59,808 bases of DNA from a virus. Taxonomy: Duplodnaviria > Caudoviricetes. How positions within the stretch are numbered: position 1 is the stretch's first letter; each line of letters starts with the position of its first letter. Positions 1-59,808 of this stretch are shown here, piece by piece. The notes beneath the pieces are model-generated. The model saw only the letters and a list, made by a program, of their open reading frames with translations. It had not been told where the DNA came from and searched no databases. The translations under genes and the position numbers were made by a program. The DNA lies in IMG/VR virus record IMGVR_UViG_3300020045_013036, positions 1-59,808 of that record. One strand, given 5' to 3'.

Positions 1-121
1 ACACCCCGCTTGAGGTTGCTCAAGCCCAACAGGTTGAAGCTGCCGCCACCCCGCTACCGGTGATTGACACCGCCGCATTGGGCGCTGAGGTTGAGGCGGT
101 AACCGCCCCCCGCGTTGCTGC
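1..121. repeat. Terminal direct repeat (circular-assembly overlap), copy 1
   Basis: Bases 1-121 are identical to 59688-59808, and the giant ORF reads in frame across the junction. Confidence 0.95.
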
Positions 122-3100
122 CGCCAAGCAGGCACTGACCAAAGCGGGCTACCTGCCTGAAGTTGCACGCGATATGGTGACAACCAGCACCGCTGATTTG
201 CGCCGCCAACATGGTGAGATTGGTGCTGACCCCGCCCGCACCCAGATGGCTGAAGCCTTACTGGAACAACGCGGTGCGCCGGTTGCCCCGGAAGCCCGTG
301 CGGCCCGTGCTGATCTGGAGGCTGAAGTTCAGACACTAGCTAAAGCGGTTGGGCGCACACCAGCTTCACTGCGCCAACTCCTGCAAGGTGTCACCGAGCA
401 GCAAGCCCTGAACAACCTGAGCAACCCAACCTTGGCACAACAGCATCCGGTAATGCGGGCGCTGGGTGTGGTTCGTGGTTGGGATTTGGTTGAGCCGGGT
501 GTTGAGGAAATCACCGCCGCCGAGATTGAAGAACCGGTAATGGGTATTGATCAGGGGATGGTCAATGAGTTAAACGCCGAGCGCCTGCTCACCCGCAGCG
601 GTGCCATTGAGCTTTCCGATCGCTTGAATGATCTGGTTGTGGATAACGCCCCCGATGACGTGGTTGAGGCCATGATGAGTGTTTCTCGTTTCACACCGGG
701 TGAGGCTGAGGACAGCGCAATATTTGCTGAGGACAGTGCCGCGGTTCTGAAGTGGCTGCAATCTGAAGAAGGCGCGACTGTTGGTGGTTTGCGTTACGCC
801 GGGCAGTTGAATCGGGTACGTGACATTCTTGGCCTACGCTCGATTGGTAAAACCGAAAGCGCTTCGACCCCAGCCGATAACCAGCTTGAAGCAATGCTGC
901 GTGAAGCCAAGAACGCACCGGATGAGGTGGTTGATCGTGACGCCAAGATCGCCGAGTTGGAACGCATGGCCGGCGACATCACCATGACCCCGGTTCAGCG
1001 CCGCGGCTATCGCGCCCAAGCTGCCAACCTACGCACCGAGCGTGACGCTGAGGCTACCGCAAACACCCCGACCGCCAGCGGCACCCGCGCCGGTGTGCGC
1101 TCCGTTCAGCGTAACTTCGAGGCCCGCGCCCAAGCTGCCAAGCGCAGTGGTGTGCTGCAAAAGCTGGGTAAGTTCTGGCGCAATGTGATGGCTTCCCGAA
1201 ATGCCGGGCAGCGCACCCTGCCCAAGATTGACACCAGCGACCTGAAAGCCCCGATGCGTTCCGCGGTGACAACTGGCCGAGCCCTCCCCCAAGCGGCTTT
1301 GACCGAGATCAAGAATCGCTACAACGCCAAACTCCGCACGATGGCTGAGAAATGGGCCGCCACCAATGGTGCCAACATGGCCACATGGGTTGATCCGATC
1401 ATCAGCATTGAGCCGCAATACACAGGGCGATCCGCTGGTTTCAGTATGCGCCTGCACGGTCTCGGCCGCGGTGGCAATGAAAACCCCTACGCCATTCGAC
1501 CAACCCACCTCACCGCATCTTTCAGCGCTGACCACACCATTCACGCCTCAGCCCTGCAATCGGCACCGGGCGCCGCTGATTTGGCCTATCGCATTGCCGC
1601 TGAAGTTGGCGCTTTGCGTGGTGTCCCGTTCCCGTCAGATCAAACTTTGACCACGGTCAATCCGCTGCGCCGCCAACTGCAATCAATGTCGGCTGACACC
1701 CTGTTCGCCCCCGGCACTATCGACCCCCTCACATCGGGTGGGCGCCAAGGCCCCCAAGGTGTGCCGCCGGATGTGTGGCGCACCCTGACTGATGTTGAGA
1801 AGGTCGGCCTTAACGCCCTTCGTGCGGCCCACTCAATCACCGAAACCCGGGCGAACAGCGCCACCGGCGGTGAGTGGTTGGAGAATCTGGAGTTTGATCG
1901 TCAAGGTCGTATCGTGGCTGTCACCGATCCGAAGCCGATTGACAATCTGCGCACCGGCGTTCGCACCCCGTTCGGCTTTGCGCGCGGCACCGTGGTCACT
2001 GACCAAATGCTGAAGGATAAGATTGGTGAGACCAACCCGGCTACCGGCTACACTACCTTCGCACAGGAGTCCCGGGGTACGGGTGGTATTGGTGTCGATA
2101 CGGCCAAGCTGGGTATCCTGAACAACACCGTTCTGAATTTTATTGAGAACAACCCAGAAGCTGAGATTCCAGCATGGATGGGTACCGTTGCCCGAAGCAC
2201 TGGGCGCGCAATGGGTGGTTGGTTCTTCTCCGAAAACGAGGAAGCCGCTGCAACCGGGATCACCAAAACCGAAGCCGATCAACACTTGCGCGATGTGGTT
2301 GGCGACAAGGTGGCTCAGGTATTGCTTGACACTGGTCTCGTCCGCTTCGTGGAAACCCCGGCTGAACTAGCTGATCTCGGTGGTGTGCCACTGAGTTCGG
2401 TATCCGGCGCAGTGCAGGGTGCCACGCTGGATGACGGTTCAATCGTTTTGGTGGTGGGCAACCTGAGTGACAAGACAGCCGCCGCCGTGCTTCAGCATGA
2501 GGCCCTGCACGCCACACTGAAGGGCTTGGTGGGCGAGGGCACCTACACGCGCCTGATGGGCCGCCTTGATACCTTGCTGCAAGCTGGCGGGCAGGCTCAG
2601 TGGGTGAAGGATGCACGCGCCGCTGTTCCGGCCAACACCCCGGCCGAGAACGTCACGGAAGAGGTTGCAGCCTATGCGCTTGAGCAGTACCTGAAGAACC
2701 CGGAAAGCACCAATCCGATCGTCGCTTGGGCGCGTAACCTGATGTCGGCGATTCGCACCGCTATCATCCAGAGCAAGAGCTTGCCGGAAGCCCTCCGCGT
2801 GTGGGCTATCCAGAACATCCAACCCCAAGACTTCGCCCGCATGGCGATTGCCGGCTTGAAGAAGAGCGCTACGACCCAAGGCTCAATGCGGGAGAGCCGG
2901 CGCGACTTCGACGGTGAAATCGCAGCCCTGATGGAAGAGCACAAGGGCGCCACCCCCGAGCGCCGCGCCGAGATCAATCAGGAACTGAACAGCCTGAACA
3001 AGTTCCGCACCGCTGCGGCTGATATCAACTACGAGGAAAACACCAATGAGCCCGCAAACCTTCGAGGCGAAAATGCCCGAGTACCTGCTCAAGCTGAATA

Positions 3101-6100
3101 CGGCACAGCCCGGGAAGGCGCCGTTTCAATCGACGCAACCCACTTCAGCAACACCGAGCGAACCACCCTCAGCACATCGGCTTATGGACGAGGTGCAAAG
3201 GGTGAAGAAGCGGGCCGCCTAGCCACTCCGGAAAACGCAGACATTCGTGACCGCACCCACTTTTATGTGAATGAAGGGCAAGGCATCACCCCTGAACAGG
3301 GTGTCGGCAGCGTGGCGCACAATGTCAAGCTGAACAACATCTACGACATCAAGGCTGACAAGCTGGGCATCCGTGCGGCGGCCGGCGAGAACGTGAGCGC
3401 TATGGAACGCGCCGTGATTGCCGCCGGGTTCGATGGTTACTATGCCCCGCAAATCGCGAACAACCAAGGCGTCGCTGTGGTGATTGGCAAGCACAGCATC
3501 CCAGTTAGCGCCGGCCAAGGTGGCACCAATCTGGTTGCCCAGTTTGAAGGTGACACCTACGCCGCTAATCTGGCCAAGTCAAAGTTGCCGGGCGGGTCAA
3601 TGCTGGGTCGTGAGTGGTTGGCCAGCATCAAGGGTACCGAGTTCGACACCGCCAACGTGCGGGCTGAACTGGAGGTTCGCCAAGGCGAGCGCTTGTACCG
3701 TGACGATCTGCCGCGCTTCAACAAGTCGAGCAACGGGAACATGAAGTTCTCCATCGCACAGGAGGTCAATCAAACCGTGACCGCGGTTTCGGAATCACCG
3801 GCCCCGCGCGCTGAACTGAATGTGCTGGACAACCCCCACCGCGGCCCAGTTGAACGGGTGATGGAGATGGTGCGTGGCGTGCTGCAAGACAAGCATACGA
3901 CCTTGCGCCGCTTGCAGCAGTTGGCCGGCGTGACGGTGGATCAGATAAAGATGGACACCATGGGGGCGCTTGACCGCCTTGGTTCCAAGATGGCAACCAA
4001 GCAACGCTCACTGGTCATGGAGCCGCTGGCCGCCATGGAGAACATTCTGCAAGCTGGATACACCGGACCCAAGGCCGACGAAGAGGCTTATCACGACATC
4101 AACACCCTGTTGAAAATGCGCCATGTGCCCGAGTACAACGCTCGCATGGCCTTGATCAACCCGGCCAAGTATGACGCGAACGGTGAGCACCTGACGGGCC
4201 ATGACGCAGCCAACCCGGGTTCAGGTATCACCGATGAGGTTGCCTCCGCAGAGGTTGCCCGCCTTGAAGCTGGCCCCCACGCCAAGGTTCTCCTTGAAGC
4301 CGAAAAGACTTATCGCCAGATGATCCATGACCTTCAGGATTATGCTGTAGCTCAAGGGCTTGAGACCGCCGGCCTGATTGAAGCGTGGCGTGACCCTGAG
4401 ACCGGGTTCCCGAACTACACACCGTTCCATCGCGAACTTGATCTGGATGAGAACTTCGGTATTGGCACGACCAAGGGTGGGCAGGCATTCTCTCTGCGCA
4501 CCGGTATCACGCAGCGGGCCATGGGTTCGAAGGCTGAGGTCGTTGATCCGCTGGCCAGCACCCTGATTCTGGGTACCCGCATTGTTCGCCGCGGTGAGAA
4601 TGCAGCCGTCGCCCGCACGATGTTTGAGTTTGCCAAGGATGTCATCCCGAACTACCTGTCAAGCAACGGCGAGTTGAAGCCGATGTGGAGTGTAGATGTG
4701 GTGCCGCAAACCCGCGTGCTGAAGCGTGTCAATATCTACAAGACCCGTATGGCCAACGGCGAAATGTCACCTGAATTCTACAACCGGGAGCAGGCCCGCC
4801 TCTATGCTGACGCTCAGCAAACCATCTGGGTAAATCAAAACCCAGATGCTGATCCAACCACCAGTGGTATTCAGGTTGATCTGCTTGGCGCCGGTGAGCG
4901 GGTGTTCAGCCAACCAATCCCAGACACCATGAATCGCGACAACATCATGGTGATTCCGGTCAAAGGTGAAAACCACATCATCACCTTTGACGAGGGCTCC
5001 GCTGACGGGATGGCAATCTTGCGCGCCTTGAAGGGTAAGGATGGCCTCGGTGCCGGCGCCAAAGCTGCAAGCAAGTTGCTCACTCCGTTCCGCATGTTCT
5101 CCCGCTGGACGGTGGCAATGGCGACAGGGTACAACCCGATGTTCATGCCGTTCAACTCCATGCGTGACGTGTTTGGTTCGATGATCAACGCCAAGGATGG
5201 CGGGGTGCCGGGTTGGAGTTGGAAGGATAGTCGGCAAATTGCGTATCAGTTCCCAGCCGCTTTTGCTGGCATCAACGCGCGCCTGCATGAAGAGTTCCAA
5301 GCCCGCCATAGCAACACCGGCGCCGCCGCCGAAGCTGAGCCCGACTCATGGGGTTGGTGGATGGACCAAGCCGAGCGCGCTGGCGGCATGACAGGGGTTA
5401 TGGAACACATCGCTGAACCGGAAGAGGCCCGCACAATGCTGCGTCGCCTGTATGGTTCTGAGGTGGAGGCTCAAGCTCTTGGTCCAAACGAGGTCAAGGA
5501 TTGGTTGAGCCGGGGTCAAAACACCCTGCTTAAAATTGGTGACAAGTTCTATAAATTCGGTGAGGGTGAGACCAAGGGTGTTGGTGAGTGGGCTTCCAAG
5601 CAAATCGCCGCACGCATCAAGCGTTTCAACTCTGCATCTGAGGCTGCCACACGCACTATCGTGTTCAAGAAGGCAACCGAAAAGTACATGGAGCAGGGTC
5701 ACAGTCAAGCCGAGGCAATGCAACTGGCGGCCGTGGTGTCGAAGAACATCTCGACCAACTTCAACCGGCGCGGTAGTTTCTCGACCGCATTGAATCAACT
5801 GTTCCCGTTCTTTAATGCTGCGGTGCAAGGTTCCGCCCGACTGGCTGAGGCCCTGTTCGAAAAGGAAACCTACACCATCAACAAGGATGGCCACGTCGTC
5901 ACGGACCAGCGCACCCGCATCACCCCGTTCGGTAAAAACGTGCTCAAGGGCATGGCGTCAATCGGCGCGGCGCAGGCTGCCCTTCTGTTCGCTGGCGGGT
6001 TTGATGATGACGAGCCGCCGCAATCGGTGAAAGACCGCAACTTCATCGTGCCGCTGGGTGACAAAAAATACTTGATGATCCCCATGCCACACGGCTTCAA

Positions 6101-6977
6101 CACGCTGGTTAATTTCGGCCGTGAGATGACGCAAACTATGGGTGCTGCGGCAAGTGGCAATTTCAAGCAGGCCCGCAAACACTTCAACGCCGCAACGCTG
6201 GGTCAGATTTCAGCCTTCAACCCGTTCGGCGGGCAAGGCGGTCTGGGGCTTACCATCAGCCCGGCATTGAGCGACCCGGCAATCGCCCTGTACTTCAACG
6301 AGGATGCGTTTGGCCGCCCGATTGCCCGCGAAGACTTCAACCCGCGCAACCAGACCCCGGGCTTCACGCGCACCAAGGAGGGTGGCAGCACCAGTGGGCG
6401 GGCTGTGGCCCAACTTCTGAACAGCATCTCAGGTGGCAACGAGGATCAGCCGGGTGGTATCAGCCCAACAGGTGACCAGATTGACTACCTGCTTGGCGAA
6501 CTGGGTGGTGGCCTGACCCGTGAAGTGCTGAAGGCTGGTAAGGTTGGGTGGGCCGGCGTCGAGGACGTGACCAGCACACCGCGTGAAGAGTTGCCGGTCA
6601 GCAAGGTGCCGCTGATTGGCCGCCTCTACGGTGAAGCCAAGGGGGCGGTCGGCATTCGCACCCGGGCCTTCGAAGTCAGTGGGGAACTGAACCAACTGAA
6701 CAACCGCTACAAGGGTTTGATGGAGCGCGCCGCGGCTACACCGGATGCGGCTGAGAAGGAGGCACTGCGACAAAAGGCCCGGGAGTTCAAGGCTGACAAC
6801 CCTGAAATCTCTTTGGCTGATGACTTCAACCGCTTCTACACTTCGGACAGCAAGGCCAAGAAGCAACGTGCGCTGGCCCGGGGTAACAGTGAGGTGGGTA
6901 AGGTGAATCGCATCACTGAGTCCCAGACCGAGAAGGCGACCGAGTTGCTTGAAAAGTACGACCTGTTGGCTGATTAA
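1..6977 (+). CDS. Giant polyvalent/internal virion protein, 3' part (true start 58250; ~2804 aa total); zincin-like HEALH motif, ART-like segment, C-terminal LPD38-like domain
   Basis: ORF 60..6977 is in frame with the ORF opening at ATG 58250. Motifs: VLQHEALH...EEVAAY, AAGFDGYY, KDRNFIVPLGDKKYLMIPMPHGF. It is the last gene of the ejection-protein cluster. Confidence 0.75.
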   Translation, partial: TPLEVAQAQQVEAAATPLPVIDTAALGAEVEAVTAPRVAAAKQALTKAGYLPEVARDMVTTSTADLRRQHGEIGADPARTQMAEALLEQRGAPVAPEARAARADLEAEVQTLAKAVGRTPASLRQLLQGVTEQQALNNLSNPTLAQQHPVMRALGVVRGWDLVEPGVEEITAAEIEEPVMGIDQGMVNELNAERLLTRSGAIELSDRLNDLVVDNAPDDVVEAMMSVSRFTPGEAEDSAIFAEDSAAVLKWLQSEEGATVGGLRYAGQLNRVRDILGLRSIGKTESASTPADNQLEAMLREAKNAPDEVVDRDAKIAELERMAGDITMTPVQRRGYRAQAANLRTERDAEATANTPTASGTRAGVRSVQRNFEARAQAAKRSGVLQKLGKFWRNVMASRNAGQRTLPKIDTSDLKAPMRSAVTTGRALPQAALTEIKNRYNAKLRTMAEKWAATNGANMATWVDPIISIEPQYTGRSAGFSMRLHGLGRGGNENPYAIRPTHLTASFSADHTIHASALQSAPGAADLAYRIAAEVGALRGVPFPSDQTLTTVNPLRRQLQSMSADTLFAPGTIDPLTSGGRQGPQGVPPDVWRTLTDVEKVGLNALRAAHSITETRANSATGGEWLENLEFDRQGRIVAVTDPKPIDNLRTGVRTPFGFARGTVVTDQMLKDKIGETNPATGYTTFAQESRGTGGIGVDTAKLGILNNTVLNFIENNPEAEIPAWMGTVARSTGRAMGGWFFSENEEAAATGITKTEADQHLRDVVGDKVAQVLLDTGLVRFVETPAELADLGGVPLSSVSGAVQGATLDDGSIVLVVGNLSDKTAAAVLQHEALHATLKGLVGEGTYTRLMGRLDTLLQAGGQAQWVKDARAAVPANTPAENVTEEVAAYALEQYLKNPESTNPIVAWARNLMSAIRTAIIQSKSLPEALRVWAIQNIQPQDFARMAIAGLKKSATTQGSMRESRRDFDGEIAALMEEHKGATPERRAEINQELNSLNKFRTAAADINYEENTNEPANLRGENARVPAQAEYGTAREGAVSIDATHFSNTERTTLSTSAYGRGAKGEEAGRLATPENADIRDRTHFYVNEGQGITPEQGVGSVAHNVKLNNIYDIKADKLGIRAAAGENVSAMERAVIAAGFDGYYAPQIANNQGVAVVIGKHSIPVSAGQGGTNLVAQFEGDTYAANLAKSKLPGGSMLGREWLASIKGTEFDTANVRAELEVRQGERLYRDDLPRFNKSSNGNMKFSIAQEVNQTVTAVSESPAPRAELNVLDNPHRGPVERVMEMVRGVLQDKHTTLRRLQQLAGVTVDQIKMDTMGALDRLGSKMATKQRSLVMEPLAAMENILQAGYTGPKADEEAYHDINTLLKMRHVPEYNARMALINPAKYDANGEHLTGHDAANPGSGITDEVASAEVARLEAGPHAKVLLEAEKTYRQMIHDLQDYAVAQGLETAGLIEAWRDPETGFPNYTPFHRELDLDENFGIGTTKGGQAFSLRTGITQRAMGSKAEVVDPLASTLILGTRIVRRGENAAVARTMFEFAKDVIPNYLSSNGELKPMWSVDVVPQTRVLKRVNIYKTRMANGEMSPEFYNREQARLYADAQQTIWVNQNPDADPTTSGIQVDLLGAGERVFSQPIPDTMNRDNIMVIPVKGENHIITFDEGSADGMAILRALKGKDGLGAGAKAASKLLTPFRMFSRWTVAMATGYNPMFMPFNSMRDVFGSMINAKDGGVPGWSWKDSRQIAYQFPAAFAGINARLHEEFQARHSNTGAAAEAEPDSWGWWMDQAERAGGMTGVMEHIAEPEEARTMLRRLYGSEVEAQALGPNEVKDWLSRGQNTLLKIGDKFYKFGEGETKGVGEWASKQIAARIKRFNSASEAATRTIVFKKATEKYMEQGHSQAEAMQLAAVVSKNISTNFNRRGSFSTALNQLFPFFNAAVQGSARLAEALFEKETYTINKDGHVVTDQRTRITPFGKNVLKGMASIGAAQAALLFAGGFDDDEPPQSVKDRNFIVPLGDKKYLMIPMPHGFNTLVNFGREMTQTMGAAASGNFKQARKHFNAATLGQISAFNPFGGQGGLGLTISPALSDPAIALYFNEDAFGRPIAREDFNPRNQTPGFTRTKEGGSTSGRAVAQLLNSISGGNEDQPGGISPTGDQIDYLLGELGGGLTREVLKAGKVGWAGVEDVTSTPREELPVSKVPLIGRLYGEAKGAVGIRTRAFEVSGELNQLNNRYKGLMERAAATPDAAEKEALRQKAREFKADNPEISLADDFNRFYTSDSKAKKQRALARGNSEVGKVNRITESQTEKATELLEKYDLLAD

Positions 6978-6984
6978 TAGGGGG

Positions 6985-7050
6985 TCGGCGCCCCGCTGTT
7001 TCCCGCAGCCCTAGACTCCTTTAAAATGGAATGGTCGGATGGGGCGCCGA
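6985..7050. terminator. Inverted repeat at the convergence of the two arms; possible bidirectional terminator
   Basis: TCGGCGCCCC (6985-6994) pairs with GGGGCGCCGA (7041-7050), enclosing two small hairpins, between convergent stop codons. No clear U-tract. Confidence 0.4.
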
Positions 7051-7056
7051 TTGATC

Positions 7057-7323
7057 TTAGGTGACCTTGTTCGTCACCAGTGAATAAAGGTCTCGCACAA
7101 TTTCAGCCCGGGAAATCCCGGTTTGCTGGGCAATCCCGGTCACGATTTCAGCAAGGCACTCAAGGGTGAATGCTGGGGAACCGGCACTCACCACTTTGCC
7201 TTCGAGATCGTCGCCAACCTGCTTGAAGCTGGCGTGGAATCGGTTGCTCACTTTGATACCACCCAAACGTAGGCGACAACCCCAATCACCAGTGCAACAG
7301 CCACCAGCCCAAGGGCGATCCAT
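7057..7323 (-). CDS. Hypothetical protein (true start probably nearer 7251)
   Basis: ORF track; last gene of the minus arm. Confidence 0.5.
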   Translation of the reverse strand: MDRPWAGGCCTGDWGCRLRLGGIKVSNRFHASFKQVGDDLEGKVVSAGSPAFTLECLAEIVTGIAQQTGISRAEIVRDLYSLVTNKVT

Positions 7324-7439
7324 GGTGATGGCAAGGGTGAGTTATCCTGCACGAACGGCACGGCTGGGTTGGGGTCCGTGCGGGCGAAGCGCTGCGGATC
7401 GCGCAGGTGCTTCGGCAATTCCGATCCAAACTTGGTCAT
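7248..7439 (-). CDS. Small membrane protein with C-terminal TM helix
   Basis: Hydrophobic WIALGLVAVALVIGVVAYVWV; AGGAG SD; downstream of the promoter at 7470-7499. Confidence 0.6.
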   Translation of the reverse strand: MTKFGSELPKHLRDPQRFARTDPNPAVPFVQDNSPLPSPWIALGLVAVALVIGVVAYVWVVSK

Positions 7440-7469
7440 GGTTTTCTCCTGTTTCATAACTCAGGGTGA

Positions 7470-7508
7470 ATGATACCACCCGCCCTGATTGTTTGTCAAG
7501 CGGTAACG
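7470..7508 (-). promoter_or_regulatory. sigma70-like promoter plus operator
   Basis: TTGACA-18-TATCAT; TGTCAAGCGGTAACG at 7494-7508. Confidence 0.6.
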
Positions 7509-7657
7509 AACTCAACCTCTTGTGAGGGGGCGGCTGTGATCACTCGATACTTGCCGCGGTAGAGGTCAATATACCCCTTGTAGGTACTCTCGCGCACCTC
7601 AAAGACGCGGCGCTCGCGATCCCCGGGTAAGCGAACCTTGTCGCCAAGGTTGGCCAT
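7496..7657 (-). CDS. Hypothetical protein (53 aa)
   Basis: MANLGDKVRLPGDRERRVFEV..., directly downstream of the DNA polymerase. Confidence 0.55.
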   Translation of the reverse strand: MANLGDKVRLPGDRERRVFEVRESTYKGYIDLYRGKYRVITAAPSQEVEFVTA

Positions 7658-7676
7658 GTGGAGGCGTTTCTTCGGT

Positions 7677-9647
7677 TCATTGCTTGGGAACATACGGGAC
7701 ACCCATATTATGTAAGTTGGAAATTGTTTCGGAGATATAGCGCTGCACGTCGATATCATTCGGCAGTTCGCTGGGTAATTTCATCATGGCGCAGCCGCCC
7801 TCACTCTTCGGCACCAGACTACCAGCCTTGCAGGTGCGAATGCCTTCGCTGTACTTGGGGTTGGTGCTGTAGTACCAGCGAGCCACACGCCCCAGCTTGA
7901 CACCACCAGCGCGAACCTCAGCCTCAATGCAGCGGCGCCCGGTCATCAGCTCGGTACCTTCCCAGTCATCACCCATCTCCCACTTCTTGCCGTTGAACTT
8001 ATAGCCGTGTGCCGTCAGGTAGGCGGGCATGTCGGCCGGCTTTTCAACCGCGGTGCATTGCATAGCCCCACCATTCACCGTGCGGGCTTGCAGGAAGTTG
8101 GGCAGGTTCTCCAGCGACAGGTGGGCACGAACGAACTCATGCACCGGCGTGTCGTGTGCCAGATAGGCTTGGGCCGCCAAGGTGCAGACCTCGTTGGTGG
8201 GGTTCTTTTGTAGGCCCGATTCAGCATAGAGCCCTTTGCATTTGATCTTACCCTCCGTGGTTATGCCGATGTAATTGTTTACGTCCTTGTAGGCGATCTT
8301 CCTGAAATGGGCATACTCGAATTCGAAGTTGGTGGTCCAGCCATACACCTCAATCAGCGCTTTGGCTTTCACGATCAAAGCTGGCGGGCCACCAAAGGTA
8401 ACGCCGTCGGTGTTGGCCGAGATCACCGTGACCCCCATTTGATCCAGCTCATAAATCAGGCTGAGCAAATAGAATTGCCCGGTCAAGGTGGTGGCGATCA
8501 TCAGGTCCGGAGCATACAGCTTGGAGAACATGGAACCGAACTTGCCATAGCTTCCGTTCAGAACAATCTTGAACGTGTCGGCGACCACCTTGTTACCGCT
8601 GTGCTTGGCGGCCAAGCGCTCTTTGATAATGCCGCGATACAGGGGTAGAAAGCCGGCACCAAGGTTGCGTGGCGACAAGCCAGCATTGCTGATGATGGTC
8701 GGGTACTGGGAGCCGATATCGGCATCCACGATTTCGAAGTCGGGGGTGGCTTCCCAGAACACGCAACGGTCATGCTGCGAGTGCAGGCCGCCAATACCCA
8801 TTTGGTAAATTCCCTTGCCGATCAACACCGGTTCGTCGGATAGGAAGTCAGGCAGCATGACCGACCCGTTGCCCGGGTGAATCTTGAACTGGTGCCGCTC
8901 CACCCGGCCAAGGATGTCGAGCAGGATGGGGCTGCGCGGCCGGATGAACGGGGGTGCCTTGTAGGTGACGGTCTTCGGTACTTCGGCCTTGGCTGATCGG
9001 CCAATCCCTAGTTCCTTGGTGATGATTGCCTCAGCCATCTGAGCATCTGACTTACTGCACAGGTCAATGCCGTAGCGCTCGCTTACCTGCACCCGCAAGT
9101 CGATCTGCTTCTTCACCCTGTTGTAGAGGCGCTCGGTTTCGTCAAGGTCGTTGTCGCAGTAGTCGGCCAAGATGTCAGCCTGCCAATCCTCCAACCAGTC
9201 TTCGTGGTGGAATGGCATATCGACCAGCGAAGGCGAACCCATGCGGGCGCCGTACAGTTTCAGGCTGACCATCACGCCCGGGGCAACCTCAATCAAGTCA
9301 AGGTGATCAATCAGGCTACCGTCGGCCGTGATGATGCGCTCGATAGCATAGTCCCGATAAGTCATCCACTCAGGCTTGTTGTTGGTAATGATGTCGTTGG
9401 CCATCCCCTTCAACTCGCGCACACTGGCACCGCTGGCCGCCGCCACAGCCAATGGCATGTCGAACTTGATCCCGTTGAAACTGACCCACTGAAGGGCCGG
9501 GTTGCGCAGCAGGAGGCCAAGGCGCTCCATGTCGTCAGGGTTGTGGCCCCAAAGGCGCATACGCTTGCCGTCGCTCAGCCGCTTGGCTGCGAACAGGTAG
9601 TGGGACGGGACAATTTCGCTGTCCAGAACGATTACTTCTTTTGACAT
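7677..9647 (-). CDS. DNA polymerase, family B, with N-terminal 3'-5' exonuclease
   Basis: Exo motifs LDSE, FNGIKFD, YCDND. PolB motifs DIGSQYP, KIVLNGSYGKFG, SANTDGV. Confidence 0.9.
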   Translation of the reverse strand: MSKEVIVLDSEIVPSHYLFAAKRLSDGKRMRLWGHNPDDMERLGLLLRNPALQWVSFNGIKFDMPLAVAAASGASVRELKGMANDIITNNKPEWMTYRDYAIERIITADGSLIDHLDLIEVAPGVMVSLKLYGARMGSPSLVDMPFHHEDWLEDWQADILADYCDNDLDETERLYNRVKKQIDLRVQVSERYGIDLCSKSDAQMAEAIITKELGIGRSAKAEVPKTVTYKAPPFIRPRSPILLDILGRVERHQFKIHPGNGSVMLPDFLSDEPVLIGKGIYQMGIGGLHSQHDRCVFWEATPDFEIVDADIGSQYPTIISNAGLSPRNLGAGFLPLYRGIIKERLAAKHSGNKVVADTFKIVLNGSYGKFGSMFSKLYAPDLMIATTLTGQFYLLSLIYELDQMGVTVISANTDGVTFGGPPALIVKAKALIEVYGWTTNFEFEYAHFRKIAYKDVNNYIGITTEGKIKCKGLYAESGLQKNPTNEVCTLAAQAYLAHDTPVHEFVRAHLSLENLPNFLQARTVNGGAMQCTAVEKPADMPAYLTAHGYKFNGKKWEMGDDWEGTELMTGRRCIEAEVRAGGVKLGRVARWYYSTNPKYSEGIRTCKAGSLVPKSEGGCAMMKLPSELPNDIDVQRYISETISNLHNMGVPYVPKQ

Positions 9648-9949
9648 TGGAGTTGTCCGAGTAGTAGGGTGAGCACGGGGGCGGCTTTGGGTTGTTTGAG
9701 TTCGCAACCATCAATCACAACCCGCTGGTGCAGGTCGATCAGCAGTTGGCCTTGGCGCCAATAGGGTACCGAGTTGCCGGCGATGATCGAATAGAGAACC
9801 TGCCGGGTCATGTCACAGCGCTCGGCAATCTGCTTCTTCGGAATGGATTTTTGACATAGGCGCCCGATCAGTGCTGCCCAGTTTGGCTCAGTAATATGGG
9901 CCATCACCGGTGCGTCACTGGTCTTGCGTTCGTAGGTTACTCGTCCCAT
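9632..9949 (-). CDS. Putative HTH (Cro/XRE-like) DNA-binding protein
   Basis: KKQIAERCDMTRQVLYSIIAGNSVP resembles a Cro/XRE helix-turn-helix. Confidence 0.55.
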   Translation of the reverse strand: MGRVTYERKTSDAPVMAHITEPNWAALIGRLCQKSIPKKQIAERCDMTRQVLYSIIAGNSVPYWRQGQLLIDLHQRVVIDGCELKQPKAAPVLTLLLGQLQCQKK

Positions 9950-10161
9950 GTTGGTCTCTTATATGTGGGTTCAACCTTGGCGCCGGAAAGCTCGAAGCTA
10001 TCCCACGCCACCGCATTTGTCTCATCGGTGTAGCCGGATGCGGGCAACAGGTCAAAGACGGCTGAGATGAAGAGCTTGGCTTGAACTATCTGGCGGTCTG
10101 TCATCTCGCCTATGTTTAGCTTCGCGTAGGCATCCCGCAACTGCTGGTCACTGAGGTTCAT
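9937..10161 (-). CDS. Hypothetical protein
   Basis: MNLSDQQLRDAY...; fills the gap between neighbouring genes. Confidence 0.5.
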   Translation of the reverse strand: MNLSDQQLRDAYAKLNIGEMTDRQIVQAKLFISAVFDLLPASGYTDETNAVAWDSFELSGAKVEPTYKRPTWDE

Positions 10162-10726
10162 TGAGTAGGTCTCGCAGGTATTCAGGGTGCGCAACTTGCG
10201 CCATGATCTCGGTGATGAACACACCCCACCACTTGAGCCGGTGACCCCGGCGCTGGGCGATGATGTTCCGCAGCACCCCATAGTTGAGGGTCACCATGCG
10301 GCGTTGAAGGAAGCCTTCAGGGAGGTTCAGCTTCAGCGTATTGATGTCACCCTTGGCCCGCAGGTGAAGGTGACAGAACTCACTGATCACGCTGGCATCC
10401 GTACCCACCTCGAAGTCATCAAACCGCGGCGCCCGCTTGGCCAAGGTGTGCATGGTGCTTTCTGAGTTGGCCACCACACCCACCTTGTAGGTGTCGAACT
10501 CAGACCAGAAGGTACGGCACGCCTCAATGTCGATCCACAGGGCGATCTGGCGCAGGAACTTGTTGTGCCCGGCATCCAGTGGGGCCAGCAAGGGGGCGCG
10601 CTTGAGGGCACGCTCACGCTGGGGTGACCACCACTCCGCTGGATCAACGGCGCGGTCCTTGTAGCTGTACGCCATGCCGCGCAGGGCGAGATCATGGCCA
10701 GCTTCGAGCAGGATATTTACTTTCAC
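10148..10726 (-). CDS. ThyX-like (flavin-dependent thymidylate synthase fold) protein, divergent
   Basis: H.KFLR, WSEFDTYKVG..NSESTMH, LPEGFLQRRMVTLNY..LRNIIAQRRGHRLKWW. The canonical RHR motif is absent. Confidence 0.6.
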   Translation of the reverse strand: MKVNILLEAGHDLALRGMAYSYKDRAVDPAEWWSPQRERALKRAPLLAPLDAGHNKFLRQIALWIDIEACRTFWSEFDTYKVGVVANSESTMHTLAKRAPRFDDFEVGTDASVISEFCHLHLRAKGDINTLKLNLPEGFLQRRMVTLNYGVLRNIIAQRRGHRLKWWGVFITEIMAQVAHPEYLRDLLNEPQ

Positions 10727-11187
10727 GACTTGTCCTTCCGCAACTCTTGGAACAACTGCATGGTGTGCAGTGCCTTGGCGATATCCTGATCGCCGCCCTT
10801 CTGCTTTTCACGGGCAAGGTAGGCGATGACAGTGCCCTTCATATGTCCGCGCAGTTCTTCAGGGGTCATCCATTCGGCGAGTACCTGCCACGGTTGATAG
10901 TCGCCCATGGTTTTGTAGTGGTCACCGCCAACCTGAACATCCTTGGCGGTGGTGGGTGATGGTTCCGGTAGGGGTGGGCAGCTTGGCGCACTGAGCGCCT
11001 GCCAAAAGGCCGGGCTGGGCCGGGTTTCCAGCAGGCTAACCCCAAGCTCGGTAAGTTGATAGGCACCATTTGGACCATGGTAGCCAATCAAGCGGGCCGA
11101 TTGGGCAGCAACCAACTCATCAACGGTGAAGGGTTCATAGCCCATTGCGCTGAACTTCCTGACAAAATCAATCGGCGACATATTCAT
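10723..11187 (-). CDS. DUF3310/SaV-like domain protein
   Basis: QVGGDHYK...GTVIAYLAREKQKGGDQDIAKA. Confidence 0.8.
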   Translation of the reverse strand: MNMSPIDFVRKFSAMGYEPFTVDELVAAQSARLIGYHGPNGAYQLTELGVSLLETRPSPAFWQALSAPSCPPLPEPSPTTAKDVQVGGDHYKTMGDYQPWQVLAEWMTPEELRGHMKGTVIAYLAREKQKGGDQDIAKALHTMQLFQELRKDKS

Positions 11188-11259
11188 TTCTTTCTCCTAT
11201 TCGCAGGCGTAAAGAACCCGGGTCTCCCCGGGCCGTACCGCATTGGTGCTGCTTGAAAC

Positions 11260-11796
11260 TTAGAACTCAGCGAAGGCCGAGAAGGCGCTGGCTGCATCCT
11301 GACGCCCGTCGATACGCTCACCGCGCTCAAGGAACATCACGTTGTTAATACCGAAGCTGACACCCTTGTTACCGCTGCTATCAAACCAGAAGGCATTCAT
11401 ATCGGCGCGGATATAATCGCCGCTGAAAATCTTTTCGATCATCGGGCTCAGGCCTGAATCGACAATGCCCGGGCGCTCGTTGGCGCTGACGTTGATGACC
11501 CAGCAACCCTTGCATTCCGGACCGTAGGCTTCACCTGAGTTTGGCTTAACGCCGTCGCCGTCGTGGATGGTGCGCGGCACAGCCTTGTAGAAGGCCTCAT
11601 CCTTGCCCGGGTTGGTCTTGCGCTTGACGCTCTCACCAGCTGCGAGCAGGCGGTCGTAGGTCACCTTGTCAGACTTGGGGATGAGCAGGGCACAGCCGTA
11701 CTTCAGAACATTCTTGTCGTTTGGCTTCGGGGTGTAGAGTTGGTCAGCATAGGAAACGCGGACTTTTTCGGTGATGACTTGATTTGGCTTTGCCAT
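11260..11796 (-). CDS. ssDNA-binding protein (DUF2815, T7 gp2.5-like)
   Basis: VRVSYA, KYGCALLIPKSD, HDGD, SGDYIRA, GNKGVSFGINNVMF; aromatic/acidic C-terminal tail. Confidence 0.85.
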   Translation of the reverse strand: MAKPNQVITEKVRVSYADQLYTPKPNDKNVLKYGCALLIPKSDKVTYDRLLAAGESVKRKTNPGKDEAFYKAVPRTIHDGDGVKPNSGEAYGPECKGCWVINVSANERPGIVDSGLSPMIEKIFSGDYIRADMNAFWFDSSGNKGVSFGINNVMFLERGERIDGRQDAASAFSAFAEF

Positions 11797-11868
11797 TTGT
11801 ATTACTCCAGATAGGATGAACGATAATCAGACTAGGGTCTTAGCGATAATTGCTACCACCAAGACCCC

Positions 11869-11897
11869 ATTGTATCAGCTACTAACGCTGCGGTCAA
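11869..11897 (-). promoter_or_regulatory. sigma70-like promoter of the SSB plus operator variant
   Basis: TTGACC-17-TACAAT; TATCAGCTACTAACG at 11873-11887. Confidence 0.65.
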
Positions 11898-13048
11898 GCA
11901 TTTTTAAACGCTTCAGCTGCTGCGGTGTCCTTGTCGATCGGCGCCCGCTTGTCAGCGATACCCACAAGGATGGGGCTTCCGACGATGCGGTCGATGGTGT
12001 CACCCAACACCTCGTCAGTCTTCAGCCCCTTCTCCTTGATCAGCTTTTCGAGGGCCGTGATCCCCAGCATTTCAGGCTCGGTCATGGGTTCGATACCGAC
12101 AGCGCGCAGGAGTCCAATCGCCTTAACCTTGTCGATGATCTTCCGCATAGCCCGGCCGGCGACGAACTTGAGCCCGGTAACCGGCGCCTCATGGGCTCGC
12201 TTGGCAACCTCCTTCTCGACATCCTCGACCCACTTCTTGATCAGGCTGGCGTTGAGGAAAATCTTGACCAACTCTTCCTCAGTGAGTGCTGATTTGTCGG
12301 TGCAGGTTGGCATCACAGAGGCAAAGTCAAATGCGGCCAGCTTCAGGTTATTCTCAGCCCGCTCCCGGCACACCCCCTTGGTGGGGCACCACTTGCAATG
12401 TGCCCCGGGCACGGCCAGATCGGTACCCGCGTGAGCCCGGGCGACCTTGTGTTCGTTGGCCTTTACCCATGCCACCAACTCTTCAACCGGGTAGGTTGCC
12501 GACACAATGTTATTGCGCCGCGGCTGATAGATATGCACCTCAACGGTATGCACTGGCACACGGGAGAGCCAGTCAAGGGTCAGCGCCCCAATGCCGTAGA
12601 GCAGCAGTTGGGTGTTGTCATCGGCCTCGACCAGAACCCCTTTGCCATACTTCAGGTCAATGACCTTGAGCACACCATCGGCCGTGACAACCACCGCGTC
12701 AGCTGTACCCCACACATCGAAGGCCGGGAAGATTTGCAGCTTCTGCTCGATGAACAACTCACCCTCGCCGGTGTGGCGGCGCACGTAATCCAGATACCCT
12801 TGGATGTAGGTTCGCATCTCAGGTGAATCATACTTGGCGTGGTCCTTGGGGAACTCGGCGCCGTGGGCGTCACAGGTGAGCCGCAGACAGTGTTCGCCAA
12901 GGGCGTGGGCGGCCGTACCCTCACGGGCGTGCTCGCTGCCCTCGTCCTCGGTTTCAGGGGCGCGCACGATTGAGGCAGGGCACTCAAGCCAGCGGTCGCT
13001 GGACGAGGGGCTGAGCTTGGCGTGCAGCGTGGTCGGTTGTTCGGTCAT
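11894..13048 (-). CDS. Cas4-like PD-(D/E)XK exonuclease (DUF2800)
   Basis: HAKLSPSSSDRWLECPAS, EGTAAH, WGTADAV, IDLKYGKG, QLLLYG, HCKWCP...C. Confidence 0.85.
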   Translation of the reverse strand: MTEQPTTLHAKLSPSSSDRWLECPASIVRAPETEDEGSEHAREGTAAHALGEHCLRLTCDAHGAEFPKDHAKYDSPEMRTYIQGYLDYVRRHTGEGELFIEQKLQIFPAFDVWGTADAVVVTADGVLKVIDLKYGKGVLVEADDNTQLLLYGIGALTLDWLSRVPVHTVEVHIYQPRRNNIVSATYPVEELVAWVKANEHKVARAHAGTDLAVPGAHCKWCPTKGVCRERAENNLKLAAFDFASVMPTCTDKSALTEEELVKIFLNASLIKKWVEDVEKEVAKRAHEAPVTGLKFVAGRAMRKIIDKVKAIGLLRAVGIEPMTEPEMLGITALEKLIKEKGLKTDEVLGDTIDRIVGSPILVGIADKRAPIDKDTAAAEAFKNA

Positions 13049-13233
13049 ACGGGTCGATCCTCCGTAACCTCAATGATGTATTCGGGGTTAGCCCAGTCCT
13101 CTTCCAGTTGGAAGAAGTGGTCATTGTTTGGGTTGGCGGTTGGGACGGTGGCCACATCCTGCTCACTGATGTGGCGGATATGGGCCGCATTGACCCACCC
13201 CCCACCCTTGACGTGCAGGAAGGTGGCGCTCAT
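13045..13233 (-). CDS. Hypothetical protein
   Basis: 4-bp overlaps with both neighbouring genes. Confidence 0.55.
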   Translation of the reverse strand: MSATFLHVKGGGWVNAAHIRHISEQDVATVPTANPNNDHFFQLEEDWANPEYIIEVTEDRPV

Positions 13234-13832
13234 TGCTCGCCGCCAAGCGGGTTAGCCTTGGTCTGTTGCACTGAGGCGTCACCATTGAAGCGCCCGCGCG
13301 CCGCGTAACTGCGATCAGCCGGCACCTCATCAACGTGATAGAACAGCATCTGGCCGATCTTGTCGCCCGGGTGTAGGTGAATGCTGTGGAAGCGGCTGAT
13401 GTTTTGCAACTCCAGCGTCAGCACAGAACCGTTCCAACCGGGATCACACCACGTTGCGAGGGCGTTGTTCAGGCCGATGCGGGCACCGCTGGACTTCAGC
13501 TTGAATTCACAGGCGATGTTGTTGGGCAGGTTGAACAGTTCGACCGTGTGGGCGAGGATGAATTCACCCGGCGCCAAGATGTAACCCTGTTCCCCCATAA
13601 CCACCTTACGCATGCCAAGTGGGTCGCGGTCACGCAGGCTGACACAACGCCCACACTGCCAATTAGTGCCCTCCTCAACCAAGATGTCAGCGCCCAAGCG
13701 AACATCAATAGATGCAGCATTGATGTGATCGAAAGGGATTTCCGCCTTCACACCTTCGGGGGTGAGATCATAAATGACCCCAACCTGAGCGGCTGCAAGC
13801 AGCCCGTCGAAAGACATTAAACCGTTGTTCAT
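13230..13832 (-). CDS. dcd: dCTP deaminase
   Basis: INAASIDVRLG, LAPGEFILAHTVE, KSSGARIGL, DPGWNG, LTLEL, IGQMLF; AGGAG SD before 13832. Confidence 0.88.
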   Translation of the reverse strand: MNNGLMSFDGLLAAAQVGVIYDLTPEGVKAEIPFDHINAASIDVRLGADILVEEGTNWQCGRCVSLRDRDPLGMRKVVMGEQGYILAPGEFILAHTVELFNLPNNIACEFKLKSSGARIGLNNALATWCDPGWNGSVLTLELQNISRFHSIHLHPGDKIGQMLFYHVDEVPADRSYAARGRFNGDASVQQTKANPLGGEQ

Positions 13833-13931
13833 TGTTGCTCCTAGAAAAATAAAGACAAGACCGTGGCTATGAAAAAGCCGAAAAAGAAGCACAGAAAAAA
13901 CCATGCCAACCCGACAGCCCAGCCTGAGTAG

Positions 13932-14849
13932 TTACGACGATAGCGTTGCATATTCACTTTCAATTGCGGAGGGTGGCAACTCAGCATCCACTTCAATTTC
14001 AAGGTAAATGTTCTTCATCGCCACACCCGTGTTCATGTGGATAGCCAAGGTGTGATCATAGTCTTTGGCGTACCCACCGGCCAAGTTGCACACCACCGGG
14101 ATGCCGTGGCGCCGGGCCGTGCTGAACACAATCAAGTCGCGAATGTAAAGCTGGTCAATGCTCAGGGCACCACCCAGCGGATCACCAACCCAGTTGTCAG
14201 CGCCGGCCTGATAGAAGATAACGTCGGGCTCAAACTCTCGCAGCTTCAACCCAAGCTCGGTGGCAAAGCGGGTGAGGGAAACCCCCGAATAATGGCCGTG
14301 GGTGTTCCGGCTTTGAAGGTATTGGCAATACTCACCCATACCAATCACCTTGATGATGTCGGCGCAACCATCCCCGTAGTGGGCATCCTCGTCAATGATG
14401 AGGGTCTTCAGGTCAAGGTGCTTCTGCATTTCGTAAGCGCTCAGGGTGAGGGCGTCAAAAGTACAAAAGCCAGAGGAACGGTCATGCGCTGCATGGTGAA
14501 AGCCAGAAGTCAAAGACCACACAACGCCAAGGTTTGCCCCGTCGGTGACAGCCCAGTTAGCGGCGGCCAAGAAGTTGCCAACGGTGTGGCGAATAGCGGT
14601 GATGGACTTGATCGAACGATTGCCGAACCCATCTGGAATTTTTGCAGATAACACACCACCCACATGGTCAGCATCATGCACTTGAAGTAGGCGCTCGGGT
14701 GAAACCGCGGCGACACCTTGGTTGGTGATACGGAATGCTGGGTCAAGCGCAATGCGCCGAGCCAACAGACCCGGCTTCAAGGGTGACTTGCTAAAGCTGG
14801 CAGCATCATGCACTTGGGCGTCGCTGTAAAACACTGGAATGGTTTTCAT
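13932..14849 (-). CDS. Zn-dependent histone-deacetylase-family amidohydrolase
   Basis: GFHHA, GFC, IIDEDAHYGDG, YQAGAD..GDPLG, LAGGY; all catalytic and Zn motifs present. Confidence 0.9.
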   Translation of the reverse strand: MKTIPVFYSDAQVHDAASFSKSPLKPGLLARRIALDPAFRITNQGVAAVSPERLLQVHDADHVGGVLSAKIPDGFGNRSIKSITAIRHTVGNFLAAANWAVTDGANLGVVWSLTSGFHHAAHDRSSGFCTFDALTLSAYEMQKHLDLKTLIIDEDAHYGDGCADIIKVIGMGEYCQYLQSRNTHGHYSGVSLTRFATELGLKLREFEPDVIFYQAGADNWVGDPLGGALSIDQLYIRDLIVFSTARRHGIPVVCNLAGGYAKDYDHTLAIHMNTGVAMKNIYLEIEVDAELPPSAIESEYATLSS

Positions 14850-14873
14850 CGTATTCTCCTGTTCGATTCACCA

Positions 14874-14911
14874 ATGATACAGCAACCCAGCGTTAATGTC
14901 AAGCACTAACG
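14874..14911 (-). promoter_or_regulatory. sigma70-like promoter of the HDAC gene plus operator
   Basis: TTGACA-17-TATCAT; TGTCAAGCACTAACG at 14897-14911. Confidence 0.75.
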
Positions 14912-14925
14912 CTGGGGTATGGTGC

Positions 14926-15546
14926 TTACGGGAGCTTGGTGGTCAGCACTGCGCCCAAGGTGTTGCGCTGTTCCGGTGACAGATCAGCGATGCGAGCCGC
15001 GCCGAGGGCCGTGATCTCAGCCTTCACCACTTCCGGACCAACCGCCCGAGCAACACGGCCGGCGAGGTCTTGAATCTCGGCTTCGGTGTAAGCCTTGCTG
15101 GCGCCAGCCGGGGCTGCGGTTTCGTAGCTGTCCGGTGCGGGTTCAGAAGGGGATGCCGCAGCAGGAGTGCTGGATGCAGCTGGGGCCGCGGTCGTATCCG
15201 TCACGGGCGCAGTTTGGGTAACAGCAGCTTGGACGTTTCCCGCTTCAGCCTGTTCGGCCGCTTCAACTTCTTCCGGCTGGGTCTTCGGCGCCTCAGCTTC
15301 GAGTTCAGCCTTGGTGCGGCGGCGACGCTTCGGTGCTTCCACTTCGGTACCGGCTACCACCGGGGCGGCGGGTTCAGCGCCAAGCGACGTGGTGAATTCC
15401 GGCTCATCCAGACCGCCAACCAATTCATCCAGACCGCCAACTTGCGGTGCGGCGCCCGCACCGGCGGCCAGTGCGATGAAGAATTGGGCCAGTGCCAGAT
15501 GCTGCACTTGGGTGGTGGAACCGTCGATGTTGAACTTTGCCTTCAT
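14926..15546 (-). CDS. Ala/Pro/Glu-rich hypothetical protein
   Basis: Low-complexity linker, KRRRRTKAE motif, small helical C-domain; VGGLDE duplicated at DNA level. Confidence 0.7.
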   Translation of the reverse strand: MKAKFNIDGSTTQVQHLALAQFFIALAAGAGAAPQVGGLDELVGGLDEPEFTTSLGAEPAAPVVAGTEVEAPKRRRRTKAELEAEAPKTQPEEVEAAEQAEAGNVQAAVTQTAPVTDTTAAPAASSTPAAASPSEPAPDSYETAAPAGASKAYTEAEIQDLAGRVARAVGPEVVKAEITALGAARIADLSPEQRNTLGAVLTTKLP

Positions 15547-15659
15547 GGTATTTCTCCTGTTTGGAATTTGTGCCCCCGGTTTATTGGCGCCGGGGGCTTC
15601 GCTGTATTGCGCTTGCTACCAGCCCCGATCCAATGGGGCCAGCACATTACTTGGGATAC

Positions 15660-15962
15660 TTATGCAGCTTGACTGACACGCTCGACAGCACCCACCTGCT
15701 TGGCCGCATGGTTCTCACGGGCCTTGGTGATCAAGTCCAAGGCACTGGTGCTGGCCACGTTCAGATCATCGAAGCGGGTTGCATCTTTACGATCCTCAAC
15801 CAGCGTGAAGGTGCCGGCTTCAGCATCATCAACGCGAACATGCTTCCCATTGACATGGGAAAGAATCTGCTTGCCGGTGCGGGTAAGCGGGTCGGAGCCG
15901 TAACCCTCTGCCGGGGTGACCGAAAGTGGGTAGATGCCGTTGGTTTCGAAATGTCCGTTCAT
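15660..15962 (-). CDS. Hypothetical protein
   Basis: AAGGA SD before ATG 15962. Confidence 0.6.
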   Translation of the reverse strand: MNGHFETNGIYPLSVTPAEGYGSDPLTRTGKQILSHVNGKHVRVDDAEAGTFTLVEDRKDATRFDDLNVASTSALDLITKARENHAAKQVGAVERVSQAA

Positions 15963-15975
15963 GGTGTTTCCTTTT

Positions 15976-16179
15976 TCAGAATGAGGTAGGGATTTGCTTT
16001 GACTCCCACCCGGCCACATGGTTCTTTACCAATTCGCGACATTCATCTTTAATCGCGTTTGGTACCCACAGACCGAGCAGCATGCTATAACCTTTGGCCC
16101 GCATTCGGGCGGTGTATTCGGTCTGCCGCTGGGTGCCAGTTTTAATTGGCGGTCGCGGTGCTGGGGTCGATTGCGACAT
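15976..16179 (-). CDS. Small basic protein, possible DNA-binding (RHH/antitoxin-like)
   Basis: RQTEYTARMRAKGYSMLLGLWVP pattern. Confidence 0.45.
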   Translation of the reverse strand: MSQSTPAPRPPIKTGTQRQTEYTARMRAKGYSMLLGLWVPNAIKDECRELVKNHVAGWESKQIPTSF

Positions 16180-16471
16180 TCAGTTGCTCCTTCTGGGCTT
16201 GTGCTGCTTCCACCTTGTCGGCGACTTCAGCGAGGTGACGGACGAAATCGCCGACGGTCGGGAACGGTTCTTCGAAGGACTGATTCACATAGTCCAGCGA
16301 GAACAGCAGGGTGGCGAACAGCTTGCTCGCATCCTTGCGGAACTTCAACTCAGTGACACCGTTTTCATCGGCGCTCAGGTTGAAGAAGAACGGGGGGACT
16401 TCGGCCGGAACTTCAGTCGGAGGATTGACGCCGGCAAGCCCGAGTTCGACAGCTTGGGTGTTCTCGTTCAT
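16142..16471 (-). CDS. Hypothetical protein
   Basis: ORF track, operonic spacing. Confidence 0.6.
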   Translation of the reverse strand: MNENTQAVELGLAGVNPPTEVPAEVPPFFFNLSADENGVTELKFRKDASKLFATLLFSLDYVNQSFEEPFPTVGDFVRHLAEVADKVEAAQAQKEQLNVAIDPSTATAN

Positions 16472-16893
16472 TATTCACCTTCCTTCTTGGTTGGCTGGGA
16501 GGGGTTGTTGGTGCGGGAAGCCTTGAGCTTGGCGGCGATACCGCGCAACACTTCAAGGAATGCGGGGTCGAGCTTCACTTCCTCGCCCTCAAGTTCCGGC
16601 TGGCATTTCTCGCAACCCGGGCACTCGCCGAACTTCTCGTTGCCAAAATGGTTGAGGCTTTCGATCAGTGCGATCAGGTGCTTTGGCTCGAAGCCTTCAG
16701 CGGTTACCACCTCAACCTTACCTTCACCGTTGCCAGTCTGGGTTAGAGTAGCAGTGATCAGCGGCTTGACCTTCTTCTCCGGGTTCGGGTTCTTGCTGTT
16801 AAGCGCAACCTCGATTGCAACCAGTGCGCCACGCGGATCACGAACATCATGTTCAGTGAGGATGCGGCGGATTTCCTTCAGCTTACGGCTCAT
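16471..16893 (-). CDS. Hypothetical protein (CxxCxxC motif)
   Basis: AGGAG SD; first gene after the promoter at 16935-16963. Confidence 0.65.
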   Translation of the reverse strand: MSRKLKEIRRILTEHDVRDPRGALVAIEVALNSKNPNPEKKVKPLITATLTQTGNGEGKVEVVTAEGFEPKHLIALIESLNHFGNEKFGECPGCEKCQPELEGEEVKLDPAFLEVLRGIAAKLKASRTNNPSQPTKKEGE

Positions 16894-16934
16894 CGGTATC
16901 TCCTGTTTAGATGGTGTTTCTGTAGCGAGGTTCT

Positions 16935-16972
16935 ATGGTATCAAGCGCTAACAGTTTCGTCAAGCACTGTCG
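16935..16972 (-). promoter_or_regulatory. sigma70-like promoter with two operator copies
   Basis: TTGACG-17-TACCAT; TATCAAGCGCTAACA and CGTCAAGCACTGTCG. Confidence 0.7.
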
Positions 16973-16980
16973 TGAATTAT

Positions 16981-18585
16981 TTACATCCCAAAGCGAATAG
17001 GGAAGGGTGAGCCCGGCTTCACCGTGACCGAGCGCGGCACCTTCAAGGCGCCAAAGCTGGCACGGGCCAAGGCTTCTTGGGCGGTTAGGGGGATCGGACC
17101 ATCAGCATTCACTTGGCGGCGCAACCACTTGGTTGAATCGCGCTGGGACACGCTGGGTTTATGGTGCCACAGGTTGTACCAATCAACGCCAACCGGGCTT
17201 TGCCGCCCCTCGCTCATGTAGTGGGCAACCAGTGCAGGGGCGCCGGCCGCCGTGTTCCTGATCTCGTAATCCACATGGGACACCGGGAAGGTGCGGCTGC
17301 CGTCCTCGTTCTTCACCACACCCGACACCAATAAACCTGTCACCGGGTCAAAGTTGTGGCCGGGCCGAGCCTCTCCCGGGGGGAATTCGTGACCGCATAC
17401 AGGGCAGATGCGTAGGCCGGCGAGGATGATGTTGTAACAGTCATCGCACATCTTGGTTGGGGTCTCGCCAGTCCTCAGGCGCGGCGGGTTGCCACCGATC
17501 TCGTCAATCGGCCCGAGTTCAATGCTGGTCTCGGTGAAGTCGGCAACAAGGCAGTCATACTTGCCATCGAACAGGCGCATGCCACGGCCACACAGTTGCA
17601 CCCAGATCAATCCGGACTTGGTTGGGCGTAGGTTGGCAATGCCATCACAGATAGGGGCGTCAAAACCGACTAACAAAACCTCGCACGCGACCAAGTATTT
17701 CAGCTTGCCAGCGCGGAACCGGGCGATGATGGTGTCACGCTCCTTGCTGGGTGTGCTACCCAGTACGCACTCAGCCTCACCGCCGAGCAGCCGTAGTTGT
17801 TCAGCCACATGCAGGCAGTGCTCCACGCCGGTGCAAAACACCATGACCGCATTGCGCTCGCTGAATATATCGGTGATCTCTTCAGCTACCTTGCGGTTCG
17901 TGTCATCCACATCCACCGCGGCTTGGAGTTGGCCAATAGCAAAGTCACCTTGGCGGTTGTCAATCCCCACCCCGGCCGTGCTGAGTTGGGTCTTACCGCG
18001 ATAGGGGGTGAGCTTGGTGAGGTAGTTGTCGCGCAGCAATTCGCCGACACCCACTTCAGCGGCAACCCCGGTAAAGATTGCCTTGTCGGCGGGCAGCAGG
18101 TGTAGTGCGGTGCGGTTGGCCGAACCATCGAAGGGGGTGGCCGTGAGCCCGATCACCCGCAGGTTGGGGCTCCGCTCCTTCAGGGTCTCGATGAATTCCC
18201 GATATCCCTTGGCAGCGTAGTGTGCCTCGTCAATCAGGATGTAACTGACCCGGGGTAGCTTGGCTGTCTGGTTCCGGATGGATTGAAACCCGGCGATCGT
18301 GATTGGGTTTAGCTGCTTCTTACCCAGTGACGCTGAGTAAATGCCCGCCTTCAAATGATGCGGTAGCTTGGCGTGATTCTGTTCAACCAATTCTTTACGG
18401 TGCGTCAGCACTAACACCATACCATCCGAGCGTTCGGCGAGTTGCTCACACAGCTTCGCCACGATCACGGATTTACCGGATGCGGTAGGGGAGACAATCA
18501 GTGGTTGCGATTCCGGATACTCCTGCAAATGTTTCAGGGTGCAGTCGATCAACCGGGCCTGATAGGGGCGCAGCTTTAAATCCAT
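16981..18585 (-). CDS. Superfamily 2 DEAH helicase (RadD/YejH-like) with Zn finger
   Basis: LRPYQ, PTASGKS, IDEAH, LTATP, GFDAP, QLCGRGMR, CDDC...CPVC. Confidence 0.92.
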   Translation of the reverse strand: MDLKLRPYQARLIDCTLKHLQEYPESQPLIVSPTASGKSVIVAKLCEQLAERSDGMVLVLTHRKELVEQNHAKLPHHLKAGIYSASLGKKQLNPITIAGFQSIRNQTAKLPRVSYILIDEAHYAAKGYREFIETLKERSPNLRVIGLTATPFDGSANRTALHLLPADKAIFTGVAAEVGVGELLRDNYLTKLTPYRGKTQLSTAGVGIDNRQGDFAIGQLQAAVDVDDTNRKVAEEITDIFSERNAVMVFCTGVEHCLHVAEQLRLLGGEAECVLGSTPSKERDTIIARFRAGKLKYLVACEVLLVGFDAPICDGIANLRPTKSGLIWVQLCGRGMRLFDGKYDCLVADFTETSIELGPIDEIGGNPPRLRTGETPTKMCDDCYNIILAGLRICPVCGHEFPPGEARPGHNFDPVTGLLVSGVVKNEDGSRTFPVSHVDYEIRNTAAGAPALVAHYMSEGRQSPVGVDWYNLWHHKPSVSQRDSTKWLRRQVNADGPIPLTAQEALARASFGALKVPRSVTVKPGSPFPIRFGM

Positions 18586-18607
18586 AGTTAAACCTCAATC
18601 AGCGCAA

Positions 18608-18973
18608 TTAGAACTCAGCAAAATCGGTACGGGCCGGAGCCTCGCGAACATCGCAAACCACCTCAACACCTGTGCGGCGAGCCCGCGTCAAGCGATTACG
18701 ATCAGGATACTTCTGATCGAAGGATAAGTCAAGCACTAACACGGGAAGCGGCTTGCTGCGATCCTGATCCGGTAACCACGGCTGCCCGTAGGCCACGAAC
18801 TTTAGGCGAGCCAAGCCCAGCATCACCGCATGATCTCGGCCGCTGAACATAATCGCTTCGATCTGCTCGCCGGTCTTGGTCAGGCGGATATCAACATGGT
18901 ACATGCGGTGGCGCGGCGTCGGCCGGCTCGCCAGCACCAAGCCCTCATAGCGACCTTCAGGTAAGGCTGACAT
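18608..18973 (-). CDS. Hypothetical, possibly OB-fold protein with an SSB-like C-terminal tail
   Basis: LPEGRYEG N-terminus; ends DFAEF like the SSB. Confidence 0.55.
   Translation of the reverse strand: MSALPEGRYEGLVLASRPTPRHRMYHVDIRLTKTGEQIEAIMFSGRDHAVMLGLARLKFVAYGQPWLPDQDRSKPLPVLVLDLSFDQKYPDRNRLTRARRTGVEVVCDVREAPARTDFAEF
18704..18741 (-). promoter_or_regulatory. Intragenic promoter plus operator upstream of the helicase
   Basis: TTGACT-17-TATCCT; AGTCAAGCACTAACA at 18727-18741. Confidence 0.5.
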
Positions 18974-19782
18974 TACTTTCTCCGATTCCGACGAAGGGCT
19001 TTAGCTCGCCCGGGGTTGAGGAAAAGTAGAACCTCAATCTCTTTCAACATGAAGCCTGCTTGAAAGAGATTATCAACTGAAGACCGCATCGGCCCATTCT
19101 TTTCAGCATCACGACCAATGTGGGTCGCTGACATCTTAGCTTTGGTTTCAGCGGAAGCTACTCGACCTTTGTTCATCTGCGCCATTTTATTTATCCACCC
19201 TTCATTAAACGGCAACCTACCTCTGACCCACCCAAGTTCAACATAAAGATCAAGCCACTCAAGATCAATTTGACCTTGGTGATTACTGCGTAAATCATGC
19301 ACCCACACACGACCAATCTTTTTCAATCTGAACTTTTCAATCGACTCTTGGCGGTGTTTCCGGCCCAACATGGGGTGATTCAAACCACTAACTTTTGCGC
19401 GGTGAATCGGGTTGGCCATTGGGTTGTTTGCCCGCATGAATGCTGCGAATTTTTCACTCTTCCAATTGGGGTGGGCATCACCGATTGGGGCCTCGCCACC
19501 GCCAGTCAAGTTGTATCCGTTCGGCGCCCGGGTGTTGAATTTGGAGATGGCTTCGACCTCAAGGCGCGACAGTTCATCCCGGTCATCAGTAATGGCGAGC
19601 GTTTCAAGTTTGAAATTATCAGCACCGTACTTGTTGATGGCACGGTGCAGCGGGAAGCGGCTTCGATTGCGAGCGTCGGCGATGTGCTCTTTGAATCGAC
19701 AATCAATCGAGCGACTGGTCAGGCCGACATATTGTTTCCCAGACCCCTCGCATGTCAAAAGATAAACGCAACCCATTGTCAT
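18973..19782 (-). CDS. GIY-YIG homing endonuclease with NUMOD3-type repeats
   Basis: GCVYLLT..SGKQYVGLT..R..EH, E..AI, NGYNLTGGGE, HPMLGRKH, SAETKAKMS; lower GC. Confidence 0.88.
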   Translation of the reverse strand: MTMGCVYLLTCEGSGKQYVGLTSRSIDCRFKEHIADARNRSRFPLHRAINKYGADNFKLETLAITDDRDELSRLEVEAISKFNTRAPNGYNLTGGGEAPIGDAHPNWKSEKFAAFMRANNPMANPIHRAKVSGLNHPMLGRKHRQESIEKFRLKKIGRVWVHDLRSNHQGQIDLEWLDLYVELGWVRGRLPFNEGWINKMAQMNKGRVASAETKAKMSATHIGRDAEKNGPMRSSVDNLFQAGFMLKEIEVLLFLNPGRAKALRRNRRK

Positions 19783-20360
19783 TCACCTTCAACAATACGA
19801 TGGCTGGTTAATACATTTGGAACGAACGGAAGTGCAATTTGTATAATACTTCCCTGCATGAGTTCAGGCTGAGCATCAAACCCGCGCAACGCCGACAAGG
19901 CCTTACCCGCGGCAATGCGGTCGGTGTCCTTCGAGTTGGGGCTGAGCATCACCGAGCGGTAGGTCATCTCGACTTCGGCGATATCGGTCTTGGTCCATTC
20001 ACGCACCTCCCGGCGCAGCTCTTCAATGCGCTCCTTGGTCTCAGGTTGCTTGAGCAGCACCCGGGATTGGTAGGCTGGGAGATCAGGCTTGATCACCAAC
20101 TCACGGGGCTGGTTGTTATCGTCATAGTCGGTGACCACCTCGCTGAAGGCCAACTCATACGCATCACTCGGCAGCTTGCCGAACACCACGATCAGGCGGC
20201 AGAACTTTTCAGCCTGCTCACTGAGTAGTAGGGCGTGATCCTCTTCTTCAGCCCGGGCCTTGACGATATCGCTCTCGCTGGTGAGGTGGGTTCCACCCGG
20301 CTCCGTGCTGAAGCCTAAGTACATGTCATCGAAATTTAATAGGGGTTCAGTCACGATCAA
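19779..20360 (-). CDS. Putative terminase small subunit
   Basis: QAEKFC...SDAYELAF...SRVLLKQPETKERIEELR...DRIAAGKAL resembles the Terminase_2 TerS pattern. Confidence 0.55.
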   Translation of the reverse strand: MIVTEPLLNFDDMYLGFSTEPGGTHLTSESDIVKARAEEEDHALLLSEQAEKFCRLIVVFGKLPSDAYELAFSEVVTDYDDNNQPRELVIKPDLPAYQSRVLLKQPETKERIEELRREVREWTKTDIAEVEMTYRSVMLSPNSKDTDRIAAGKALSALRGFDAQPELMQGSIIQIALPFVPNVLTSHRIVEGE

Positions 20361-22948
20361 TCCTTTGATTCGGGTCGAATGAAGAATAGGCGCGCGTTGT
20401 TTTCCCCATCCTGATAAGCAACGCCAAGTTCAATCAGCAATTCAGTTGCGCACTTGAAGCGTTCGCTGGTTTCGTCGCATTTTAGGTCGGCCAACAGGCG
20501 CCGCCACGGGCGAGAGAACGCGTTCATGGTTGCCGACTTCACCAAGCCACCACCGTGCAACGGACCCTTGGGCAACACGGCCGGGCGCAACGCCTTCATC
20601 ATGTCGGGGTTGATCCGGTACTTGGGCAGAACGCTTAGACCCATGCTGTTATTGCCGATCATGTGGTTGTAGAAGTCGCGCTGGGCCACGTACAAAAACT
20701 CTTCAGCCCATGCCATGATCTCAAGATTCAGGTATTCAGCTTCAGGCTCAGCAATCAGGGTGAGCACCGTGGTCAGCATGAAGAGCTTCAGGCCGGCGCG
20801 CTGTTTCAATGACTCGATACAAGGCTCAGCATCCGTGCCGCTCAAGCCGGCCGGCACGTTGAAGCGGTGCTTGGCCTTGTACTCCAGCTTGGCCACAGCC
20901 ATGAGGTCTTCATAGGTGCGGCCGGGCCGAATGTACCGCGGCTCGATGTCCGGGTTCTCGAAGTGCTCACGGATAGTGTTGATCAAGAATTCCCGATCAG
21001 CATCAACCGGTGCGTCGAATATGGCTGGGCCTTGGGGGTGAAGGCCATCCTTCCAAACCTGCTTGAAGAAGTTGGCCGCCTTGACAATCGACTGCTCGCG
21101 TGAATTCCCCACCTTACCCTGCATCAACTCGACCGCGCGGGCAATGGCCTGTTCCTCGGATTCGGTGTCGCTCTCAGCGTCATTGATGTAGGTCACCATG
21201 CGGGACATGAAGCCGTCAAACATCATCGCCCCCGAGATATCACCGTTCAACAGGGCGGGCGTGCCGGCCAGATTGAGCAACAGGGTGGGTGCGGTAAGCT
21301 CGGCGATCTCACGCTGCACCTGAGCGCTCGGGCGATAGGTCTTGCCCGGGATACCACCGTCGAACAGTTGCTTGATAGCAGTGTGCAAGGCGTGCAGGTG
21401 TTGATCCTGTTGCCCGGCTTTACCAAACATGGACTCAGCCTCATCACTGGTCATCAGCTGGAGGTTACCGGTGCGCTCGAAGTGATTCACCCACAAACCG
21501 GTGGCTGAGTGCAGCTTCTCCCGCGGGTTGCAGTTGCGATAAATCGTCTTCCTCAGTATGTCACCGGCGACATCAAGTGTGATGCTCTTGCCGGTGCCGG
21601 CGCGGGCGATGTTCAGGAAGAAAAGGTTCAGGGCTTTGGCTTCGATAGCATCAGACTGCCTGAAGAGGACATGCGGCATGAAGCCCAGCGCAGCCACCTG
21701 AACCAGTGACATGAGCATGGGTACCGGGCGCAGGAAATCATGCCAACCTTCGGGGTCAAGCTCCCAGAATTCATGCCGGCCTTGCGTTGTCAGCTCGGTC
21801 AGGATGTCGCGGAATTCAGCAAAGCGCTTGGTGGGGGCGGGCATACGCGACAGGATACCCATCGCCCATTTGCGCTCATCATCCTGCTTGGCCAAATCAG
21901 CGGCGCGCTGGGTCTGGGCTTCTTCGATTGCGGTTGGATCAACGGTGGCGACACAGGTGATGGAGTTGCCACCGATCAGGCGGCTGTAGGTCGTCCCCAG
22001 TTCGCGCTTCTCGGCGTCGCTGAACCCTTGGTCGGCCGATATGAAATGGGTCATCCGAGTCTGATCAACTTCCATCTTGAGCAGGGATTGGATGGTCATG
22101 GTCTTGGCGCCGGCCCGCAGGTGGTCACCAATCTTGGCCTCAACGCAGCCGGGCTTCCACTTTTCGTGCTTGCTCGACCACAGGTTCAAGGCTTCAAGCA
22201 TTTCCTGTTGGTGCTCGGTGACATCCCCCTTCTTCTTGCCAATACCCCAAGCCCTGAATGCGGCGAACACAACCGGGTACCAGTCCTCATAAACATCAAG
22301 GCGCTTTTCTGGGAGCAGGTTGTTACGCAGGGCGATCAGGAACAGGTTCTTTTCGCCGGGGGTGGCTATGGTACCGAAACTCTCAAAGCTGGTGCTTGTC
22401 GCTTGCACCTCTTCAACCGGCTCACTGGCGGTGAGCAGGGTGCCGTCAAAGCATTTGAAGTGGCGATATTCATTATCAGCATTGGGGCTGATGAAGCGTA
22501 GCTGGGACGCGCGGCTTGACTCAGGGGCGAAGCTCCCGTAAGCACCCAACAAGGAGCGCAGGCGCTCAACGGTGGCCGCGTGGCCGGCAATACTGGTTGG
22601 CTTGGCCAGTGGGAGGATCACTGCAAAGCGCCCGTGGTTCGACCAAGTGCCGAAGGCGATGTGCCCTATACCCTCAGCCTCAAGAATCGCTGTGACCGCA
22701 TCGAAAAGCCCCTCGCTGGGCTCGTCAAAATCCAACGTAACAGCGGTGACAGACGTGATGTTCTCAACTGTTCGAACATTGCTGTTGAACAGTGAAGCGA
22801 TGATACCTTTGGAATGGAGCTTGTCGGCTACCGGTGGCACTGAATTGATGAATGCCGCAAAGTCTGACAGCTTCAGAAATGTCAAACGGGTGACGTTATT
22901 GCTTCTGCAATTGTCGCTGATTGAGAGGGCAAAGGGGGTAGCGCTCAT
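20357..22948 (-). CDS. Primase-helicase (AEP-like N-terminus, PriCT-2-like region, DUF3987-like P-loop, C-terminal putative DNA-binding domain)
   Basis: TLDFD, TWSN..RFAVILPL, YEDWY...WS..H.KW, ARAGTGKS, SDEA, DGFMSR. Confidence 0.8.
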   Translation of the reverse strand: MSATPFALSISDNCRSNNVTRLTFLKLSDFAAFINSVPPVADKLHSKGIIASLFNSNVRTVENITSVTAVTLDFDEPSEGLFDAVTAILEAEGIGHIAFGTWSNHGRFAVILPLAKPTSIAGHAATVERLRSLLGAYGSFAPESSRASQLRFISPNADNEYRHFKCFDGTLLTASEPVEEVQATSTSFESFGTIATPGEKNLFLIALRNNLLPEKRLDVYEDWYPVVFAAFRAWGIGKKKGDVTEHQQEMLEALNLWSSKHEKWKPGCVEAKIGDHLRAGAKTMTIQSLLKMEVDQTRMTHFISADQGFSDAEKRELGTTYSRLIGGNSITCVATVDPTAIEEAQTQRAADLAKQDDERKWAMGILSRMPAPTKRFAEFRDILTELTTQGRHEFWELDPEGWHDFLRPVPMLMSLVQVAALGFMPHVLFRQSDAIEAKALNLFFLNIARAGTGKSITLDVAGDILRKTIYRNCNPREKLHSATGLWVNHFERTGNLQLMTSDEAESMFGKAGQQDQHLHALHTAIKQLFDGGIPGKTYRPSAQVQREIAELTAPTLLLNLAGTPALLNGDISGAMMFDGFMSRMVTYINDAESDTESEEQAIARAVELMQGKVGNSREQSIVKAANFFKQVWKDGLHPQGPAIFDAPVDADREFLINTIREHFENPDIEPRYIRPGRTYEDLMAVAKLEYKAKHRFNVPAGLSGTDAEPCIESLKQRAGLKLFMLTTVLTLIAEPEAEYLNLEIMAWAEEFLYVAQRDFYNHMIGNNSMGLSVLPKYRINPDMMKALRPAVLPKGPLHGGGLVKSATMNAFSRPWRRLLADLKCDETSERFKCATELLIELGVAYQDGENNARLFFIRPESKD

Positions 22949-22974
22949 TGGTGGCGCTCGGTGGTGATTTGCAT
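22945..22974 (-). CDS. 9-aa leader peptide MQITTERHQ coupled to the primase (ATGA overlap)
   Basis: GAGGA SD upstream of ATG 22974; its TGA overlaps primase ATG 22948, which lacks its own SD. Confidence 0.55.
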   Translation of the reverse strand: MQITTERHQ

Positions 22975-23079
22975 TTTAATCCTCAAGACACGGGCATCGA
23001 CACTTTTAAGGGGTGGAGGGTGGCGCCGGGGATCAATCCAGCATCACCCTCCGTGCTCCGTGTCGGGGAAGCAGGGGTC

Positions 23080-23108
23080 AGTATATCAGGTGAGCCCAAC
23101 TTCGTCCA
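23080..23108 (-). promoter_or_regulatory. sigma70-like promoter for the primase operon
   Basis: TGGACG-17bp-TATACT. Confidence 0.55.
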
Positions 23109-23769
23109 GAACTACGGTGCTAGGGGTCTTGCCCTTTACTTTCGGCACATAGGTCTCGCGAACCTCAATCTTGTCGGATTCAGCCCAAGCCTTGCGTAAG
23201 TTACTTTGCATGCAGGCGGCATCAATAACCGTCTTCAGGCGCAGCGCCCCCTCGCTATCAACCGATCCGGAAATCTCGATACCCAAGCCCGAAACGGAAA
23301 GCTCAGCCCGGGGTTCCAGTGGATAGTTTGCACGAACCCAACCAACAGCCGCGTGCAAATGCGGTTGAATCGCCTTCACCGCTTTGCCGAGATTCTGCTC
23401 GCCGGTGATTCGCTGGATCAGGCGGGCATAGGCATGTTGCTGAACGATTATAGGTACAGCATGGGGGCGCACCCGCTCGTTGTGCGGATACTTGGCGTCG
23501 AAGATCAACTGCGTCAGGGCGAGGTTGCCCCCGGTGTCGGTATCGACCACAATCACGCTGGCCGTGGCCCGGCTACCAATGGGACGGCCGACAGCTGCAT
23601 CAATGATCCGATCAGCGAAGAGCTTATCCACCCGGCGCACAAACTCCTTGACCGAGTTGCAGCGCAATATCGCGTGACCATGGCCGGCGTGCAGCTTGGC
23701 CGAGGCCTTGCTGATTTCCTGTTTGGCCAGCGCGTGCGCCAGCGTTGTGTCATTCCTTGAGACTTGCAT
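23086..23769 (-). CDS. Hypothetical protein
   Basis: Long ORF with GGAG SD before ATG 23769. Confidence 0.65.
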   Translation of the reverse strand: MQVSRNDTTLAHALAKQEISKASAKLHAGHGHAILRCNSVKEFVRRVDKLFADRIIDAAVGRPIGSRATASVIVVDTDTGGNLALTQLIFDAKYPHNERVRPHAVPIIVQQHAYARLIQRITGEQNLGKAVKAIQPHLHAAVGWVRANYPLEPRAELSVSGLGIEISGSVDSEGALRLKTVIDAACMQSNLRKAWAESDKIEVRETYVPKVKGKTPSTVVLDEVGLT

Positions 23770-23910
23770 TGGTTTAGACTCCGTATTTTTCAAACATCTT
23801 GGCAGCCCCGTTGCGATATTCACCGTCACGCTTACGGGTATTCTGGTCAGGCTTTTCCTTGCTCTGCTTTTCCCAGCGGGCCAGCTTGGCGAGGTAGGCT
23901 TTGGAGTATT

Positions 23911-24291
23911 TCACGGGCTCACCTTGGGGGAACAGGGTTCATCCAACTCACACTCGCCGCGACCGCACACCTTGCACAACCCCAGCACCACCTCACCATT
24001 CCGGTCAAGGATTGCCGAGGGAACCCCTACTTCACCGGTTTCCCAAAGGGGGTGGGGTGCCGGGTGTTGGTGCGAGCACCATTCAGCCCACTGCTCATCG
24101 GTCACTTCGTTGGGGCAGTGTTCGATCATCAGCTCGTCAATGCGGGCCTGTTTGGCGCCAAGCTGCTTTTTCAGCGCAACCACATCTGCTTCAAGGCGCT
24201 CTCTTTCTGCTCGCTCGGCGTCGTATAGTTGCCATGCTGCGGAATTGGTATTTCTTATTTTCAGATCATCGCTAATCGGTGTCATCTTCAC
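23911..24291 (-). CDS. Hypothetical protein (coiled coil plus Cys cluster)
   Basis: ORF track; overlaps neighbours. Confidence 0.6.
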   Translation of the reverse strand: MKMTPISDDLKIRNTNSAAWQLYDAERAERERLEADVVALKKQLGAKQARIDELMIEHCPNEVTDEQWAEWCSHQHPAPHPLWETGEVGVPSAILDRNGEVVLGLCKVCGRGECELDEPCSPKVSP

Positions 24292-24533
24292 TCCCCCTGT
24301 TTAGGTGGTTGCTCATTCTCCGGATCAAACTGGGGCCAGTATTCCTCCCAGAAAGACGAAGAACCACCCACTGATCCAGCGAAATCCTTGAGCACTTCGA
24401 TGGCTTTCTTCAGGCGCACGCTTTCACTTGTCAGTTCAGCCACCCGACCTCGCAAATAGCGGTTGTCCGTGATCAGGGAGTCGTTCATTTCGGCCAGCTT
24501 TTCAGGGCTGGTCTTGCTTGCGTCAATGGTCAT
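24288..24533 (-). CDS. Hypothetical protein
   Basis: 4-bp overlaps with neighbours. Confidence 0.6.
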   Translation of the reverse strand: MTIDASKTSPEKLAEMNDSLITDNRYLRGRVAELTSESVRLKKAIEVLKDFAGSVGGSSSFWEEYWPQFDPENEQPPKQGE

Positions 24534-24799
24534 TTCGATTCCTTTAGGTGATTCACCACACAGGCGGCGGCCTTCCAGATTTCTTGGCGCAGCGCTGCAA
24601 ACATATCACCATGATGGTCATACTGGGTGTAGGTGCCACCCAGTGTTTCCGCGCAGAACCTGCAAAGCTCCTGCTCCTTCTTCTTCTCGCCGGTAGGTGA
24701 GTGCCCGGCACCAAAGCTGCTGGTCGGGACTTCACACCCACAACTATCACAGGCCACAGGGTAAAGTTCCAAATACTTCTGGCTGTATTTAATGGTCAT
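24530..24799 (-). CDS. Hypothetical Zn-finger protein
   Basis: CDSC...CRFC. Confidence 0.6.
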   Translation of the reverse strand: MTIKYSQKYLELYPVACDSCGCEVPTSSFGAGHSPTGEKKKEQELCRFCAETLGGTYTQYDHHGDMFAALRQEIWKAAACVVNHLKESK

Positions 24800-24965
24800 T
24801 TTCTTCCCCTAAATCGCACCCACCATCACCCCGTACAAAGCGGTGTTCGCTATCCGGCAAGGGTTGAATCACACAGATCAGCCAACGGGGGAGTTGAATG
24901 TTGCAAATCCCGCTCCAGTGATTCCCGCTTGGCTTGAAATATTTGCACTCCCCGCAGGTGGTCAT
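24789..24965 (-). CDS. Small Cys-rich hypothetical protein
   Basis: MTTCGECKYF...GIC...GC. Confidence 0.55.
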   Translation of the reverse strand: MTTCGECKYFKPSGNHWSGICNIQLPRWLICVIQPLPDSEHRFVRGDGGCDLGEENDH

Positions 24966-25585
24966 TGTGCCAACCTTCCAAGCGCTTCTTGCGCGATGCA
25001 ATTACCAATGCTGTTGCCCCACTGGTCACCGTTTCCAAGGCACGCCAGCTTTTCCAGTTCCACCTCGACTTCCTTATCCTCGCCCGGGACGCGGAGCAAA
25101 CCCCCGGCGATTGCGTTGCGATGTGCCGCGCTACCTTCTTTCACTAGGCGCAGAAATCCATCAACCGTGATGGTGCCCAAGAGCTTAACCTTTTCGGTCT
25201 TTGGCTTGGGCGCTTCCCAGTTCATATACTCAATGGCGCGATGGTAACCGTCATCACAGGTGGTCCAGCCAAGCCGGTCAGATTCGCAAGCGGCAACCAC
25301 CCACTTGCCGGGGGCGGTGCCTTCATACCAAAGCTGGTCACCCTTATACACCGGGCGTCCTTCCACCCAGAACAGGGGTACCATGCGCAACTTCTCAACC
25401 TCACAGCCTTCTGGGCGGGTGAAGCGCCCATCTGGCACCGTGAAAATGTATTTCCCGGCACTGTCAGGCCCGGCTACGTAGGTAAGCTTGGGGGCGCGTC
25501 CAAGAATTTGCACCGGCGCCCCATCCTTGGCGGCTTCGAGGTCGAACGGGCGCAGCAAATCAGCGTTTTGCGGGTATTCCATCAT
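24962..25585 (-). CDS. Hypothetical protein
   Basis: AGGAG SD; follows the promoter at 25607-25636. Confidence 0.65.
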   Translation of the reverse strand: MMEYPQNADLLRPFDLEAAKDGAPVQILGRAPKLTYVAGPDSAGKYIFTVPDGRFTRPEGCEVEKLRMVPLFWVEGRPVYKGDQLWYEGTAPGKWVVAACESDRLGWTTCDDGYHRAIEYMNWEAPKPKTEKVKLLGTITVDGFLRLVKEGSAAHRNAIAGGLLRVPGEDKEVEVELEKLACLGNGDQWGNSIGNCIAQEALGRLAQ

Positions 25586-25606
25586 GTTCTCCTGTTTTGA
25601 GATTCC

Positions 25607-25645
25607 ATTGTAGCGGAACCCCGGGGGTGGTGTCAAGTGCTAACG
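25607..25645 (-). promoter_or_regulatory. sigma70-like promoter plus operator
   Basis: TTGACA-18-TACAAT; TGTCAAGTGCTAACG at 25631-25645. Confidence 0.65.
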
Positions 25646-25941
25646 ATTGCTTTCTGAATCGCGGCCCGAGCGGCGGCAACCTCTTCCCTGTTCGGAAGCT
25701 CGTCAGCCCCCAAGGCATCAACAAGGTTGAGTAGCTGGGCCAGAAGGTCAGGGGCGGCGGCGATTAGGTGGGCATTGGCTTCAGCTTCAGCCCACAAAGC
25801 CTTGTAGGGGATGTTGCAGGATGGGGAAGAGAAAGCCTCGGCCACCACGTAGCCGGCGGCGCATTCAACCTTGGCTTGGCAGCCGGTACCGGTGGGCTTT
25901 ACCCGTACATTCCACGGTCCCGCGGTGTGCTTAGCGCCCAT
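25633..25941 (-). CDS. Conserved phage protein (HTxGPW...ANAxLIAAAPDLL family)
   Basis: KHTAGPW, EANAHLIAAAPDLL. Confidence 0.75.
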   Translation of the reverse strand: MGAKHTAGPWNVRVKPTGTGCQAKVECAAGYVVAEAFSSPSCNIPYKALWAEAEANAHLIAAAPDLLAQLLNLVDALGADELPNREEVAAARAAIQKAIVST

Positions 25942-26224
25942 AATTGCGGCGACCTTCGCGCTCGAAATCCCGGCGATCCTGTTCAATCAGGCGCTGTGAA
26001 TCACGCAGGATTTCGTTGAGCCGGCGCTCTTGCTCCCGGCTTTCTTCCCAGTCCCGGCGATCCAGTTCAGCCTTGCGGCGCTCGTCCCGGCGGTCATGCT
26101 CCAAATCGAACGCGGTGCAGCTGTAGGGGCCACAGTAGGTTCCCCCTGCCATGGTGTTGGGTGAGTAGGCGATAGCGCAGCCAAGGGTCAGCGCTGCAAG
26201 GATGCGGGTGGTTCGCGTGTTCAT
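25931..26224 (-). CDS. Hypothetical exported protein
   Basis: N-terminal signal-like segment followed by a charged coiled coil. Confidence 0.6.
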   Translation of the reverse strand: MNTRTTRILAALTLGCAIAYSPNTMAGGTYCGPYSCTAFDLEHDRRDERRKAELDRRDWEESREQERRLNEILRDSQRLIEQDRRDFEREGRRNYGR

Positions 26225-26387
26225 GATTAGGCTTTCAAGTGGTTGAGTTGTATGAATGCTGCCACGTAATTGGCTACGGGGTGCGGGGGCGGTATGGCGT
26301 GCTGCACCGGCTTATGCTTGGTGCAGTATTGCTTTGGCGGGTTGGAGCGGATCAACCGGATGAACGGTTGGGGGCGTTGGCGGATCA

Positions 26388-26684
26388 TTATCGAACCCTC
26401 GTCAAAGCTACGCGATAGATGTCATATTGGCGGCTGGTCAGGTCGGTGGCGTGATCCAGAACAATGCCTGTGAGGGTGCGCCCGGCCAGCTTGTGAAAGT
26501 CATCAACGTAGAGCGGCGACACAATTTGCAGGTCTTCACGCCCCAGCTTGCGAGCCAAATCCCGGGGCCAAGCGAGGTGCTGATTCACCCAAATATAGAT
26601 GGCCCCTTTCGGGGCATCCTGCATTTGCTTGGTGGTGCGCCCGGTGCCACGGAGGTGAGGCGGGTCAAAGTCAGTGCGGCTCAT
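26388..26684 (-). CDS. Small degenerate P-loop-like protein
   Basis: RGTGRTT near the N-terminus and IVLDHA near the C-terminus. Confidence 0.5.
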   Translation of the reverse strand: MSRTDFDPPHLRGTGRTTKQMQDAPKGAIYIWVNQHLAWPRDLARKLGREDLQIVSPLYVDDFHKLAGRTLTGIVLDHATDLTSRQYDIYRVALTRVR

Positions 26685-26778
26685 AGCGGTGCATTCTGGC
26701 CGATGGTGACAAAGGACTTCACGGTGTCGCCGGGGCGGCAGTGGCACAGCTTAATCGGCTTTTCCTTATTTACGATGA

Positions 26779-27297
26779 TCATTCGAGCCACCCCTCAACA
26801 CGCAGGGTCCGGATCAGGCGAGCCGCCTCTTCACGGCTCAGGATGCGCTTGAAGGTCACATCCACAGCGGTGTCATACGCCAAGGTCAAACGAACAACCG
26901 GGGCGGCAGCGTCAAGGTTGATACCCTGTTCGGCAGCCCAGACCTTGAGCTCAGCTTGTTGGGTGGTGCGCTCAGCGGTGCGCGCCTGAATAGTCACCAC
27001 CTTGGCTAGGCGAGCCTCTACCTCAGCGATGACGCGATCAACCGGCCAACCACCCTTGATGGTGCGCTTGAAAACCTTCTTATGATAGTAGCCGATGCTA
27101 ACGTATGCCTGCCCATCGCTTGCGCGGTAGCTTCGAGTAACATCCACATTGAGCGGGATCACATCCACCTCCCCCTTGGTGTGAATGTAGCTGAAGCGGA
27201 GGCCCGTTGAGGGCGGATTCATTCCAAACAAATCGGGCCGGGCGGCGATCAGCAAGGCGCCAAGCTCCTTGGTTGCGGTTTCGCGGTCCATTTTCAC
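26779..27297 (-). CDS. Hypothetical protein
   Basis: ORF track. Confidence 0.6.
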   Translation of the reverse strand: MKMDRETATKELGALLIAARPDLFGMNPPSTGLRFSYIHTKGEVDVIPLNVDVTRSYRASDGQAYVSIGYYHKKVFKRTIKGGWPVDRVIAEVEARLAKVVTIQARTAERTTQQAELKVWAAEQGINLDAAAPVVRLTLAYDTAVDVTFKRILSREEAARLIRTLRVEGWLE

Positions 27298-27518
27298 TCT
27301 CCTTTGGCTAAGCGTTTAGCCGCTTTGCGTTGGCGCTTTGCTTCAGCCTTTGCCAATGCTGCATTGTCTTTTTCAGCGCGGCGGCCGGTGTTGATCGGCT
27401 TCTGGGTGTCACCCCATTCAGGGCGCACGACTGGCACGGCCAGCGCGGCCAGCGCGGCGGCAAGTGCCAAGCTGTATGGGGCGCCCCCAACAACAGCGAT
27501 GCGTTTATGGTCCATCAT
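27294..27518 (-). CDS. Hypothetical protein with basic C-terminus
   Basis: AGGAG SD; AKAEAKRQRKAAKR tail. Confidence 0.6.
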   Translation of the reverse strand: MMDHKRIAVVGGAPYSLALAAALAALAVPVVRPEWGDTQKPINTGRRAEKDNAALAKAEAKRQRKAAKRLAKGE

Positions 27519-27547
27519 TTTCTCCTGTTCAGATGCGACGAAGCCCC

Positions 27548-27585
27548 AGTTTATCAGACCGGGGCTTCAGTGTCAAGGACTAACG
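27548..27585 (-). promoter_or_regulatory. sigma70-like promoter plus operator
   Basis: TTGACA-17-TAAACT; TGTCAAGGACTAACG at 27571-27585. Confidence 0.65.
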
Positions 27586-27773
27586 TAACGCTCAGCCAAT
27601 GCCAAGTAGGCGCGACAGGTTACGAAACAGCGGTCTGTCAGGCAGGATTGAGCAAAGCGGGCATCCTCCCAAGCCTTACCCCACCCCTTGTTTCGCTTGT
27701 TCATTGGCACCCTGTCCAGCGCAACCAACACAGCATTAATGCGTTCGGCTAGGGTTGCCATTTTAGCTGCCAC
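27573..27773 (-). CDS. Hypothetical protein
   Basis: ORF track. Confidence 0.5.
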   Translation of the reverse strand: MAAKMATLAERINAVLVALDRVPMNKRNKGWGKAWEDARFAQSCLTDRCFVTCRAYLALAERYVSP

Positions 27774-28062
27774 CCTTCACAAACGGATCGGCAACCACCC
27801 GCTCATCGGGGGACAGGTGCAACGAACGGCGCAGGGCACCCACACCCCGAGCCCACTTGCGCACAATGCTGGAACCGTAGTCAATCAGGTAAGGCTTGTT
27901 GCCGATATCGAAGGCCCAGCCTTGGAACAGGTAGAGCTTGGCGCCCGCGGTGTCGGGGATGCGAACCTCGTACTCATTAATTTGACGAGCTAGTTCAGCG
28001 GCTTCAGCTTGGCTCAGGGTGGCGTTCGGATTGAAGCGGTGGAATTCTCGGACAATACTCAT
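27763..28062 (-). CDS. Hypothetical early protein directly downstream of the hammerhead
   Basis: GGAG SD at 28072-28069. Confidence 0.65.
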   Translation of the reverse strand: MSIVREFHRFNPNATLSQAEAAELARQINEYEVRIPDTAGAKLYLFQGWAFDIGNKPYLIDYGSSIVRKWARGVGALRRSLHLSPDERVVADPFVKGGS

Positions 28063-28070
28063 TTTGTTCT

Positions 28071-28124
28071 CCGTGTTTCGCCCGTCTTGGGCTCATCAGT
28101 GCCGCAGCTGGCGGCAGACACCGG
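28071..28124 (-). ncRNA. Type III hammerhead ribozyme
   Basis: Minus strand reads GUGUC^UGCCGC-cagcu-GCGGCA-CUGAUGA-GCCC-aagac-GGGC-GAA-ACAC: complete core, GUC triplet and three stems; intergenic and sense to the operon. Confidence 0.88.
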
Positions 28125-28146
28125 GGGCGGCGCACCCCCATTTGGT

Positions 28147-28548
28147 TCAGTGGTTGATCAGGGTGACCGGGGTATCGGCGGCAGGGTGGGGATAGCGCAG
28201 GGTGGCGTCGAAGTTCTCCAAGAACTCCTTGCGCTTAACCCAGATGATAGGGGTGCCAAAGGTGAATGCCGTTCCCGCGGTAACCATGCCATACGTAATT
28301 GGAATTTCGGCGCGCAGGTGTTGCAGGGCTTCGGCCAAGTAGGGCCAATCATGTACCTTGTTGAAGGCGGCAAGGCAATCCAGCATCAAGCCTTGATCAG
28401 GGGGCAGGGTGTCGCGCAGGTTCTCAATGTTGCGGGCGATGATGGCAGCCTTGAGGGTGTCAGGCAGTGCCGCATCATTGAGGCGGTGCTCGATGGCGCC
28501 GATTTCCTTCAGGCTGCCTACCTTGTTGAAGTTGGTGGTCATGTTCAT
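28147..28548 (-). CDS. Hypothetical early protein
   Basis: AAGGAG SD. Confidence 0.65.
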   Translation of the reverse strand: MNMTTNFNKVGSLKEIGAIEHRLNDAALPDTLKAAIIARNIENLRDTLPPDQGLMLDCLAAFNKVHDWPYLAEALQHLRAEIPITYGMVTAGTAFTFGTPIIWVKRKEFLENFDATLRYPHPAADTPVTLINH

Positions 28549-28781
28549 TGCTCCTTGATACGGGTGACGGTGACAGAAAAGGTGCGATGGCGACTATTCC
28601 AGCCGGCCCGGCTGACGCGCGGGCTGAGCAGGAACCAAACCTCATCACCTGCATAACCCTGAGCCCATGCGGCCACGTAAGCGATGCGGGCGGCCAAAAG
28701 ACGGGTGGGGGCGATGATGGTCTTGGTGCCGTCATTGACGCTGGTGATGGCGATTTGGTATTGAGTGCGCGGCATGTTCAT
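28545..28781 (-). CDS. Hypothetical early protein
   Basis: AGGAG SD. Confidence 0.6.
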   Translation of the reverse strand: MNMPRTQYQIAITSVNDGTKTIIAPTRLLAARIAYVAAWAQGYAGDEVWFLLSPRVSRAGWNSRHRTFSVTVTRIKEQ

Positions 28782-28786
28782 TGCTC

Positions 28787-28978
28787 CTAGTTGATGATGG
28801 CGCGGCGAACCGCGTCAATGGTAAAACTATCGCCATTCGGCAATTCGATCAGGCGCTGGCAGGCGTCGAGCCGGTTACCGTCGCGATCAACATGCAAACA
28901 GCGAGAATCCGGATGATCAGCAATGGTGCGCTCGCGCTCGCCAATCAGCGGCAAAACCCATGCAGGTAAGGTGACCAT
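28787..28978 (-). CDS. Hypothetical early protein
   Basis: ORF track. Confidence 0.5.
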   Translation of the reverse strand: MVTLPAWVLPLIGERERTIADHPDSRCLHVDRDGNRLDACQRLIELPNGDSFTIDAVRRAIIN

Positions 28979-28980
28979 GA

Positions 28981-29193
28981 TCAATACCCCAAACGGTTGG
29001 AAGGCCAAACGCCAGCGCTGCGGGGGCGGTCAAGGTCTTGCAGCGTAACCCACACGTAACAGGCGCCGTAAATATTCGTGTTCGAACCTTCCGAAACATG
29101 AGTGATGCGGCCGCGGCCGGCAGGTGTGCCGCGGTCAGCCGGGAAAGAAACTACTTGCCCCACTTGGAGGCGGCGAGCTTGTGCAATGTTCAT
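28981..29193 (-). CDS. Hypothetical early protein (SH3-like pattern)
   Basis: LQVGQVVSF...GRITHV...VWPSNRL. Confidence 0.55.
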   Translation of the reverse strand: MNIAQARRLQVGQVVSFPADRGTPAGRGRITHVSEGSNTNIYGACYVWVTLQDLDRPRSAGVWPSNRLGY

Positions 29194-29438
29194 GGTTGGC
29201 TCCGACGTGAGGTAGGTTCGAATACGAAAGCGGTGTCGCCGTTGGGGAGTTCTCCGGACAGCAACGAGCCAGTCCAGCCCAGCTTGTCGCAAAGAGCCTT
29301 GGCGGCGAAACCGTGGCGAGTCACGCCGTCAGGGATGTTGAAGGCCGAAAGGGTGATTGAGCCCGAGGCACACCAAGCCTTGATGCGAGTTGGGCGGGTG
29401 TTGGTGTAGGGTAATGTGCGAACTTGGATGGCTTGCAT
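29190..29438 (-). CDS. Conserved phage early protein
   Basis: MQAIQVRTLPYTNTRPTRIKA...AAKALCDKLGW; GGAG SD. Confidence 0.65.
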   Translation of the reverse strand: MQAIQVRTLPYTNTRPTRIKAWCASGSITLSAFNIPDGVTRHGFAAKALCDKLGWTGSLLSGELPNGDTAFVFEPTSRRSQP

Positions 29439-29503
29439 TTTGATCTCCAATACTGCGTTAAGGTGCTTCACAAAACCCCCGAGTAGGGGTTTCAGGTAGA
29501 ACC

Positions 29504-29782
29504 CTAAGCGCCAACAATCAGGCCAAGAGCCGCATTCAGGGTGGCGTCATGGCGATACCCGGAAATGATATCGGCGCCGTAACGGGTGGCAGTCCAGACA
29601 ATGCGGCGGCCCGGGGTGTAGTGGGCAACCATGACGATGCCGTGGGCAGCATAAAAACGATCGGCGCTGTGGGCTTGGACGCTGGAACCGTCAGCAAGGT
29701 GGCCGCGGTAAAGGTCGGTCGGTGTAGCGGCGCAGGGGGCGTTGATGGTGTCCCAGCGGATAGAGGGCGTGGTATTGATCAT
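29504..29782 (-). CDS. Hypothetical early protein
   Basis: GGAG SD; first gene after the promoter at 29847-29875. Confidence 0.6.
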   Translation of the reverse strand: MINTTPSIRWDTINAPCAATPTDLYRGHLADGSSVQAHSADRFYAAHGIVMVAHYTPGRRIVWTATRYGADIISGYRHDATLNAALGLIVGA

Positions 29783-29846
29783 GGTAAATACTCCGGTGTT
29801 CAGGCTCGCCACCTTGGAGGCTTGGAGCGGGTTGGTTGATGCTTCC

Positions 29847-29875
29847 ATTATAGCCGTTAGTGCTTGACGCGTCAA
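29847..29875 (-). promoter_or_regulatory. Near-consensus sigma70 early promoter with operator in the spacer
   Basis: TTGACG-CGTCAAGCACTAACGGC-TATAAT. Confidence 0.85.
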
Positions 29876-30087
29876 GGGGTTTCTGCGCCCCGACTTATGC
29901 GGCGAATCAGCGAAACGCAATTGGCAAACGCCCGTTTGTCGGAAGGCGTGCCGCCGGTGATAACGAAAGTGCCCGTTGATTCAAGGTAGAGTTTCAGGTG
30001 GTTACCCTTGGACAATTCCACGCTCGAAAAAGTGACGCCCGCTTTGGCTTGTAGGTCTTCAATGTATTTCCGTTGTTGCTTGGTCAT
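29872..30087 (-). CDS. HicA-like (dsRBD-fold) small protein
   Basis: SKGNHLKL...VITGGTPSDKRAFAN...IRR. Confidence 0.5.
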   Translation of the reverse strand: MTKQQRKYIEDLQAKAGVTFSSVELSKGNHLKLYLESTGTFVITGGTPSDKRAFANCVSLIRRISRGAETP

Positions 30088-30090
30088 GGC

Positions 30091-30318
30091 TCAAAGCTCC
30101 CGGACATAGATAAAGGCGCCAATCTGTTCAGCTTGATCCACCGCTTCGAATCTATGTCCGCCGGGGAAAGCCGTGCCACCCCCGAGCACAGAATAGGTTG
30201 GCAACCGGGTGAGGGCGTAACGCTTGGCGGCGTCAAAGGGGCCAAAGCTGAAACCCCCAACAATGATCAGTTCAGCGGCAGCCTGTGGGGAGGTGATACG
30301 GTAAGCGCGGTCCATCAC
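30091..30318 (-). CDS. Hypothetical early protein
   Basis: ORF track. Confidence 0.55.
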   Translation of the reverse strand: MMDRAYRITSPQAAAELIIVGGFSFGPFDAAKRYALTRLPTYSVLGGGTAFPGGHRFEAVDQAEQIGAFIYVREL

Positions 30319-30455
30319 GCCACCGCTTCAAGCTGGCAGGCGAGGCGATACAGTGCGCTAGCACCATGCTTGGCAGCATAGCGGCGAGCGGCGGCCGGGC
30401 CCCAGCTGTGACGGTGTGCCACGGCATAGAGGGCGATAGCGGCGAGAGGTGTCAT
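30315..30455 (-). CDS. Hypothetical 46-aa early protein (below the ORF-track cutoff)
   Basis: GGAG SD, MTPLAAIALYAVAHRH..., 4-bp overlap with the next gene. Confidence 0.5.
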   Translation of the reverse strand: MTPLAAIALYAVAHRHSWGPAAARRYAAKHGASALYRLACQLEAVA

Positions 30456-30524
30456 GGTCAATACTCCAAAGGGTTAAGGGCGCTACACAAAACCCCCATG
30501 CAGGGGCTTCAGGTATTGTCCTTT

Positions 30525-30863
30525 TCAGTAGGGCAGGAATTGAGCAGGATCGAAGGCGCCCCACTTTGCAGCATTTGGGCCAAGGATCAGGCCGGTCTCA
30601 TTGCACTTGATAGCCACAGCATCCTGTTCGCAGGCAATGCAAAGTTCAAAACATGAGCCCTTGATAACTTCGGCCAGCGTTGAATCCGGATACTCGAATT
30701 GGCAGATCAGGGTAGGTTCAGTAGCGCTTTGGGCCACACGAGCGCTCAGGCCAAAAGGCTTGATGCTGGGGAAGGCCCGGGCCACTTCGATTTGAACCGA
30801 TAAGGCATTCAAGAGGGTATTGGTTTTGGCTGAAAGCAGGCCGACGTTGAGTTGGATTAGCAT
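30525..30863 (-). CDS. Putative SAM lyase (SAMase)-like early protein
   Basis: LNVGL...TEPTL...CEQDAVAI pattern matches the Glu/Gln layout of phage SAM lyases; first gene behind a strong promoter. Confidence 0.5.
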   Translation of the reverse strand: MLIQLNVGLLSAKTNTLLNALSVQIEVARAFPSIKPFGLSARVAQSATEPTLICQFEYPDSTLAEVIKGSCFELCIACEQDAVAIKCNETGLILGPNAAKWGAFDPAQFLPY

Positions 30864-30895
30864 GGTGTTCTCCGGTTAGGTTGGTCAGTGGTTCC

Positions 30896-30924
30896 ATTAT
30901 AGCCGTTAGTGCTTGACGTTGCAA
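30896..30924 (-). promoter_or_regulatory. sigma70 early promoter with a spacer identical to that of the 29847 promoter
   Basis: TTGCAA-CGTCAAGCACTAACGGC-TATAAT. Confidence 0.85.
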
Positions 30925-30979
30925 GGGGTATTTTAAGGGGGTGCCGTGCTTTGGTGTGCAGGCACCCCCGAGTGTTGGC

Positions 30980-31423
30980 TTAAAACTGAAGCAGGAAGAA
31001 GACACGCTCATTGTTTGCGCCATCCTGATAACGGACGTTGAGCGCAATCAGCAATTCAGTTGCCAACTTGAAGCGCTTGCTGCTTTCGTCGCACTTGAGA
31101 TCAGCGAGCAAGCGACGCCACGGGCGGGAGAACGCGTTTAGATAGGTTGATTTTACTAGGCCACCCCCATACAGCGGGCCGCGGGGTTCGATTGCAGGTC
31201 GTAGGGTGCGCAGCAGTTCAGCCGCGGGGTTCGATTGTTGCAGGATTTCAGCCTCGATACTGGCGCGGCGAGCTTCTACCGCTTCGGGGGTGGTGAGTTC
31301 AGCTTCCACCTCGGCGCGCAGGGCTTTCATCATTGCCGCATGCTCTTCAGCATATAGCTTTGCTTCCAGTTCAGCCTTGATACTGGCGCGCAGGCTTGCC
31401 ATTGCTTCGGGGGTGGTGTTCAT
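30980..31423 (-). CDS. Coiled-coil protein carrying a copy of the primase-helicase C-terminal domain
   Basis: A C-terminal 70-aa segment is 54/70 identical to the primase C-terminus; AAGGA SD; TTGACA-17-TAACGT upstream. Confidence 0.85.
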   Translation of the reverse strand: MNTTPEAMASLRASIKAELEAKLYAEEHAAMMKALRAEVEAELTTPEAVEARRASIEAEILQQSNPAAELLRTLRPAIEPRGPLYGGGLVKSTYLNAFSRPWRRLLADLKCDESSKRFKLATELLIALNVRYQDGANNERVFFLLQF

Positions 31424-31537
31424 TTGATTTCCTTTCATGGTTGTTGGAGTAGTCACGTTAGAGCGTTGTGAGCGGTTTGTCAATTAACTTTTACGGCTAA
31501 AAGGGCCGATTCAGCCTGTTCAATGGGATGACTTCAC

Positions 31538-31922
31538 GCTATACCACCTGCTATACCACTAGGGGGTGCCTTGAAACCCGCGTGGTTATTAGCTATACCA
31601 CCTAGTACGCTATACCGGGGGTCACAGATTCAGGCGTGTTAATGTTGGTAAGTGATTAAAATGTTAGCCTATTTAGTATATATGATATATTTGATATATA
31701 TTCTATCCCTATTGTGAGGCGAGGGTTCAGCGTTAAGCTTTGACGCTTAAATAATGCTGTATAACCGCACTTTCACACGTGCCCCCCGTTATATTTTTAC
31801 GTTAAATCCCCGTCAAGTATTGATATCTATTTCTGTGACCCCCGGTATAGCGTACTAGGTGGTATAGCGTTGTGCTGCAAGGGTTTCCAGCCGGTGCCCG
31901 GTGGTATAGTGGGTGGTATAGC
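31538..31922. repeat. Putative replication origin: inverted iteron arrays around an AT-rich core
   Basis: Four CTATACC iterons on the left and four GGTATAG on the right; perfect 37-bp inverted repeat 31592-31628/31832-31868; AT-rich 203-bp spacer. Confidence 0.65.
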
Positions 31923-31974
31923 CCCCCGACACCGCGACAAACTGTATGAATATATACGCTTATAAGTTAAAACG

Positions 31975-32177
31975 CGTCAAGGCGTGACACGTCAAGGCGT
32001 GACGGTGAGCGTTATACCGCGTCAAGCTGTGACGCTAAAACCCCGTAAAAAGGCGTAACACCGCCCCCCAGCGTCAAGGTGTAACACTCGTCAAGCCTTG
32101 ACGCTTAACCAGTGCATAACCTGCTCGCGCTTTATAAGATAACCGCCGATGATGCTGTGCGCCGTCAAGCCTTGACG
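31975..32177. repeat. Cluster of CGTCAAG-N3-TRAC[G/A] operator-like palindromes
   Basis: Copies at 31975, 31990, 32020, 32072, 32089 and 32163, with variants at 31731 and 31811. Confidence 0.8.
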
Positions 32178-32178
32178 C

Positions 32179-32281
32179 GTGCTTAGGTTGTTGTGTGCTT
32201 AACCTGATGTTAAGTGATGTGCTTGTTAAGTGATGTGCTTAACCTGATGTTAAGTGCTGACGTGGTTAGGTGATGTGCTTG
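32179..32281. repeat. Short degenerate direct repeats (GTGCTTAACCTGATGTTAAGTG / GTGATGTGCTT)
   Basis: Read directly from the sequence; apparently non-coding. Confidence 0.7.
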
Positions 32282-32472
32282 CTCGCTGATTCGGGGATGA
32301 TTGGGTGCTTGCCCGGGTGTCGGATTGCTCGGGTGCCACCACCCCGCTGAGCCACGGCTCGACTCCTGATGGGGATCGCCACAGAGACAGAGAAAATATC
32401 TGAATCCGTTAGTACCTGACACACCTACACGCCCCCAAATATAAAAACAGAAAATCAGAAAAGGTACCCCAC

Positions 32473-32501
32473 TTGCACCCCGACCCATCACGAACTACAA
32501 T
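32473..32501 (+). promoter_or_regulatory. sigma70-like promoter of the rightward (terminase) operon
   Basis: TTGCAC-17-TACAAT, followed by AGGAG and ATG 32539. Confidence 0.65.
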
Positions 32502-32538
32502 CCGATTCACTTTGAAGCAGAACAGGAGCCTCCCCAAA

Positions 32539-32721
32539 ATGCCATACAACCCGACACCGATCCAATCTAAAATGCAGTATCGCATCGGCGTAGGCCTGAT
32601 CGTGGTTGGCGCTGCCCTCCTGCTCACGGGCTACCTCAGCCACCCCTTCGACCTCACCCTCTCCACGGTGGGTGGGATTACGGCCGCCGCCGGCAACATG
32701 CTTCGCGTGTTTGCGGAATAG
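32539..32721 (+). CDS. Small two-TM membrane protein
   Basis: IGVGLIVVGAALLLTGYL and LTLSTVGGITAAAG. Confidence 0.6.
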   Translation: MPYNPTPIQSKMQYRIGVGLIVVGAALLLTGYLSHPFDLTLSTVGGITAAAGNMLRVFAE

Positions 32722-32725
32722 CCAG

Positions 32726-34282
32726 ATGGCAACCCCCTCCAACGATTTCAAGTACATCCCGCGGGCAGCGTTTATGCCCTACCACCAGCGCACCCAACGA
32801 TATGCGGCAGTGGTGTGCCACCGGCGCGCGGGTAAAACGGTGGGCTTGCTTAACGATACGATTGTGCGCGCCCTCACCCCGAGGGCAGATGGGCTGCGCC
32901 AGCAGTTTGCTTATTTAGCGCCAACACAGGCTCAGGCCCGTGCGGTGGCGTGGGCGTACCTGAAGGAATTCACGGCTTGCTTTGCGAGGTGTGGGGGGTT
33001 CAAGTGTTTGGAGCAGCACCTTTCAATTACCCTACCTGATCCCCGGGACACCAATAAGCCGGGCAGCACAATATTGCTGGTGGGGGCGGAAAACGGTGAG
33101 CGCTTGCGGGGTCTGTTCCTTGACGGTTGCGTGGTTGATGAGGCCGCTGACGTGGCCGACAATATCATCACCACAGTCATTCGTCCCGCGCTGGCAGACC
33201 GCCAAGGTTGGCTGACGATCGCCGGCACCCTGAAGTCGGTGGATGATTTCCTGAACCGGACTTTGGAGTTGGCCCAGCGCGCACCTCTGCTTTACTTCAG
33301 CATGGTGTTGAAGGCTTCCGAGTCAGGCATACTTCCGGGCGAAGAGTTGCGCGACCTCAAGGCCACGATGAGCGAGGAAGCCTACGAAGTCGAAATGGAA
33401 TGCAACGTTGCCGCCGCGGTGAGTGGGCGCATCTTCCTGCCCTATATGCAGGCCAAACAGGTAACGCGCGTACCCTATGACCCCGAGGGGGCGCCGGTCG
33501 TGACAGCGTGGGACTTGGGTATCTCCGACAGCACGGCAATCTGGACCATGCAGATGTGCGGGCGCGAACCCCGCATCCTTGACTTCTATCAGGAGAGCGG
33601 GCAGGACTTGGGGCACTTTGTCACTTGGCTGGGTAAGTTGAGTTATGCGAACCGGCTGGGCGCGCACTTGCTGCCACACGACTCGAAGGTCCGGGAACTG
33701 GGTACCGGCAAGACCCGTATCGAGGTGCTGCGTGACAAGGGGCTGCGGAATATCAAGGTCGTGCCGAAGTTGCCCAAGGATCAGCAGATTGAAGCCGGGC
33801 GCATGCTGCTACCGAAATGCTGGTTCAACGAGGACACCACGGCCGATGGGCGCAAGGCGTTGCGCGGGTATAGCTTTGCCTTCGACCACAAGCGCAAGGT
33901 GTATTCCACGGCACCGCTCCACGATCAATTCTCCAACGGGTGTTTGGTTGCAGGGACGCTGGTTGAAACACCCGGCGGGCAGGTTCCGATTGAGTTGATC
34001 GAAGTTGGTGACAAGGTGCTCACACCTTCAGGGGTTGGGGTTGTGCTTCAATCCGGCCCAACCAAAAAAGCTGACACCTTGTATCGAATAACCACGGCCG
34101 ACGGGCGCACGATAACCGGCACAGGTGAGCACAAGGTATTCATACGGAGAGGACTCGTTCCGTTTGACAAGCTCGTTGAAGGTGATATAATTCACGAAGG
34201 TAAATCAACTTTTTGGAGATTGCTTCGTGGAAGAACAAGAGAAATCTTTTTACGCCTACACGCACTCGCGACCAGACGGTAG
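32726..34282 (+). CDS. terL: Terminase large subunit, N-part, fused to split intein N-half (intein starts at Cys 33941)
   Basis: HRRAGKT, YLAPT, LRGLFLDGCVVDEA, AWDLGISD, LLPHD, then HDQFSNG|CLVAGTLV (block A), TGEHKVF (block B) and a stop. Confidence 0.9.
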   Translation: MATPSNDFKYIPRAAFMPYHQRTQRYAAVVCHRRAGKTVGLLNDTIVRALTPRADGLRQQFAYLAPTQAQARAVAWAYLKEFTACFARCGGFKCLEQHLSITLPDPRDTNKPGSTILLVGAENGERLRGLFLDGCVVDEAADVADNIITTVIRPALADRQGWLTIAGTLKSVDDFLNRTLELAQRAPLLYFSMVLKASESGILPGEELRDLKATMSEEAYEVEMECNVAAAVSGRIFLPYMQAKQVTRVPYDPEGAPVVTAWDLGISDSTAIWTMQMCGREPRILDFYQESGQDLGHFVTWLGKLSYANRLGAHLLPHDSKVRELGTGKTRIEVLRDKGLRNIKVVPKLPKDQQIEAGRMLLPKCWFNEDTTADGRKALRGYSFAFDHKRKVYSTAPLHDQFSNGCLVAGTLVETPGGQVPIELIEVGDKVLTPSGVGVVLQSGPTKKADTLYRITTADGRTITGTGEHKVFIRRGLVPFDKLVEGDIIHEGKSTFWRLLRGRTREIFLRLHALATRR

Positions 34283-35060
34283 TGTCTTTTATGTGGGTAA
34301 GGGGGTTGGTCGTCGGGCTTGGTGGTTCAAGCAGGGACGAAACCCCCATCACCGCTCAATCATTGAAAAACATGGGGCTGCGAATATCATCGTCACCATT
34401 TACGGTTGTGTAAATGAGAGTGCGGCGTTTGAGCTTGAAAAGGAATTGATCGCCAAATACTTGGCGCTCGGTGTTCGGTTGGCGAATCAGACCGCGGGTG
34501 GTGAAGGTGCGAGTGGGCGGCCAATCAGTGATAAAGTTCGGGCTGCGTTTGACGCCAATCGGGGTCAGCCAAAGACAGATGCGGCGAAGGCAGCTGTATC
34601 CGCAGCACTGAAAAAGTCTTGGGAGACAAACCCAGCCATGCGAATAAATGCGCAACAGATGGCTGAAAAACGGCGAGGGGTGAAGCGCCCAGAGCATGTG
34701 GTTGCCGCGCTGGTCAAATCCCACAAGGGGAAGAAACAAACGGGGGTGCGCCTTGAACAAACCCAAGCGGCCCAACGTATAGCGCAGGAAGCAGCTAGGG
34801 TTTGGCATTCAACTGAGGAAGGGAAAAAGTGGCATGAAGCACATGGTAAAAAATCTTGGGAAAATCGTGAGTGGGTTGGTTGCACGTGTCAAGAGTGCGG
34901 GCGCGCATTTGCTTCTCCTTACCCTAAACAGGCAAAATACTGCGAGCCGAATTGTCGCAATCGAGCGAATCGACGTAAGCACGGAAAACCCGTTGGTGTT
35001 CGATCTAAGCGTGTATCCTCAGCGGTGTTATCTGGCAAACGGCTTGTTGGTGAGCAATAG
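34227..35060 (+). CDS. GIY-YIG-family homing endonuclease between and overlapping the split intein halves
   Basis: FYAYTH..DGSVFYVGKG..RRA, E.ELI, LANQTAGGEG, NUMOD-like repeats, C-terminal CxxC..CxxxC; GGAG SD. Confidence 0.82.
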   Translation: MEEQEKSFYAYTHSRPDGSVFYVGKGVGRRAWWFKQGRNPHHRSIIEKHGAANIIVTIYGCVNESAAFELEKELIAKYLALGVRLANQTAGGEGASGRPISDKVRAAFDANRGQPKTDAAKAAVSAALKKSWETNPAMRINAQQMAEKRRGVKRPEHVVAALVKSHKGKKQTGVRLEQTQAAQRIAQEAARVWHSTEEGKKWHEAHGKKSWENREWVGCTCQECGRAFASPYPKQAKYCEPNCRNRANRRKHGKPVGVRSKRVSSAVLSGKRLVGEQ

Positions 35061-35220
35061 TGATGCCTTTCAAATTTTAGCAGTTGGCATGAAGCGAGCA
35101 ATGTCGGTGGTGGATGGCTACGCCCCCGGCGAGGATTTGAGTGTCAGCGGGTTCGGGTCTCAGTTCGATGACGACCGCCCGCTCGCCGAAGCGTGGGAAG
35201 GCGATCACGGGGTTTTTTGA
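34834..35220 (+). CDS. terL: Split intein C-half fused to the terminase C-terminal extein
   Basis: VFDLSV...YLANGLLVSN|SDAFQILAVG; Asn at 35056-35058, +1 Ser at 35059-35061. Start codon uncertain. Confidence 0.85.
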   Translation: MKHMVKNLGKIVSGLVARVKSAGAHLLLLTLNRQNTASRIVAIERIDVSTENPLVFDLSVYPQRCYLANGLLVSNSDAFQILAVGMKRAMSVVDGYAPGEDLSVSGFGSQFDDDRPLAEAWEGDHGVF

Positions 35221-35246
35221 CGCGGGTCCAAAGATAGGGTAGCATC
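35218..35246 (+). promoter_or_regulatory. sigma70-like promoter upstream of the portal operon
   Basis: TTGACG-17-TAGCAT. Confidence 0.5.
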
Positions 35247-35271
35247 CCGACAACTTGAATCGGGGTGCTAT

Positions 35272-35952
35272 ATGGCGCGCGTGAAACTACTTCGGCAATC
35301 GCTGGAAGATTACAACAAGAAAATAATGGCAGGCGATGCCGAGTACCAGTCAGCCTACGGGGTGTATTCCGGCAAGACCGATGCGTACAACGCCCAGATC
35401 AACGCCTTCAATCAAGAGTTGAAGGGGCTTGATGCTGGTGAGATTATTCAGGATGCTGATGGTGGCTTGCAGCAGCTTGACCTCAAGCGCGGGCTTATCA
35501 GGTACAAAGGGCCAACTACAGATGCGTTCTCTCAGGGGCCACGACCCGGGCCTGTCTATCAGGATAAAGGTGGGGGTTGGTTTTACGATAGGCCCGTGTT
35601 TATTAACGACGCCACCTATGATGACGCTGGTAATCAAATCTCCCCAGCACAATACGGTACCCGCAAGACAAGTATCCCAGTTGAAGCAACTCACCCCGGA
35701 ACAGCCCCAGCCGCACCAACCCAAGGTGCTGTGCCGCGCATACCGAACCTTACTCAAGGTGACATCCGTGAGTTGCAAAACCCGAGTGTTGATCAGGCCG
35801 CCATGCAAATGTTGGCCAACAAGGGTATCATCGGCAAGAGTGAATTGGCCGGAATGGACCAAAGTAAGATATCGCCCTTCGCCGATCCGGAAGACCCGAA
35901 CAACTTAAAGGAGGCCGGCATACTTGCCCGCACCCTTGGAGGCCAACTGTAA
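35272..35952 (+). CDS. Hypothetical virion-associated protein
   Basis: Between TerL and portal, TAATG-coupled to the portal. Confidence 0.65.
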   Translation: MARVKLLRQSLEDYNKKIMAGDAEYQSAYGVYSGKTDAYNAQINAFNQELKGLDAGEIIQDADGGLQQLDLKRGLIRYKGPTTDAFSQGPRPGPVYQDKGGGWFYDRPVFINDATYDDAGNQISPAQYGTRKTSIPVEATHPGTAPAAPTQGAVPRIPNLTQGDIRELQNPSVDQAAMQMLANKGIIGKSELAGMDQSKISPFADPEDPNNLKEAGILARTLGGQL

Positions 35953-38345
35953 TGCCGCACGAAATGATTGAGACTGAAGACCTGAGCGCCCTTGACGATA
36001 TGGACGAGGATGAGTTGCAAGCCTTGGAGGATGCGGCCGGCGCCGTGAAGATGGCTGAAGCTGAGCGCCGCGAAGCGCTGGGTAAGATATTGGCCAAGCA
36101 CCGCGACGAGGCTGTTACCTATCGCCAGAACTCGGGTATCGAGCAGCAGTGGGCCGAGGACCAAGCCTATTACGAGGGTGAGGACGAGAGCGCCAAGACC
36201 CTTTACTACAAAGGTACGACGGCTGATTCACCGCTTATCGCCAAACCTAAAAGCAAGTTCCGTTCCAAGGTTTTCCTGAACATCACTCGCCCCTATGTCG
36301 AGACCGCCGCCTCCAAGGTGATCGACGTGCTGGCCCCAAGCGACGAGGCAATGTGGAGCCTGACGCCCACATCCATCCCGGAGATGCCCGAGAAGCCCAG
36401 CCCGCTGGTACAGGCCGCCCAACTCGCCCAGATGCAGGGTGGTATTGACCCAGCAACCGGCCAACCCAGCCAAGGGCCGGCGCCGGCCGTCGATCCGAAC
36501 GAAGAGATCATCAAGGCAGCCAAGCGCGCCGCCGCCGGGGCTACGGTGTGGATCAGCGACAAGCTGGAGCAATGCGACTTCGGCGGGGAACTCCGCATGG
36601 TTGTGGATGAATCCGCTCGACTCGGTACCGGGATCATGCGCGGCCCTGTGCCACAGGTTACCCGCTCCATGAAGAGCACCTTCGATGAGCGGGGTGAGAC
36701 CATGGAGATCATGGAAACCATCGACCCGGCATCCAAGAAGATCAGCGTTTGGGATGCCTTCCCTGACCCGGCTTGCGGCGACAATATTCACAATGGTCAG
36801 TTCTTTGTCGAGCACGACAACATGGTTGAGCGCCAAGTGCGTGACTTGGTTGGCCAACCCGGCTACATTGAAGAGGCCTTGATGCACGTGCTGGAAGAAG
36901 GCCCGCGCACCAGCATGATTTCAGCCATGGCGCAGGCGCCCCATGCCAACCAAGACAAGTCGGCGGCCCGATACCATGTCTGGTATTACTATGGCTTCCT
37001 GAAGCGCGAAGATGTGCTGGCCATGAGCTGTGGCTGCGAACCCGAGGATGAACTGAAGAACATCGGCGTGCCGGTCGTGGTTACCATGATCAACGATACC
37101 CCGGTCAAGACCCACCTGAACCTCTCATCCGACGGCCACTTCCCCTACGACTTCATGTGCTGGCAGAAGGTTGCCGGCTCACCGTTCGGTATCGGTATCG
37201 CCCGCCAGATTCGTAGCTGCCAAGCGATCCTGAATTCCCATGTTCGCGCCATGATGGAAAATGCTGGCCTATCAAGTGGCCCGCAGATCATCATTGCCCG
37301 GGGCGCTGTCGTTCCGGCTGACGGTAGTTGGGAGATCACCCCGCGCAAGGTCTGGTTGCTCAAGGCTGACGCCGATGTGCAGGATGTGTCGCAAGCGATG
37401 AACTCGGTGGTGATACCCAGCATTCAGGCTGAGCTTCTGTCGGCGATCGAGTTTGCCCTGAAGATGGCCGAGAACGTGACTGGCTTGCCGATCCTGCTGC
37501 AAGGACAGCAGGGGCCGAACGGCGTACCTGAGACTGTGGGTGGTATGCAGATTCTGGTGGCCAATGCTTCAGGGTTGCTGCGCCGCATGGCTCGCATCTT
37601 CGATGACTGCTTGATCAAACCCCACATCCGTGCCTATTACGCTTGGATGATGTGTTACGCCGAAGACTCCAGCATCAAGGGTGACTATCGCGTAGTGGCG
37701 CACGGCTCTAGTGCGCTGGTAACACGGGATCAGCGCAACACCTTCATCACCCAAGTGGCCCCCACCCTGATGAATAACCCAAGCTTCGGCATTGACCCCA
37801 CCAAGCTGTTCAAGGAGATCGCCAAGATCGCCGGTATCCATGATCCGGAGAGCCTGCAATTCACCCCGCAGGAAATGGCCGCGCTGCAACAGGCTCAAGC
37901 TCAGGCGCTGGCACAAGACCCGAAGATTCAGGTTGCCACCATGACCAACCAGACCCGCTTGCAGGTTGCCGAGATGCAGAACCAAACGAATCAGTTGCGT
38001 GTCCAGCGCGATACAGATCGCGATTCCATCTACGTCGGTATGGAAACTCAGCGCACGCAGGTGGCCAGCGCCACCAAGATGGCCGAGTTGGAGTTGCGCC
38101 GCGAACTGGCTTTGCTCGAATATGCCAACAACAACCAGATCAGCCTTGAAAAGCTGAAGGCCCAACTGGCTATCGAAGCTGGCCGTAACGATCTGCAACG
38201 CGAACTGGCCACCCTGCCAACCCCGGATGAAATCGCCTCTACGGTGCGCGGTGAGAACATCGAAAGCAACCCGATGGCTCAGGTGGCAACACCGGCGGTT
38301 GAGCCCCCGGGCCGCGCCCCCAACGGTCAGGCATTCACCCAATGA
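35952..38345 (+). CDS. Portal protein with long C-terminal helical barrel
   Basis: Size and position; LGTGIMRGP, WDAFPDP, PFGIG, ETVGGMQIL; Q-rich coiled coil. Confidence 0.82.
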   Translation: MPHEMIETEDLSALDDMDEDELQALEDAAGAVKMAEAERREALGKILAKHRDEAVTYRQNSGIEQQWAEDQAYYEGEDESAKTLYYKGTTADSPLIAKPKSKFRSKVFLNITRPYVETAASKVIDVLAPSDEAMWSLTPTSIPEMPEKPSPLVQAAQLAQMQGGIDPATGQPSQGPAPAVDPNEEIIKAAKRAAAGATVWISDKLEQCDFGGELRMVVDESARLGTGIMRGPVPQVTRSMKSTFDERGETMEIMETIDPASKKISVWDAFPDPACGDNIHNGQFFVEHDNMVERQVRDLVGQPGYIEEALMHVLEEGPRTSMISAMAQAPHANQDKSAARYHVWYYYGFLKREDVLAMSCGCEPEDELKNIGVPVVVTMINDTPVKTHLNLSSDGHFPYDFMCWQKVAGSPFGIGIARQIRSCQAILNSHVRAMMENAGLSSGPQIIIARGAVVPADGSWEITPRKVWLLKADADVQDVSQAMNSVVIPSIQAELLSAIEFALKMAENVTGLPILLQGQQGPNGVPETVGGMQILVANASGLLRRMARIFDDCLIKPHIRAYYAWMMCYAEDSSIKGDYRVVAHGSSALVTRDQRNTFITQVAPTLMNNPSFGIDPTKLFKEIAKIAGIHDPESLQFTPQEMAALQQAQAQALAQDPKIQVATMTNQTRLQVAEMQNQTNQLRVQRDTDRDSIYVGMETQRTQVASATKMAELELRRELALLEYANNNQISLEKLKAQLAIEAGRNDLQRELATLPTPDEIASTVRGENIESNPMAQVATPAVEPPGRAPNGQAFTQ

Positions 38346-38749
38346 TCCCGATCCCTGACGACTTCGAACTACAAGACCCGGCCACTATCCCCATCAAAAA
38401 GGAAGAGGCCCGGGAGCAGGCCCGGCTAGTCGGGGTCTTGCGCCGCAAGTGGGCAACCATAGCGGACTTGGCCCAGCGCCCGGTGGTCGCGCATATCCCC
38501 AACGGGGGTTCGCGCGACGCACGGGAGGCCGGCAACCTGAAGGTGCAAGGGGTTCTGGCCGGCGTACCTGACCTCTTCATTGTCATGCCGATGGGTGAGA
38601 TTATCTGGATCGAGATGAAGGCGAGTACGGGCCGCACCTCCAAGGCCCAAGATGAACTGCACCCACACTTTAATCAACTCGGTCACGAAGTAATCCTTGC
38701 CTTTAATGCTGAGGAAGCGCTCGCGGCCCTACGACGGAGAGTTCGCTAA
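38342..38749 (+). CDS. VRR-NUC domain nuclease
   Basis: HIPNGGSR, GVLAGVPDL, IEMK, Q. Confidence 0.88.
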   Translation: MIPIPDDFELQDPATIPIKKEEAREQARLVGVLRRKWATIADLAQRPVVAHIPNGGSRDAREAGNLKVQGVLAGVPDLFIVMPMGEIIWIEMKASTGRTSKAQDELHPHFNQLGHEVILAFNAEEALAALRRRVR

Positions 38750-39090
38750 TGGACGAAATTATTGATCTGGTTTTCGGTGATGCCACCGAGGCTCACCGTG
38801 AGCACCTACTCGCTGACAGCCTTAGCCAGCACGAAGCCTTGGGTGAGTTTTACGCCAACGCCCGGGTCGCCGTTGATGACTTCACCGAGGCGGCGATTGG
38901 CCTTGATCTCCCGCTGCCCGAAGACCGTGAGCCCGACATGCTGGCCCGCCTTGAAGCGAGCTATGTGCAGTTGGTGGATGGGCGGGATGCTGCGTGTCAG
39001 GGGAACCCCACGCTGGAGAACCTGCATGACGGGATCACCCACGCCTATGCCAAGGTGATCTACAAGCTCAAGCGCTTCACCAAGCCGTGA
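38749..39090 (+). CDS. Ferritin/Dps-like four-helix protein (DUF5856-like)
   Basis: HREHL..S..QHEALGEFY...D.FTEA..G; YKLKRF C-terminus. Confidence 0.6.
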   Translation: MDEIIDLVFGDATEAHREHLLADSLSQHEALGEFYANARVAVDDFTEAAIGLDLPLPEDREPDMLARLEASYVQLVDGRDAACQGNPTLENLHDGITHAYAKVIYKLKRFTKP

Positions 39091-39296
39091 GGATCGACCC
39101 TTACAGCCCAACGTGGCGAGCGGTTGAAGCACACCTCGCCACCCGTATGCGTGACTTGCGCACCCGCTTGGAGGGTGATCTCCCCCAAGAGGAAACCACG
39201 AAGGTGCGCGCCTCCTTGCGTGAGTGCAAACTTCTGCTAGAATTGGCGGGTGACAAAACACCGCTCGTTGAATCCGACATTGAGATTCCGGGCTGA
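39087..39296 (+). CDS. Small head-module hypothetical protein
   Basis: SPTWRAVEAHL...TKVRA; GTGA overlap. Confidence 0.6.
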   Translation: MRIDPYSPTWRAVEAHLATRMRDLRTRLEGDLPQEETTKVRASLRECKLLLELAGDKTPLVESDIEIPG

Positions 39297-39310
39297 ACAG
39301 GAGAAAGAGA

Positions 39311-39538
39311 ATGGACAATCAACATCGCAAGATCAAGGGCTATCGCGAACTGACGGCTGAAGAGATCGCCCTCATGAACGAGATCAAGACCAAGGGTGCC
39401 GAACTCGGCGAACTGGTTGAGAAGCTGCGCGCTGAGACCGATCACATCGACCAGCGCTGGGTATCCATCGGTGCAACCGACTTGCAGACAGGGCTCATGG
39501 CACTGACTCGCAGCGTTGCACAGCCAACCTTTTTCTAA
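39311..39538 (+). CDS. acb2: Anti-CBASS cyclic-nucleotide sponge Acb2 homolog
   Basis: MDNQHRKIKGYREL..EEI.LMN.IK...RW.SIG.TDLQTG.MA..R.VAQP..F closely follows the Acb2 sequence as recalled. Confidence 0.88.
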   Translation: MDNQHRKIKGYRELTAEEIALMNEIKTKGAELGELVEKLRAETDHIDQRWVSIGATDLQTGLMALTRSVAQPTFF

Positions 39539-39547
39539 GGGGGCACC

Positions 39548-40474
39548 ATGGATGACGACCTTATCAGCGTCGCAGAAAGCCCCGAGGCCAATGCGGCAGA
39601 GGACGCAGCGTTCGCGGCTTCATTTAGCGAGACACGCGGCGAAGAGCCGACAAAGACAAATGCGGAACCCGCCCCAGCGGAAGAGCCTGTTGTTGAGGGC
39701 GTGGGTGGGGTTGAGGCTCCAGCTACTCCAGAAACGCCGGCTGATCTGCCACTCGAAGCGCCGAAGCTGTTTGCCGGGCTGACTGAAGAGCAACTCCAAG
39801 CGGCACTGGCTCGCAGCGGTTCCCTCCAAGGTACCGTGGATAAAATGGCTGGCCGTATCGGGCAGCTCATGCAGCAGATCGACTCTCTACGCACCAACCC
39901 GCCGACAACCCAGCAAGCCCAAAAGGCGCTTGACCTGAAGCTGGAGAAGTTGAGCGGCGCCTTCCCTGAACTGGCCAACCTTCTTCGCGAAGACCTCGCC
40001 GGCTTGCAGGGTGGGGGCGGTGAGTTGCCAGCCACGGCGCCGGCCGGTATCACTCAGGAACAGTTTGACACCGCACTGGCCACCCGCCTGCAAGCGACTC
40101 AAGCCACCCTGACTGAACAGATGGAAGTCAAGGTGCTGACGATCGTGCATCCAGACTGGAACAAAGTGATCCGGACAAACGAGTTTGCGCTATGGCGTGA
40201 CAACGTGCTTGGCCCTGAAGAGGGTAACAAGCTGATGTTCTCCGAAGACTCCAGCTTCATCAGCCAACGTCTGACCGAGTTCAAGAAGTGGCGGGAGGCC
40301 GCGGTCGCCGCAGCCAACCCAACCCCAGCCCCGGTTGTCCCGATCACGTCAGCCCGCACCACACGCTTGACCAATGCGGTACTACCGGTCACCGGCGCCA
40401 AACCTGTTCAAGCACCTGTAACAGAAGATGACGCCTTCGCCGCGGCATTCAACCGCGAACGGGGTCGAGGTTAA
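39548..40474 (+). CDS. Putative scaffolding/head assembly protein
   Basis: Acidic N-terminus, coiled coil, HPDW motif, EDDAFAAAF C-terminus echoing the N-terminus. Confidence 0.6.
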   Translation: MDDDLISVAESPEANAAEDAAFAASFSETRGEEPTKTNAEPAPAEEPVVEGVGGVEAPATPETPADLPLEAPKLFAGLTEEQLQAALARSGSLQGTVDKMAGRIGQLMQQIDSLRTNPPTTQQAQKALDLKLEKLSGAFPELANLLREDLAGLQGGGGELPATAPAGITQEQFDTALATRLQATQATLTEQMEVKVLTIVHPDWNKVIRTNEFALWRDNVLGPEEGNKLMFSEDSSFISQRLTEFKKWREAAVAAANPTPAPVVPITSARTTRLTNAVLPVTGAKPVQAPVTEDDAFAAAFNRERGRG

Positions 40475-40480
40475 ATCGTG

Positions 40481-40506
40481 ACGGGGCCTTCGGGCTCCGT
40501 TATTTC
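40481..40506 (+). terminator. Rho-independent terminator
   Basis: ACGGGGCC-TTCG-GGCTCCGT-TATTT. Confidence 0.65.
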
Positions 40507-40531
40507 ATCACCCTATCAAGGGGGTAACGTA

Positions 40532-40954
40532 ATGTCACTTGGAACTGTAATGTTTGAACACTTATTTGAGGCTGGTGTAATTGGTATCTTCGTCGTGCTC
40601 TGGTGGTTACTGAGGAATAAGGATGACAAGCAGCAACGTGAGTTGCAAGAGTTCATCCACACAACCGATACTTACAGGGAGATTCGTAAGTTGGAGGTTG
40701 AAAAGCGGTTTGATCAACTTTGGACCAAACAGCGCGATGATTACGCTCAACTGCTAAGTAAGCATGAGGTCGACGCCCGGGAGTTGGCTGAACTCAGGGA
40801 GCGAATAGCCCGGGAACACTACGTCAAGCAGGAAATGGACAACAAGTTCGACAAACTTGAGAGAGCCTTCACGGATGGTCTCAAGGATTTGGGGTTAAAG
40901 TTTGACCGCTTGGGTGAGATCATCGCCCGTCACCAGTCGGAGGAAAGACCATGA
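40532..40954 (+). CDS. Membrane-anchored coiled-coil lysis-module protein (holin/antiholin-like)
   Basis: One N-terminal TM segment; ATGA overlap with the endolysin. Confidence 0.55.
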   Translation: MSLGTVMFEHLFEAGVIGIFVVLWWLLRNKDDKQQRELQEFIHTTDTYREIRKLEVEKRFDQLWTKQRDDYAQLLSKHEVDARELAELRERIAREHYVKQEMDNKFDKLERAFTDGLKDLGLKFDRLGEIIARHQSEERP

Positions 40955-41292
40955 CACTACGCCAATTACAATCTGAATTTGCCGCACTCATCCCGCGCCT
41001 GATCGACAAGGCGATCGCCCTTGGGAACGAGGTAACCCTTGGGGATGCGTATCGTGACCCCCGCGCGTTCGGCGCCGTGGGTGTTCTGGCTGGGTATGGC
41101 CATCGCAGCAGCGCCCATAAACAACGATTGGCCATTGACCTGAACCTATTCAAAGGTGGTCGGTTCTTGGCCGACACCGAGGCGCACCGTGAGTTGGGTG
41201 AGTGGTGGGAGAAGCAGCACCCGCAAGCACGCTGGGGTGGCCGCTTCAAAGACGGGAATCATTATTCTATGGAATGGAATGGAGTCAAATGA
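40951..41292 (+). CDS. Endolysin, M15 family peptidase
   Basis: AYR, SAHKQRLAIDL, WGGRF.DGNHYS. Confidence 0.88.
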   Translation: MTLRQLQSEFAALIPRLIDKAIALGNEVTLGDAYRDPRAFGAVGVLAGYGHRSSAHKQRLAIDLNLFKGGRFLADTEAHRELGEWWEKQHPQARWGGRFKDGNHYSMEWNGVK

Positions 41293-41708
41293 TGGACCCA
41301 ATTACAATCTCGGCCATATTCGGCATTGGTGGTAAGATCATCGACAAGCTGTTCCCTGATCCGGAACAACGTGCCAAGGCTCAGCTTGAACTGCTGAAAT
41401 TGGAGCGTGATGGTGATCTCGAAAGTGTCAAGGTTCAGTTGTCGGCTATCATGGCCGAGGCGCAAAGCGCTGACCCTTGGACTAGCCGAGCCCGCCCATC
41501 CTTCCTCTACGTGGTGTATGTGCTGATCCTCTGGTCCGTCCCGATGGGTATTCTTTTTGTCTTCAACCCAGAAGCCGCAGCCCGCTTTACCGAGGGGTTC
41601 AAGGTATGGTTGGGCGCCATCCCTGAACCAATCCTTACCCTGTTCGGCACCGTCATGCTGGGGTATGTGGTTGGTCGATCGTGGGAAAAGACCAAAGGGA
41701 TCAAATAG
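41289..41708 (+). CDS. Holin (3TM GTA-holin family)
   Basis: IIDKLFPDP, AEAQS.DPWTSRARP, GYVVGRSWEK. Confidence 0.8.
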   Translation: MMDPITISAIFGIGGKIIDKLFPDPEQRAKAQLELLKLERDGDLESVKVQLSAIMAEAQSADPWTSRARPSFLYVVYVLILWSVPMGILFVFNPEAAARFTEGFKVWLGAIPEPILTLFGTVMLGYVVGRSWEKTKGIK

Positions 41709-41710
41709 AA

Positions 41711-41755
41711 TTCGCCGATAGGCAGCCCCGGTCAAAAGCCGGGGTATTTTTTTTT
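41711..41755 (+). terminator. Terminator; copy 1 of a 35-bp direct repeat
   Basis: CCCCGG-TCAAAAG-CCGGGG followed by a T-tract. Confidence 0.8.
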
Positions 41756-41809
41756 CAAGTAGTGGTATCATCCGGGATATTCTAAAACACTAACGACGAG
41801 GTTTCACTA

Positions 41810-42334
41810 ATGGACACAGGTGCTCTTTATGCCGCGCTGAATGCGCTTGACATGGTGCAGGTGAAACGCACACCGAATGGCACCTTTGACGGGCTTCGTG
41901 AGGGGTCTGAAACATTGCCGGTTGTCACAGCAACAACCAATCCCCTCACCGAGGTGATTGAATTATGGGTGGCTGGTGAACAGGTAACGGCTGGCGGAGG
42001 TGGGATTAGCCCTGACGCTACAGGCACACTGGCCGGACGATCCGCTCACAACGCTGAGGCGGTTGGATTTGTGTATCTGGCTACTGACCAAGTTCCCGCT
42101 AAATACTATTTCCGCGAGGGCGCTGCTGGTAACTGGTCTGCTGCGGTTGAGGTTCAGGGGCCGACAGGAGCAACTGGCGCAACCGGGCCGGCTGGCGCTA
42201 CTGGCCCTACCGGAGCGGCGGGAACCAACGGGACGAATGGTGTTGATGGGGTTACGTTCGTGTCTGGAACCTCTGCACCTGACAATGGTGATGGCCGACC
42301 AAATGGCACTGTCTATGTGCGATACACGGCGTAA
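41810..42334 (+). CDS. Collagen-repeat fibre/adaptor protein
   Basis: GPTGATGATGPAGATGPTGAAGTNG; SGTSAP...G.VY C-terminus. Confidence 0.7.
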   Translation: MDTGALYAALNALDMVQVKRTPNGTFDGLREGSETLPVVTATTNPLTEVIELWVAGEQVTAGGGGISPDATGTLAGRSAHNAEAVGFVYLATDQVPAKYYFREGAAGNWSAAVEVQGPTGATGATGPAGATGPTGAAGTNGTNGVDGVTFVSGTSAPDNGDGRPNGTVYVRYTA

Positions 42335-42343
42335 AGGTTAGCC

Positions 42344-44410
42344 ATGACCACGATCTTACAAGCTGACTTTGTTGCTGCCGCAGGGACGGTTGTCACGTCC
42401 TTAACCCCGGCTGTTGGTGGCCCGTGGACTGGGTTTTCAGGTTTCGCAAATAGCCCCGTTGTGTCGGACGCAAACCGGCTGCGCACAAACGCAAACGACT
42501 CAAATTACTATGTAGGCGCGAATGAAGGTGATACGGCATCGGTCACATTTCACCAATTAACTACCACAGTTTGCGCGGTTGGGGCGTTGGTACGAGCTGA
42601 CCCATCCACTCTTAATTGCTACTTGGCGTGGTACAACACGGGAGGCACAGGCAACGTCACGCTAATGCGTTTCGATGGTGTCGCTCCGACTGTAGTAACG
42701 CTGGCCGATGTGTCTGGTCAAAACGCAGGTATTGCCACAGGTTCCGACCACACAATAAAACTTGTAGCATCAGGCACTGGTGCGACCGTCAATCTAGAGG
42801 TATTTGTCAATGGTGTTAGTAAGCTAACCTACGCTGATAATCACGCAAATCGTCGCTTGACTGGTAGAACTGGGTTCCACATTTCCGGGACTATGACAAA
42901 CACCTCCGGATCACACCTTATCGGGGTGCTCGGTGAGGTTGCGTCTACCTCTGGAGCCATTGATATTTCAACCCCATCTGCTGGAAAGATTCACCAGCGC
43001 AGCGGAACGACTGGAACGATCAGCGTTTCAGGTGCCTGCACTGGCACGCCAACGGCCATTGAAGCTCGACTGGTGCTTGATGGGACTAATACGCCGGTCA
43101 GTGGTTTCGATTGGTCGGTAAAAGATGCGACACCATCCGGTGGTGCGTACTCATTCAGTTTTTCCAGCGTTCCACAAGGTGGATGGTACAACGTCCAAGT
43201 CAGGCATTCAAACGACACCGCTATCAATTCAACCTCTGGCAAAGTCGGGGTGGGTGCGCTATTCGTGGTGGATGGGCAAAGTAATGCTTATTTGTGGTTT
43301 TCGACAACATCTTGGGCTGGCGACTCATCGCTGACGCCAGACGCAAAACTTCGCATCGCTGGCAAACAGCCCGCGTCTTGGGACGTTCCGGCAACTGCCA
43401 CCATGAATGCGTCGATTGCCTGCGGCAATGCACTAGTCGCAGCCCTGGGTGTACCTGTCGGATTGATTGATGGTGCTTGGGATGGCTCCGGTCTAACCAT
43501 TTCAGCAAACGGGGGGCAGTGGATTAGCGGCGGGGCAGCAGGTAATGCTTACACGGCATCTGCTGCTGCCATCGCTGCCGAAACATCAAGTGTCGAGGGC
43601 AGCGTCTGGATACAAGGCGAGACCGATGCAGGATCATCGGTCACTCAATCCGCTTATTACGCTGCTCTCGGGCAAATGATTGCGCTGCGCCGTACCACTG
43701 TTAGTAACGCCAGCTTGCCTTATGTTGTGGCGACGCTTGCACGGGATACTTCAGGAACATCTACAGATACCAAGCGCCAAAACATCAATTTGGCGCTGGC
43801 TCAAAAGTGCGGCGATGCGAATATTTACCGCGTTGACCGTTACGATTTGCCACTGCATACCGATGGTATCCATCACACCGCCGCAGGATTTATCGCACTC
43901 GGGCAGCGGGTAGCTCGGGCGCTGCTTACAGCAATTGGTAATGTCTCGACCTACCGAGGCCCGCGCATTGCCTCGGTTTCAAAGGTCAATTCAACGACTT
44001 TCGATGTCAATCTCACGCACGATTACGGCACAGACTTTACGCCGGCTAGCGCAATTACCGGCTGGCGTGTGACGGATGGCGGGACGCCGGTAACGGTATC
44101 CACGGCAGTTCGCCAGTCGGCTAGCAAGGTGCGACTGGTGCTAGCTTCTGCACCCACAGCATTGCCGGTTGTGCAGGTTGCCTATGGCATGGCGTCAAAC
44201 ATAACTGGTGTCTTAAAGGACAACTCGGCGCTAACGCTACCACTTGAATTCAATGGTGGCGTTACTGCTGTAGCGACTGACGGCGCTGTTTTCGTCAAGG
44301 TCGGCGGCGTCTATGTTCAAGCTGATTCGGTGCATGTAAAAGTCAGTGGCGCCTATAAACAGGCCGACGAGACTCACATGAAGCAGGCAGGTACTTACGC
44401 TCCGCTCTGA
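42344..44410 (+). CDS. SGNH/SASA (sialate O-acetylesterase-type) domain virion protein with lectin-like N-terminus
   Basis: DGQSNA, WIQGETDA, DGIHH catalytic motifs. Confidence 0.82.
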   Translation: MTTILQADFVAAAGTVVTSLTPAVGGPWTGFSGFANSPVVSDANRLRTNANDSNYYVGANEGDTASVTFHQLTTTVCAVGALVRADPSTLNCYLAWYNTGGTGNVTLMRFDGVAPTVVTLADVSGQNAGIATGSDHTIKLVASGTGATVNLEVFVNGVSKLTYADNHANRRLTGRTGFHISGTMTNTSGSHLIGVLGEVASTSGAIDISTPSAGKIHQRSGTTGTISVSGACTGTPTAIEARLVLDGTNTPVSGFDWSVKDATPSGGAYSFSFSSVPQGGWYNVQVRHSNDTAINSTSGKVGVGALFVVDGQSNAYLWFSTTSWAGDSSLTPDAKLRIAGKQPASWDVPATATMNASIACGNALVAALGVPVGLIDGAWDGSGLTISANGGQWISGGAAGNAYTASAAAIAAETSSVEGSVWIQGETDAGSSVTQSAYYAALGQMIALRRTTVSNASLPYVVATLARDTSGTSTDTKRQNINLALAQKCGDANIYRVDRYDLPLHTDGIHHTAAGFIALGQRVARALLTAIGNVSTYRGPRIASVSKVNSTTFDVNLTHDYGTDFTPASAITGWRVTDGGTPVTVSTAVRQSASKVRLVLASAPTALPVVQVAYGMASNITGVLKDNSALTLPLEFNGGVTAVATDGAVFVKVGGVYVQADSVHVKVSGAYKQADETHMKQAGTYAPL

Positions 44411-44443
44411 TTTTCTAATCCCCTCTGCACAATGATTCACTTT

Positions 44444-44482
44444 TTCGCCGATAGGCAGCCCCGGTCAAAAGCCGGGGTTTTT
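44444..44482 (+). terminator. Terminator; copy 2 of the 35-bp direct repeat
   Basis: 44444-44478 is identical to 41711-41745. Confidence 0.8.
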
Positions 44483-44493
44483 ATACTGATACC

Positions 44494-44838
44494 ATGATAC
44501 GAGCACTAGGGTTAATCGCATTGCTTCTTGCCTTCATCTTCTGGATGGTTGAGAAGCGGGTTCGTAGATTGTTCGGATTGAACACCCGGGATAATTGCGC
44601 AACATGGGCGGCTGCAAACTTCGACTATGCGGGCGGTGACGGTTTGCTATTTCACATGACGGTTTCAGAAAGTAGGCTAAGGTTCCCGCATGTCGTCATT
44701 GTCAAAGGGGCTAGAGCCCATCCCCGAGGTGGGGTTGAGTTCATTGAGTATGTTCCGAAAGTCAGACTCTCGTCCATTGGCTGGCCACCCAGTAAGTTTG
44801 ACGGCGTGGTTGAGCGAACCAAACTGAATGTTAAATAA
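44494..44838 (+). CDS. Membrane-anchored hypothetical protein
   Basis: N-terminal TM segment; DNCATWA...FPHV pattern. Confidence 0.55.
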   Translation: MIRALGLIALLLAFIFWMVEKRVRRLFGLNTRDNCATWAAANFDYAGGDGLLFHMTVSESRLRFPHVVIVKGARAHPRGGVEFIEYVPKVRLSSIGWPPSKFDGVVERTKLNVK

Positions 44839-44842
44839 ACAC

Positions 44843-44871
44843 TTGACAAGTGTTTATTGTTGATATAGATT
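44843..44871 (+). promoter_or_regulatory. sigma70-like promoter of the major capsid gene; -35 centred in a palindrome
   Basis: TTGACA-17-TAGATT; ATAAACACTTG-A-CAAGTGTTTAT. Confidence 0.7.
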
Positions 44872-44965
44872 GCAACCGTGCGCCCATAGCGACGCAACCA
44901 AACATCCGACCTTGATGGCCGAATGACAAACCAAACCCTTATTTAAAAACCATCAAGGAAGAAAC

Positions 44966-46066
44966 ATGGCAACCCAAACAATGAGTACGCAAGCCGCGCG
45001 AATCGGCAAATGGAAAGGCGAGATTCTTGCTCGCGCTATCCCTTCCGAAGTCCTCCAGCTTGCCGGCTCCCAGAAGCAAATGCCCAAGAACGTGTCCGAT
45101 ACCGTTGTGTATCGCCGTTGGGTTCCCTACGATGCAGCTGCTGCAAATCCGAACCGTCTGTTGCAAGATGTCTCGCCGGCCAACGCGGTTGAAACCGAAG
45201 CATCCAACCGCGTTGATACGCATGTAACTGCCAACTTGCTGGCTGAAGGCACTACGCCGACCCCTGACAGCATTGTTGCTCAGGACATCACCGCGGTCCT
45301 CAAGCAGTACGGTTGCCTCTACAGCTTCACCGACAAGGTTGCTGACCTGTACGAAGATGACATCTCCGACGCACTGAAGACGCAAGTCGCTGAGCGTATG
45401 GCCCTGATCCGCGAACTGGAGCTTTACTCCAAGGTTCGTGCCAGTACCAACCGTTTCTACGGTGGCGCCGGTACCACGATCGCCACGGTTGATGGCAAGC
45501 TGACCGCGAAGATTCTTCGCAAGATCGCCCGCTCACTGGCTGGCAATCACACGAAGAAGATCACCTCGATCCTCGCACCGTCGCCAAACATTGGCACCAA
45601 GCCGATCGAAGCTGCGTACCTCGTCTTCTGCTCACCGGACATCGAAGCTGACCTGCGTGACACCACGGCATTCCCGAGCTATACCCCGGTTGCTGCCTAC
45701 GGTTCCCGCAAGCCGATGCACGAAAACGAGTTGGGCTCCTTCGAGCAGTTCCGCTTCATTTCCTCGCCGGAATTGATCCCGTTCCAGAACGGTGGCGCTG
45801 CGGTTGGTGTTACTGCCTGCCTCTCCACCGGTGGTGCGAATATCGACGTGTATCCGCTGATCGTCGTCGGTCAGGAATCCTACGGTACCGTCGCACTGCG
45901 CGGCTCCAAGTCCTTTGACCTGTCGGTTATTCCGGTTGGCAACAAGGACTCTGCTGACCCGCTCGGCCAGCGTGGCTACATCGGCGCCAAGTTCTATGCC
46001 GTGTCGGTCTTGCTGAACCAGCAGTGGATGGCAACGGCCCTTGTTGGTGCGGGCAACCTCGTCTAA
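44966..46066 (+). CDS. Major capsid protein, N4-gp56 family
   Basis: MPKN, LAEGTTP, LKQYG, ENELGS, DPLGQRGYIGAKFY..LLN..WM. Confidence 0.9.
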   Translation: MATQTMSTQAARIGKWKGEILARAIPSEVLQLAGSQKQMPKNVSDTVVYRRWVPYDAAAANPNRLLQDVSPANAVETEASNRVDTHVTANLLAEGTTPTPDSIVAQDITAVLKQYGCLYSFTDKVADLYEDDISDALKTQVAERMALIRELELYSKVRASTNRFYGGAGTTIATVDGKLTAKILRKIARSLAGNHTKKITSILAPSPNIGTKPIEAAYLVFCSPDIEADLRDTTAFPSYTPVAAYGSRKPMHENELGSFEQFRFISSPELIPFQNGGAAVGVTACLSTGGANIDVYPLIVVGQESYGTVALRGSKSFDLSVIPVGNKDSADPLGQRGYIGAKFYAVSVLLNQQWMATALVGAGNLV

Positions 46067-46077
46067 GCTGCTCGATG

Positions 46078-46102
46078 AAACCCTCGCTTCGGCGGGGGTT
46101 TT
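46078..46102 (+). terminator. Rho-independent terminator after the MCP
   Basis: AAACCCTCGC-TTCG-GCGGGGGTTTT. Confidence 0.8.
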
Positions 46103-46117
46103 AAATGAGCAACAGAT

Positions 46118-46146
46118 TTGACAGAAAACTCCCGCACCCCTAAACT
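46118..46146 (+). promoter_or_regulatory. sigma70-like promoter
   Basis: TTGACA-17-TAAACT. Confidence 0.6.
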
Positions 46147-46176
46147 GCACGCTTGATTTCAAACAGGAGCACCATC

Positions 46177-46668
46177 ATGGCAAAAGGCCAACTAGATTCA
46201 CCAGAATTTGAAGCACCGAACCTTCCCGATATCTCGGGTGAAGCCGGTGCAATTTATGTGCCGCCAACCCCGGAAATTGAGGTTGTCTCGGGCACCACCA
46301 AGGGCGTCAAGGGTAAGGGTGGTCTAAGCCAACAAGCCCAAGACCTGATCTTCAACGAAGAGTTTGTCGAAGTCATGCTTCACGAATCCACCGATGACAA
46401 TGCTGAGAACCCAGTCTTCACCGCCTGCAACGGTGTCACCCAGTATTTCTATCGCGGTGTGCCTCAGGTTGTGCGCCGCAAATTCGTTGCCATTTTGGCC
46501 TCGGTCAAAGAGCACAACGTCACCACCCCGGAATATGCGGGTCGCGATGGTGGCCGGGCAATCGGCATTCGTCGCACCTCTTCCTTGAAGTACCCGTTCT
46601 CGGTCATCAGCGACAAGAACCCGCGCGGCCCAGCTTGGCTTCGTGGCTTGCTTCAATCCCAAACGTAA
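46177..46668 (+). CDS. Conserved post-capsid hypothetical protein
   Basis: CNGVTQYFYRGVPQVV...YPFSV; AGGAG SD. Confidence 0.7.
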   Translation: MAKGQLDSPEFEAPNLPDISGEAGAIYVPPTPEIEVVSGTTKGVKGKGGLSQQAQDLIFNEEFVEVMLHESTDDNAENPVFTACNGVTQYFYRGVPQVVRRKFVAILASVKEHNVTTPEYAGRDGGRAIGIRRTSSLKYPFSVISDKNPRGPAWLRGLLQSQT

Positions 46669-46751
46669 TGAAGCCCTAAGTTCCTCTCCTGTTGCTAAGG
46701 CTTCCCCGGCGCCCTTGTGGTGCCGGTTTTCTTTTACGGTATAATAGATTT

Positions 46752-47429
46752 ATGAACTATCAAAAACACTACGATAGATTGATTGCTAGAGCTGTCGGAA
46801 GAACCTTGGTTGGATATTTTGAGAAGCACCATATTATTCCAAAATGTATGGGTGGCTCAGATTCACCCGATAACATCGTGGCACTTACGGCTAGGGAACA
46901 TTTTGTTGCCCATCAGCTTTTGGTTAAAATAAACCCACAAATATCCGACTTGGTTTTTGCTTTTAGAATGCTCAGCACAGCTAATCATGGTCGGGTTTCA
47001 AGTCGGGTTCAGGGTTGGCTGCGGGCCAAGATGGCGCAGACCGCCTGTGAGAATATGAGGGCTAGACATGCGGCCCATCCTGAAATATTGGAAAGAGCCG
47101 CTATAGCCGGATCAACCCCTGAAGCTGTGGCCAAAAGGCTCGCTAGTTTTGCCAACACAATGAGCGACCCAGCGGTGCGTGAAAAGTGGTCAAATGCGGC
47201 AAAGGCTCGTTGGGATAAACGAGATAAAGCGGCCCACGCTAAGTCATTCTCTGAAAGGATGATGGGGTGTGAAAACGGAAGAAGCAAACCTGTCGTTCAG
47301 CTTTTACCAAACGGATTCATAGTGAATGAGTTTCCAAACATGAAAGCCGCGGCCGTTGCAAATGGTCACGATAAGCATACAATATACGATAGAGTTAAGC
47401 GCGGGCACCCACTTTGGATTGGATTGTAA
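46752..47429 (+). CDS. HNH homing endonuclease with C-terminal NUMOD-like domain
   Basis: NYQKHY, EKHHIIPKCMGGSD...NIVALTAREHFVAHQLL; low GC. Confidence 0.88.
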   Translation: MNYQKHYDRLIARAVGRTLVGYFEKHHIIPKCMGGSDSPDNIVALTAREHFVAHQLLVKINPQISDLVFAFRMLSTANHGRVSSRVQGWLRAKMAQTACENMRARHAAHPEILERAAIAGSTPEAVAKRLASFANTMSDPAVREKWSNAAKARWDKRDKAAHAKSFSERMMGCENGRSKPVVQLLPNGFIVNEFPNMKAAAVANGHDKHTIYDRVKRGHPLWIGL

Positions 47430-48113
47430 ATGGCAAATCAAACTTTTTTGCAATTAGCACAAGCGGTTTATCGCGAAGGCGGCATCTCGGGGCAAATCAC
47501 CTCAACGCTGAACCAGAACGGTGAAGCTCTTCGAGTGGTTGGTTGGGTGCGCAACGCCTACAAGGAAATCCTGAATGATCAAGGTATGGTGTGGAAGTTT
47601 CTGCGCAAAACGGCGGCCGTCCAACTCACACCCGGTATCGGGGATTACAGCTTTGACGATTTGAACCTCGCTGGCGCTGTCCAGTGGGACACTCGCTCCA
47701 TGCGGGTGGCGGTGAATGCCAACCTGTCCGACGAGACCTTTCTCAATCACATGAGCTTCAACGCTTTCCGTGATTACTGGTTATTCTCTAGCCGGCGCAC
47801 CACTCAATCCCGCCCCCTCAATGTGGCGGTTGATAACGACACCCATCTTCGCATTGCCCCGCTGCCCGAACAGGCTTACTGGCTGAGCCTTCAGTATCAG
47901 GTCATGCCTGACACCTTGGCCGATCCAACTGACGTGTCGATCCTGCCCGAGCGCTTTGATGACGCAATTGTGTGGCGGGCACTTCGCCATTACGGCATGT
48001 TTGAGGCTGCCCCTGAAGTTGTGAGCCGGGCTGAACTCGCTTACAAGGAAGTAATGCAGCACATGGAGTTTGATCAGGCACCTGAAGTGTGCATTGGTGG
48101 TCCGATATGCTAA
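47430..48113 (+). CDS. Head-tail adaptor (tail tubular A-like)
   Basis: TFLQLAQAV...W.FL...RP...P.P...LPERF pattern and position. Confidence 0.65.
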   Translation: MANQTFLQLAQAVYREGGISGQITSTLNQNGEALRVVGWVRNAYKEILNDQGMVWKFLRKTAAVQLTPGIGDYSFDDLNLAGAVQWDTRSMRVAVNANLSDETFLNHMSFNAFRDYWLFSSRRTTQSRPLNVAVDNDTHLRIAPLPEQAYWLSLQYQVMPDTLADPTDVSILPERFDDAIVWRALRHYGMFEAAPEVVSRAELAYKEVMQHMEFDQAPEVCIGGPIC

Positions 48114-50167
48114 ACCTCCCCCAAATGGAGCCGACGCAATACGATGTGGTTTCGCTTAATGGTGGGTTTGATCAAGTCACCTCGGCTTATCAGTTGGCGC
48201 CGGGCGCGCTGCGCGACTGCATCAACTTTGCCTGCCGATCCACGGGTGGCTATTACCGCATCCCCGGGTATGAGCGTTATGACGGGCACCCGCAACCCCA
48301 CAAAGCCCAGTTCATTACGCTGGATGTAACCATGCTACCGGGCGGGGGCTTGGCGATTGGTGACGTTGGGGTCTTCGGCAACATCAACGGCACGGTTTGC
48401 TTTGTCGATCCGTTCGGGGTATATGTCACACTGACCAAGACATCCGGGGCTCTGCCAAGCGCATTTGTGGCGGGTGATATTGTCATCTCTGCAATTGTTG
48501 TTGGGCAAGCCACGGCATATCACACCCAACTCACGCTGAAGGAACTGGCCCAGAACAAAGCGGCAGCCGCCAACATCTATCGTGCGGATATTGGTGCTGT
48601 ACCCGGCGCCGGCCCGATTCGCGGTTGCATCCTGTTCAACGATGTTGCCTACGCATGGCGCAACAATGTGGGCGAAACAGCCTGCAATATCTACAAGAGT
48701 TCGGCCGCCGGCTGGGTGTTGGTTCCGCTGGGCCACACGGTGCCCTTCACCGGGATGACGGACGTTCCGAGTGGTGAGGGTGTCACCTTGACCAAGGGTG
48801 GAGTCACAGCAACAATCAATCGGTGGGTGATCACCTCGGGCGATGTTACCAGCGACACGGCCGCCGGTTATTTTGTGATCAGTGGTGTTAGTGGTGGCAG
48901 TTTCAGCGCTGGCGCCGCAACCTTCCCGGGCGGCACGGCCACGCTGGGTGGGGTGCAGCAGGCAATTACTCTGACCCCCGGTGGGATGTACAACTTCACT
49001 ATCGGAAACTTCACAGCCAGCACAGCTACACGCCGAATTTATGGCGCCGATGGTGTGAATGATGCTTTCGAATTTGATGGTTCGGTTTATGTTCCGCTTA
49101 CCGTTGCGGGCGCGACATCCAAACCCTCCATTGCACAGGTCCATGCGAATCACCTGATGCTGGTGTTCGGCAGTTCCATCATTCACTCGGCACTGGGTAA
49201 CCCCTACAACTTCGAGGTGATCAACGGGGCTGGTGAAATTGGGACAGGTGGGGCCATTACCGGGCTATTAATCCAGCCGGGCAATCAAGGCACACAAGCC
49301 CTTATGGTGTTCGCCCGCAACTCAACGTGGGTGCTTTACGGCACCTCGTCTTCCGATTGGAACTTCGTCAATTTCAATGTCGGCATCGGTGCTTGGGAGG
49401 GTACAACCCAAAACCTCTTTGATGCTTTCGGCTTGGACGATCGCGGCGTCACGATGATGTCGCAAACCCTGAAGTACGGTAACTTTGAGGCTGCCACCCT
49501 CACCTACAATATTCGCCCCTTCATCATCAGTCAGCGGGGTCTTGCGGTGTGTTCCGGTTTGAGTCGGGAGAACGGCCAATACCGGGTCTATTTTTCAACA
49601 GGCTACGGTCTCTATGTGACCGTTAGCCCTGAAGGTGTGATGGGTCACGGTGTTGTGCTTTACCCCGACATCCCGACAACCTATAGCGATGCTGAGTTCT
49701 CAACCGGTGAGACTTGCGCCCTGTTCGGAACAGATGATGGTTATGTGATGCGAAACGACGTGGGTACCAGCTTCGACGGCGCCCCGATCAATGCCTACAT
49801 GAACACCAACATCAACTCGTCCAAGAGCCCCCGCATGCGCAAGCGCTATCGCCGCTGCGTGCTTGAGCTTCAGGGTAGCAGCTACGTTGAGTTGCAGGTT
49901 GGCTACTCGTTCGAATGGGCCAGTGAGCGAATCCTGCCCCACAGCTTCGAGGGGGGTTCCATTCAGTTTGCCAGCCTCGCCTTCTGGGATGAGTTCATCT
50001 GGGACACCTTCTTCTGGGATGGTCGATCCAATGATACGGTGTCGGTCGAACTGTCCGGGACCGGGGAAAACATGCAGATGATGGTCGTTCTTGATTCCGA
50101 TTATGTCTCTGAATTCACAATCCCCAGTGCCATTTTTCACTACACACCACGTCGCGGCAATCGGTGA
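48107..50167 (+). CDS. Tail nozzle / DNA-stabilisation protein (P22 gp10 / T7 gp12-like)
   Basis: Beta-rich, ~690 aa; RKRYRR, WDEFIWD; position. Confidence 0.65.
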   Translation: MLNLPQMEPTQYDVVSLNGGFDQVTSAYQLAPGALRDCINFACRSTGGYYRIPGYERYDGHPQPHKAQFITLDVTMLPGGGLAIGDVGVFGNINGTVCFVDPFGVYVTLTKTSGALPSAFVAGDIVISAIVVGQATAYHTQLTLKELAQNKAAAANIYRADIGAVPGAGPIRGCILFNDVAYAWRNNVGETACNIYKSSAAGWVLVPLGHTVPFTGMTDVPSGEGVTLTKGGVTATINRWVITSGDVTSDTAAGYFVISGVSGGSFSAGAATFPGGTATLGGVQQAITLTPGGMYNFTIGNFTASTATRRIYGADGVNDAFEFDGSVYVPLTVAGATSKPSIAQVHANHLMLVFGSSIIHSALGNPYNFEVINGAGEIGTGGAITGLLIQPGNQGTQALMVFARNSTWVLYGTSSSDWNFVNFNVGIGAWEGTTQNLFDAFGLDDRGVTMMSQTLKYGNFEAATLTYNIRPFIISQRGLAVCSGLSRENGQYRVYFSTGYGLYVTVSPEGVMGHGVVLYPDIPTTYSDAEFSTGETCALFGTDDGYVMRNDVGTSFDGAPINAYMNTNINSSKSPRMRKRYRRCVLELQGSSYVELQVGYSFEWASERILPHSFEGGSIQFASLAFWDEFIWDTFFWDGRSNDTVSVELSGTGENMQMMVVLDSDYVSEFTIPSAIFHYTPRRGNR

Positions 50168-50199
50168 TACACTTCCGCAAATTCTGAGCGAGAAAACTA

Positions 50200-52548
50200 A
50201 TGTCAAACGAATATTTCCAACCCGGCTCCGTACCTGCACCGAACGCCCCCGGTTCTTCGGCGGTGATTCGTAGTGAATTCACCAGCGTGGGGGCTGCCTT
50301 TGACAAACTTCCCGTCATGGCCGGTCACGCCAATGAAATCGTTGCCATTAACGGCACCGGCACCGGGCTGGTAAATTCGGGCATTATACTTGCTGACTTC
50401 GTAACGCTCGCAGGTGCGCAGACCATCACCAACAAAACGATCGCTTGGGCTAGTAACACCTTCCCGGGGTTTGGCACTGGCGCCACGAAGAACGCTGGCA
50501 CCGGTGCTGGTGAAGTTCTCCTTCTGGACACCAACAACCAGTTGCCGGCGCTCGACGGCTCACTGCTTACCGGCATAACCACCAGCATCATCACGGGTGT
50601 AGTTGATATTGCTCACGGGGGTACGGGTGCAAGTGATCTGGGTAGCGCCCAGACAGCGCTTGGAATTGACCTCAAAGCCGATGCCAATAATGCGGTACTT
50701 ACCGGCGCCCCTACAGCGCCAACCCCGGCAACGGGTGACAACTCGGCACGGATTGCCACCACGTATTTCGTCACGGAAACGGTAGCGGCCATTGGTGCCT
50801 TCGCTCCGTCGAACGCAAACCCCCTGATGAACGGTGTTGCGACCCCCGGTGTTGGTGCGTTGGGCTCACGCGATGACCACGTTCATCCGACCGACACCAC
50901 CCGCGCACCGCTCGCCTCCCCGGTATTCACCGGCAACCCGACCGCCCCAACCCCAAGCCCGGGTGATAATGATTTGTCCATCGCCACCACGGCCTTCGTG
51001 AATGCTGAGATCGCGGCCGATCGCCCATACTCCGACACCAACCCCCTGATTAACGGTGTGGCTGCACAGGGGGTCTCCGCGCGCGTGTCTCGCCAAGACC
51101 ACGTTCATCCGAGTGACACGACCCGCGCGCCGCTTGCATCCCCCACCTTCACCGGTGACCCCAAAGCTCCGACACCGCTAACCACCGACAACGACACCTC
51201 TATCGCCACCACGGCTTTCGTGCAGAGCTTGGTGGCCCAGCAACCGTTCGGCATGTTGCCGTCGAACAGTGTGCCGATGATGAACGGCGTGGCCGCGGCA
51301 GGGCTTGGGGTGACGGGCTCACGCGATGACCACGTTCATCCGACTGACACAAGCCGCGCGCCGCTCGCCTCCCCAGCATTCACCGGCAACCCGACGGCCC
51401 CAACACCAACCCCGGGTGACAACGACACATCTATCGCCACCACAGCATTTGTCAATGCTGAGATCGCGGCCGATCGCCCGTACTCCGACACCAACCCACT
51501 GATCAACGGTGTGGCTGCACAGGGGGTCTCCGCGCGCGTGTCTCGTCAAGACCACGTTCATCCGACCGACACCACCCGTTTACCCGTGACGGGTGGGTCC
51601 ATTACCGCTAATAGCGCCAGTGCTGCACTTACAGTTACACAGACGGGTGCTGGTAATGCTTTTGTTGTTGAGGATGTAGCTAGTGACACTACTCCTTTCA
51701 TAATTGATGCAAACGGTAAAGTAGTGATAGGGGCAGCCGCAGCTACCTCCTATCCCATATCCAGCACCACCCTAGGCAGCGCCCACAAACTAGAGATACA
51801 AGGATCAGGGGCAGAGGCTAGTCTCCCTATAGCTAGCTTTAATAGCCCTACCAGTACAGTAGGCCCTACAGTCACACTTGCTAGGTCACGAGGAGCAGTA
51901 GGTGCTCAGGCCATTGTTATGGACGACGATATATTAGGTAGAATCAATTTCCTAGGCTCAGATGGGCAGACTGTAGCAGTTGGGACTGGGTGGATTAGGG
52001 CAGCCTGTATTGAGGCTAAAGTAGATGGTACTCCAAGCGCAGGCTCAGTGCCTGCCCGACTTAGCTTCTCTACTACGTCCAGCGGCTCTAATGTGCCTGC
52101 TGAGAGAATGCAGATTGATAGCGCTGGGCTAGTTACCATTAATAATGGCTTGGCTATCTCAAAAACCGCAGTCACATCCCCGGTAGCTTCTGATGGCAAT
52201 GTCTTCTCTGGGACTTACACGCCGACGCTGACTAACACGACTAACGTGGCACTCAGTACAGCGCAAGTATCTCAATATATGTGCGTTGGTAATGTGGTAA
52301 CTGTCAGTGGCTTTTTGTTGATTGACCCAACCGCAGCGGGTGATACTATCTTAGGTATGTCACTGCCCATTGCGTCTAATTTTGCAACACAGGTTGAGGC
52401 TGGTGGCACCTTCTATTGTCAGTCTGGCGTTAGCGAGGGCGGCGGTATTCTTGCAGATGCAACCAACAACAGGGTGACACTTAATTTTATGGCAACCAGT
52501 CTTATACCTAACACGTATTCCTACTCCTTTACATATTTGGTGATCTAA
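50200..52548 (+). CDS. Tail fibre protein with internal repeats
   Basis: APLASP.FTG.P.APTP..GDN..SIATTAFV and SR.DHVHP repeats. Confidence 0.85.
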   Translation: MSNEYFQPGSVPAPNAPGSSAVIRSEFTSVGAAFDKLPVMAGHANEIVAINGTGTGLVNSGIILADFVTLAGAQTITNKTIAWASNTFPGFGTGATKNAGTGAGEVLLLDTNNQLPALDGSLLTGITTSIITGVVDIAHGGTGASDLGSAQTALGIDLKADANNAVLTGAPTAPTPATGDNSARIATTYFVTETVAAIGAFAPSNANPLMNGVATPGVGALGSRDDHVHPTDTTRAPLASPVFTGNPTAPTPSPGDNDLSIATTAFVNAEIAADRPYSDTNPLINGVAAQGVSARVSRQDHVHPSDTTRAPLASPTFTGDPKAPTPLTTDNDTSIATTAFVQSLVAQQPFGMLPSNSVPMMNGVAAAGLGVTGSRDDHVHPTDTSRAPLASPAFTGNPTAPTPTPGDNDTSIATTAFVNAEIAADRPYSDTNPLINGVAAQGVSARVSRQDHVHPTDTTRLPVTGGSITANSASAALTVTQTGAGNAFVVEDVASDTTPFIIDANGKVVIGAAAATSYPISSTTLGSAHKLEIQGSGAEASLPIASFNSPTSTVGPTVTLARSRGAVGAQAIVMDDDILGRINFLGSDGQTVAVGTGWIRAACIEAKVDGTPSAGSVPARLSFSTTSSGSNVPAERMQIDSAGLVTINNGLAISKTAVTSPVASDGNVFSGTYTPTLTNTTNVALSTAQVSQYMCVGNVVTVSGFLLIDPTAAGDTILGMSLPIASNFATQVEAGGTFYCQSGVSEGGGILADATNNRVTLNFMATSLIPNTYSYSFTYLVI

Positions 52549-52938
52549 ATGTCAGTTACCTTCAACACCCGTGAAAAGAAGATCACAGTAGCCTCAGAAT
52601 CTGGTTTTGCCCAAGACTACTTCGACAGTGAATCCTACCTCACTGACTTCCCGGATCGTGAAGCTGATTGTTATGTCTTCACACATGTTCCGCCAATCAC
52701 TGCAACCATAGTCCCTCAAGTCATTACTATGCGCCAAGCCAAGCTGGTACTCCTAGCTGCAGGATTGCTGGATACGGTAAATGCTGTGGTGGCTAGTGCC
52801 GATCAAGTTACACAGATCGAATGGGAATATGCGGCAGAAGTGAATCGTAGCTGGCCTACATTGGTTGCCCTACAAGGTGCATTGGGGCTATCTGATACAG
52901 CACTGGATAATCTCTTCATTGCCGGGGCCGCACTGTGA
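52549..52938 (+). CDS. Tail fibre-associated/chaperone protein
   Basis: VPQVITMRQAKL.L...IEWEYA...LDNLF..A. Confidence 0.7.
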   Translation: MSVTFNTREKKITVASESGFAQDYFDSESYLTDFPDREADCYVFTHVPPITATIVPQVITMRQAKLVLLAAGLLDTVNAVVASADQVTQIEWEYAAEVNRSWPTLVALQGALGLSDTALDNLFIAGAAL

Positions 52939-53243
52939 ATCTGACCCCACTGGAACATGCCGCAGAGGCGCTGGGTATTCTGGTGATCATTTACATTGTG
53001 ACCACCCTCATGGGTAACCCAAACCCGCTGGCCGGTGCGCTGGCTGGTGCATTCTTCTTCATTGGCAGGGAACACACCCAAGCCGAGTATCGGTGGATTG
53101 ATTTGTTTGGGCGCGGCAAGCGTATCAACCTACCATGGTGGGGTGGCTTTGACCCGAAGGTATGGACTAAATTAGATAGTTGGCTTGATTGGGTTGTACC
53201 AACCCTAGTCTGTTTGGGCGCGGCATGGTTCGCCGGGTGGTGA
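52935..53243 (+). CDS. Membrane hypothetical protein
   Basis: Hydrophobic; REHTQAEYRWI...PWWGG. Confidence 0.65.
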   Translation: MNLTPLEHAAEALGILVIIYIVTTLMGNPNPLAGALAGAFFFIGREHTQAEYRWIDLFGRGKRINLPWWGGFDPKVWTKLDSWLDWVVPTLVCLGAAWFAGW

Positions 53244-53301
53244 TGGGTTGCGCTCGGTGAGTGCCGGGGCGTACAATCGCAACAATATCAAGGAGTAGTA
53301 A

Positions 53302-54834
53302 ATGGCTATCACCACACCAGTTATGAACACAGCGGCAACGCTTAACATGACGCCGGCTCAAATTGCAGCTGCGAAAACTGCCTCCGCCGCCGCATCCACA
53401 GGGGTGGCGGCCACCAACATTGCTGATGCAAAAGCCGCATCCATGGGTACCGGTGCTCTAGCCAATGCTGCTAATGCCACCAATGTGGCCGATGCAACTG
53501 GCGCGGGCATGGGTGCCGGTGCTAAATCAACCACGGCCACCGCAGCCAATGTCGCCGATGCAACTGCCGCGGGCATGGGTACAGGTGCGCAATCGAGTGC
53601 CGCCAATGCGGGAATAGCCTCACAGTGGGGTGCCACCAACATTGACCTCGCCGCGCTTGAGCGGGGGCAGACAACCACATCAGCCCAGCAATTATCCGGG
53701 ATTCTGAACAAGGGTGGGGCGCTGATGCAGCAATCCGCCACGACCGGTAATCAACAAGCCGCTTCGCGCGGGTTACTCAATTCAAGTATGGGCATTCAGG
53801 CCGCGCAAAATGCCATGATTGCCAACGCATCCCCGTTGGCGCAGGCCGATGCGAACAGCCTGAACAACATGTCACAGTTCAACGCCACCACCCGCAACCA
53901 AGCTATCGGCACCAACGCTGCCGCACAGAACTCCGCCGGTCAGTTCAATGCGGGGGCTAAAAATCAGATGGCACAGTTCAACGCCAGCAACCAGCAGCAG
54001 ACCAACTTGGCCAACCAGAACGCAACGAACCAAGCGTCACAGTTCAACGCCAGCAACCAGCAGCAGACCAACTTGGCCAACATGGCAACCAATGTTGCTG
54101 AGAATCAATTCAATGCGGCCAACACGCAGCAGACCAACTTGGCCAACCAGAACGCAGCGAACCAAGCATCACAATTCAACGCAGGTAACCAGCAGCAAAC
54201 CAGCTTGGCCAACCTCCAAGCCAACATTGCCGAGAACCAGTTCAACGCCAGCAACCAGCAGCAGACGAACTTGGCCAATCAGAGTTCGCTGAATCAGGCC
54301 GCCCAGACAAACGCGGCCAACCAGCAACAAACCACCCTGAGCAACATGCAGGCCAACATCGGTGAGAGCCAGTTCGCCGCGCAGCAGGGGCAGCAAAACC
54401 AGCAGTTTAATGCCAGCAACCAGCAGCAGACGAACTTGGCCAATCAGGCGGCACAGAACCGCGTCAATGAGGTGAATGCCGCCAATAAGCAGCAAGCCGC
54501 CCAGTTGAATCAGCAGCAAGGTAATGCCCAGAACCAGTTCAACGCCAGCCAAAAGAACGAGGGCATGGTGAAGGCGATGGACATTAACAGCCGCGAACAA
54601 CTGGCTAACATTGAGTCCAACTATAAGCAACTCATGCAGGTGAATTCGAGTGCTGGTGGGCTCTATGAACAGACGATGAAGAATATCACCGACGTGCAGA
54701 ATAACAAAGACATTGCCGACAAGCAGGGTGCGATAAACACCCAGTTAGCATGGTTAAAATCAGGGATGACGATGATTCAAAACCTTAACGGCATCACCGG
54801 TCTTGTTGATTTCAGCACCATAACGAAACCATAA
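53302..54834 (+). CDS. Q/N-rich DNA ejection (pilot-like) protein
   Basis: RGLLNSS motif; ~20-aa QFNASNQQQTNLAN repeats. Confidence 0.65.
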   Translation: MAITTPVMNTAATLNMTPAQIAAAKTASAAASTGVAATNIADAKAASMGTGALANAANATNVADATGAGMGAGAKSTTATAANVADATAAGMGTGAQSSAANAGIASQWGATNIDLAALERGQTTTSAQQLSGILNKGGALMQQSATTGNQQAASRGLLNSSMGIQAAQNAMIANASPLAQADANSLNNMSQFNATTRNQAIGTNAAAQNSAGQFNAGAKNQMAQFNASNQQQTNLANQNATNQASQFNASNQQQTNLANMATNVAENQFNAANTQQTNLANQNAANQASQFNAGNQQQTSLANLQANIAENQFNASNQQQTNLANQSSLNQAAQTNAANQQQTTLSNMQANIGESQFAAQQGQQNQQFNASNQQQTNLANQAAQNRVNEVNAANKQQAAQLNQQQGNAQNQFNASQKNEGMVKAMDINSREQLANIESNYKQLMQVNSSAGGLYEQTMKNITDVQNNKDIADKQGAINTQLAWLKSGMTMIQNLNGITGLVDFSTITKP

Positions 54835-55283
54835 TGCGAATCCCAGCTGACGTTCAGAGCTACCAAGCCCGCGCTCCGCGTTATGTGGGGGTGCGTGGCC
54901 CATGGCTTGAGCATTTGGTTGAAGATGAAAACCTCAGCTACGAAGAAGCGATGGCGGCGCTGGTCGATTGGGAGTTGATACCCTACATTGACGAAAAGGA
55001 TGGTCACATGGCCACCCTGCTCAAGCGAAACAAAGAGGTGCATTTTGCCGTGTTTCGCAAGTTCCGCCGCAAAGGCCATGTCACGCTGCGCCGCATTATG
55101 GATTTCCTTCAGCCTATTTTGGACAAGGAGATTTTCCTTGTGACCAAGGTTGGCCGCGGTGAGGACGCGCGCTTTATCGAGCGCTTGGGTTTTCAACCCC
55201 TTGGCGTTACAATCGACAGCGAAATTCACACCTATATTTTAAACGAGATCAAGTATGCGAGGCCCCACCATGCAGAGCACTAA
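54834..55283 (+). CDS. GNAT-fold virion assembly protein
   Basis: EVHFAV..KFRRKG, RFIERLGF; position before the internal proteins. Confidence 0.55.
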   Translation: MRIPADVQSYQARAPRYVGVRGPWLEHLVEDENLSYEEAMAALVDWELIPYIDEKDGHMATLLKRNKEVHFAVFRKFRRKGHVTLRRIMDFLQPILDKEIFLVTKVGRGEDARFIERLGFQPLGVTIDSEIHTYILNEIKYARPHHAEH

Positions 55284-56565
55284 CACCTTCGAGCTGGCCC
55301 GGTATGGTGCCGACCTGAAACACCGCATCCATGACATGCCGATCGGTGACCCGATGTCGGGCGCTCCTTATGGGGAATACCTCAAAAGTAAGGGCCTCGG
55401 CATGGTTATTGGGATAGTCGCCTCAGTGGTAACGATGGGTGCAGCTGCCCCCCTTCTGGCAAGCGGCGTACTCGCCAGCCAGATTGCCGGTGGTGTGATG
55501 ATGGCTGGTGGTGTGCTCTCAGGTGTGGGTGCTGTCACAGGTAACAAGAAGTTATCCAAGATTGGCGGCATCATGTCGCTGGCCGGCGGTGTCGGGGCGC
55601 TTGGTGCCGGGCTTGCAACTGCAAACGGAGTAGGTGGTGCTTTCGCATCTGGTTCAGGCTCAGAGGCGCTTGCAACCATGTCCAGTAATTTCATGGATTC
55701 AGCGAGCAGCATGAGTGGTGGCTTGGCTTACGGTGACCGTGTTGCCGGGGCCGGTGCGGAAAAGATTGCTGGAGACTTCGCCAAAAACACCGCGGCTGAG
55801 GGTTCGGCTAGTACGATCAATCCGGACAATATCAGCAACGGCCCACCAGCAGCATCAGCCGCACCCACACCTGACCCCACGATCAAGTTGCCCGAAGCAG
55901 CGAACCCCAATGGCACGCTGACGCTCGACTCTACCAACACCGCCGTTAATCAAAGCACCCAACTCGGTGCCGCCGGTCCAACCGGCGTGCCGCTTGAGGG
56001 TACCGCTGTACAACCTGTCACGGCACCCCCCGCTCCGGGTGATGGTCTGAAGTTCAGCGCCAATGACCCGAATGCTGGCGTGATCAACAAAGAACTGACC
56101 AAGGGTGGTGGCGATAGTCTGCTAAAGGATACCAACAAGTTTCTCGGTGACAACAAGGAGTTGCTGAAGACCGGCGCCAACGCTCTGGAAATGGGTGTCA
56201 AATATGGCATGGGTGGTGACGCCAGTGACGCGCAGATGACTGAGGCGCTGAATCGGGCCAAGGTCTATGACGCCCAAGCCACCTTGCTTGGCACCCAGAA
56301 CGCGCAGGCCCAGTTCCAACTGGCCAACCAGAACAAGAAATCCGTAATGCTGAGCGCAAACGACCCCGAGCTTGACAAGAAATTGGCAGCGGCAAAGGCT
56401 GCCGGCGCGGCTATCGGCATTATCCCGACATTCGGTGGTGGCGGTGTGCAGCAAGCCCCGGGTGCCCAGTTTGGCAACAGCGCGCAAATGGCAAACGCCC
56501 AGCAGGTTGTTCGGCCAGCCACTTACGCCCCGCCGACAGCCGGCATCCTCAACAAAGCCGCATAA
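55270..56565 (+). CDS. Internal virion/ejection protein with Gly-rich TM segments
   Basis: Gly/Ala hydrophobic N-terminal helices; position. Confidence 0.6.
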   Translation: MQSTNTFELARYGADLKHRIHDMPIGDPMSGAPYGEYLKSKGLGMVIGIVASVVTMGAAAPLLASGVLASQIAGGVMMAGGVLSGVGAVTGNKKLSKIGGIMSLAGGVGALGAGLATANGVGGAFASGSGSEALATMSSNFMDSASSMSGGLAYGDRVAGAGAEKIAGDFAKNTAAEGSASTINPDNISNGPPAASAAPTPDPTIKLPEAANPNGTLTLDSTNTAVNQSTQLGAAGPTGVPLEGTAVQPVTAPPAPGDGLKFSANDPNAGVINKELTKGGGDSLLKDTNKFLGDNKELLKTGANALEMGVKYGMGGDASDAQMTEALNRAKVYDAQATLLGTQNAQAQFQLANQNKKSVMLSANDPELDKKLAAAKAAGAAIGIIPTFGGGGVQQAPGAQFGNSAQMANAQQVVRPATYAPPTAGILNKAA

Positions 56566-56580
56566 TTCAGGAGCAAGAAG

Positions 56581-57249
56581 ATGGCCCAACCCCAAGCCCC
56601 GGTAGTCGCAGGCGCTCAGCCAGAAACCCCCCAACAAGGTGCGCAGGGACAACTCCCGGCGCCGAACCCTGACATCCTGAGCCCCATTGTTCAGGGGCAC
56701 ATGGATGAACTGGAGCAGATGCGCAATCTTCTTGACGGCAAACTCGGTGACGCTTATGACCGCGTGCTGACCGCCGGCATGAAGATGATGTATTCGGCTG
56801 ACAACTCTCAAATGATGCAGCAGATCATCATGGACGAGGAAATCCCAATCGCCAATAAGCTGGGTGAGGGTATCGCCAATCTGTTGGTCATGATGGACAA
56901 CCAAGGTAACGGAACCATCCCCAAGGAAGTTTTGGTGCCGGTGGGTGTCGCCCTGATGTTTGAGGCGGCTGACTACCTGTTCGAAGTGGGTATTGAATTC
57001 ACTGAGGAAGACCTTGGCGATGGCCTTGAACTCCTGATCCGCGCCGTCCTCATTGGCTACAACATCGACCCGTCCAAGTTGGATGATGTGGTGGATGACA
57101 TGGGTAAAAAGCTGGGGTTCGATGAAACCGAACAGGGTAAGCAGGTTGCCGGTATGAGTGAGCCGCCGGCTGATACATCGCCAACCAACGAGGACGAGGC
57201 TTTCCAGCAGGGCTTTGAAGCCGACACAGCGAAGCGCGAAGGGGTGTAA
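56581..57249 (+). CDS. Acidic hypothetical protein
   Basis: AGGAG SD. Confidence 0.65.
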   Translation: MAQPQAPVVAGAQPETPQQGAQGQLPAPNPDILSPIVQGHMDELEQMRNLLDGKLGDAYDRVLTAGMKMMYSADNSQMMQQIIMDEEIPIANKLGEGIANLLVMMDNQGNGTIPKEVLVPVGVALMFEAADYLFEVGIEFTEEDLGDGLELLIRAVLIGYNIDPSKLDDVVDDMGKKLGFDETEQGKQVAGMSEPPADTSPTNEDEAFQQGFEADTAKREGV

Positions 57250-57251
57250 AA

Positions 57252-58196
57252 ATGGGGTTCTCTCTCAGCCGGGCAATGCAGGGCGCCGCTATGGGTGCGG
57301 CCCACGCTGCGGGTGAAATCTTCGACGGCATGATTGCCGAGGAACGCAAAACCCGTGAAGCCGATGCTGCTATGCGGCGTCAGCTTGATGTCGCCACCCA
57401 ACTCCAAACCCATGCCGATGAACTCACCGGTGCGCGCGAAGTCAGCCGTGACGCATTGAAGGAGGCGCGCGCAACCAAGGAGCAGGAAAAGGTAACCGCC
57501 CGCATGGGGGCCTACTACACGGACGCTCGCGAAAAAGGCTTGGACCCGAACAAGATTGAGGGGCTACGCCACATCGCAAGCTCAGCGCTTGAGAAGGGTG
57601 ACATTGGGGTTTATGACAAGATCACCGATAACATCGACAAGCGGGAAAAGAACCTCTCTGACGCTGAAAATCGGAAGCTGCAAATTTCTGCGCTCCATGA
57701 GTCGCGTGCAGCCCGTAAGCGTGAAGGTATGGACGCTGAAGACAAGGCGGCGATGAACAGTATCCTCCGTATTGCTGATCGCCTGACTGTTCCCGGGCAG
57801 CGTGACCCCGATGATCCGCGCAAGGTTATCGGTGACCCCGATAAGGATGCAGCAAATGCGGCTTTGGCTTGGGCTGAATCCGAAAACGCCAAGGGTCGTA
57901 GTTGGAAGGCTGTGCGTAGTGATTTGACTCAGATCATTGACGGATTCGGGAAACAGCCGGCTGAAATCAAGAAGCTCCCAGCTTCCACCCGATTTAATGC
58001 TGCCCTTGATTTCTGGAATATGCCGGAAGATAAGCGGCGCGCACCCCCTAAAGTTGCAACTCCGACACCCCCACCGGTACCACGGGCACAAACCGCATCA
58101 ACGGTACCGGAGAGGCGCGGCTTTCTTGGTACGGTGCTTGGGGTTGGGGTTGATAAACCCTTCGATCCAAACGCAGAACCAGCGCTCGGGGATTAA
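57252..58196 (+). CDS. Putative internal virion protein
   Basis: Gly/Ala N-terminus followed by charged helices. Confidence 0.6.
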   Translation: MGFSLSRAMQGAAMGAAHAAGEIFDGMIAEERKTREADAAMRRQLDVATQLQTHADELTGAREVSRDALKEARATKEQEKVTARMGAYYTDAREKGLDPNKIEGLRHIASSALEKGDIGVYDKITDNIDKREKNLSDAENRKLQISALHESRAARKREGMDAEDKAAMNSILRIADRLTVPGQRDPDDPRKVIGDPDKDAANAALAWAESENAKGRSWKAVRSDLTQIIDGFGKQPAEIKKLPASTRFNAALDFWNMPEDKRRAPPKVATPTPPPVPRAQTASTVPERRGFLGTVLGVGVDKPFDPNAEPALGD

Positions 58197-58249
58197 CACG
58201 GGTTCGTTTGTGGTGGTATGATTCGGCAACTGAAACGCCGAGGCACGCC

Positions 58250-59808
58250 ATGTCCATTTACGATGATCCAACCTACGCTGAATTCCTGAAGTCCTACGCG
58301 CCGACACCTGAGCCCGCTGAGAAAAAGCCGGCAAAGCGAACCGGTGGCGATGTTGCCAGCGATGCGTTTTTCTCGCTGGCCGGTGGTGGCGCAGGGCTCG
58401 CCAAGGGTGTCATCTCGACGGCGGTTGGTAATCGCAACGAGCTTTACGACTACTTCGACCGGTCCTCCAAGATCGCGGCGGAAAGTATGTCGGATGCGGC
58501 CAAGGCTGAAAAAGCCCAACTCGCCGAGAAACTGCAAAGCGGCGGGCTGACAGATGCGGCGCAGTATGCCCTGACCACACCCGGCCTGATGGCCAACATG
58601 ATTGTCGAATCCTTGCCCGCAATGGGTGCTGGCGGCGGTGTCGGTGGCATTCTGGCCCGCGGTGTGGGTGCAACCAGTCGCTTCGGTACGGCGCTTGCCA
58701 GTGGTGTTGGTGAAGGTACCTTTATGGCTACCGACGTGTATGACAAGACAGCATCTGCCGGCGCCGCATTGCAAGCGCTGGCGCTTGGTACCGTTACTGG
58801 CGGCTTGACCCCAAGTAACGTGTTGGCCAGTGCCACCCGCAAAGGTATGACTGAGGCGGTTGAATCCACCGTACCGAGCCTGTTACCCGGCTTGGCCAAA
58901 GCGGGCGTAACCGGTGCAGTTGGGCGCGGCGCTGTGAGTGTCGGCCAAGAGGCTGCGCAGGAATTCGTGCAAGAAGGTGGGCAAGCCCTGATCGAACAGG
59001 GTGGGCGCGGTGAGCAGTTGGACTTTGAAGCCGCTGCCAAACAGGGTTTTGTCGGCGCCGCCTTGGGTGGTGTTATGGGTGGGGGTATGCACCCTGTTGT
59101 TGGTGAAGGTTCCCAACAGGCTCAGCTGGAAATGGCTGAAAAGGTTTTGGCCAAAGACCCAACCAACCCCGTGGCAAATGCTGAAGTCGCACTGCTCCGT
59201 GCCCAGCGTGATTATGTTGAAGCCACCCCTGAACAGCGTGTGGCGCTCAAGCCCGCAATGGATGTTGCCCAAGCCGCGGTTGTGGCCGCTCGCAATCCGG
59301 AAATCCGTGATGCACAGCAAAACTTGGACACAGCCAAAGCTGAGGTGGTGGTTGATAATGCAGGTATGGAAGGTGCCCGCGCTGCCGCCGATTCAGTTTC
59401 GATCGAAACGCAGCGGGGTATCGCTGAATCCACTACTGCCGATGAAGCAATTCAGACTTTCGCAGATGGCCAGCAACCCCATAGCATTCTGACAGTTGAT
59501 GCGCAGGGTGTGGTAAATACCCGGGCCGGTATGGCTCAGGTTATCCCTGATGTGGTCAATGCCGCATTGGAAGAAGAGGTTGCGCGAGCCAGCACCCCGC
59601 TTGCCAGTGGTACCGTAAATCAGGAAGCCTTCCCGGTTGAAGAGGTTGCCGCCCCTAAAGTCAGTGATCAGATTGGCCTGACCCGCGACACCCCGCTTGA
59701 GGTTGCTCAAGCCCAACAGGTTGAAGCTGCCGCCACCCCGCTACCGGTGATTGACACCGCCGCATTGGGCGCTGAGGTTGAGGCGGTAACCGCCCCCCGC
59801 GTTGCTGC
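58250..59808 (+). CDS. Giant polyvalent/internal virion protein, 5' part (continues through the junction to 6977)
   Basis: GAGG SD, ATG 58250 (MSIYDDPTYAEF...), open to the contig end and in frame with 60..6977; missed by the ORF track. Confidence 0.85.
   Translation, partial: MSIYDDPTYAEFLKSYAPTPEPAEKKPAKRTGGDVASDAFFSLAGGGAGLAKGVISTAVGNRNELYDYFDRSSKIAAESMSDAAKAEKAQLAEKLQSGGLTDAAQYALTTPGLMANMIVESLPAMGAGGGVGGILARGVGATSRFGTALASGVGEGTFMATDVYDKTASAGAALQALALGTVTGGLTPSNVLASATRKGMTEAVESTVPSLLPGLAKAGVTGAVGRGAVSVGQEAAQEFVQEGGQALIEQGGRGEQLDFEAAAKQGFVGAALGGVMGGGMHPVVGEGSQQAQLEMAEKVLAKDPTNPVANAEVALLRAQRDYVEATPEQRVALKPAMDVAQAAVVAARNPEIRDAQQNLDTAKAEVVVDNAGMEGARAAADSVSIETQRGIAESTTADEAIQTFADGQQPHSILTVDAQGVVNTRAGMAQVIPDVVNAALEEEVARASTPLASGTVNQEAFPVEEVAAPKVSDQIGLTRDTPLEVAQAQQVEAAATPLPVIDTAALGAEVEAVTAPRVA
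59688..59808. repeat. Terminal direct repeat (circular-assembly overlap), copy 2
   Basis: Identical to 1-121. Confidence 0.95.

Follow-up and report, generated by a model that had tools for sequence, protein, structure and literature searches.

A type III hammerhead ribozyme and an accessory hairpin between two small genes of a phage genome, with a predicted role in separating cistrons

The window, i.e., the whole stretch of DNA analysed here, spans all 59,808 bp of a complete virus record that carries direct terminal repeats. On its minus strand, from ~31.5 kb down to 7.7 kb, many small ORFs are followed by genes for a primase, a helicase, an exonuclease and a DNA polymerase, the last sharing only ~36% identity with its counterparts in Seuratvirus-like, Vibrio and Achromobacter siphoviruses, and on the plus strand terminase, portal and tail genes extend from 32.6 kb. 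A giant ORF on the plus strand (3-6977, at least 2,324 aa) runs past the left end of the window, one portion being similar to a DarB-like antirestriction PHROG (E 3.6e-11). The spacer considered here sits in the leftward, replication-side arm of the genome, where it separates by 84 nt two co-directional ORFs of 133 aa and 99 aa; a megablast search with positions 26500-30000 returned no close record from the phage collection. PHROGs and Pfam gave nothing for either flanking protein or for most of the small neighbours, and the start of the 99-aa ORF at 28062 is backed by an N-terminus conserved in 6 homologues. Judged by position and gene order, it is plausible that the flanking genes are early. 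On the same strand, 1.7 kb upstream of the ribozyme, lies a near-consensus sigma-70-like promoter with 11/12 hexamer matches (29875-29847, minus strand), at which the transcript cut by the ribozyme could start. Within the spacer, the elements follow one another in the order stop, hairpin, ribozyme, SD and start, namely:

28548-28147, minus strand: upstream ORF of 133 aa, without hits in PHROGs or Pfam
28149-28147, minus strand: TGA stop codon of the 133-aa ORF, 25 nt before stem III
28139-28123, minus strand: accessory GC-rich hairpin, 7 bp with a 3-nt loop, present in the MFE fold; -13.2 kcal/mol in the hairpin survey
28121-28073, minus strand: type III hammerhead ribozyme, from Rfam alignment, MFE fold, descriptor scan and relatives
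28121-28118, minus strand: 5' strand of stem III, GUGU, pairing with ACAC at 28076-28073
28117, minus strand: C17, in the GUC cleavage triplet
between 28117 and 28116, minus strand: predicted self-cleavage site, 3' of C17, from the hammerhead mechanism applied to the RF00008 alignment
28116-28111 with 28105-28100, minus strand: stem I, 6 bp with a 5-nt loop
28099-28093, minus strand: CUGAUGA
28092-28089 with 28083-28080, minus strand: stem II, 4 bp with a 5-nt loop
28079-28077, minus strand: GAA
28076-28073, minus strand: 3' strand of stem III, ACAC
28072-28069, minus strand: GGAG Shine-Dalgarno (SD), adjoining stem III and predicted unpaired
28072-28063, minus strand: GGAG SD and 6-nt spacer, directly after stem III
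28062-28060, minus strand: ATG of the downstream ORF, 10 nt after stem III
28062-27763, minus strand: downstream ORF of 99 aa, from a small family without hits in PHROGs or Pfam

The hammerhead core is complete, with C3 U4 G5 A6 N7 G8 A9, G12 A13 A14, the A15.1-U16.1 pair (A28076 with U28118) and H17. The pairs closing the core are standard, i.e., U-A in stem I, G-C in stem II and A-U in stem III, and mispairs beside the core are absent. As such, 28121-28073 shows the three helices and the freedom from core-adjacent mispairs by which, in the available parts of the paper, hammerheads were accepted by Perreault et al. (2011; PMC3088659). In both the Rfam alignment and the MFE fold, loops close stems I and II and stem III, of 4 bp, is open. 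A preliminary description, drawn up from the sequence without database searches, had read a canonical type III hammerhead on the minus strand with its cut between 28117 and 28116; every element is found where it had been placed and C17 of the alignment falls on 28117, the cut itself being a prediction. The pairing of GUGU with ACAC in stem III also stands, as does the position of GGAG directly behind the 3' strand of that stem and ahead of a gene starting at 28062. The same description had extended stem III by GG/CC, and this part is weaker than it was put: the extension requires a G.G mismatch or a bulge, and the Rfam alignment marks two non-standard pairs there. Between loops I and II, inspection by eye found at most 2-3 possible pairs, which differ between the window and the variant of its relatives.

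The RF00008 model aligned over its full length (1-54 of 54) at 28124-28070 with 36.5 bits, corresponding to an E-value of 1.6e-6 locally, 7.5e-8 for RF00008 alone and 3.2e-4 for the whole window against all 4227 Rfam families. A search with the Rfam hammerhead models, which the preliminary description had named as a check, thus speaks for the ribozyme by its E-value and falls short by score, the gathering score of RF00008, a member of clan CL00010, being 48.5 bits. At gathering thresholds Rfam returned 0 matches over the whole window, the ribozyme being seen in E-value mode only, and none of the 4227 families gave another RNA in the window at E 0.1 or better. When 20 other phage type III loci were compared with RF00008, 18 of them gave 20 matches of 30.1-52.7 bits, just one exceeding 48.5 bits; since 19/20 also fall short, the cut-off is a poor test for phage members. 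With a descriptor of our own, a single type III hammerhead was recovered from the window, its C17 at 28117, and the motif occurred in 0/300 dinucleotide-preserving shuffles even with minimal stems allowed. The stem lengths of 6 bp (I) and 4 bp (II) are the commonest in the surveyed sample of viral contigs, among the matches listed. By its sequence, 28121-28073 is a genuine, canonical type III hammerhead, for which cleavage is predicted.

The MFE fold of the 84-nt spacer consists of the upstream hairpin and the three hammerhead helices and leaves GGAG unpaired. The hairpin at 28139-28123 ends 1 nt (an unpaired G) before stem III, so that the tail from the hairpin to the predicted 3' end measures 6 nt. 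The energy of the fold is unremarkable (z -1.0), and the spacer is therefore not singled out by thermodynamic stability alone.

Relatives of the locus show which parts of this arrangement are kept. The family of the 99-aa protein is tiny (6 proteins, 62-89% identity), and a 90%-identical copy is encoded at loci L002, L003, L094, L104, L127 and L128, of which L127 is the same contig as L002, all with one common spacer variant. The ribozyme is thus known in two sequence variants only, with covariation almost nil, and between these the 1 kb around it is ~85% identical in DNA. Window and relatives agree in 48 of the 49 ribozyme bases (98%), the sole change lying in loop I, and stems I and II are invariant. 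Beside stem III, the G.G of the window is replaced by A-U in the relatives, where A-U and C-G extend the stem to 6 bp and the score to 41.8 bits. In the accessory hairpin, changes affect five bases at the centre and leave the arms intact. Between stem III and the ATG, the sequence is heavily diverged and 6 nt longer in the relatives, with an SD-like AGGA further downstream. The conserved parts are the ribozyme and the hairpin stem; the juxtaposition of the SD is not conserved. A small ORF of 45 aa starting at 28141 was considered as the cause of this conservation and rejected by eye, as it has no SD, stops after ~23 codons in the relatives and would undergo non-synonymous changes at the hairpin centre. 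Of the homologues of the 99-aa gene at greater distance (L129-L132, 45-56% identity), 0/4 are preceded by a hammerhead, and the ribozyme therefore does not follow this gene family.

In the relatives there is also a type II hammerhead (L136:1479-1539), which matches RF02276 with 34.2 bits (cut-off 37; E 1.8e-4) and lies 1.7 kb upstream of the type III ribozyme, between a stop codon and a GGAG with its ATG. The syntenic spacer of the window (30527-30456, minus strand), behind which an ORF of 46-48 aa is found (30461-30315), lacks a hammerhead core and contains instead an A-tract, a hairpin and a U-run resembling an intrinsic terminator. Descent of this spacer from a type II hammerhead by decay is not supported, the MAFFT alignment being poor; what the sequences suggest is a replacement at the same position. 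Such a swap is compatible with the two, hammerhead module and terminator-like hairpin, being able to take each other's place. On the other side of the ribozyme-flanked gene, ~1.3 kb with four small ORFs 3' of the 99-aa gene in the window (27763-26441, minus strand) are replaced by ~180 bp in L002 (L002:3299-3479), apparently a mosaic junction. Further along, ~45 bp within 24500-24571 of the window match three places in L002:5243-5532 at 95-100% identity, pointing to what may be a short repeated element in the region.

To place the locus among other phage hammerheads, viral contigs were scanned for a hammerhead core with the stem II of the window (set 1, at least 123 loci), and a replicate was obtained with a different stem II (set 2, at least 127 loci, comprising 123 distinct matches with 8 unparsed). 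A simple descriptor of our own parsed set 1, among the matches listed, into 53 distinct type III and 57-58 type I hammerheads with 2 unparsed, the one-unit difference in type I being a matter of de-duplication; the counts below come from this mechanical descriptor with an ORF rule, from two stem II sequences and from crude clustering, and are to be read accordingly. Type I and type III alike lie between co-directional ORFs in set 1, among the matches listed. From the end of the ribozyme to the next ORF start (at least 40 codons), the median is 18 nt for type III, measurable in 50/53, and 19.5 nt for type I, again among the matches listed; among these same matches an ORF starts within 30 nt after stem III in 45/53 type III, the value in the window being 10 nt. 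The two topologies differ on their upstream side. For type I, the gap from the preceding stop codon to the ribozyme has a median of -1 nt among the matches listed (n=45), the two abutting or overlapping, with medians of -1 and 0 in sets 1 and 2, respectively; for type III, among the matches listed, it is 24 nt (n=41), compared with 25 in the window.

This gap generally holds a hairpin. The 30 nt upstream of type III hammerheads fold with a median of -11.6 kcal/mol and reach -8 kcal/mol or lower in 36/53, against -3.3 kcal/mol and 3/58 for type I, among the matches listed, and the background from the same loci is 20% of 2,101 other 30-nt windows. A stable hairpin 0-3 nt before stem III occurs in 35/54 type III hammerheads of set 1, the window included, among the matches listed; this class feature follows our own survey definition and is not a curated family. 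In set 2, the adjacent stable hairpin was present in 26/39 type III vs 1/76 type I, among the matches listed. With all 225 cases clustered by common flank 10-mers, so as to lessen the counting of related phages, it was found in 47/78 type III clusters vs 3/109 type I clusters, among the matches listed. The window shows the features of this type III module, i.e., a short same-strand spacer, a nearby start and a hairpin gap of 1 nt, and phage type III hammerheads seem to be regularly accompanied by a stable hairpin on their 5' side. A description of such a hairpin was not found in the available portions of the literature on phage hammerheads (PMC3088659, PMC6155905 and PMC6765202), and the accessory hairpin as a regular part of phage type III hammerheads is tentatively put forward as a new point.

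As for the reason behind the hairpin, two candidates are not favoured. Coaxial support of a very short stem III is at odds with a hairpin frequency independent of stem III length, namely 29/42 for 3-4 bp, 28/44 for 5-6 bp and 3/6 for 7 bp or more, among the matches listed, and a need for ribosome spacing is at odds with the tolerance of type I for abutting or overlapping stop codons. In many type III hammerheads of AT-richer contigs, the accessory hairpin is near-identical (GUGUC/GACAC arms with a UUCAAA-like loop; e.g., L018, L124, L157, L164, L230 and L259), which suggests either one widespread phage lineage or a hairpin perhaps conserved in sequence, beyond its conserved structure. Some contigs carry 2-4 hammerheads within 1-7 kb (L122, L015, L038, L017 and L078-L080, the last three being one contig), L122 having four type I copies, and resemble the clustered arrangements described in prophages.

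Hammerhead ribozymes cut 3' of residue 17 and leave a 2',3'-cyclic phosphate and a 5'-OH. Applied to the window, this mechanism predicts a 2',3'-cyclic phosphate on 28117 and a 5'-OH on 28116. For the motif we have the sequence itself, the statistics, the conservation, the surroundings and the repeated occurrence of the module among other phage contigs, all observed directly; from these we infer that the RNA is actually cleaved at 28117/28116, and that cleavage would in turn affect stability and translation. The ribozyme would fold as RNA polymerase reads through and would cut between 28117 and 28116. The upstream RNA would then end in the stable hairpin, six nucleotides and the cyclic phosphate, and the downstream RNA would begin with its 5'-OH directly on the stem I hairpin, would keep the compact ribozyme body and would present SD and AUG within 10 nt after that body. 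Taken jointly, the type III hammerhead and its accessory hairpin probably separate the two cistrons by self-cleavage, physically and while transcription goes on, with both new ends capped by a hairpin. Being thus separate and capped, the two halves could differ in their stability and translation. The protein-free processing of a polycistronic phage transcript that the preliminary description had in mind fits the sequence and the relatives, as well as the hypothesis set out in the available parts of PMC3088659.

The place of the accessory hairpin in such processing may be understood from what each topology leaves behind. Cleavage of a type I or II hammerhead leaves a closed stem III hairpin 1 nt from the new 3' end; with type III, nothing of stem III but its short 5' strand remains on the upstream product, to which the accessory hairpin would restore a 3'-terminal hairpin. 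In bacterial mRNA decay, 3' exonucleases are blocked by 3' hairpins, and a cyclic phosphate end makes polyadenylation impossible. At the other end, a 5'-terminal hairpin or the lack of a 5' phosphate lets an RNA escape the 5'-end-dependent RNase E pathway. The effect of a 5'-OH depends on the host, being stabilising with respect to RNase E and destabilising with RNase J1, as in the case of glmS; in RNase J hosts, the downstream RNA may be destabilised instead. One design rule might hold for all phage hammerhead topologies, i.e., that both products are capped by a stable hairpin near the cut, types I and II using their own closed stem III and type III recruiting a separate accessory hairpin, in such a way that the upstream product would always end in a hairpin a few nucleotides from the 2',3'-cyclic phosphate. 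We hold this generalisation tentatively, at rather under an even chance; it is in line with the finding that, at the spacer holding a terminator-like hairpin and U-run in the window, the relatives have a type II hammerhead. If true, the module would do the work of a terminator and a new 5' UTR together, independently of transcription, and the hairpin would be a part of phage type III hammerheads that has a function and had so far escaped notice.

Other explanations deserve to be weighed against the separation of cistrons by self-cleavage. The preliminary description had cast cleavage as a switch, unmasking an SD held by a stem III extended through CC/GG, with the upstream hairpin competing for the CC. 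The GGAG does start right after the 3' strand of stem III, and with 0 nt between the SD and a bulky three-way junction, 30S binding could be impeded until cleavage lets stem III come apart; however, the MFE fold before cleavage already has GGAG unpaired and the hairpin closed alongside stem III, the CC/GG extension requires the G.G mismatch, and the relatives extend stem III differently, with A-U and C-G, and have their AGGA behind a spacer 6 nt longer. Since the median from stem III to start is 18 nt in the 53 other type III hammerheads, among the matches listed, the SD is usually clear of the ribozyme. Unmasking of the SD is on these grounds unlikely and is abandoned as the main reading, and so is the competition between hairpin and stem III, as both coexist in the MFE fold and an adjacent, non-overlapping hairpin is regular in type III. 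Another possibility is that the ribozyme mainly marks, or travels as a passenger at, the boundaries of gene cassettes (mosaic junctions), spreading with or between cassettes of small accessory genes with little effect on expression. It would agree with the 0/4 distant homologues of the 99-aa gene carrying a ribozyme, with the lack in the window of the type II hammerhead found 1.7 kb upstream in the relatives, with the differing 1.3-kb block 3' of the 99-aa gene in window and L002, and with flanked genes that are small and not constant according to the available parts of PMC3088659 and PMC6155905. Against this stands a placement both precise and repeated (stop, hairpin, ribozyme, ~18 nt, start), together with a hairpin specific to one topology, which points to selection on the RNA products rather than hitch-hiking and makes a mere passenger quite improbable.

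That the sequence is a chance or decayed hammerhead-like stretch, inactive at physiological Mg2+ and conserved through the closeness of the relatives, is very improbable. A score below the Rfam cut-off (36.5 vs 48.5), a single other variant at ~85% DNA identity over 1 kb, the lack of an identified tertiary contact and a fold z of only -1.0 could all be called upon in its favour, but the E-value of 3.2e-4 and the 0/300 shuffles speak against chance, the ribozyme body is 98% identical next to a heavily changed hairpin centre and SD spacer, and dozens of other phage hammerheads occupy the same context. Even more remote is the notion that the hairpin at 28139-28123 is primarily a terminator, either antisense or leaky in the sense direction, and lies near the ribozyme incidentally. 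A consensus scan does flag 28123-28139 on the plus strand, antisense to the genes, as a hairpin followed by a T-rich tail, and the hairpin might also stop antisense transcription; yet in the sense direction (minus strand) the hairpin lacks the U-run that an intrinsic terminator would have behind it, terminator-like matches in the region number 11 vs 10.6 in shuffles, and a hairpin 0-3 nt from stem III is found repeatedly with type III and not with type I.

The processing interpretation preferred here is, in the main, a hypothesis already published (PMC3088659, in its available parts), and the arrangement is already known from many phages, to which the window adds a member and not a new kind of element. 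Its value lies in offering a clean single-copy example in a complete phage genome, together with a natural variant that alters stem III and moves the SD. It also leads to a testable rule, namely that an accessory 3'-capping hairpin goes with type III hammerheads and not with type I, which gives concrete meaning to polycistronic processing in terms of the stability of both cleavage products. Such a rule could improve the annotation of phage ribozymes, where the Rfam cut-off misses most type III members.

Compared with the members described by RF00008, the ribozyme has the consensus core in full, the GUC triplet, a stem I of 6 bp and a stem II of 4 bp that are both closed, and an open stem III; unlike them, it scores below the cut-off, has a stem III of only 4 bp and is preceded 1 nt upstream by an extra hairpin that lies outside the family model. 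According to the available parts of Perreault et al. (2011; PMC3088659), hundreds of hammerheads occur in bacteria, many of them in prophages and phage intergenic regions, clustered prophage hammerheads cleave in vitro and in vivo, and it was proposed that long phage transcripts are thereby processed into operon- or gene-length mRNAs. In the same source, a hammerhead of haloarchaeal virus HF1/HF2 precedes a start codon by 13 nt, and a 5' end was mapped close to its cleavage site. Reviews, in the parts available, describe the flanked ORFs as small and non-conserved and the bacterial and phage roles as still open (PMC6155905; PMC6765202). Like the phage and prophage intergenic hammerheads of PMC3088659, in its available parts, the present one lies between co-directional small genes and near the next start (10 nt, compared with 13 nt in HF1/HF2). 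Unlike the clustered ones, as far as the available account of them goes, it is a single ribozyme in the genome of the window, the relatives having two (types II and III).

In the early mRNA of T7, RNase III cuts between cistrons, so that the message upstream of the cut is left with a 3'-terminal hairpin. A site for this enzyme is a double-stranded stem of about two helical turns, and its products bear a 5'-phosphate and a 3'-OH. The likeness to the window is in the intercistronic cut, here predicted, that leaves a 3' hairpin on the upstream message. Unlike T7 RNase III sites, the helices of the window are of 7, 6, 4 and 4 bp, so that the 84-nt spacer, with 7 bp for its longest helix in the MFE fold, is devoid of a long double-stranded stem; the cut would be made by the RNA itself and would leave a 5'-OH and a 2',3'-cyclic phosphate. 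RiboJ, an engineered ribozyme insulator said to go back to Lou et al. in 2012, is reportedly a type III hammerhead with an extra hairpin downstream. As in RiboJ, a type III hammerhead stands just upstream of an SD in the window, and cleavage would give the downstream mRNA a defined, context-free 5' end; unlike RiboJ, the present ribozyme is natural, and its extra hairpin lies upstream, where it would stay with the upstream product.

Follow-up and report, generated by a model that had tools for sequence, protein, structure and literature searches.

The gene for the large terminase subunit (terL) in the window, i.e. the whole 59,808-nucleotide stretch of Caudoviricetes DNA analyzed here, is very probably a fractured gene, broken by a naturally split intein and by a GIY-YIG/NUMOD-type nuclease gene read in a third frame. 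Protein trans-splicing and homing are proposed as the respective activities of these two components. The locus has a conserved anatomy, its frames evolve under frame-specific purifying selection, and empty alleles of the same site exist. The interpretation that most likely fits the sequence data is that trans-splicing rebuilds TerL beside an invariant Asp residue while the nuclease drives homing.

Organization of the fractured locus

The inserted element specifies three products in three frames (Table 1), namely the N-terminal intein half (IntN, 113 aa), the nuclease (277 aa) and the C-terminal intein half (IntC, 75 aa). The frames step +1 and then +1 again (IntN f, nuclease f+1, IntC f+2). 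Several features of a fractured gene were found: an IntN frame closed by a stop codon, a separate IntC frame with its own start and an intervening nuclease gene on the same strand. The nuclease frame overlaps that of IntN by 56 nt and contains the whole of the IntC coding sequence (225 nt). The last Asn of the intein is encoded at 35056-35058 and Ser+1 at 35059-35061, and the nuclease stop codon therefore straddles the Asn/Ser junction. This anatomy, including the three-frame overlap and the TAG lying on the junction, had been given in a preliminary description of the locus, and the sequence confirmed it.

Table 1. Features of the terL region in the window
Feature	Position	Strand	Details
terL frame, N-extein and IntN	32726..34282	+	TAG 34280-34282
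TerL N-extein, 405 aa	32726..33940	+	ATPase domain and the larger part of the nuclease domain; ends ...PLHDQFSNG
Mobile element, whole (intein and nuclease gene)	33941..35058	+	1118 bp; missing from related phages
IntN, 113 codons and TAG	33941..34282	+	in frame with N-extein; Cys1 33941-33943
Sigma-70-type promoter, perfect consensus	34164..34191	+	TTGACA, 16 nt, TG-n-TATAAT; IntN codons 75-84
Putative nuclease ribosome-binding site	34215..34218	+	GGAG, 8 nt before GTG; inside the IntN tail, in its invariant W-R-L codons
Free-standing homing endonuclease gene, 277 aa	34227..35060	+	GTG 34227, TAG 35058-35060; frame +1 relative to IntN
Putative IntC ribosome-binding site	34815..34823	+	purine-rich, GAGGAAGGG; 10 nt before IntC ATG
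IntC and C-extein ORF	34834..35220	+	ATG 34834 to TGA 35218-35220
IntC, 75 aa	34834..35058	+	frame +1 relative to nuclease; 35-aa leader and 40-aa core
TerL C-extein, 53 aa and TGA	35059..35220	+	Ser+1, then Asp 35062-35064; TGA 35218-35220
Terminator-like hairpin and T-run, end of terL	35192..35219	+	pattern scan only; weak
Portal-like gene	35952-38345		downstream of terL

The terminase host gene and its empty alleles

The N-extein matched PHROG families phrog_2 ('terminase large subunit', E 7.8e-23) and phrog_2472 (E 3.5e-27), as well as the profile of the P74-26 TerL ATPase (4zni, E 3.4e-6). A tblastn search with it matched 465 phage records, and all 30 listed were annotated as terminase or large terminase, at identities of at most 41%. 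The identity of the gene and of its ATPase domain is thus well supported by sequence comparison. The protein is of the HTVC010P/P26218-like type and is broken at the canonical intein point. Sequence searches of the PDB with TerL matched the ATPase domain only, with no match to the nuclease domain; the AF2 model had a pLDDT below 50 over residues 231-458, and a relative 41% identical gave a weak match to Terminase_6C (E 0.025). Because the TerL nuclease domain is untied to any solved structure, a catalytic role of the Asp at 35062-35064 rests on motif analogy. This residue is probably catalytic, by analogy with His400/Asp403 of SPP1 G2P as given in the available part of PMC2685612. It is encoded in the C-extein only, as previously proposed, and is invariant in 16 of 16 intein-less TerLs.

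Empty sites were found among close relatives. In a blastn comparison, locus L004 (about 90% nucleotide identity) aligned with 32724-33940 and resumed at 35061; its TerL shares about 95% amino-acid identity with that of the window. L004 and P0010 both read ...HDQFSNG-ADAW/F-QILAVG... in a single frame, and N- and C-extein matches abut in one frame at 17 loci. Occupied and empty alleles were both present in a single sequencing run (X2). An independent contig of this run spans 33853-35148 with no more than one compensated +1/-1 indel pair and has the same frames. In another contig, 33925 and 35061 are linked by 17 letters and the reading frame is kept. The runs were compared as Logan contigs only, which cannot reveal RNA ends or expression. 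The insertion is in frame, it occupies a conserved host site and intein-free alleles of this site exist.

The intein halves

The IntN core comprises residues 1-88 (33941-34204), and residues 89-113 form a tail that overlaps the nuclease start; IntN homologues of 113 codons all share an identical tail ending. The IntC core carries block F (VFDLSV) and block G (...NGLLVSN). Cys1 of block A directly follows ...SNG and is invariant in eight of eight aligned IntN sequences, as are T61 and H64 of the block B motif T-x-x-H (T61-G-E-H64) in the aligned set; D57, N75 and Ser+1 of blocks F and G are invariant in the aligned IntCs. These splicing residues are unchanged in loci whose other positions have diverged by 25-45%. 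The earlier proposal of a split intein is upheld by these blocks, which are present and invariant in all relatives.

Intein profiles matched both halves, but with scores below the curated cut-offs. For IntN, Hint_2 gave 27.6 bits against a cut-off of 28.4 (E 4.3e-6) and TIGR01445 gave 24.0 against 24.5 (E 5.8e-5). The Intein_splicing model gave 19.7 and 15.9 against 35.8, the IntC match (E 0.011) covering profile positions 119-155 of 155; the contiguous relative P0038 exceeds this cut-off with 49.1 bits. In most inteins, cyclisation of the Asn is assisted by a His that occupies the penultimate position of block G, a feature that is common but not universal, and inteins lacking it can still splice. 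The penultimate residue is Ser in the window, as had been pointed out, and in all close relatives, and Ser, Ala, Phe or Lys in distant ones, His being absent. It is thus a trait of the whole family and no oddity of this copy.

A predicted IntN/IntC complex obtained a score of 0.82, a mark attained by 58 of 80 solved complexes versus 2 of 110 mismatched pairs, while the best of three controls scored 0.00. Runs agreed in at least 88% of contacts, the partner pLDDT was at least 67 and the predicted interface involved IntN residues 1-88 and IntC residues 36-75. This result may reflect likeness to solved split-intein complexes and is not proof that this particular pair binds. The 35-aa leader of IntC lies outside the predicted interface and appears to be a by-product of the nuclease overlap. 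Taken as sequence evidence, these features support a canonical-site, naturally split class-1 intein with functional cores of about 88 and 40 aa.

The nuclease

GIY-YIG catalytic domains are characterized by the GIY and YIG motifs together with conserved Arg, His, Glu and Asn residues. The nuclease combines an N-terminal domain of this kind with a NUMOD3-like middle part and a C-terminal Cys-rich, zinc-finger-like DNA-binding module. Invariant residues in eight of eight nuclease sequences included F-Y-A-Y...F-Y-V-G-K-G, R29/R30, H42, E71 and N87. The protein matched phrog_314 'homing endonuclease' (E 2.5e-14) and, by profile comparison with the PDB, the GIY-YIG domain-containing protein 9u75 (E 7e-6). 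The best nine Foldseek matches were all GIY-YIG proteins (probability 0.98-1.00), with TM-scores to target of 0.52-0.57 for UvrC domains; with a model of pLDDT 59, their E-values lay between 6e-3 and 0.14 and none reached 0.001 or less. Searches of Pfam, GIY-YIG models included, and of NCBIfam gave no match. Distant nuclease homologues carry NUMOD3 (PF07460), and the C-terminal module, which is co-encoded with IntC, is common to the HNH endonucleases of related inteins. By these comparisons the middle ORF is a homing endonuclease of the GIY-YIG class; the profile match to 9u75 and the Foldseek matches bear out the earlier assignment.

Relatives and selection

The f/f+1/f+2 layout was recovered by tblastn in 9 of 48 other loci (L005, L006, L028, L015, L010, L012, L020, L022 and L038), at 55-75% amino-acid identity; with the window these make ten split loci, which represent perhaps six well-separated lineages and not ten independent cases. 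Protein clusters P0001-P0009 correspond to forms of TerL-N joined to IntN (511-542 aa), most of which share the stop position. The nuclease stop falls within -1 to +2 nt of the last intein base in all ten split loci.

Selection was estimated as mean pairwise diversity by codon phase over eight loci. In the IntN-only part the most variable phase was the third position of IntN codons (0.47 versus 0.24 and 0.20), in the nuclease-only part that of nuclease codons (0.46 versus 0.17 and 0.17) and in the IntC core that of IntC codons (0.29 versus 0.14 and 0.16). Selection in the IntN tail and IntC leader follows the nuclease frame. The frame under purifying selection thus switches where predicted, and all three frames show its signature.

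Other relatives carry contiguous inteins. Three of those inserted in TerL (P0038, L021 and L037) have the same ...VSN/S ending, and four distant relatives (L021, L023, L024 and L025) nest an out-of-frame HNH nuclease. In locus L037, residues 1-219 of the nuclease have been lost, and a contiguous, re-fused mini-intein is retained in frame. The overlap, which had been thought to lock the endonuclease into an essential element, therefore does not do so fully.

Putative expression signals written into codons

The promoter consensus within IntN precedes the nuclease start by 36 nt, with 12 of 12 hexamer matches and the extended -10 TG. No other exact match exists in the 59.8-kb genome, and 100 shuffles produced none. 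The sequence is exact in L005, L006 and L028 (clade A) and degenerate in clade B, where 3/6 and 4/6 hexamer positions match and the TG is kept. We infer that this sigma-70 promoter drives the nuclease at least partly. The heptamer TTTGGAG is invariant in nine of nine aligned loci and is followed after 8-11 nt by GTG or ATG.

A GA-rich tract followed by an ATG that gives a 75-aa IntC was found in all ten split loci. The codon choice TGG-CAT-G, which creates this ATG, occurs in eight of eight split loci examined versus none of four contiguous-intein relatives, CAT accounting for 70 of 158 His codons overall. Conservation of the IntC ATG could partly be a by-product of the enclosing conserved nuclease motif K-W-H-E. 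The pattern scan that gave the terminator-like hairpin found five sites in the region; from shuffles, 3.1 would be expected. On the whole, coding compaction is extreme, with three proteins in three frames within 1.1 kb and a putative promoter and two candidate ribosome-binding sites inside codons.

Proposed mode of action

The element sits in terL a single residue upstream of the invariant Asp in the nuclease motif, its own nuclease gene beginning inside the IntN tail and finishing on the C-terminal splice junction. TerL-N-IntN and IntC-TerL-C would be made separately, the latter from its own start, a conserved ATG with a ribosome-binding site, both lying within the nuclease gene. The intein cores would then join into a HINT fold and trans-splice with Cys1/Ser+1 chemistry, releasing a 458-aa TerL (...FSNG-SDAF...). 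The nuclease would cut intein-less terL alleles of co-infecting relatives, leading to copying of the element into them. Phage packaging should then depend on trans-splicing beside an invariant, probably catalytic Asp, and the locus gives access to the question of how a phage copes with having to repair an essential enzyme after translation.

A wider reading, which we regard as tentative and somewhat doubtful, is that of a family-wide system of intein/endonuclease overprinting whose every stage is captured among the relatives. The empty site would be represented by L004, the contiguous intein with a nested out-of-frame HNH nuclease by L021 and L023-L025, the split stage, in which the HNH head would have been exchanged for a GIY-YIG head, by the window and nine other loci, and the re-fused mini-intein left by endonuclease deletion by L037. 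The constant part would be a dual-coding core in which the C-terminal DNA-binding domain of the nuclease and IntC share the same DNA, in two frames one base out of register that both end at the splice junction. Fracture and re-fusion would be reversible and recurrent through swaps of endonuclease domains, and the strong sigma-70 promoter of the element would uncouple synthesis of the C-terminal TerL fragment from that of the N-terminal one. If so, packaging competence would be set by a selfish element. With this natural series of empty, nested, split and re-fused forms, the gene-breaking model for the origin of split inteins can be put to a direct test.

Alternative explanations

It is unlikely, even if this is the strongest of the alternatives, that the TerL fragments complement each other non-covalently, the intein halves being a mere dimerisation handle, in the manner of the intein-less fractured NrdA of phage Aeh1. 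The available text of Dassa 2009 (PMC2677866) cites intein-less fractured genes that function, the penultimate His is absent from this intein, and the predicted complex speaks for association only and not for chemistry. However, Cys1, T-x-x-H, the block F Asp, the terminal Asn and Ser+1 have remained invariant against the divergence of other positions noted above, and the +1 residue is Ser in occupied alleles versus Ala in several empty ones. Moreover, the contiguous inteins of P0038, L021 and L037 lie in TerL, whose function requires them to splice in cis.

Recoding is a still less probable explanation. Two programmed +1 frameshifts, one per overlap zone, would yield a contiguous TerL precursor whose intein is canonical and carries the GIY-YIG domain in frame. 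The two +1 steps agree with this, each change falls inside an overlap where both frames are open, and the nuclease occupies the usual endonuclease insertion point of inteins. Nevertheless, in every locus each of the two downstream ORFs retains a start codon and a ribosome-binding site of its own, and unsystematic inspection noticed no slippery or shift-prone motif. Selection following the nuclease frame in the IntN tail and IntC leader is expected of by-product tails and not of one protein, and L037 regains a single frame through deletion and not through shifting. A search for longer proteins yielded no fused form in a single frame, its one product being a protein with 546 aa and a match to 47% of the query, a result of little weight.

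An artefact of assembly or sequencing, or a decayed terL in a defective phage, might be suspected because the window is a single metagenome-assembled record compared against contigs only. This reading is largely refuted and scarcely credible: the layout is identical in nine loci of other records, all three frames carry the codon-phase signature of purifying selection, an independent contig of run X2 shows the same frames, and the record carries direct terminal repeats and is complete. The layout in three frames is no sequencing error, since it recurs in nine loci, the diversity phase switches along it and the IntC ATG and ribosome-binding site are kept in ten of ten.

Group I introns are the commonest home of GIY-YIG homing endonuclease genes. 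That the insert is such an intron, harbouring the nuclease gene and excised from the RNA, has nonetheless a negligible probability, even though GIY-YIG endonucleases are typical of such introns as well as of free-standing phage genes (PMC2677866, available part), given that intein blocks sharing the frame of the exteins are encoded at both ends of the insert, that a weak consensus fold near the nuclease start lacked convincing covariation and that an Rfam search of 31000-37000 with E up to 1 matched no family and found no group I ribozyme core.

Comparison with known systems

Trans-splicing of a fractured terminase, the reading preferred here, places the window close to systems already in print. 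I-TevI and I-BmoI are GIY-YIG homing endonucleases with NUMOD DNA-binding modules. The window nuclease is of comparable build, with an N-terminal GIY-YIG domain of about 90 aa, a linker and C-terminal DNA-binding modules, and is likewise phage-borne, but unlike that type it is unscored by the Pfam GIY-YIG models and its nearest solved sequence is the restriction-type protein 9u75. NUMOD modules of GIY-YIG homing endonucleases also appear in the available part of PMC2677866 (Dassa, London, Stoddard, Schueler-Furman & Pietrokovski 2009).

The fractured genes described there consist of the N-terminal host part with IntN, a free-standing endonuclease gene, and IntC with the C-terminal host part, all on one strand; GIY-YIG is one of two endonuclease types and a phage terminase is among the hosts. 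The window resembles these loci, as far as they are described in that part of the report, in strand order, GIY-YIG class, terminase host and break at the usual endonuclease insertion point. The statement of the preliminary description that split inteins with an intervening endonuclease were already known is consistent with this source. In those loci a non-coding spacer of 27-51 nt precedes the endonuclease, and its 3' end overlaps the IntC start in 15 loci, by 6-69 bp. The window has no spacer, and its overlaps extend over 56 nt of IntN and, by 225 nt, over the whole of IntC, because of which its nuclease gene lies wholly inside the intein coding sequence, in a third frame. Relative to the available data of Dassa 2009, this departure is a difference of degree. 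The terminase reported there is a gp17-like (myovirus) TerL with an unusual break point and a 122-aa IntC, whereas that of the window is HTVC010P/P26218-like and broken at the canonical point. In the model of these authors the element supplies stop, start and control signals; the control element is T4-late-like in the loci described, in contrast to the sigma-70 consensus of the window.

Out-of-frame intein endonucleases are the subject of two preprints (Gosselin, Arsenault & Gogarten, bioRxiv 10.1101/2025.01.02.630785; Phillips, DeSimone & Gogarten, bioRxiv 10.64898/2026.09.14.751524). According to their available parts, the endonuclease frame differs from that of intein and extein and selection in the overlap follows the endonuclease frame, as in the window; several of these inteins lie in terminase genes, and they are proposed to have arisen when a free-standing endonuclease gene invaded an intein. 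They are contiguous, with an open intein frame and an endonuclease that is endonuclease VII-like, LAGLIDADG or antisense, whereas the window has an interrupted intein frame, and hence a split intein, together with a GIY-YIG endonuclease. L021 and L023-L025 are of the contiguous kind found in these preprints, but with HNH nucleases.

Novelty is consequently lower than the preliminary description implied. Fractured genes with GIY-YIG nucleases, fracture of a terminase and overlap of a nuclease with IntC are already documented in the available part of PMC2677866, and the 2025-26 preprints treat nucleases read out of frame with their intein. The general phenomena being published, the window extends the known picture rather than opening a new one. 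The new details are the putative promoter in IntN, the re-fused L037 and the HNH-nesting distant relatives, along with the unusual compactness of this copy.

Natural split inteins of metagenomic phage large terminases, AceL-TerL and GOS-TerL, serve as protein-ligation tools (PMC11766414, available part). They are described as atypically split, with an IntN of 25-37 aa, an IntC of 104-115 aa and Cys1/Cys+1 or Ser1/Cys+1 residues. Compared with that description, the intein of the window is conventionally split, with cores of about 88 and 40 aa and Cys1/Ser+1. A conventionally split Cys1/Ser+1 family, comprising about six diverged variants and a natural fused form, provides candidates for orthogonal ligation.

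Organization of the fractured terminase gene

The record is a complete virus of 59,808 bp with direct terminal repeats, and its large terminase gene (terL) lies in a region (32726-35220) in which three overlapping ORFs fill all three plus-strand frames. The N-terminal intein half (IntN) starts with Cys-Leu-Val-Ala-Gly-Thr, contains T-G-E-H and ends at a TAG stop (34280-34282). The C-terminal half (IntC) ends with ...VFDLSV...NGLLVSN and is followed by the C-extein, Ser-Asp-Ala-Phe and 50 further residues. The TAG stop of the intervening nuclease straddles the splice junction: its T closes the Asn codon and its AG opens the Ser codon. The preliminary description had all coordinates right, including this TAG on the Asn/Ser junction, and its overall interpretation was supported, with corrections such as the dispensability of the nuclease. 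A fractured terL, rebuilt by protein trans-splicing and carrying a homing GIY-YIG nuclease, is in our opinion very probable.

Coordinates of the ORFs, the promoter consensus and related inteins
Feature	Position	Strand	Description
Frame A, TerL N-part and IntN	32726-34282	+	405 aa of terminase, then 113 aa without break
Frame B, nuclease	GTG 34227 to TAG 35058-35060	+	277 aa; GGAG 8 nt upstream of GTG
Frame C, IntC and TerL C-part	ATG 34834 to TGA 35218-35220	+	75 aa of IntC first
Sigma-70-type promoter consensus	34164-34191	+	TTGACA, 16 nt, TG-n-TATAAT; pattern scan
Contiguous inteins in other terminase types	L021:4817-5749 (= L044, L045); L023:920-1981; L024:2570-3628 (= L048); L025:1819-2847		
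LAGLIDADG-type intein in TerL relatives	P0014, P0028; L007:1886-2919, L030:1057-2090		

Conservation of the layout and selection in each frame

A protein search with residues 330-518 of the frame A product retrieved nine protein clusters of 511-542 aa (P0001-P0009), which were 57-75% identical to 99-100% of the query and all showed the identical truncated TerL-N and IntN form, with the tail ...F-L-R-L-H-A-L-A-x-x-R or a slightly shorter one. DNA of relatives was collected in two scans (23 and 22 loci), and the layout was screened among 48 loci. IntN, a full-length nuclease and IntC occupied frames f, f+1 and f+2 at nine of these 48 (L005, L006, L028, L015, L010, L012, L020, L038 and L022, the last cut at its 5' end); judged by sequence, these and the window represent about six separated lineages rather than ten.

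Mean pairwise nucleotide diversity by codon phase was calculated over eight loci. In the part coding for IntN only, the IntN third position was the most variable (0.47 vs 0.24 and 0.20), as was the nuclease third position in the nuclease-only part (0.46 vs 0.17 and 0.17). The nuclease frame dominated the 53-nt overlap with the IntN tail (0.31 at its third position), phases were mixed in the overlap with the IntC leader (0.32, 0.26 and 0.20), and diversity switched to the IntC third position in the IntC core (0.29 vs 0.14 and 0.16); the C-extein reached 0.61 at its own third position. Diversity thus changes along the element as three real genes predict. This pattern indicates purifying selection on both intein cores and on the nuclease, and the IntN tail (residues 89-113) and the IntC leader (1-35) look like by-products of the overlap. 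A sequence error might produce such a layout; its recurrence at the nine other loci and the fit of codon-phase selection show that it is not one.

Intein halves

Curated intein HMMs, a check proposed in the preliminary description, were run on both halves; scores fell just short of the thresholds, and the splicing residues were invariant across aligned relatives. A contiguous relative, protein cluster P0038, passed the Intein_splicing HMM. The penultimate intein residue is indeed Ser rather than His, as had been pointed out, but this trait is common to all close relatives, and His was never seen at this place in distant ones. The predicted IntN/IntC complex scored 0.82 vs 0.00 for the best control, the mark for this score being reached by 58 of 80 solved complexes and two of 110 mismatched pairs; since split-intein complexes have already been solved, the score shows likeness to these rather than binding of the two halves. 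At least 88% of contacts agreed between runs, partner pLDDT was at least 67, and the confident part of the predicted interface joined IntN 1-88 with IntC 36-75. Both the IntN tail and the IntC leader are strongly basic (+6 each), and the cores are near neutral. Reading the insert as an RNA intron was unsupported, as comparing 31000-37000 with Rfam, with matches accepted up to E 1, gave no family.

Insertion site and empty alleles

An empty site was provided by L004, a 62-kb viral contig of about 90% DNA identity, which aligns up to 33940, resumes at 35061 and reads ...FSNG-ADAF... in a single frame. These breakpoints define the element as 33941-35058 (1118 bp). Further empty alleles were found in protein cluster P0010 and locus L029, and a tblastn screen revealed 17 loci where N-extein and C-extein hits abut in one frame, some of them being one contig present in two collections. 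Sequencing runs were compared as Logan contigs; gaps in cover in X1 and X3 carry no meaning, and the RNA label of X5 is a guess. Occupied and empty alleles coexist in one sample, as run X2 yielded both a contig with the element (covering 33853-35148, with 55 substitutions and one compensated +1/-1 indel pair) and another joining 33925 to 35061 with 17 letters between and the frame kept. The indel pair, at 34712-34715 inside the nuclease gene and also present in a contig of run X3, is a local difference of one to two codons that preserves the frame.

No co-conversion tract was detected between the window and L005 or L028: flank identity (0.6-0.8) was not above that of the element (0.57-0.90), and a recent transfer among these lineages is thus unsupported. 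In the comparison of window 35059-35100 with L004:5216-5260, the first 30 nt of the C-extein were identical at 22 of 30 positions, and the next 90 nt at 26-30 per 30. The differences in the first 30 nt were mostly synonymous and could reflect target-site divergence or a conversion tract; against L005 or L028 no such signal was observed.

Probable separate translation starts and a putative embedded promoter

TTTGGAG followed 8-11 nt further on by GTG or ATG precedes the nuclease at all nine aligned loci, and an ATG giving a 75-aa IntC, with a GA-rich tract upstream, is present at all ten split loci. This ATG arises within the nuclease codons Trp-His-(Glu/Ala), written TGG-CAT-G. CAT-G was used there in eight of the eight split loci examined, CAT accounting for 70 of the 158 His codons in these genes, and the contiguous-intein relatives have CAT-A, CAC-A, CAT-T and CAT-T at the same place (ATG in 0/4). 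In this small and related sample, the codon choice is supportive of a separate IntC start. The consensus RNA fold around the nuclease start (eight loci) was weak (-5.7 kcal/mol) and only two of 18 pairs showed compensatory change, so no claim is made that the nuclease ribosome-binding site is sequestered.

The promoter consensus spans IntN codons 75-84 and lies 36 nt upstream of the nuclease start. It is the sole exact match in the genome, none of 100 shuffles containing any, and is kept exactly in L005, L006 and L028; in clade B (which includes L010, L015, L020 and L038) it is degenerate (3/6 and 4/6 matches), with the TG retained. Judging from these matches, the nuclease, and perhaps the ORF of IntC and the TerL C-part as well, may be transcribed from a host-type promoter that the element itself carries. 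Terminator-like sites in a pattern scan were no more frequent than in shuffles.

The nuclease

The nuclease matched phrog_314, 'homing endonuclease' (E 2.5e-14), and a profile of eight homologues matched the GIY-YIG protein 9u75 (E 7e-6); no family was matched in Pfam and NCBIfam. Its AlphaFold model was mediocre (pLDDT 59), and the N-terminal 88 residues were used in Foldseek, where the top nine hits were GIY-YIG domains (probability 0.98-1.00, E 6e-3 to 0.14). The GIY-YIG motif residues are invariant among aligned homologues. About 36 other protein clusters showed 55-75% identity, and more distant homologues carry NUMOD3 (PF07460). The C-terminal third harbors a Cys-x-Cys-x-x-Cys ... Cys-x-x-x-Cys module that also matches PHROG HNH endonuclease families. 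The search for longer proteins with the nuclease in frame, as in a true GIY-YIG intein, gave one match (546 aa, 47% of the query), which weakly supports their absence.

The host gene

Frame A was assigned to the terminase large subunit by PHROGs (phrog_2, E 7.8e-23; phrog_2472, E 3.5e-27), and the ORF at 35952-38345 was portal-like in a PHROG search. At the other end of the record, a very long ORF (3-6977, 2324 aa) is open at the record start. In tblastn the N-extein matched 465 phage records, and all 30 of those listed were annotated as terminase or large terminase, the best among them (38-41% identity) being Microcystis phage Mvi-Yong1342-1, Rhodoferax phage P26218 and HTVC010P-type pelagiphages. 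The H-D-W-S-S-H-A-A-D-A-F of these intact terminases corresponds to H-D-Q-F-S-N-G / insert / S-D-A-F in the window.

A profile of 16 intein-less relatives matched the P74-26 TerL ATPase domain (4zni, E 3.4e-6), the only domain reached; PDB sequence and profile searches with TerL matched no solved TerL nuclease domain. The AlphaFold model of an intein-less allele, built on 16 close sequences, had a pLDDT of 49.9 and was unusable at residues 231-458 (below 50), so that a nuclease fold of this part, and the position of the junction within such a fold, can be given only as putative. The Asp two residues past the junction is invariant in 16/16 intein-less alleles. His400 and Asp403 are metal ligands in SPP1 G2P, whose nuclease activity is lost in the D403N mutant (PMC2685612). 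The N-x-x-D of the window would correspond, by motif, to the H-x-x-D of SPP1 G2P, and the invariant Asp beside the junction is probably catalytic.

Comparison with known systems

Dassa et al. (2009) reported 26 'fractured gene' loci with the gene order of the window, including GIY-YIG endonucleases and one terminase; the endonuclease end overlapped IntC by 6-69 bp in 15 loci, and the invading element was proposed to supply stop, start and control signals. Out-of-frame endonucleases within contiguous inteins have been described in 2025-26 preprints (bioRxiv 10.1101/2025.01.02.630785; 10.64898/2026.09.14.751524). With both phenomena already in print, the fractured terL of the window belongs to a known kind. 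Its intein is conventionally split, whereas the terminase intein of Dassa et al. is split at an unusual point and AceL-TerL/GOS-TerL are atypically split, with an IntN of 25-37 aa (PMC11766414). In the literature compared, no precedent was found for a nuclease gene fully embedded in intein coding sequence in the third frame, a conventionally split TerL intein beside an invariant, probably catalytic Asp, a consensus promoter embedded in an intein, or a natural re-fused derivative of a split intein; closer cases, such as matching overlaps or a similar TerL locus, may exist in supplementary material.

Relatives and origin of the split

The re-fused derivative is L037 (1534-2226), an otherwise similar terL with nuclease residues 1-219 deleted. 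The deletion joins the IntN tail to the IntC leader in a single frame, so that the locus encodes a contiguous mini-intein (about 174 aa). What is left of the nuclease can still be read in the remaining two frames: part of its N-terminus, closed by a stop, and part of its C-terminal module. The overlap had been thought to lock the endonuclease into an essential element; as this locus lost the nuclease part and kept a contiguous intein, the overlap does not make the nuclease indispensable.

One intein/nuclease family occupies two sites in a single TerL family, separated by three codons (9 bp): H-D-Q-F-S-N-G / S-D-A-F in the clade of the window (33941) and H-D-K-N / S-N-F-S-D-A-F in clade B (L010:1477, L015:622, L020:179, L038:1102). 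Both insertion points have Ser at +1 and matching empty alleles.

The contiguous inteins of other terminase types (L021, L023, L024, L025), which are more distant, each enclose a complete HNH endonuclease ORF of 190-226 aa that is shifted by one base relative to the intein frame; the HNH proteins and the window nuclease have homologous C-terminal modules (E 2e-19 to 2e-8). The HNH stop lies at the splice junction in L021 and 99-235 nt upstream of it in L023-L025. The intein frame is stop-free across the nested ORFs (codon-shuffle P 0.0014, 0.0002, 0.07 and 0.003, respectively). The register of the nuclease C-terminus relative to IntC is +1 in these four loci and in the window alike, which suggests that the pair is an old dual-coding module. 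Replacement of an HNH head by a GIY-YIG head may have broken the intein frame.

Another terminase intein, L047:4001-4995, has an IntN stop at 4303, an HNH ORF (4254-4835) in the second frame and a third frame open from 4192 through IntC, one frame change away from a contiguous form like protein cluster P0040. This arrangement may stem from a recent fracture or from a frameshift mutation, or may reflect an error in sequencing. In relatives of the window TerL, the Walker A region is interrupted after ...RRAGK by another, different intein, which is about 350 aa long and includes a LAGLIDADG domain (PF14528 in P0028). Its first residue is not Cys, Ser or Thr, a start that we take to be reminiscent of class 3 inteins.
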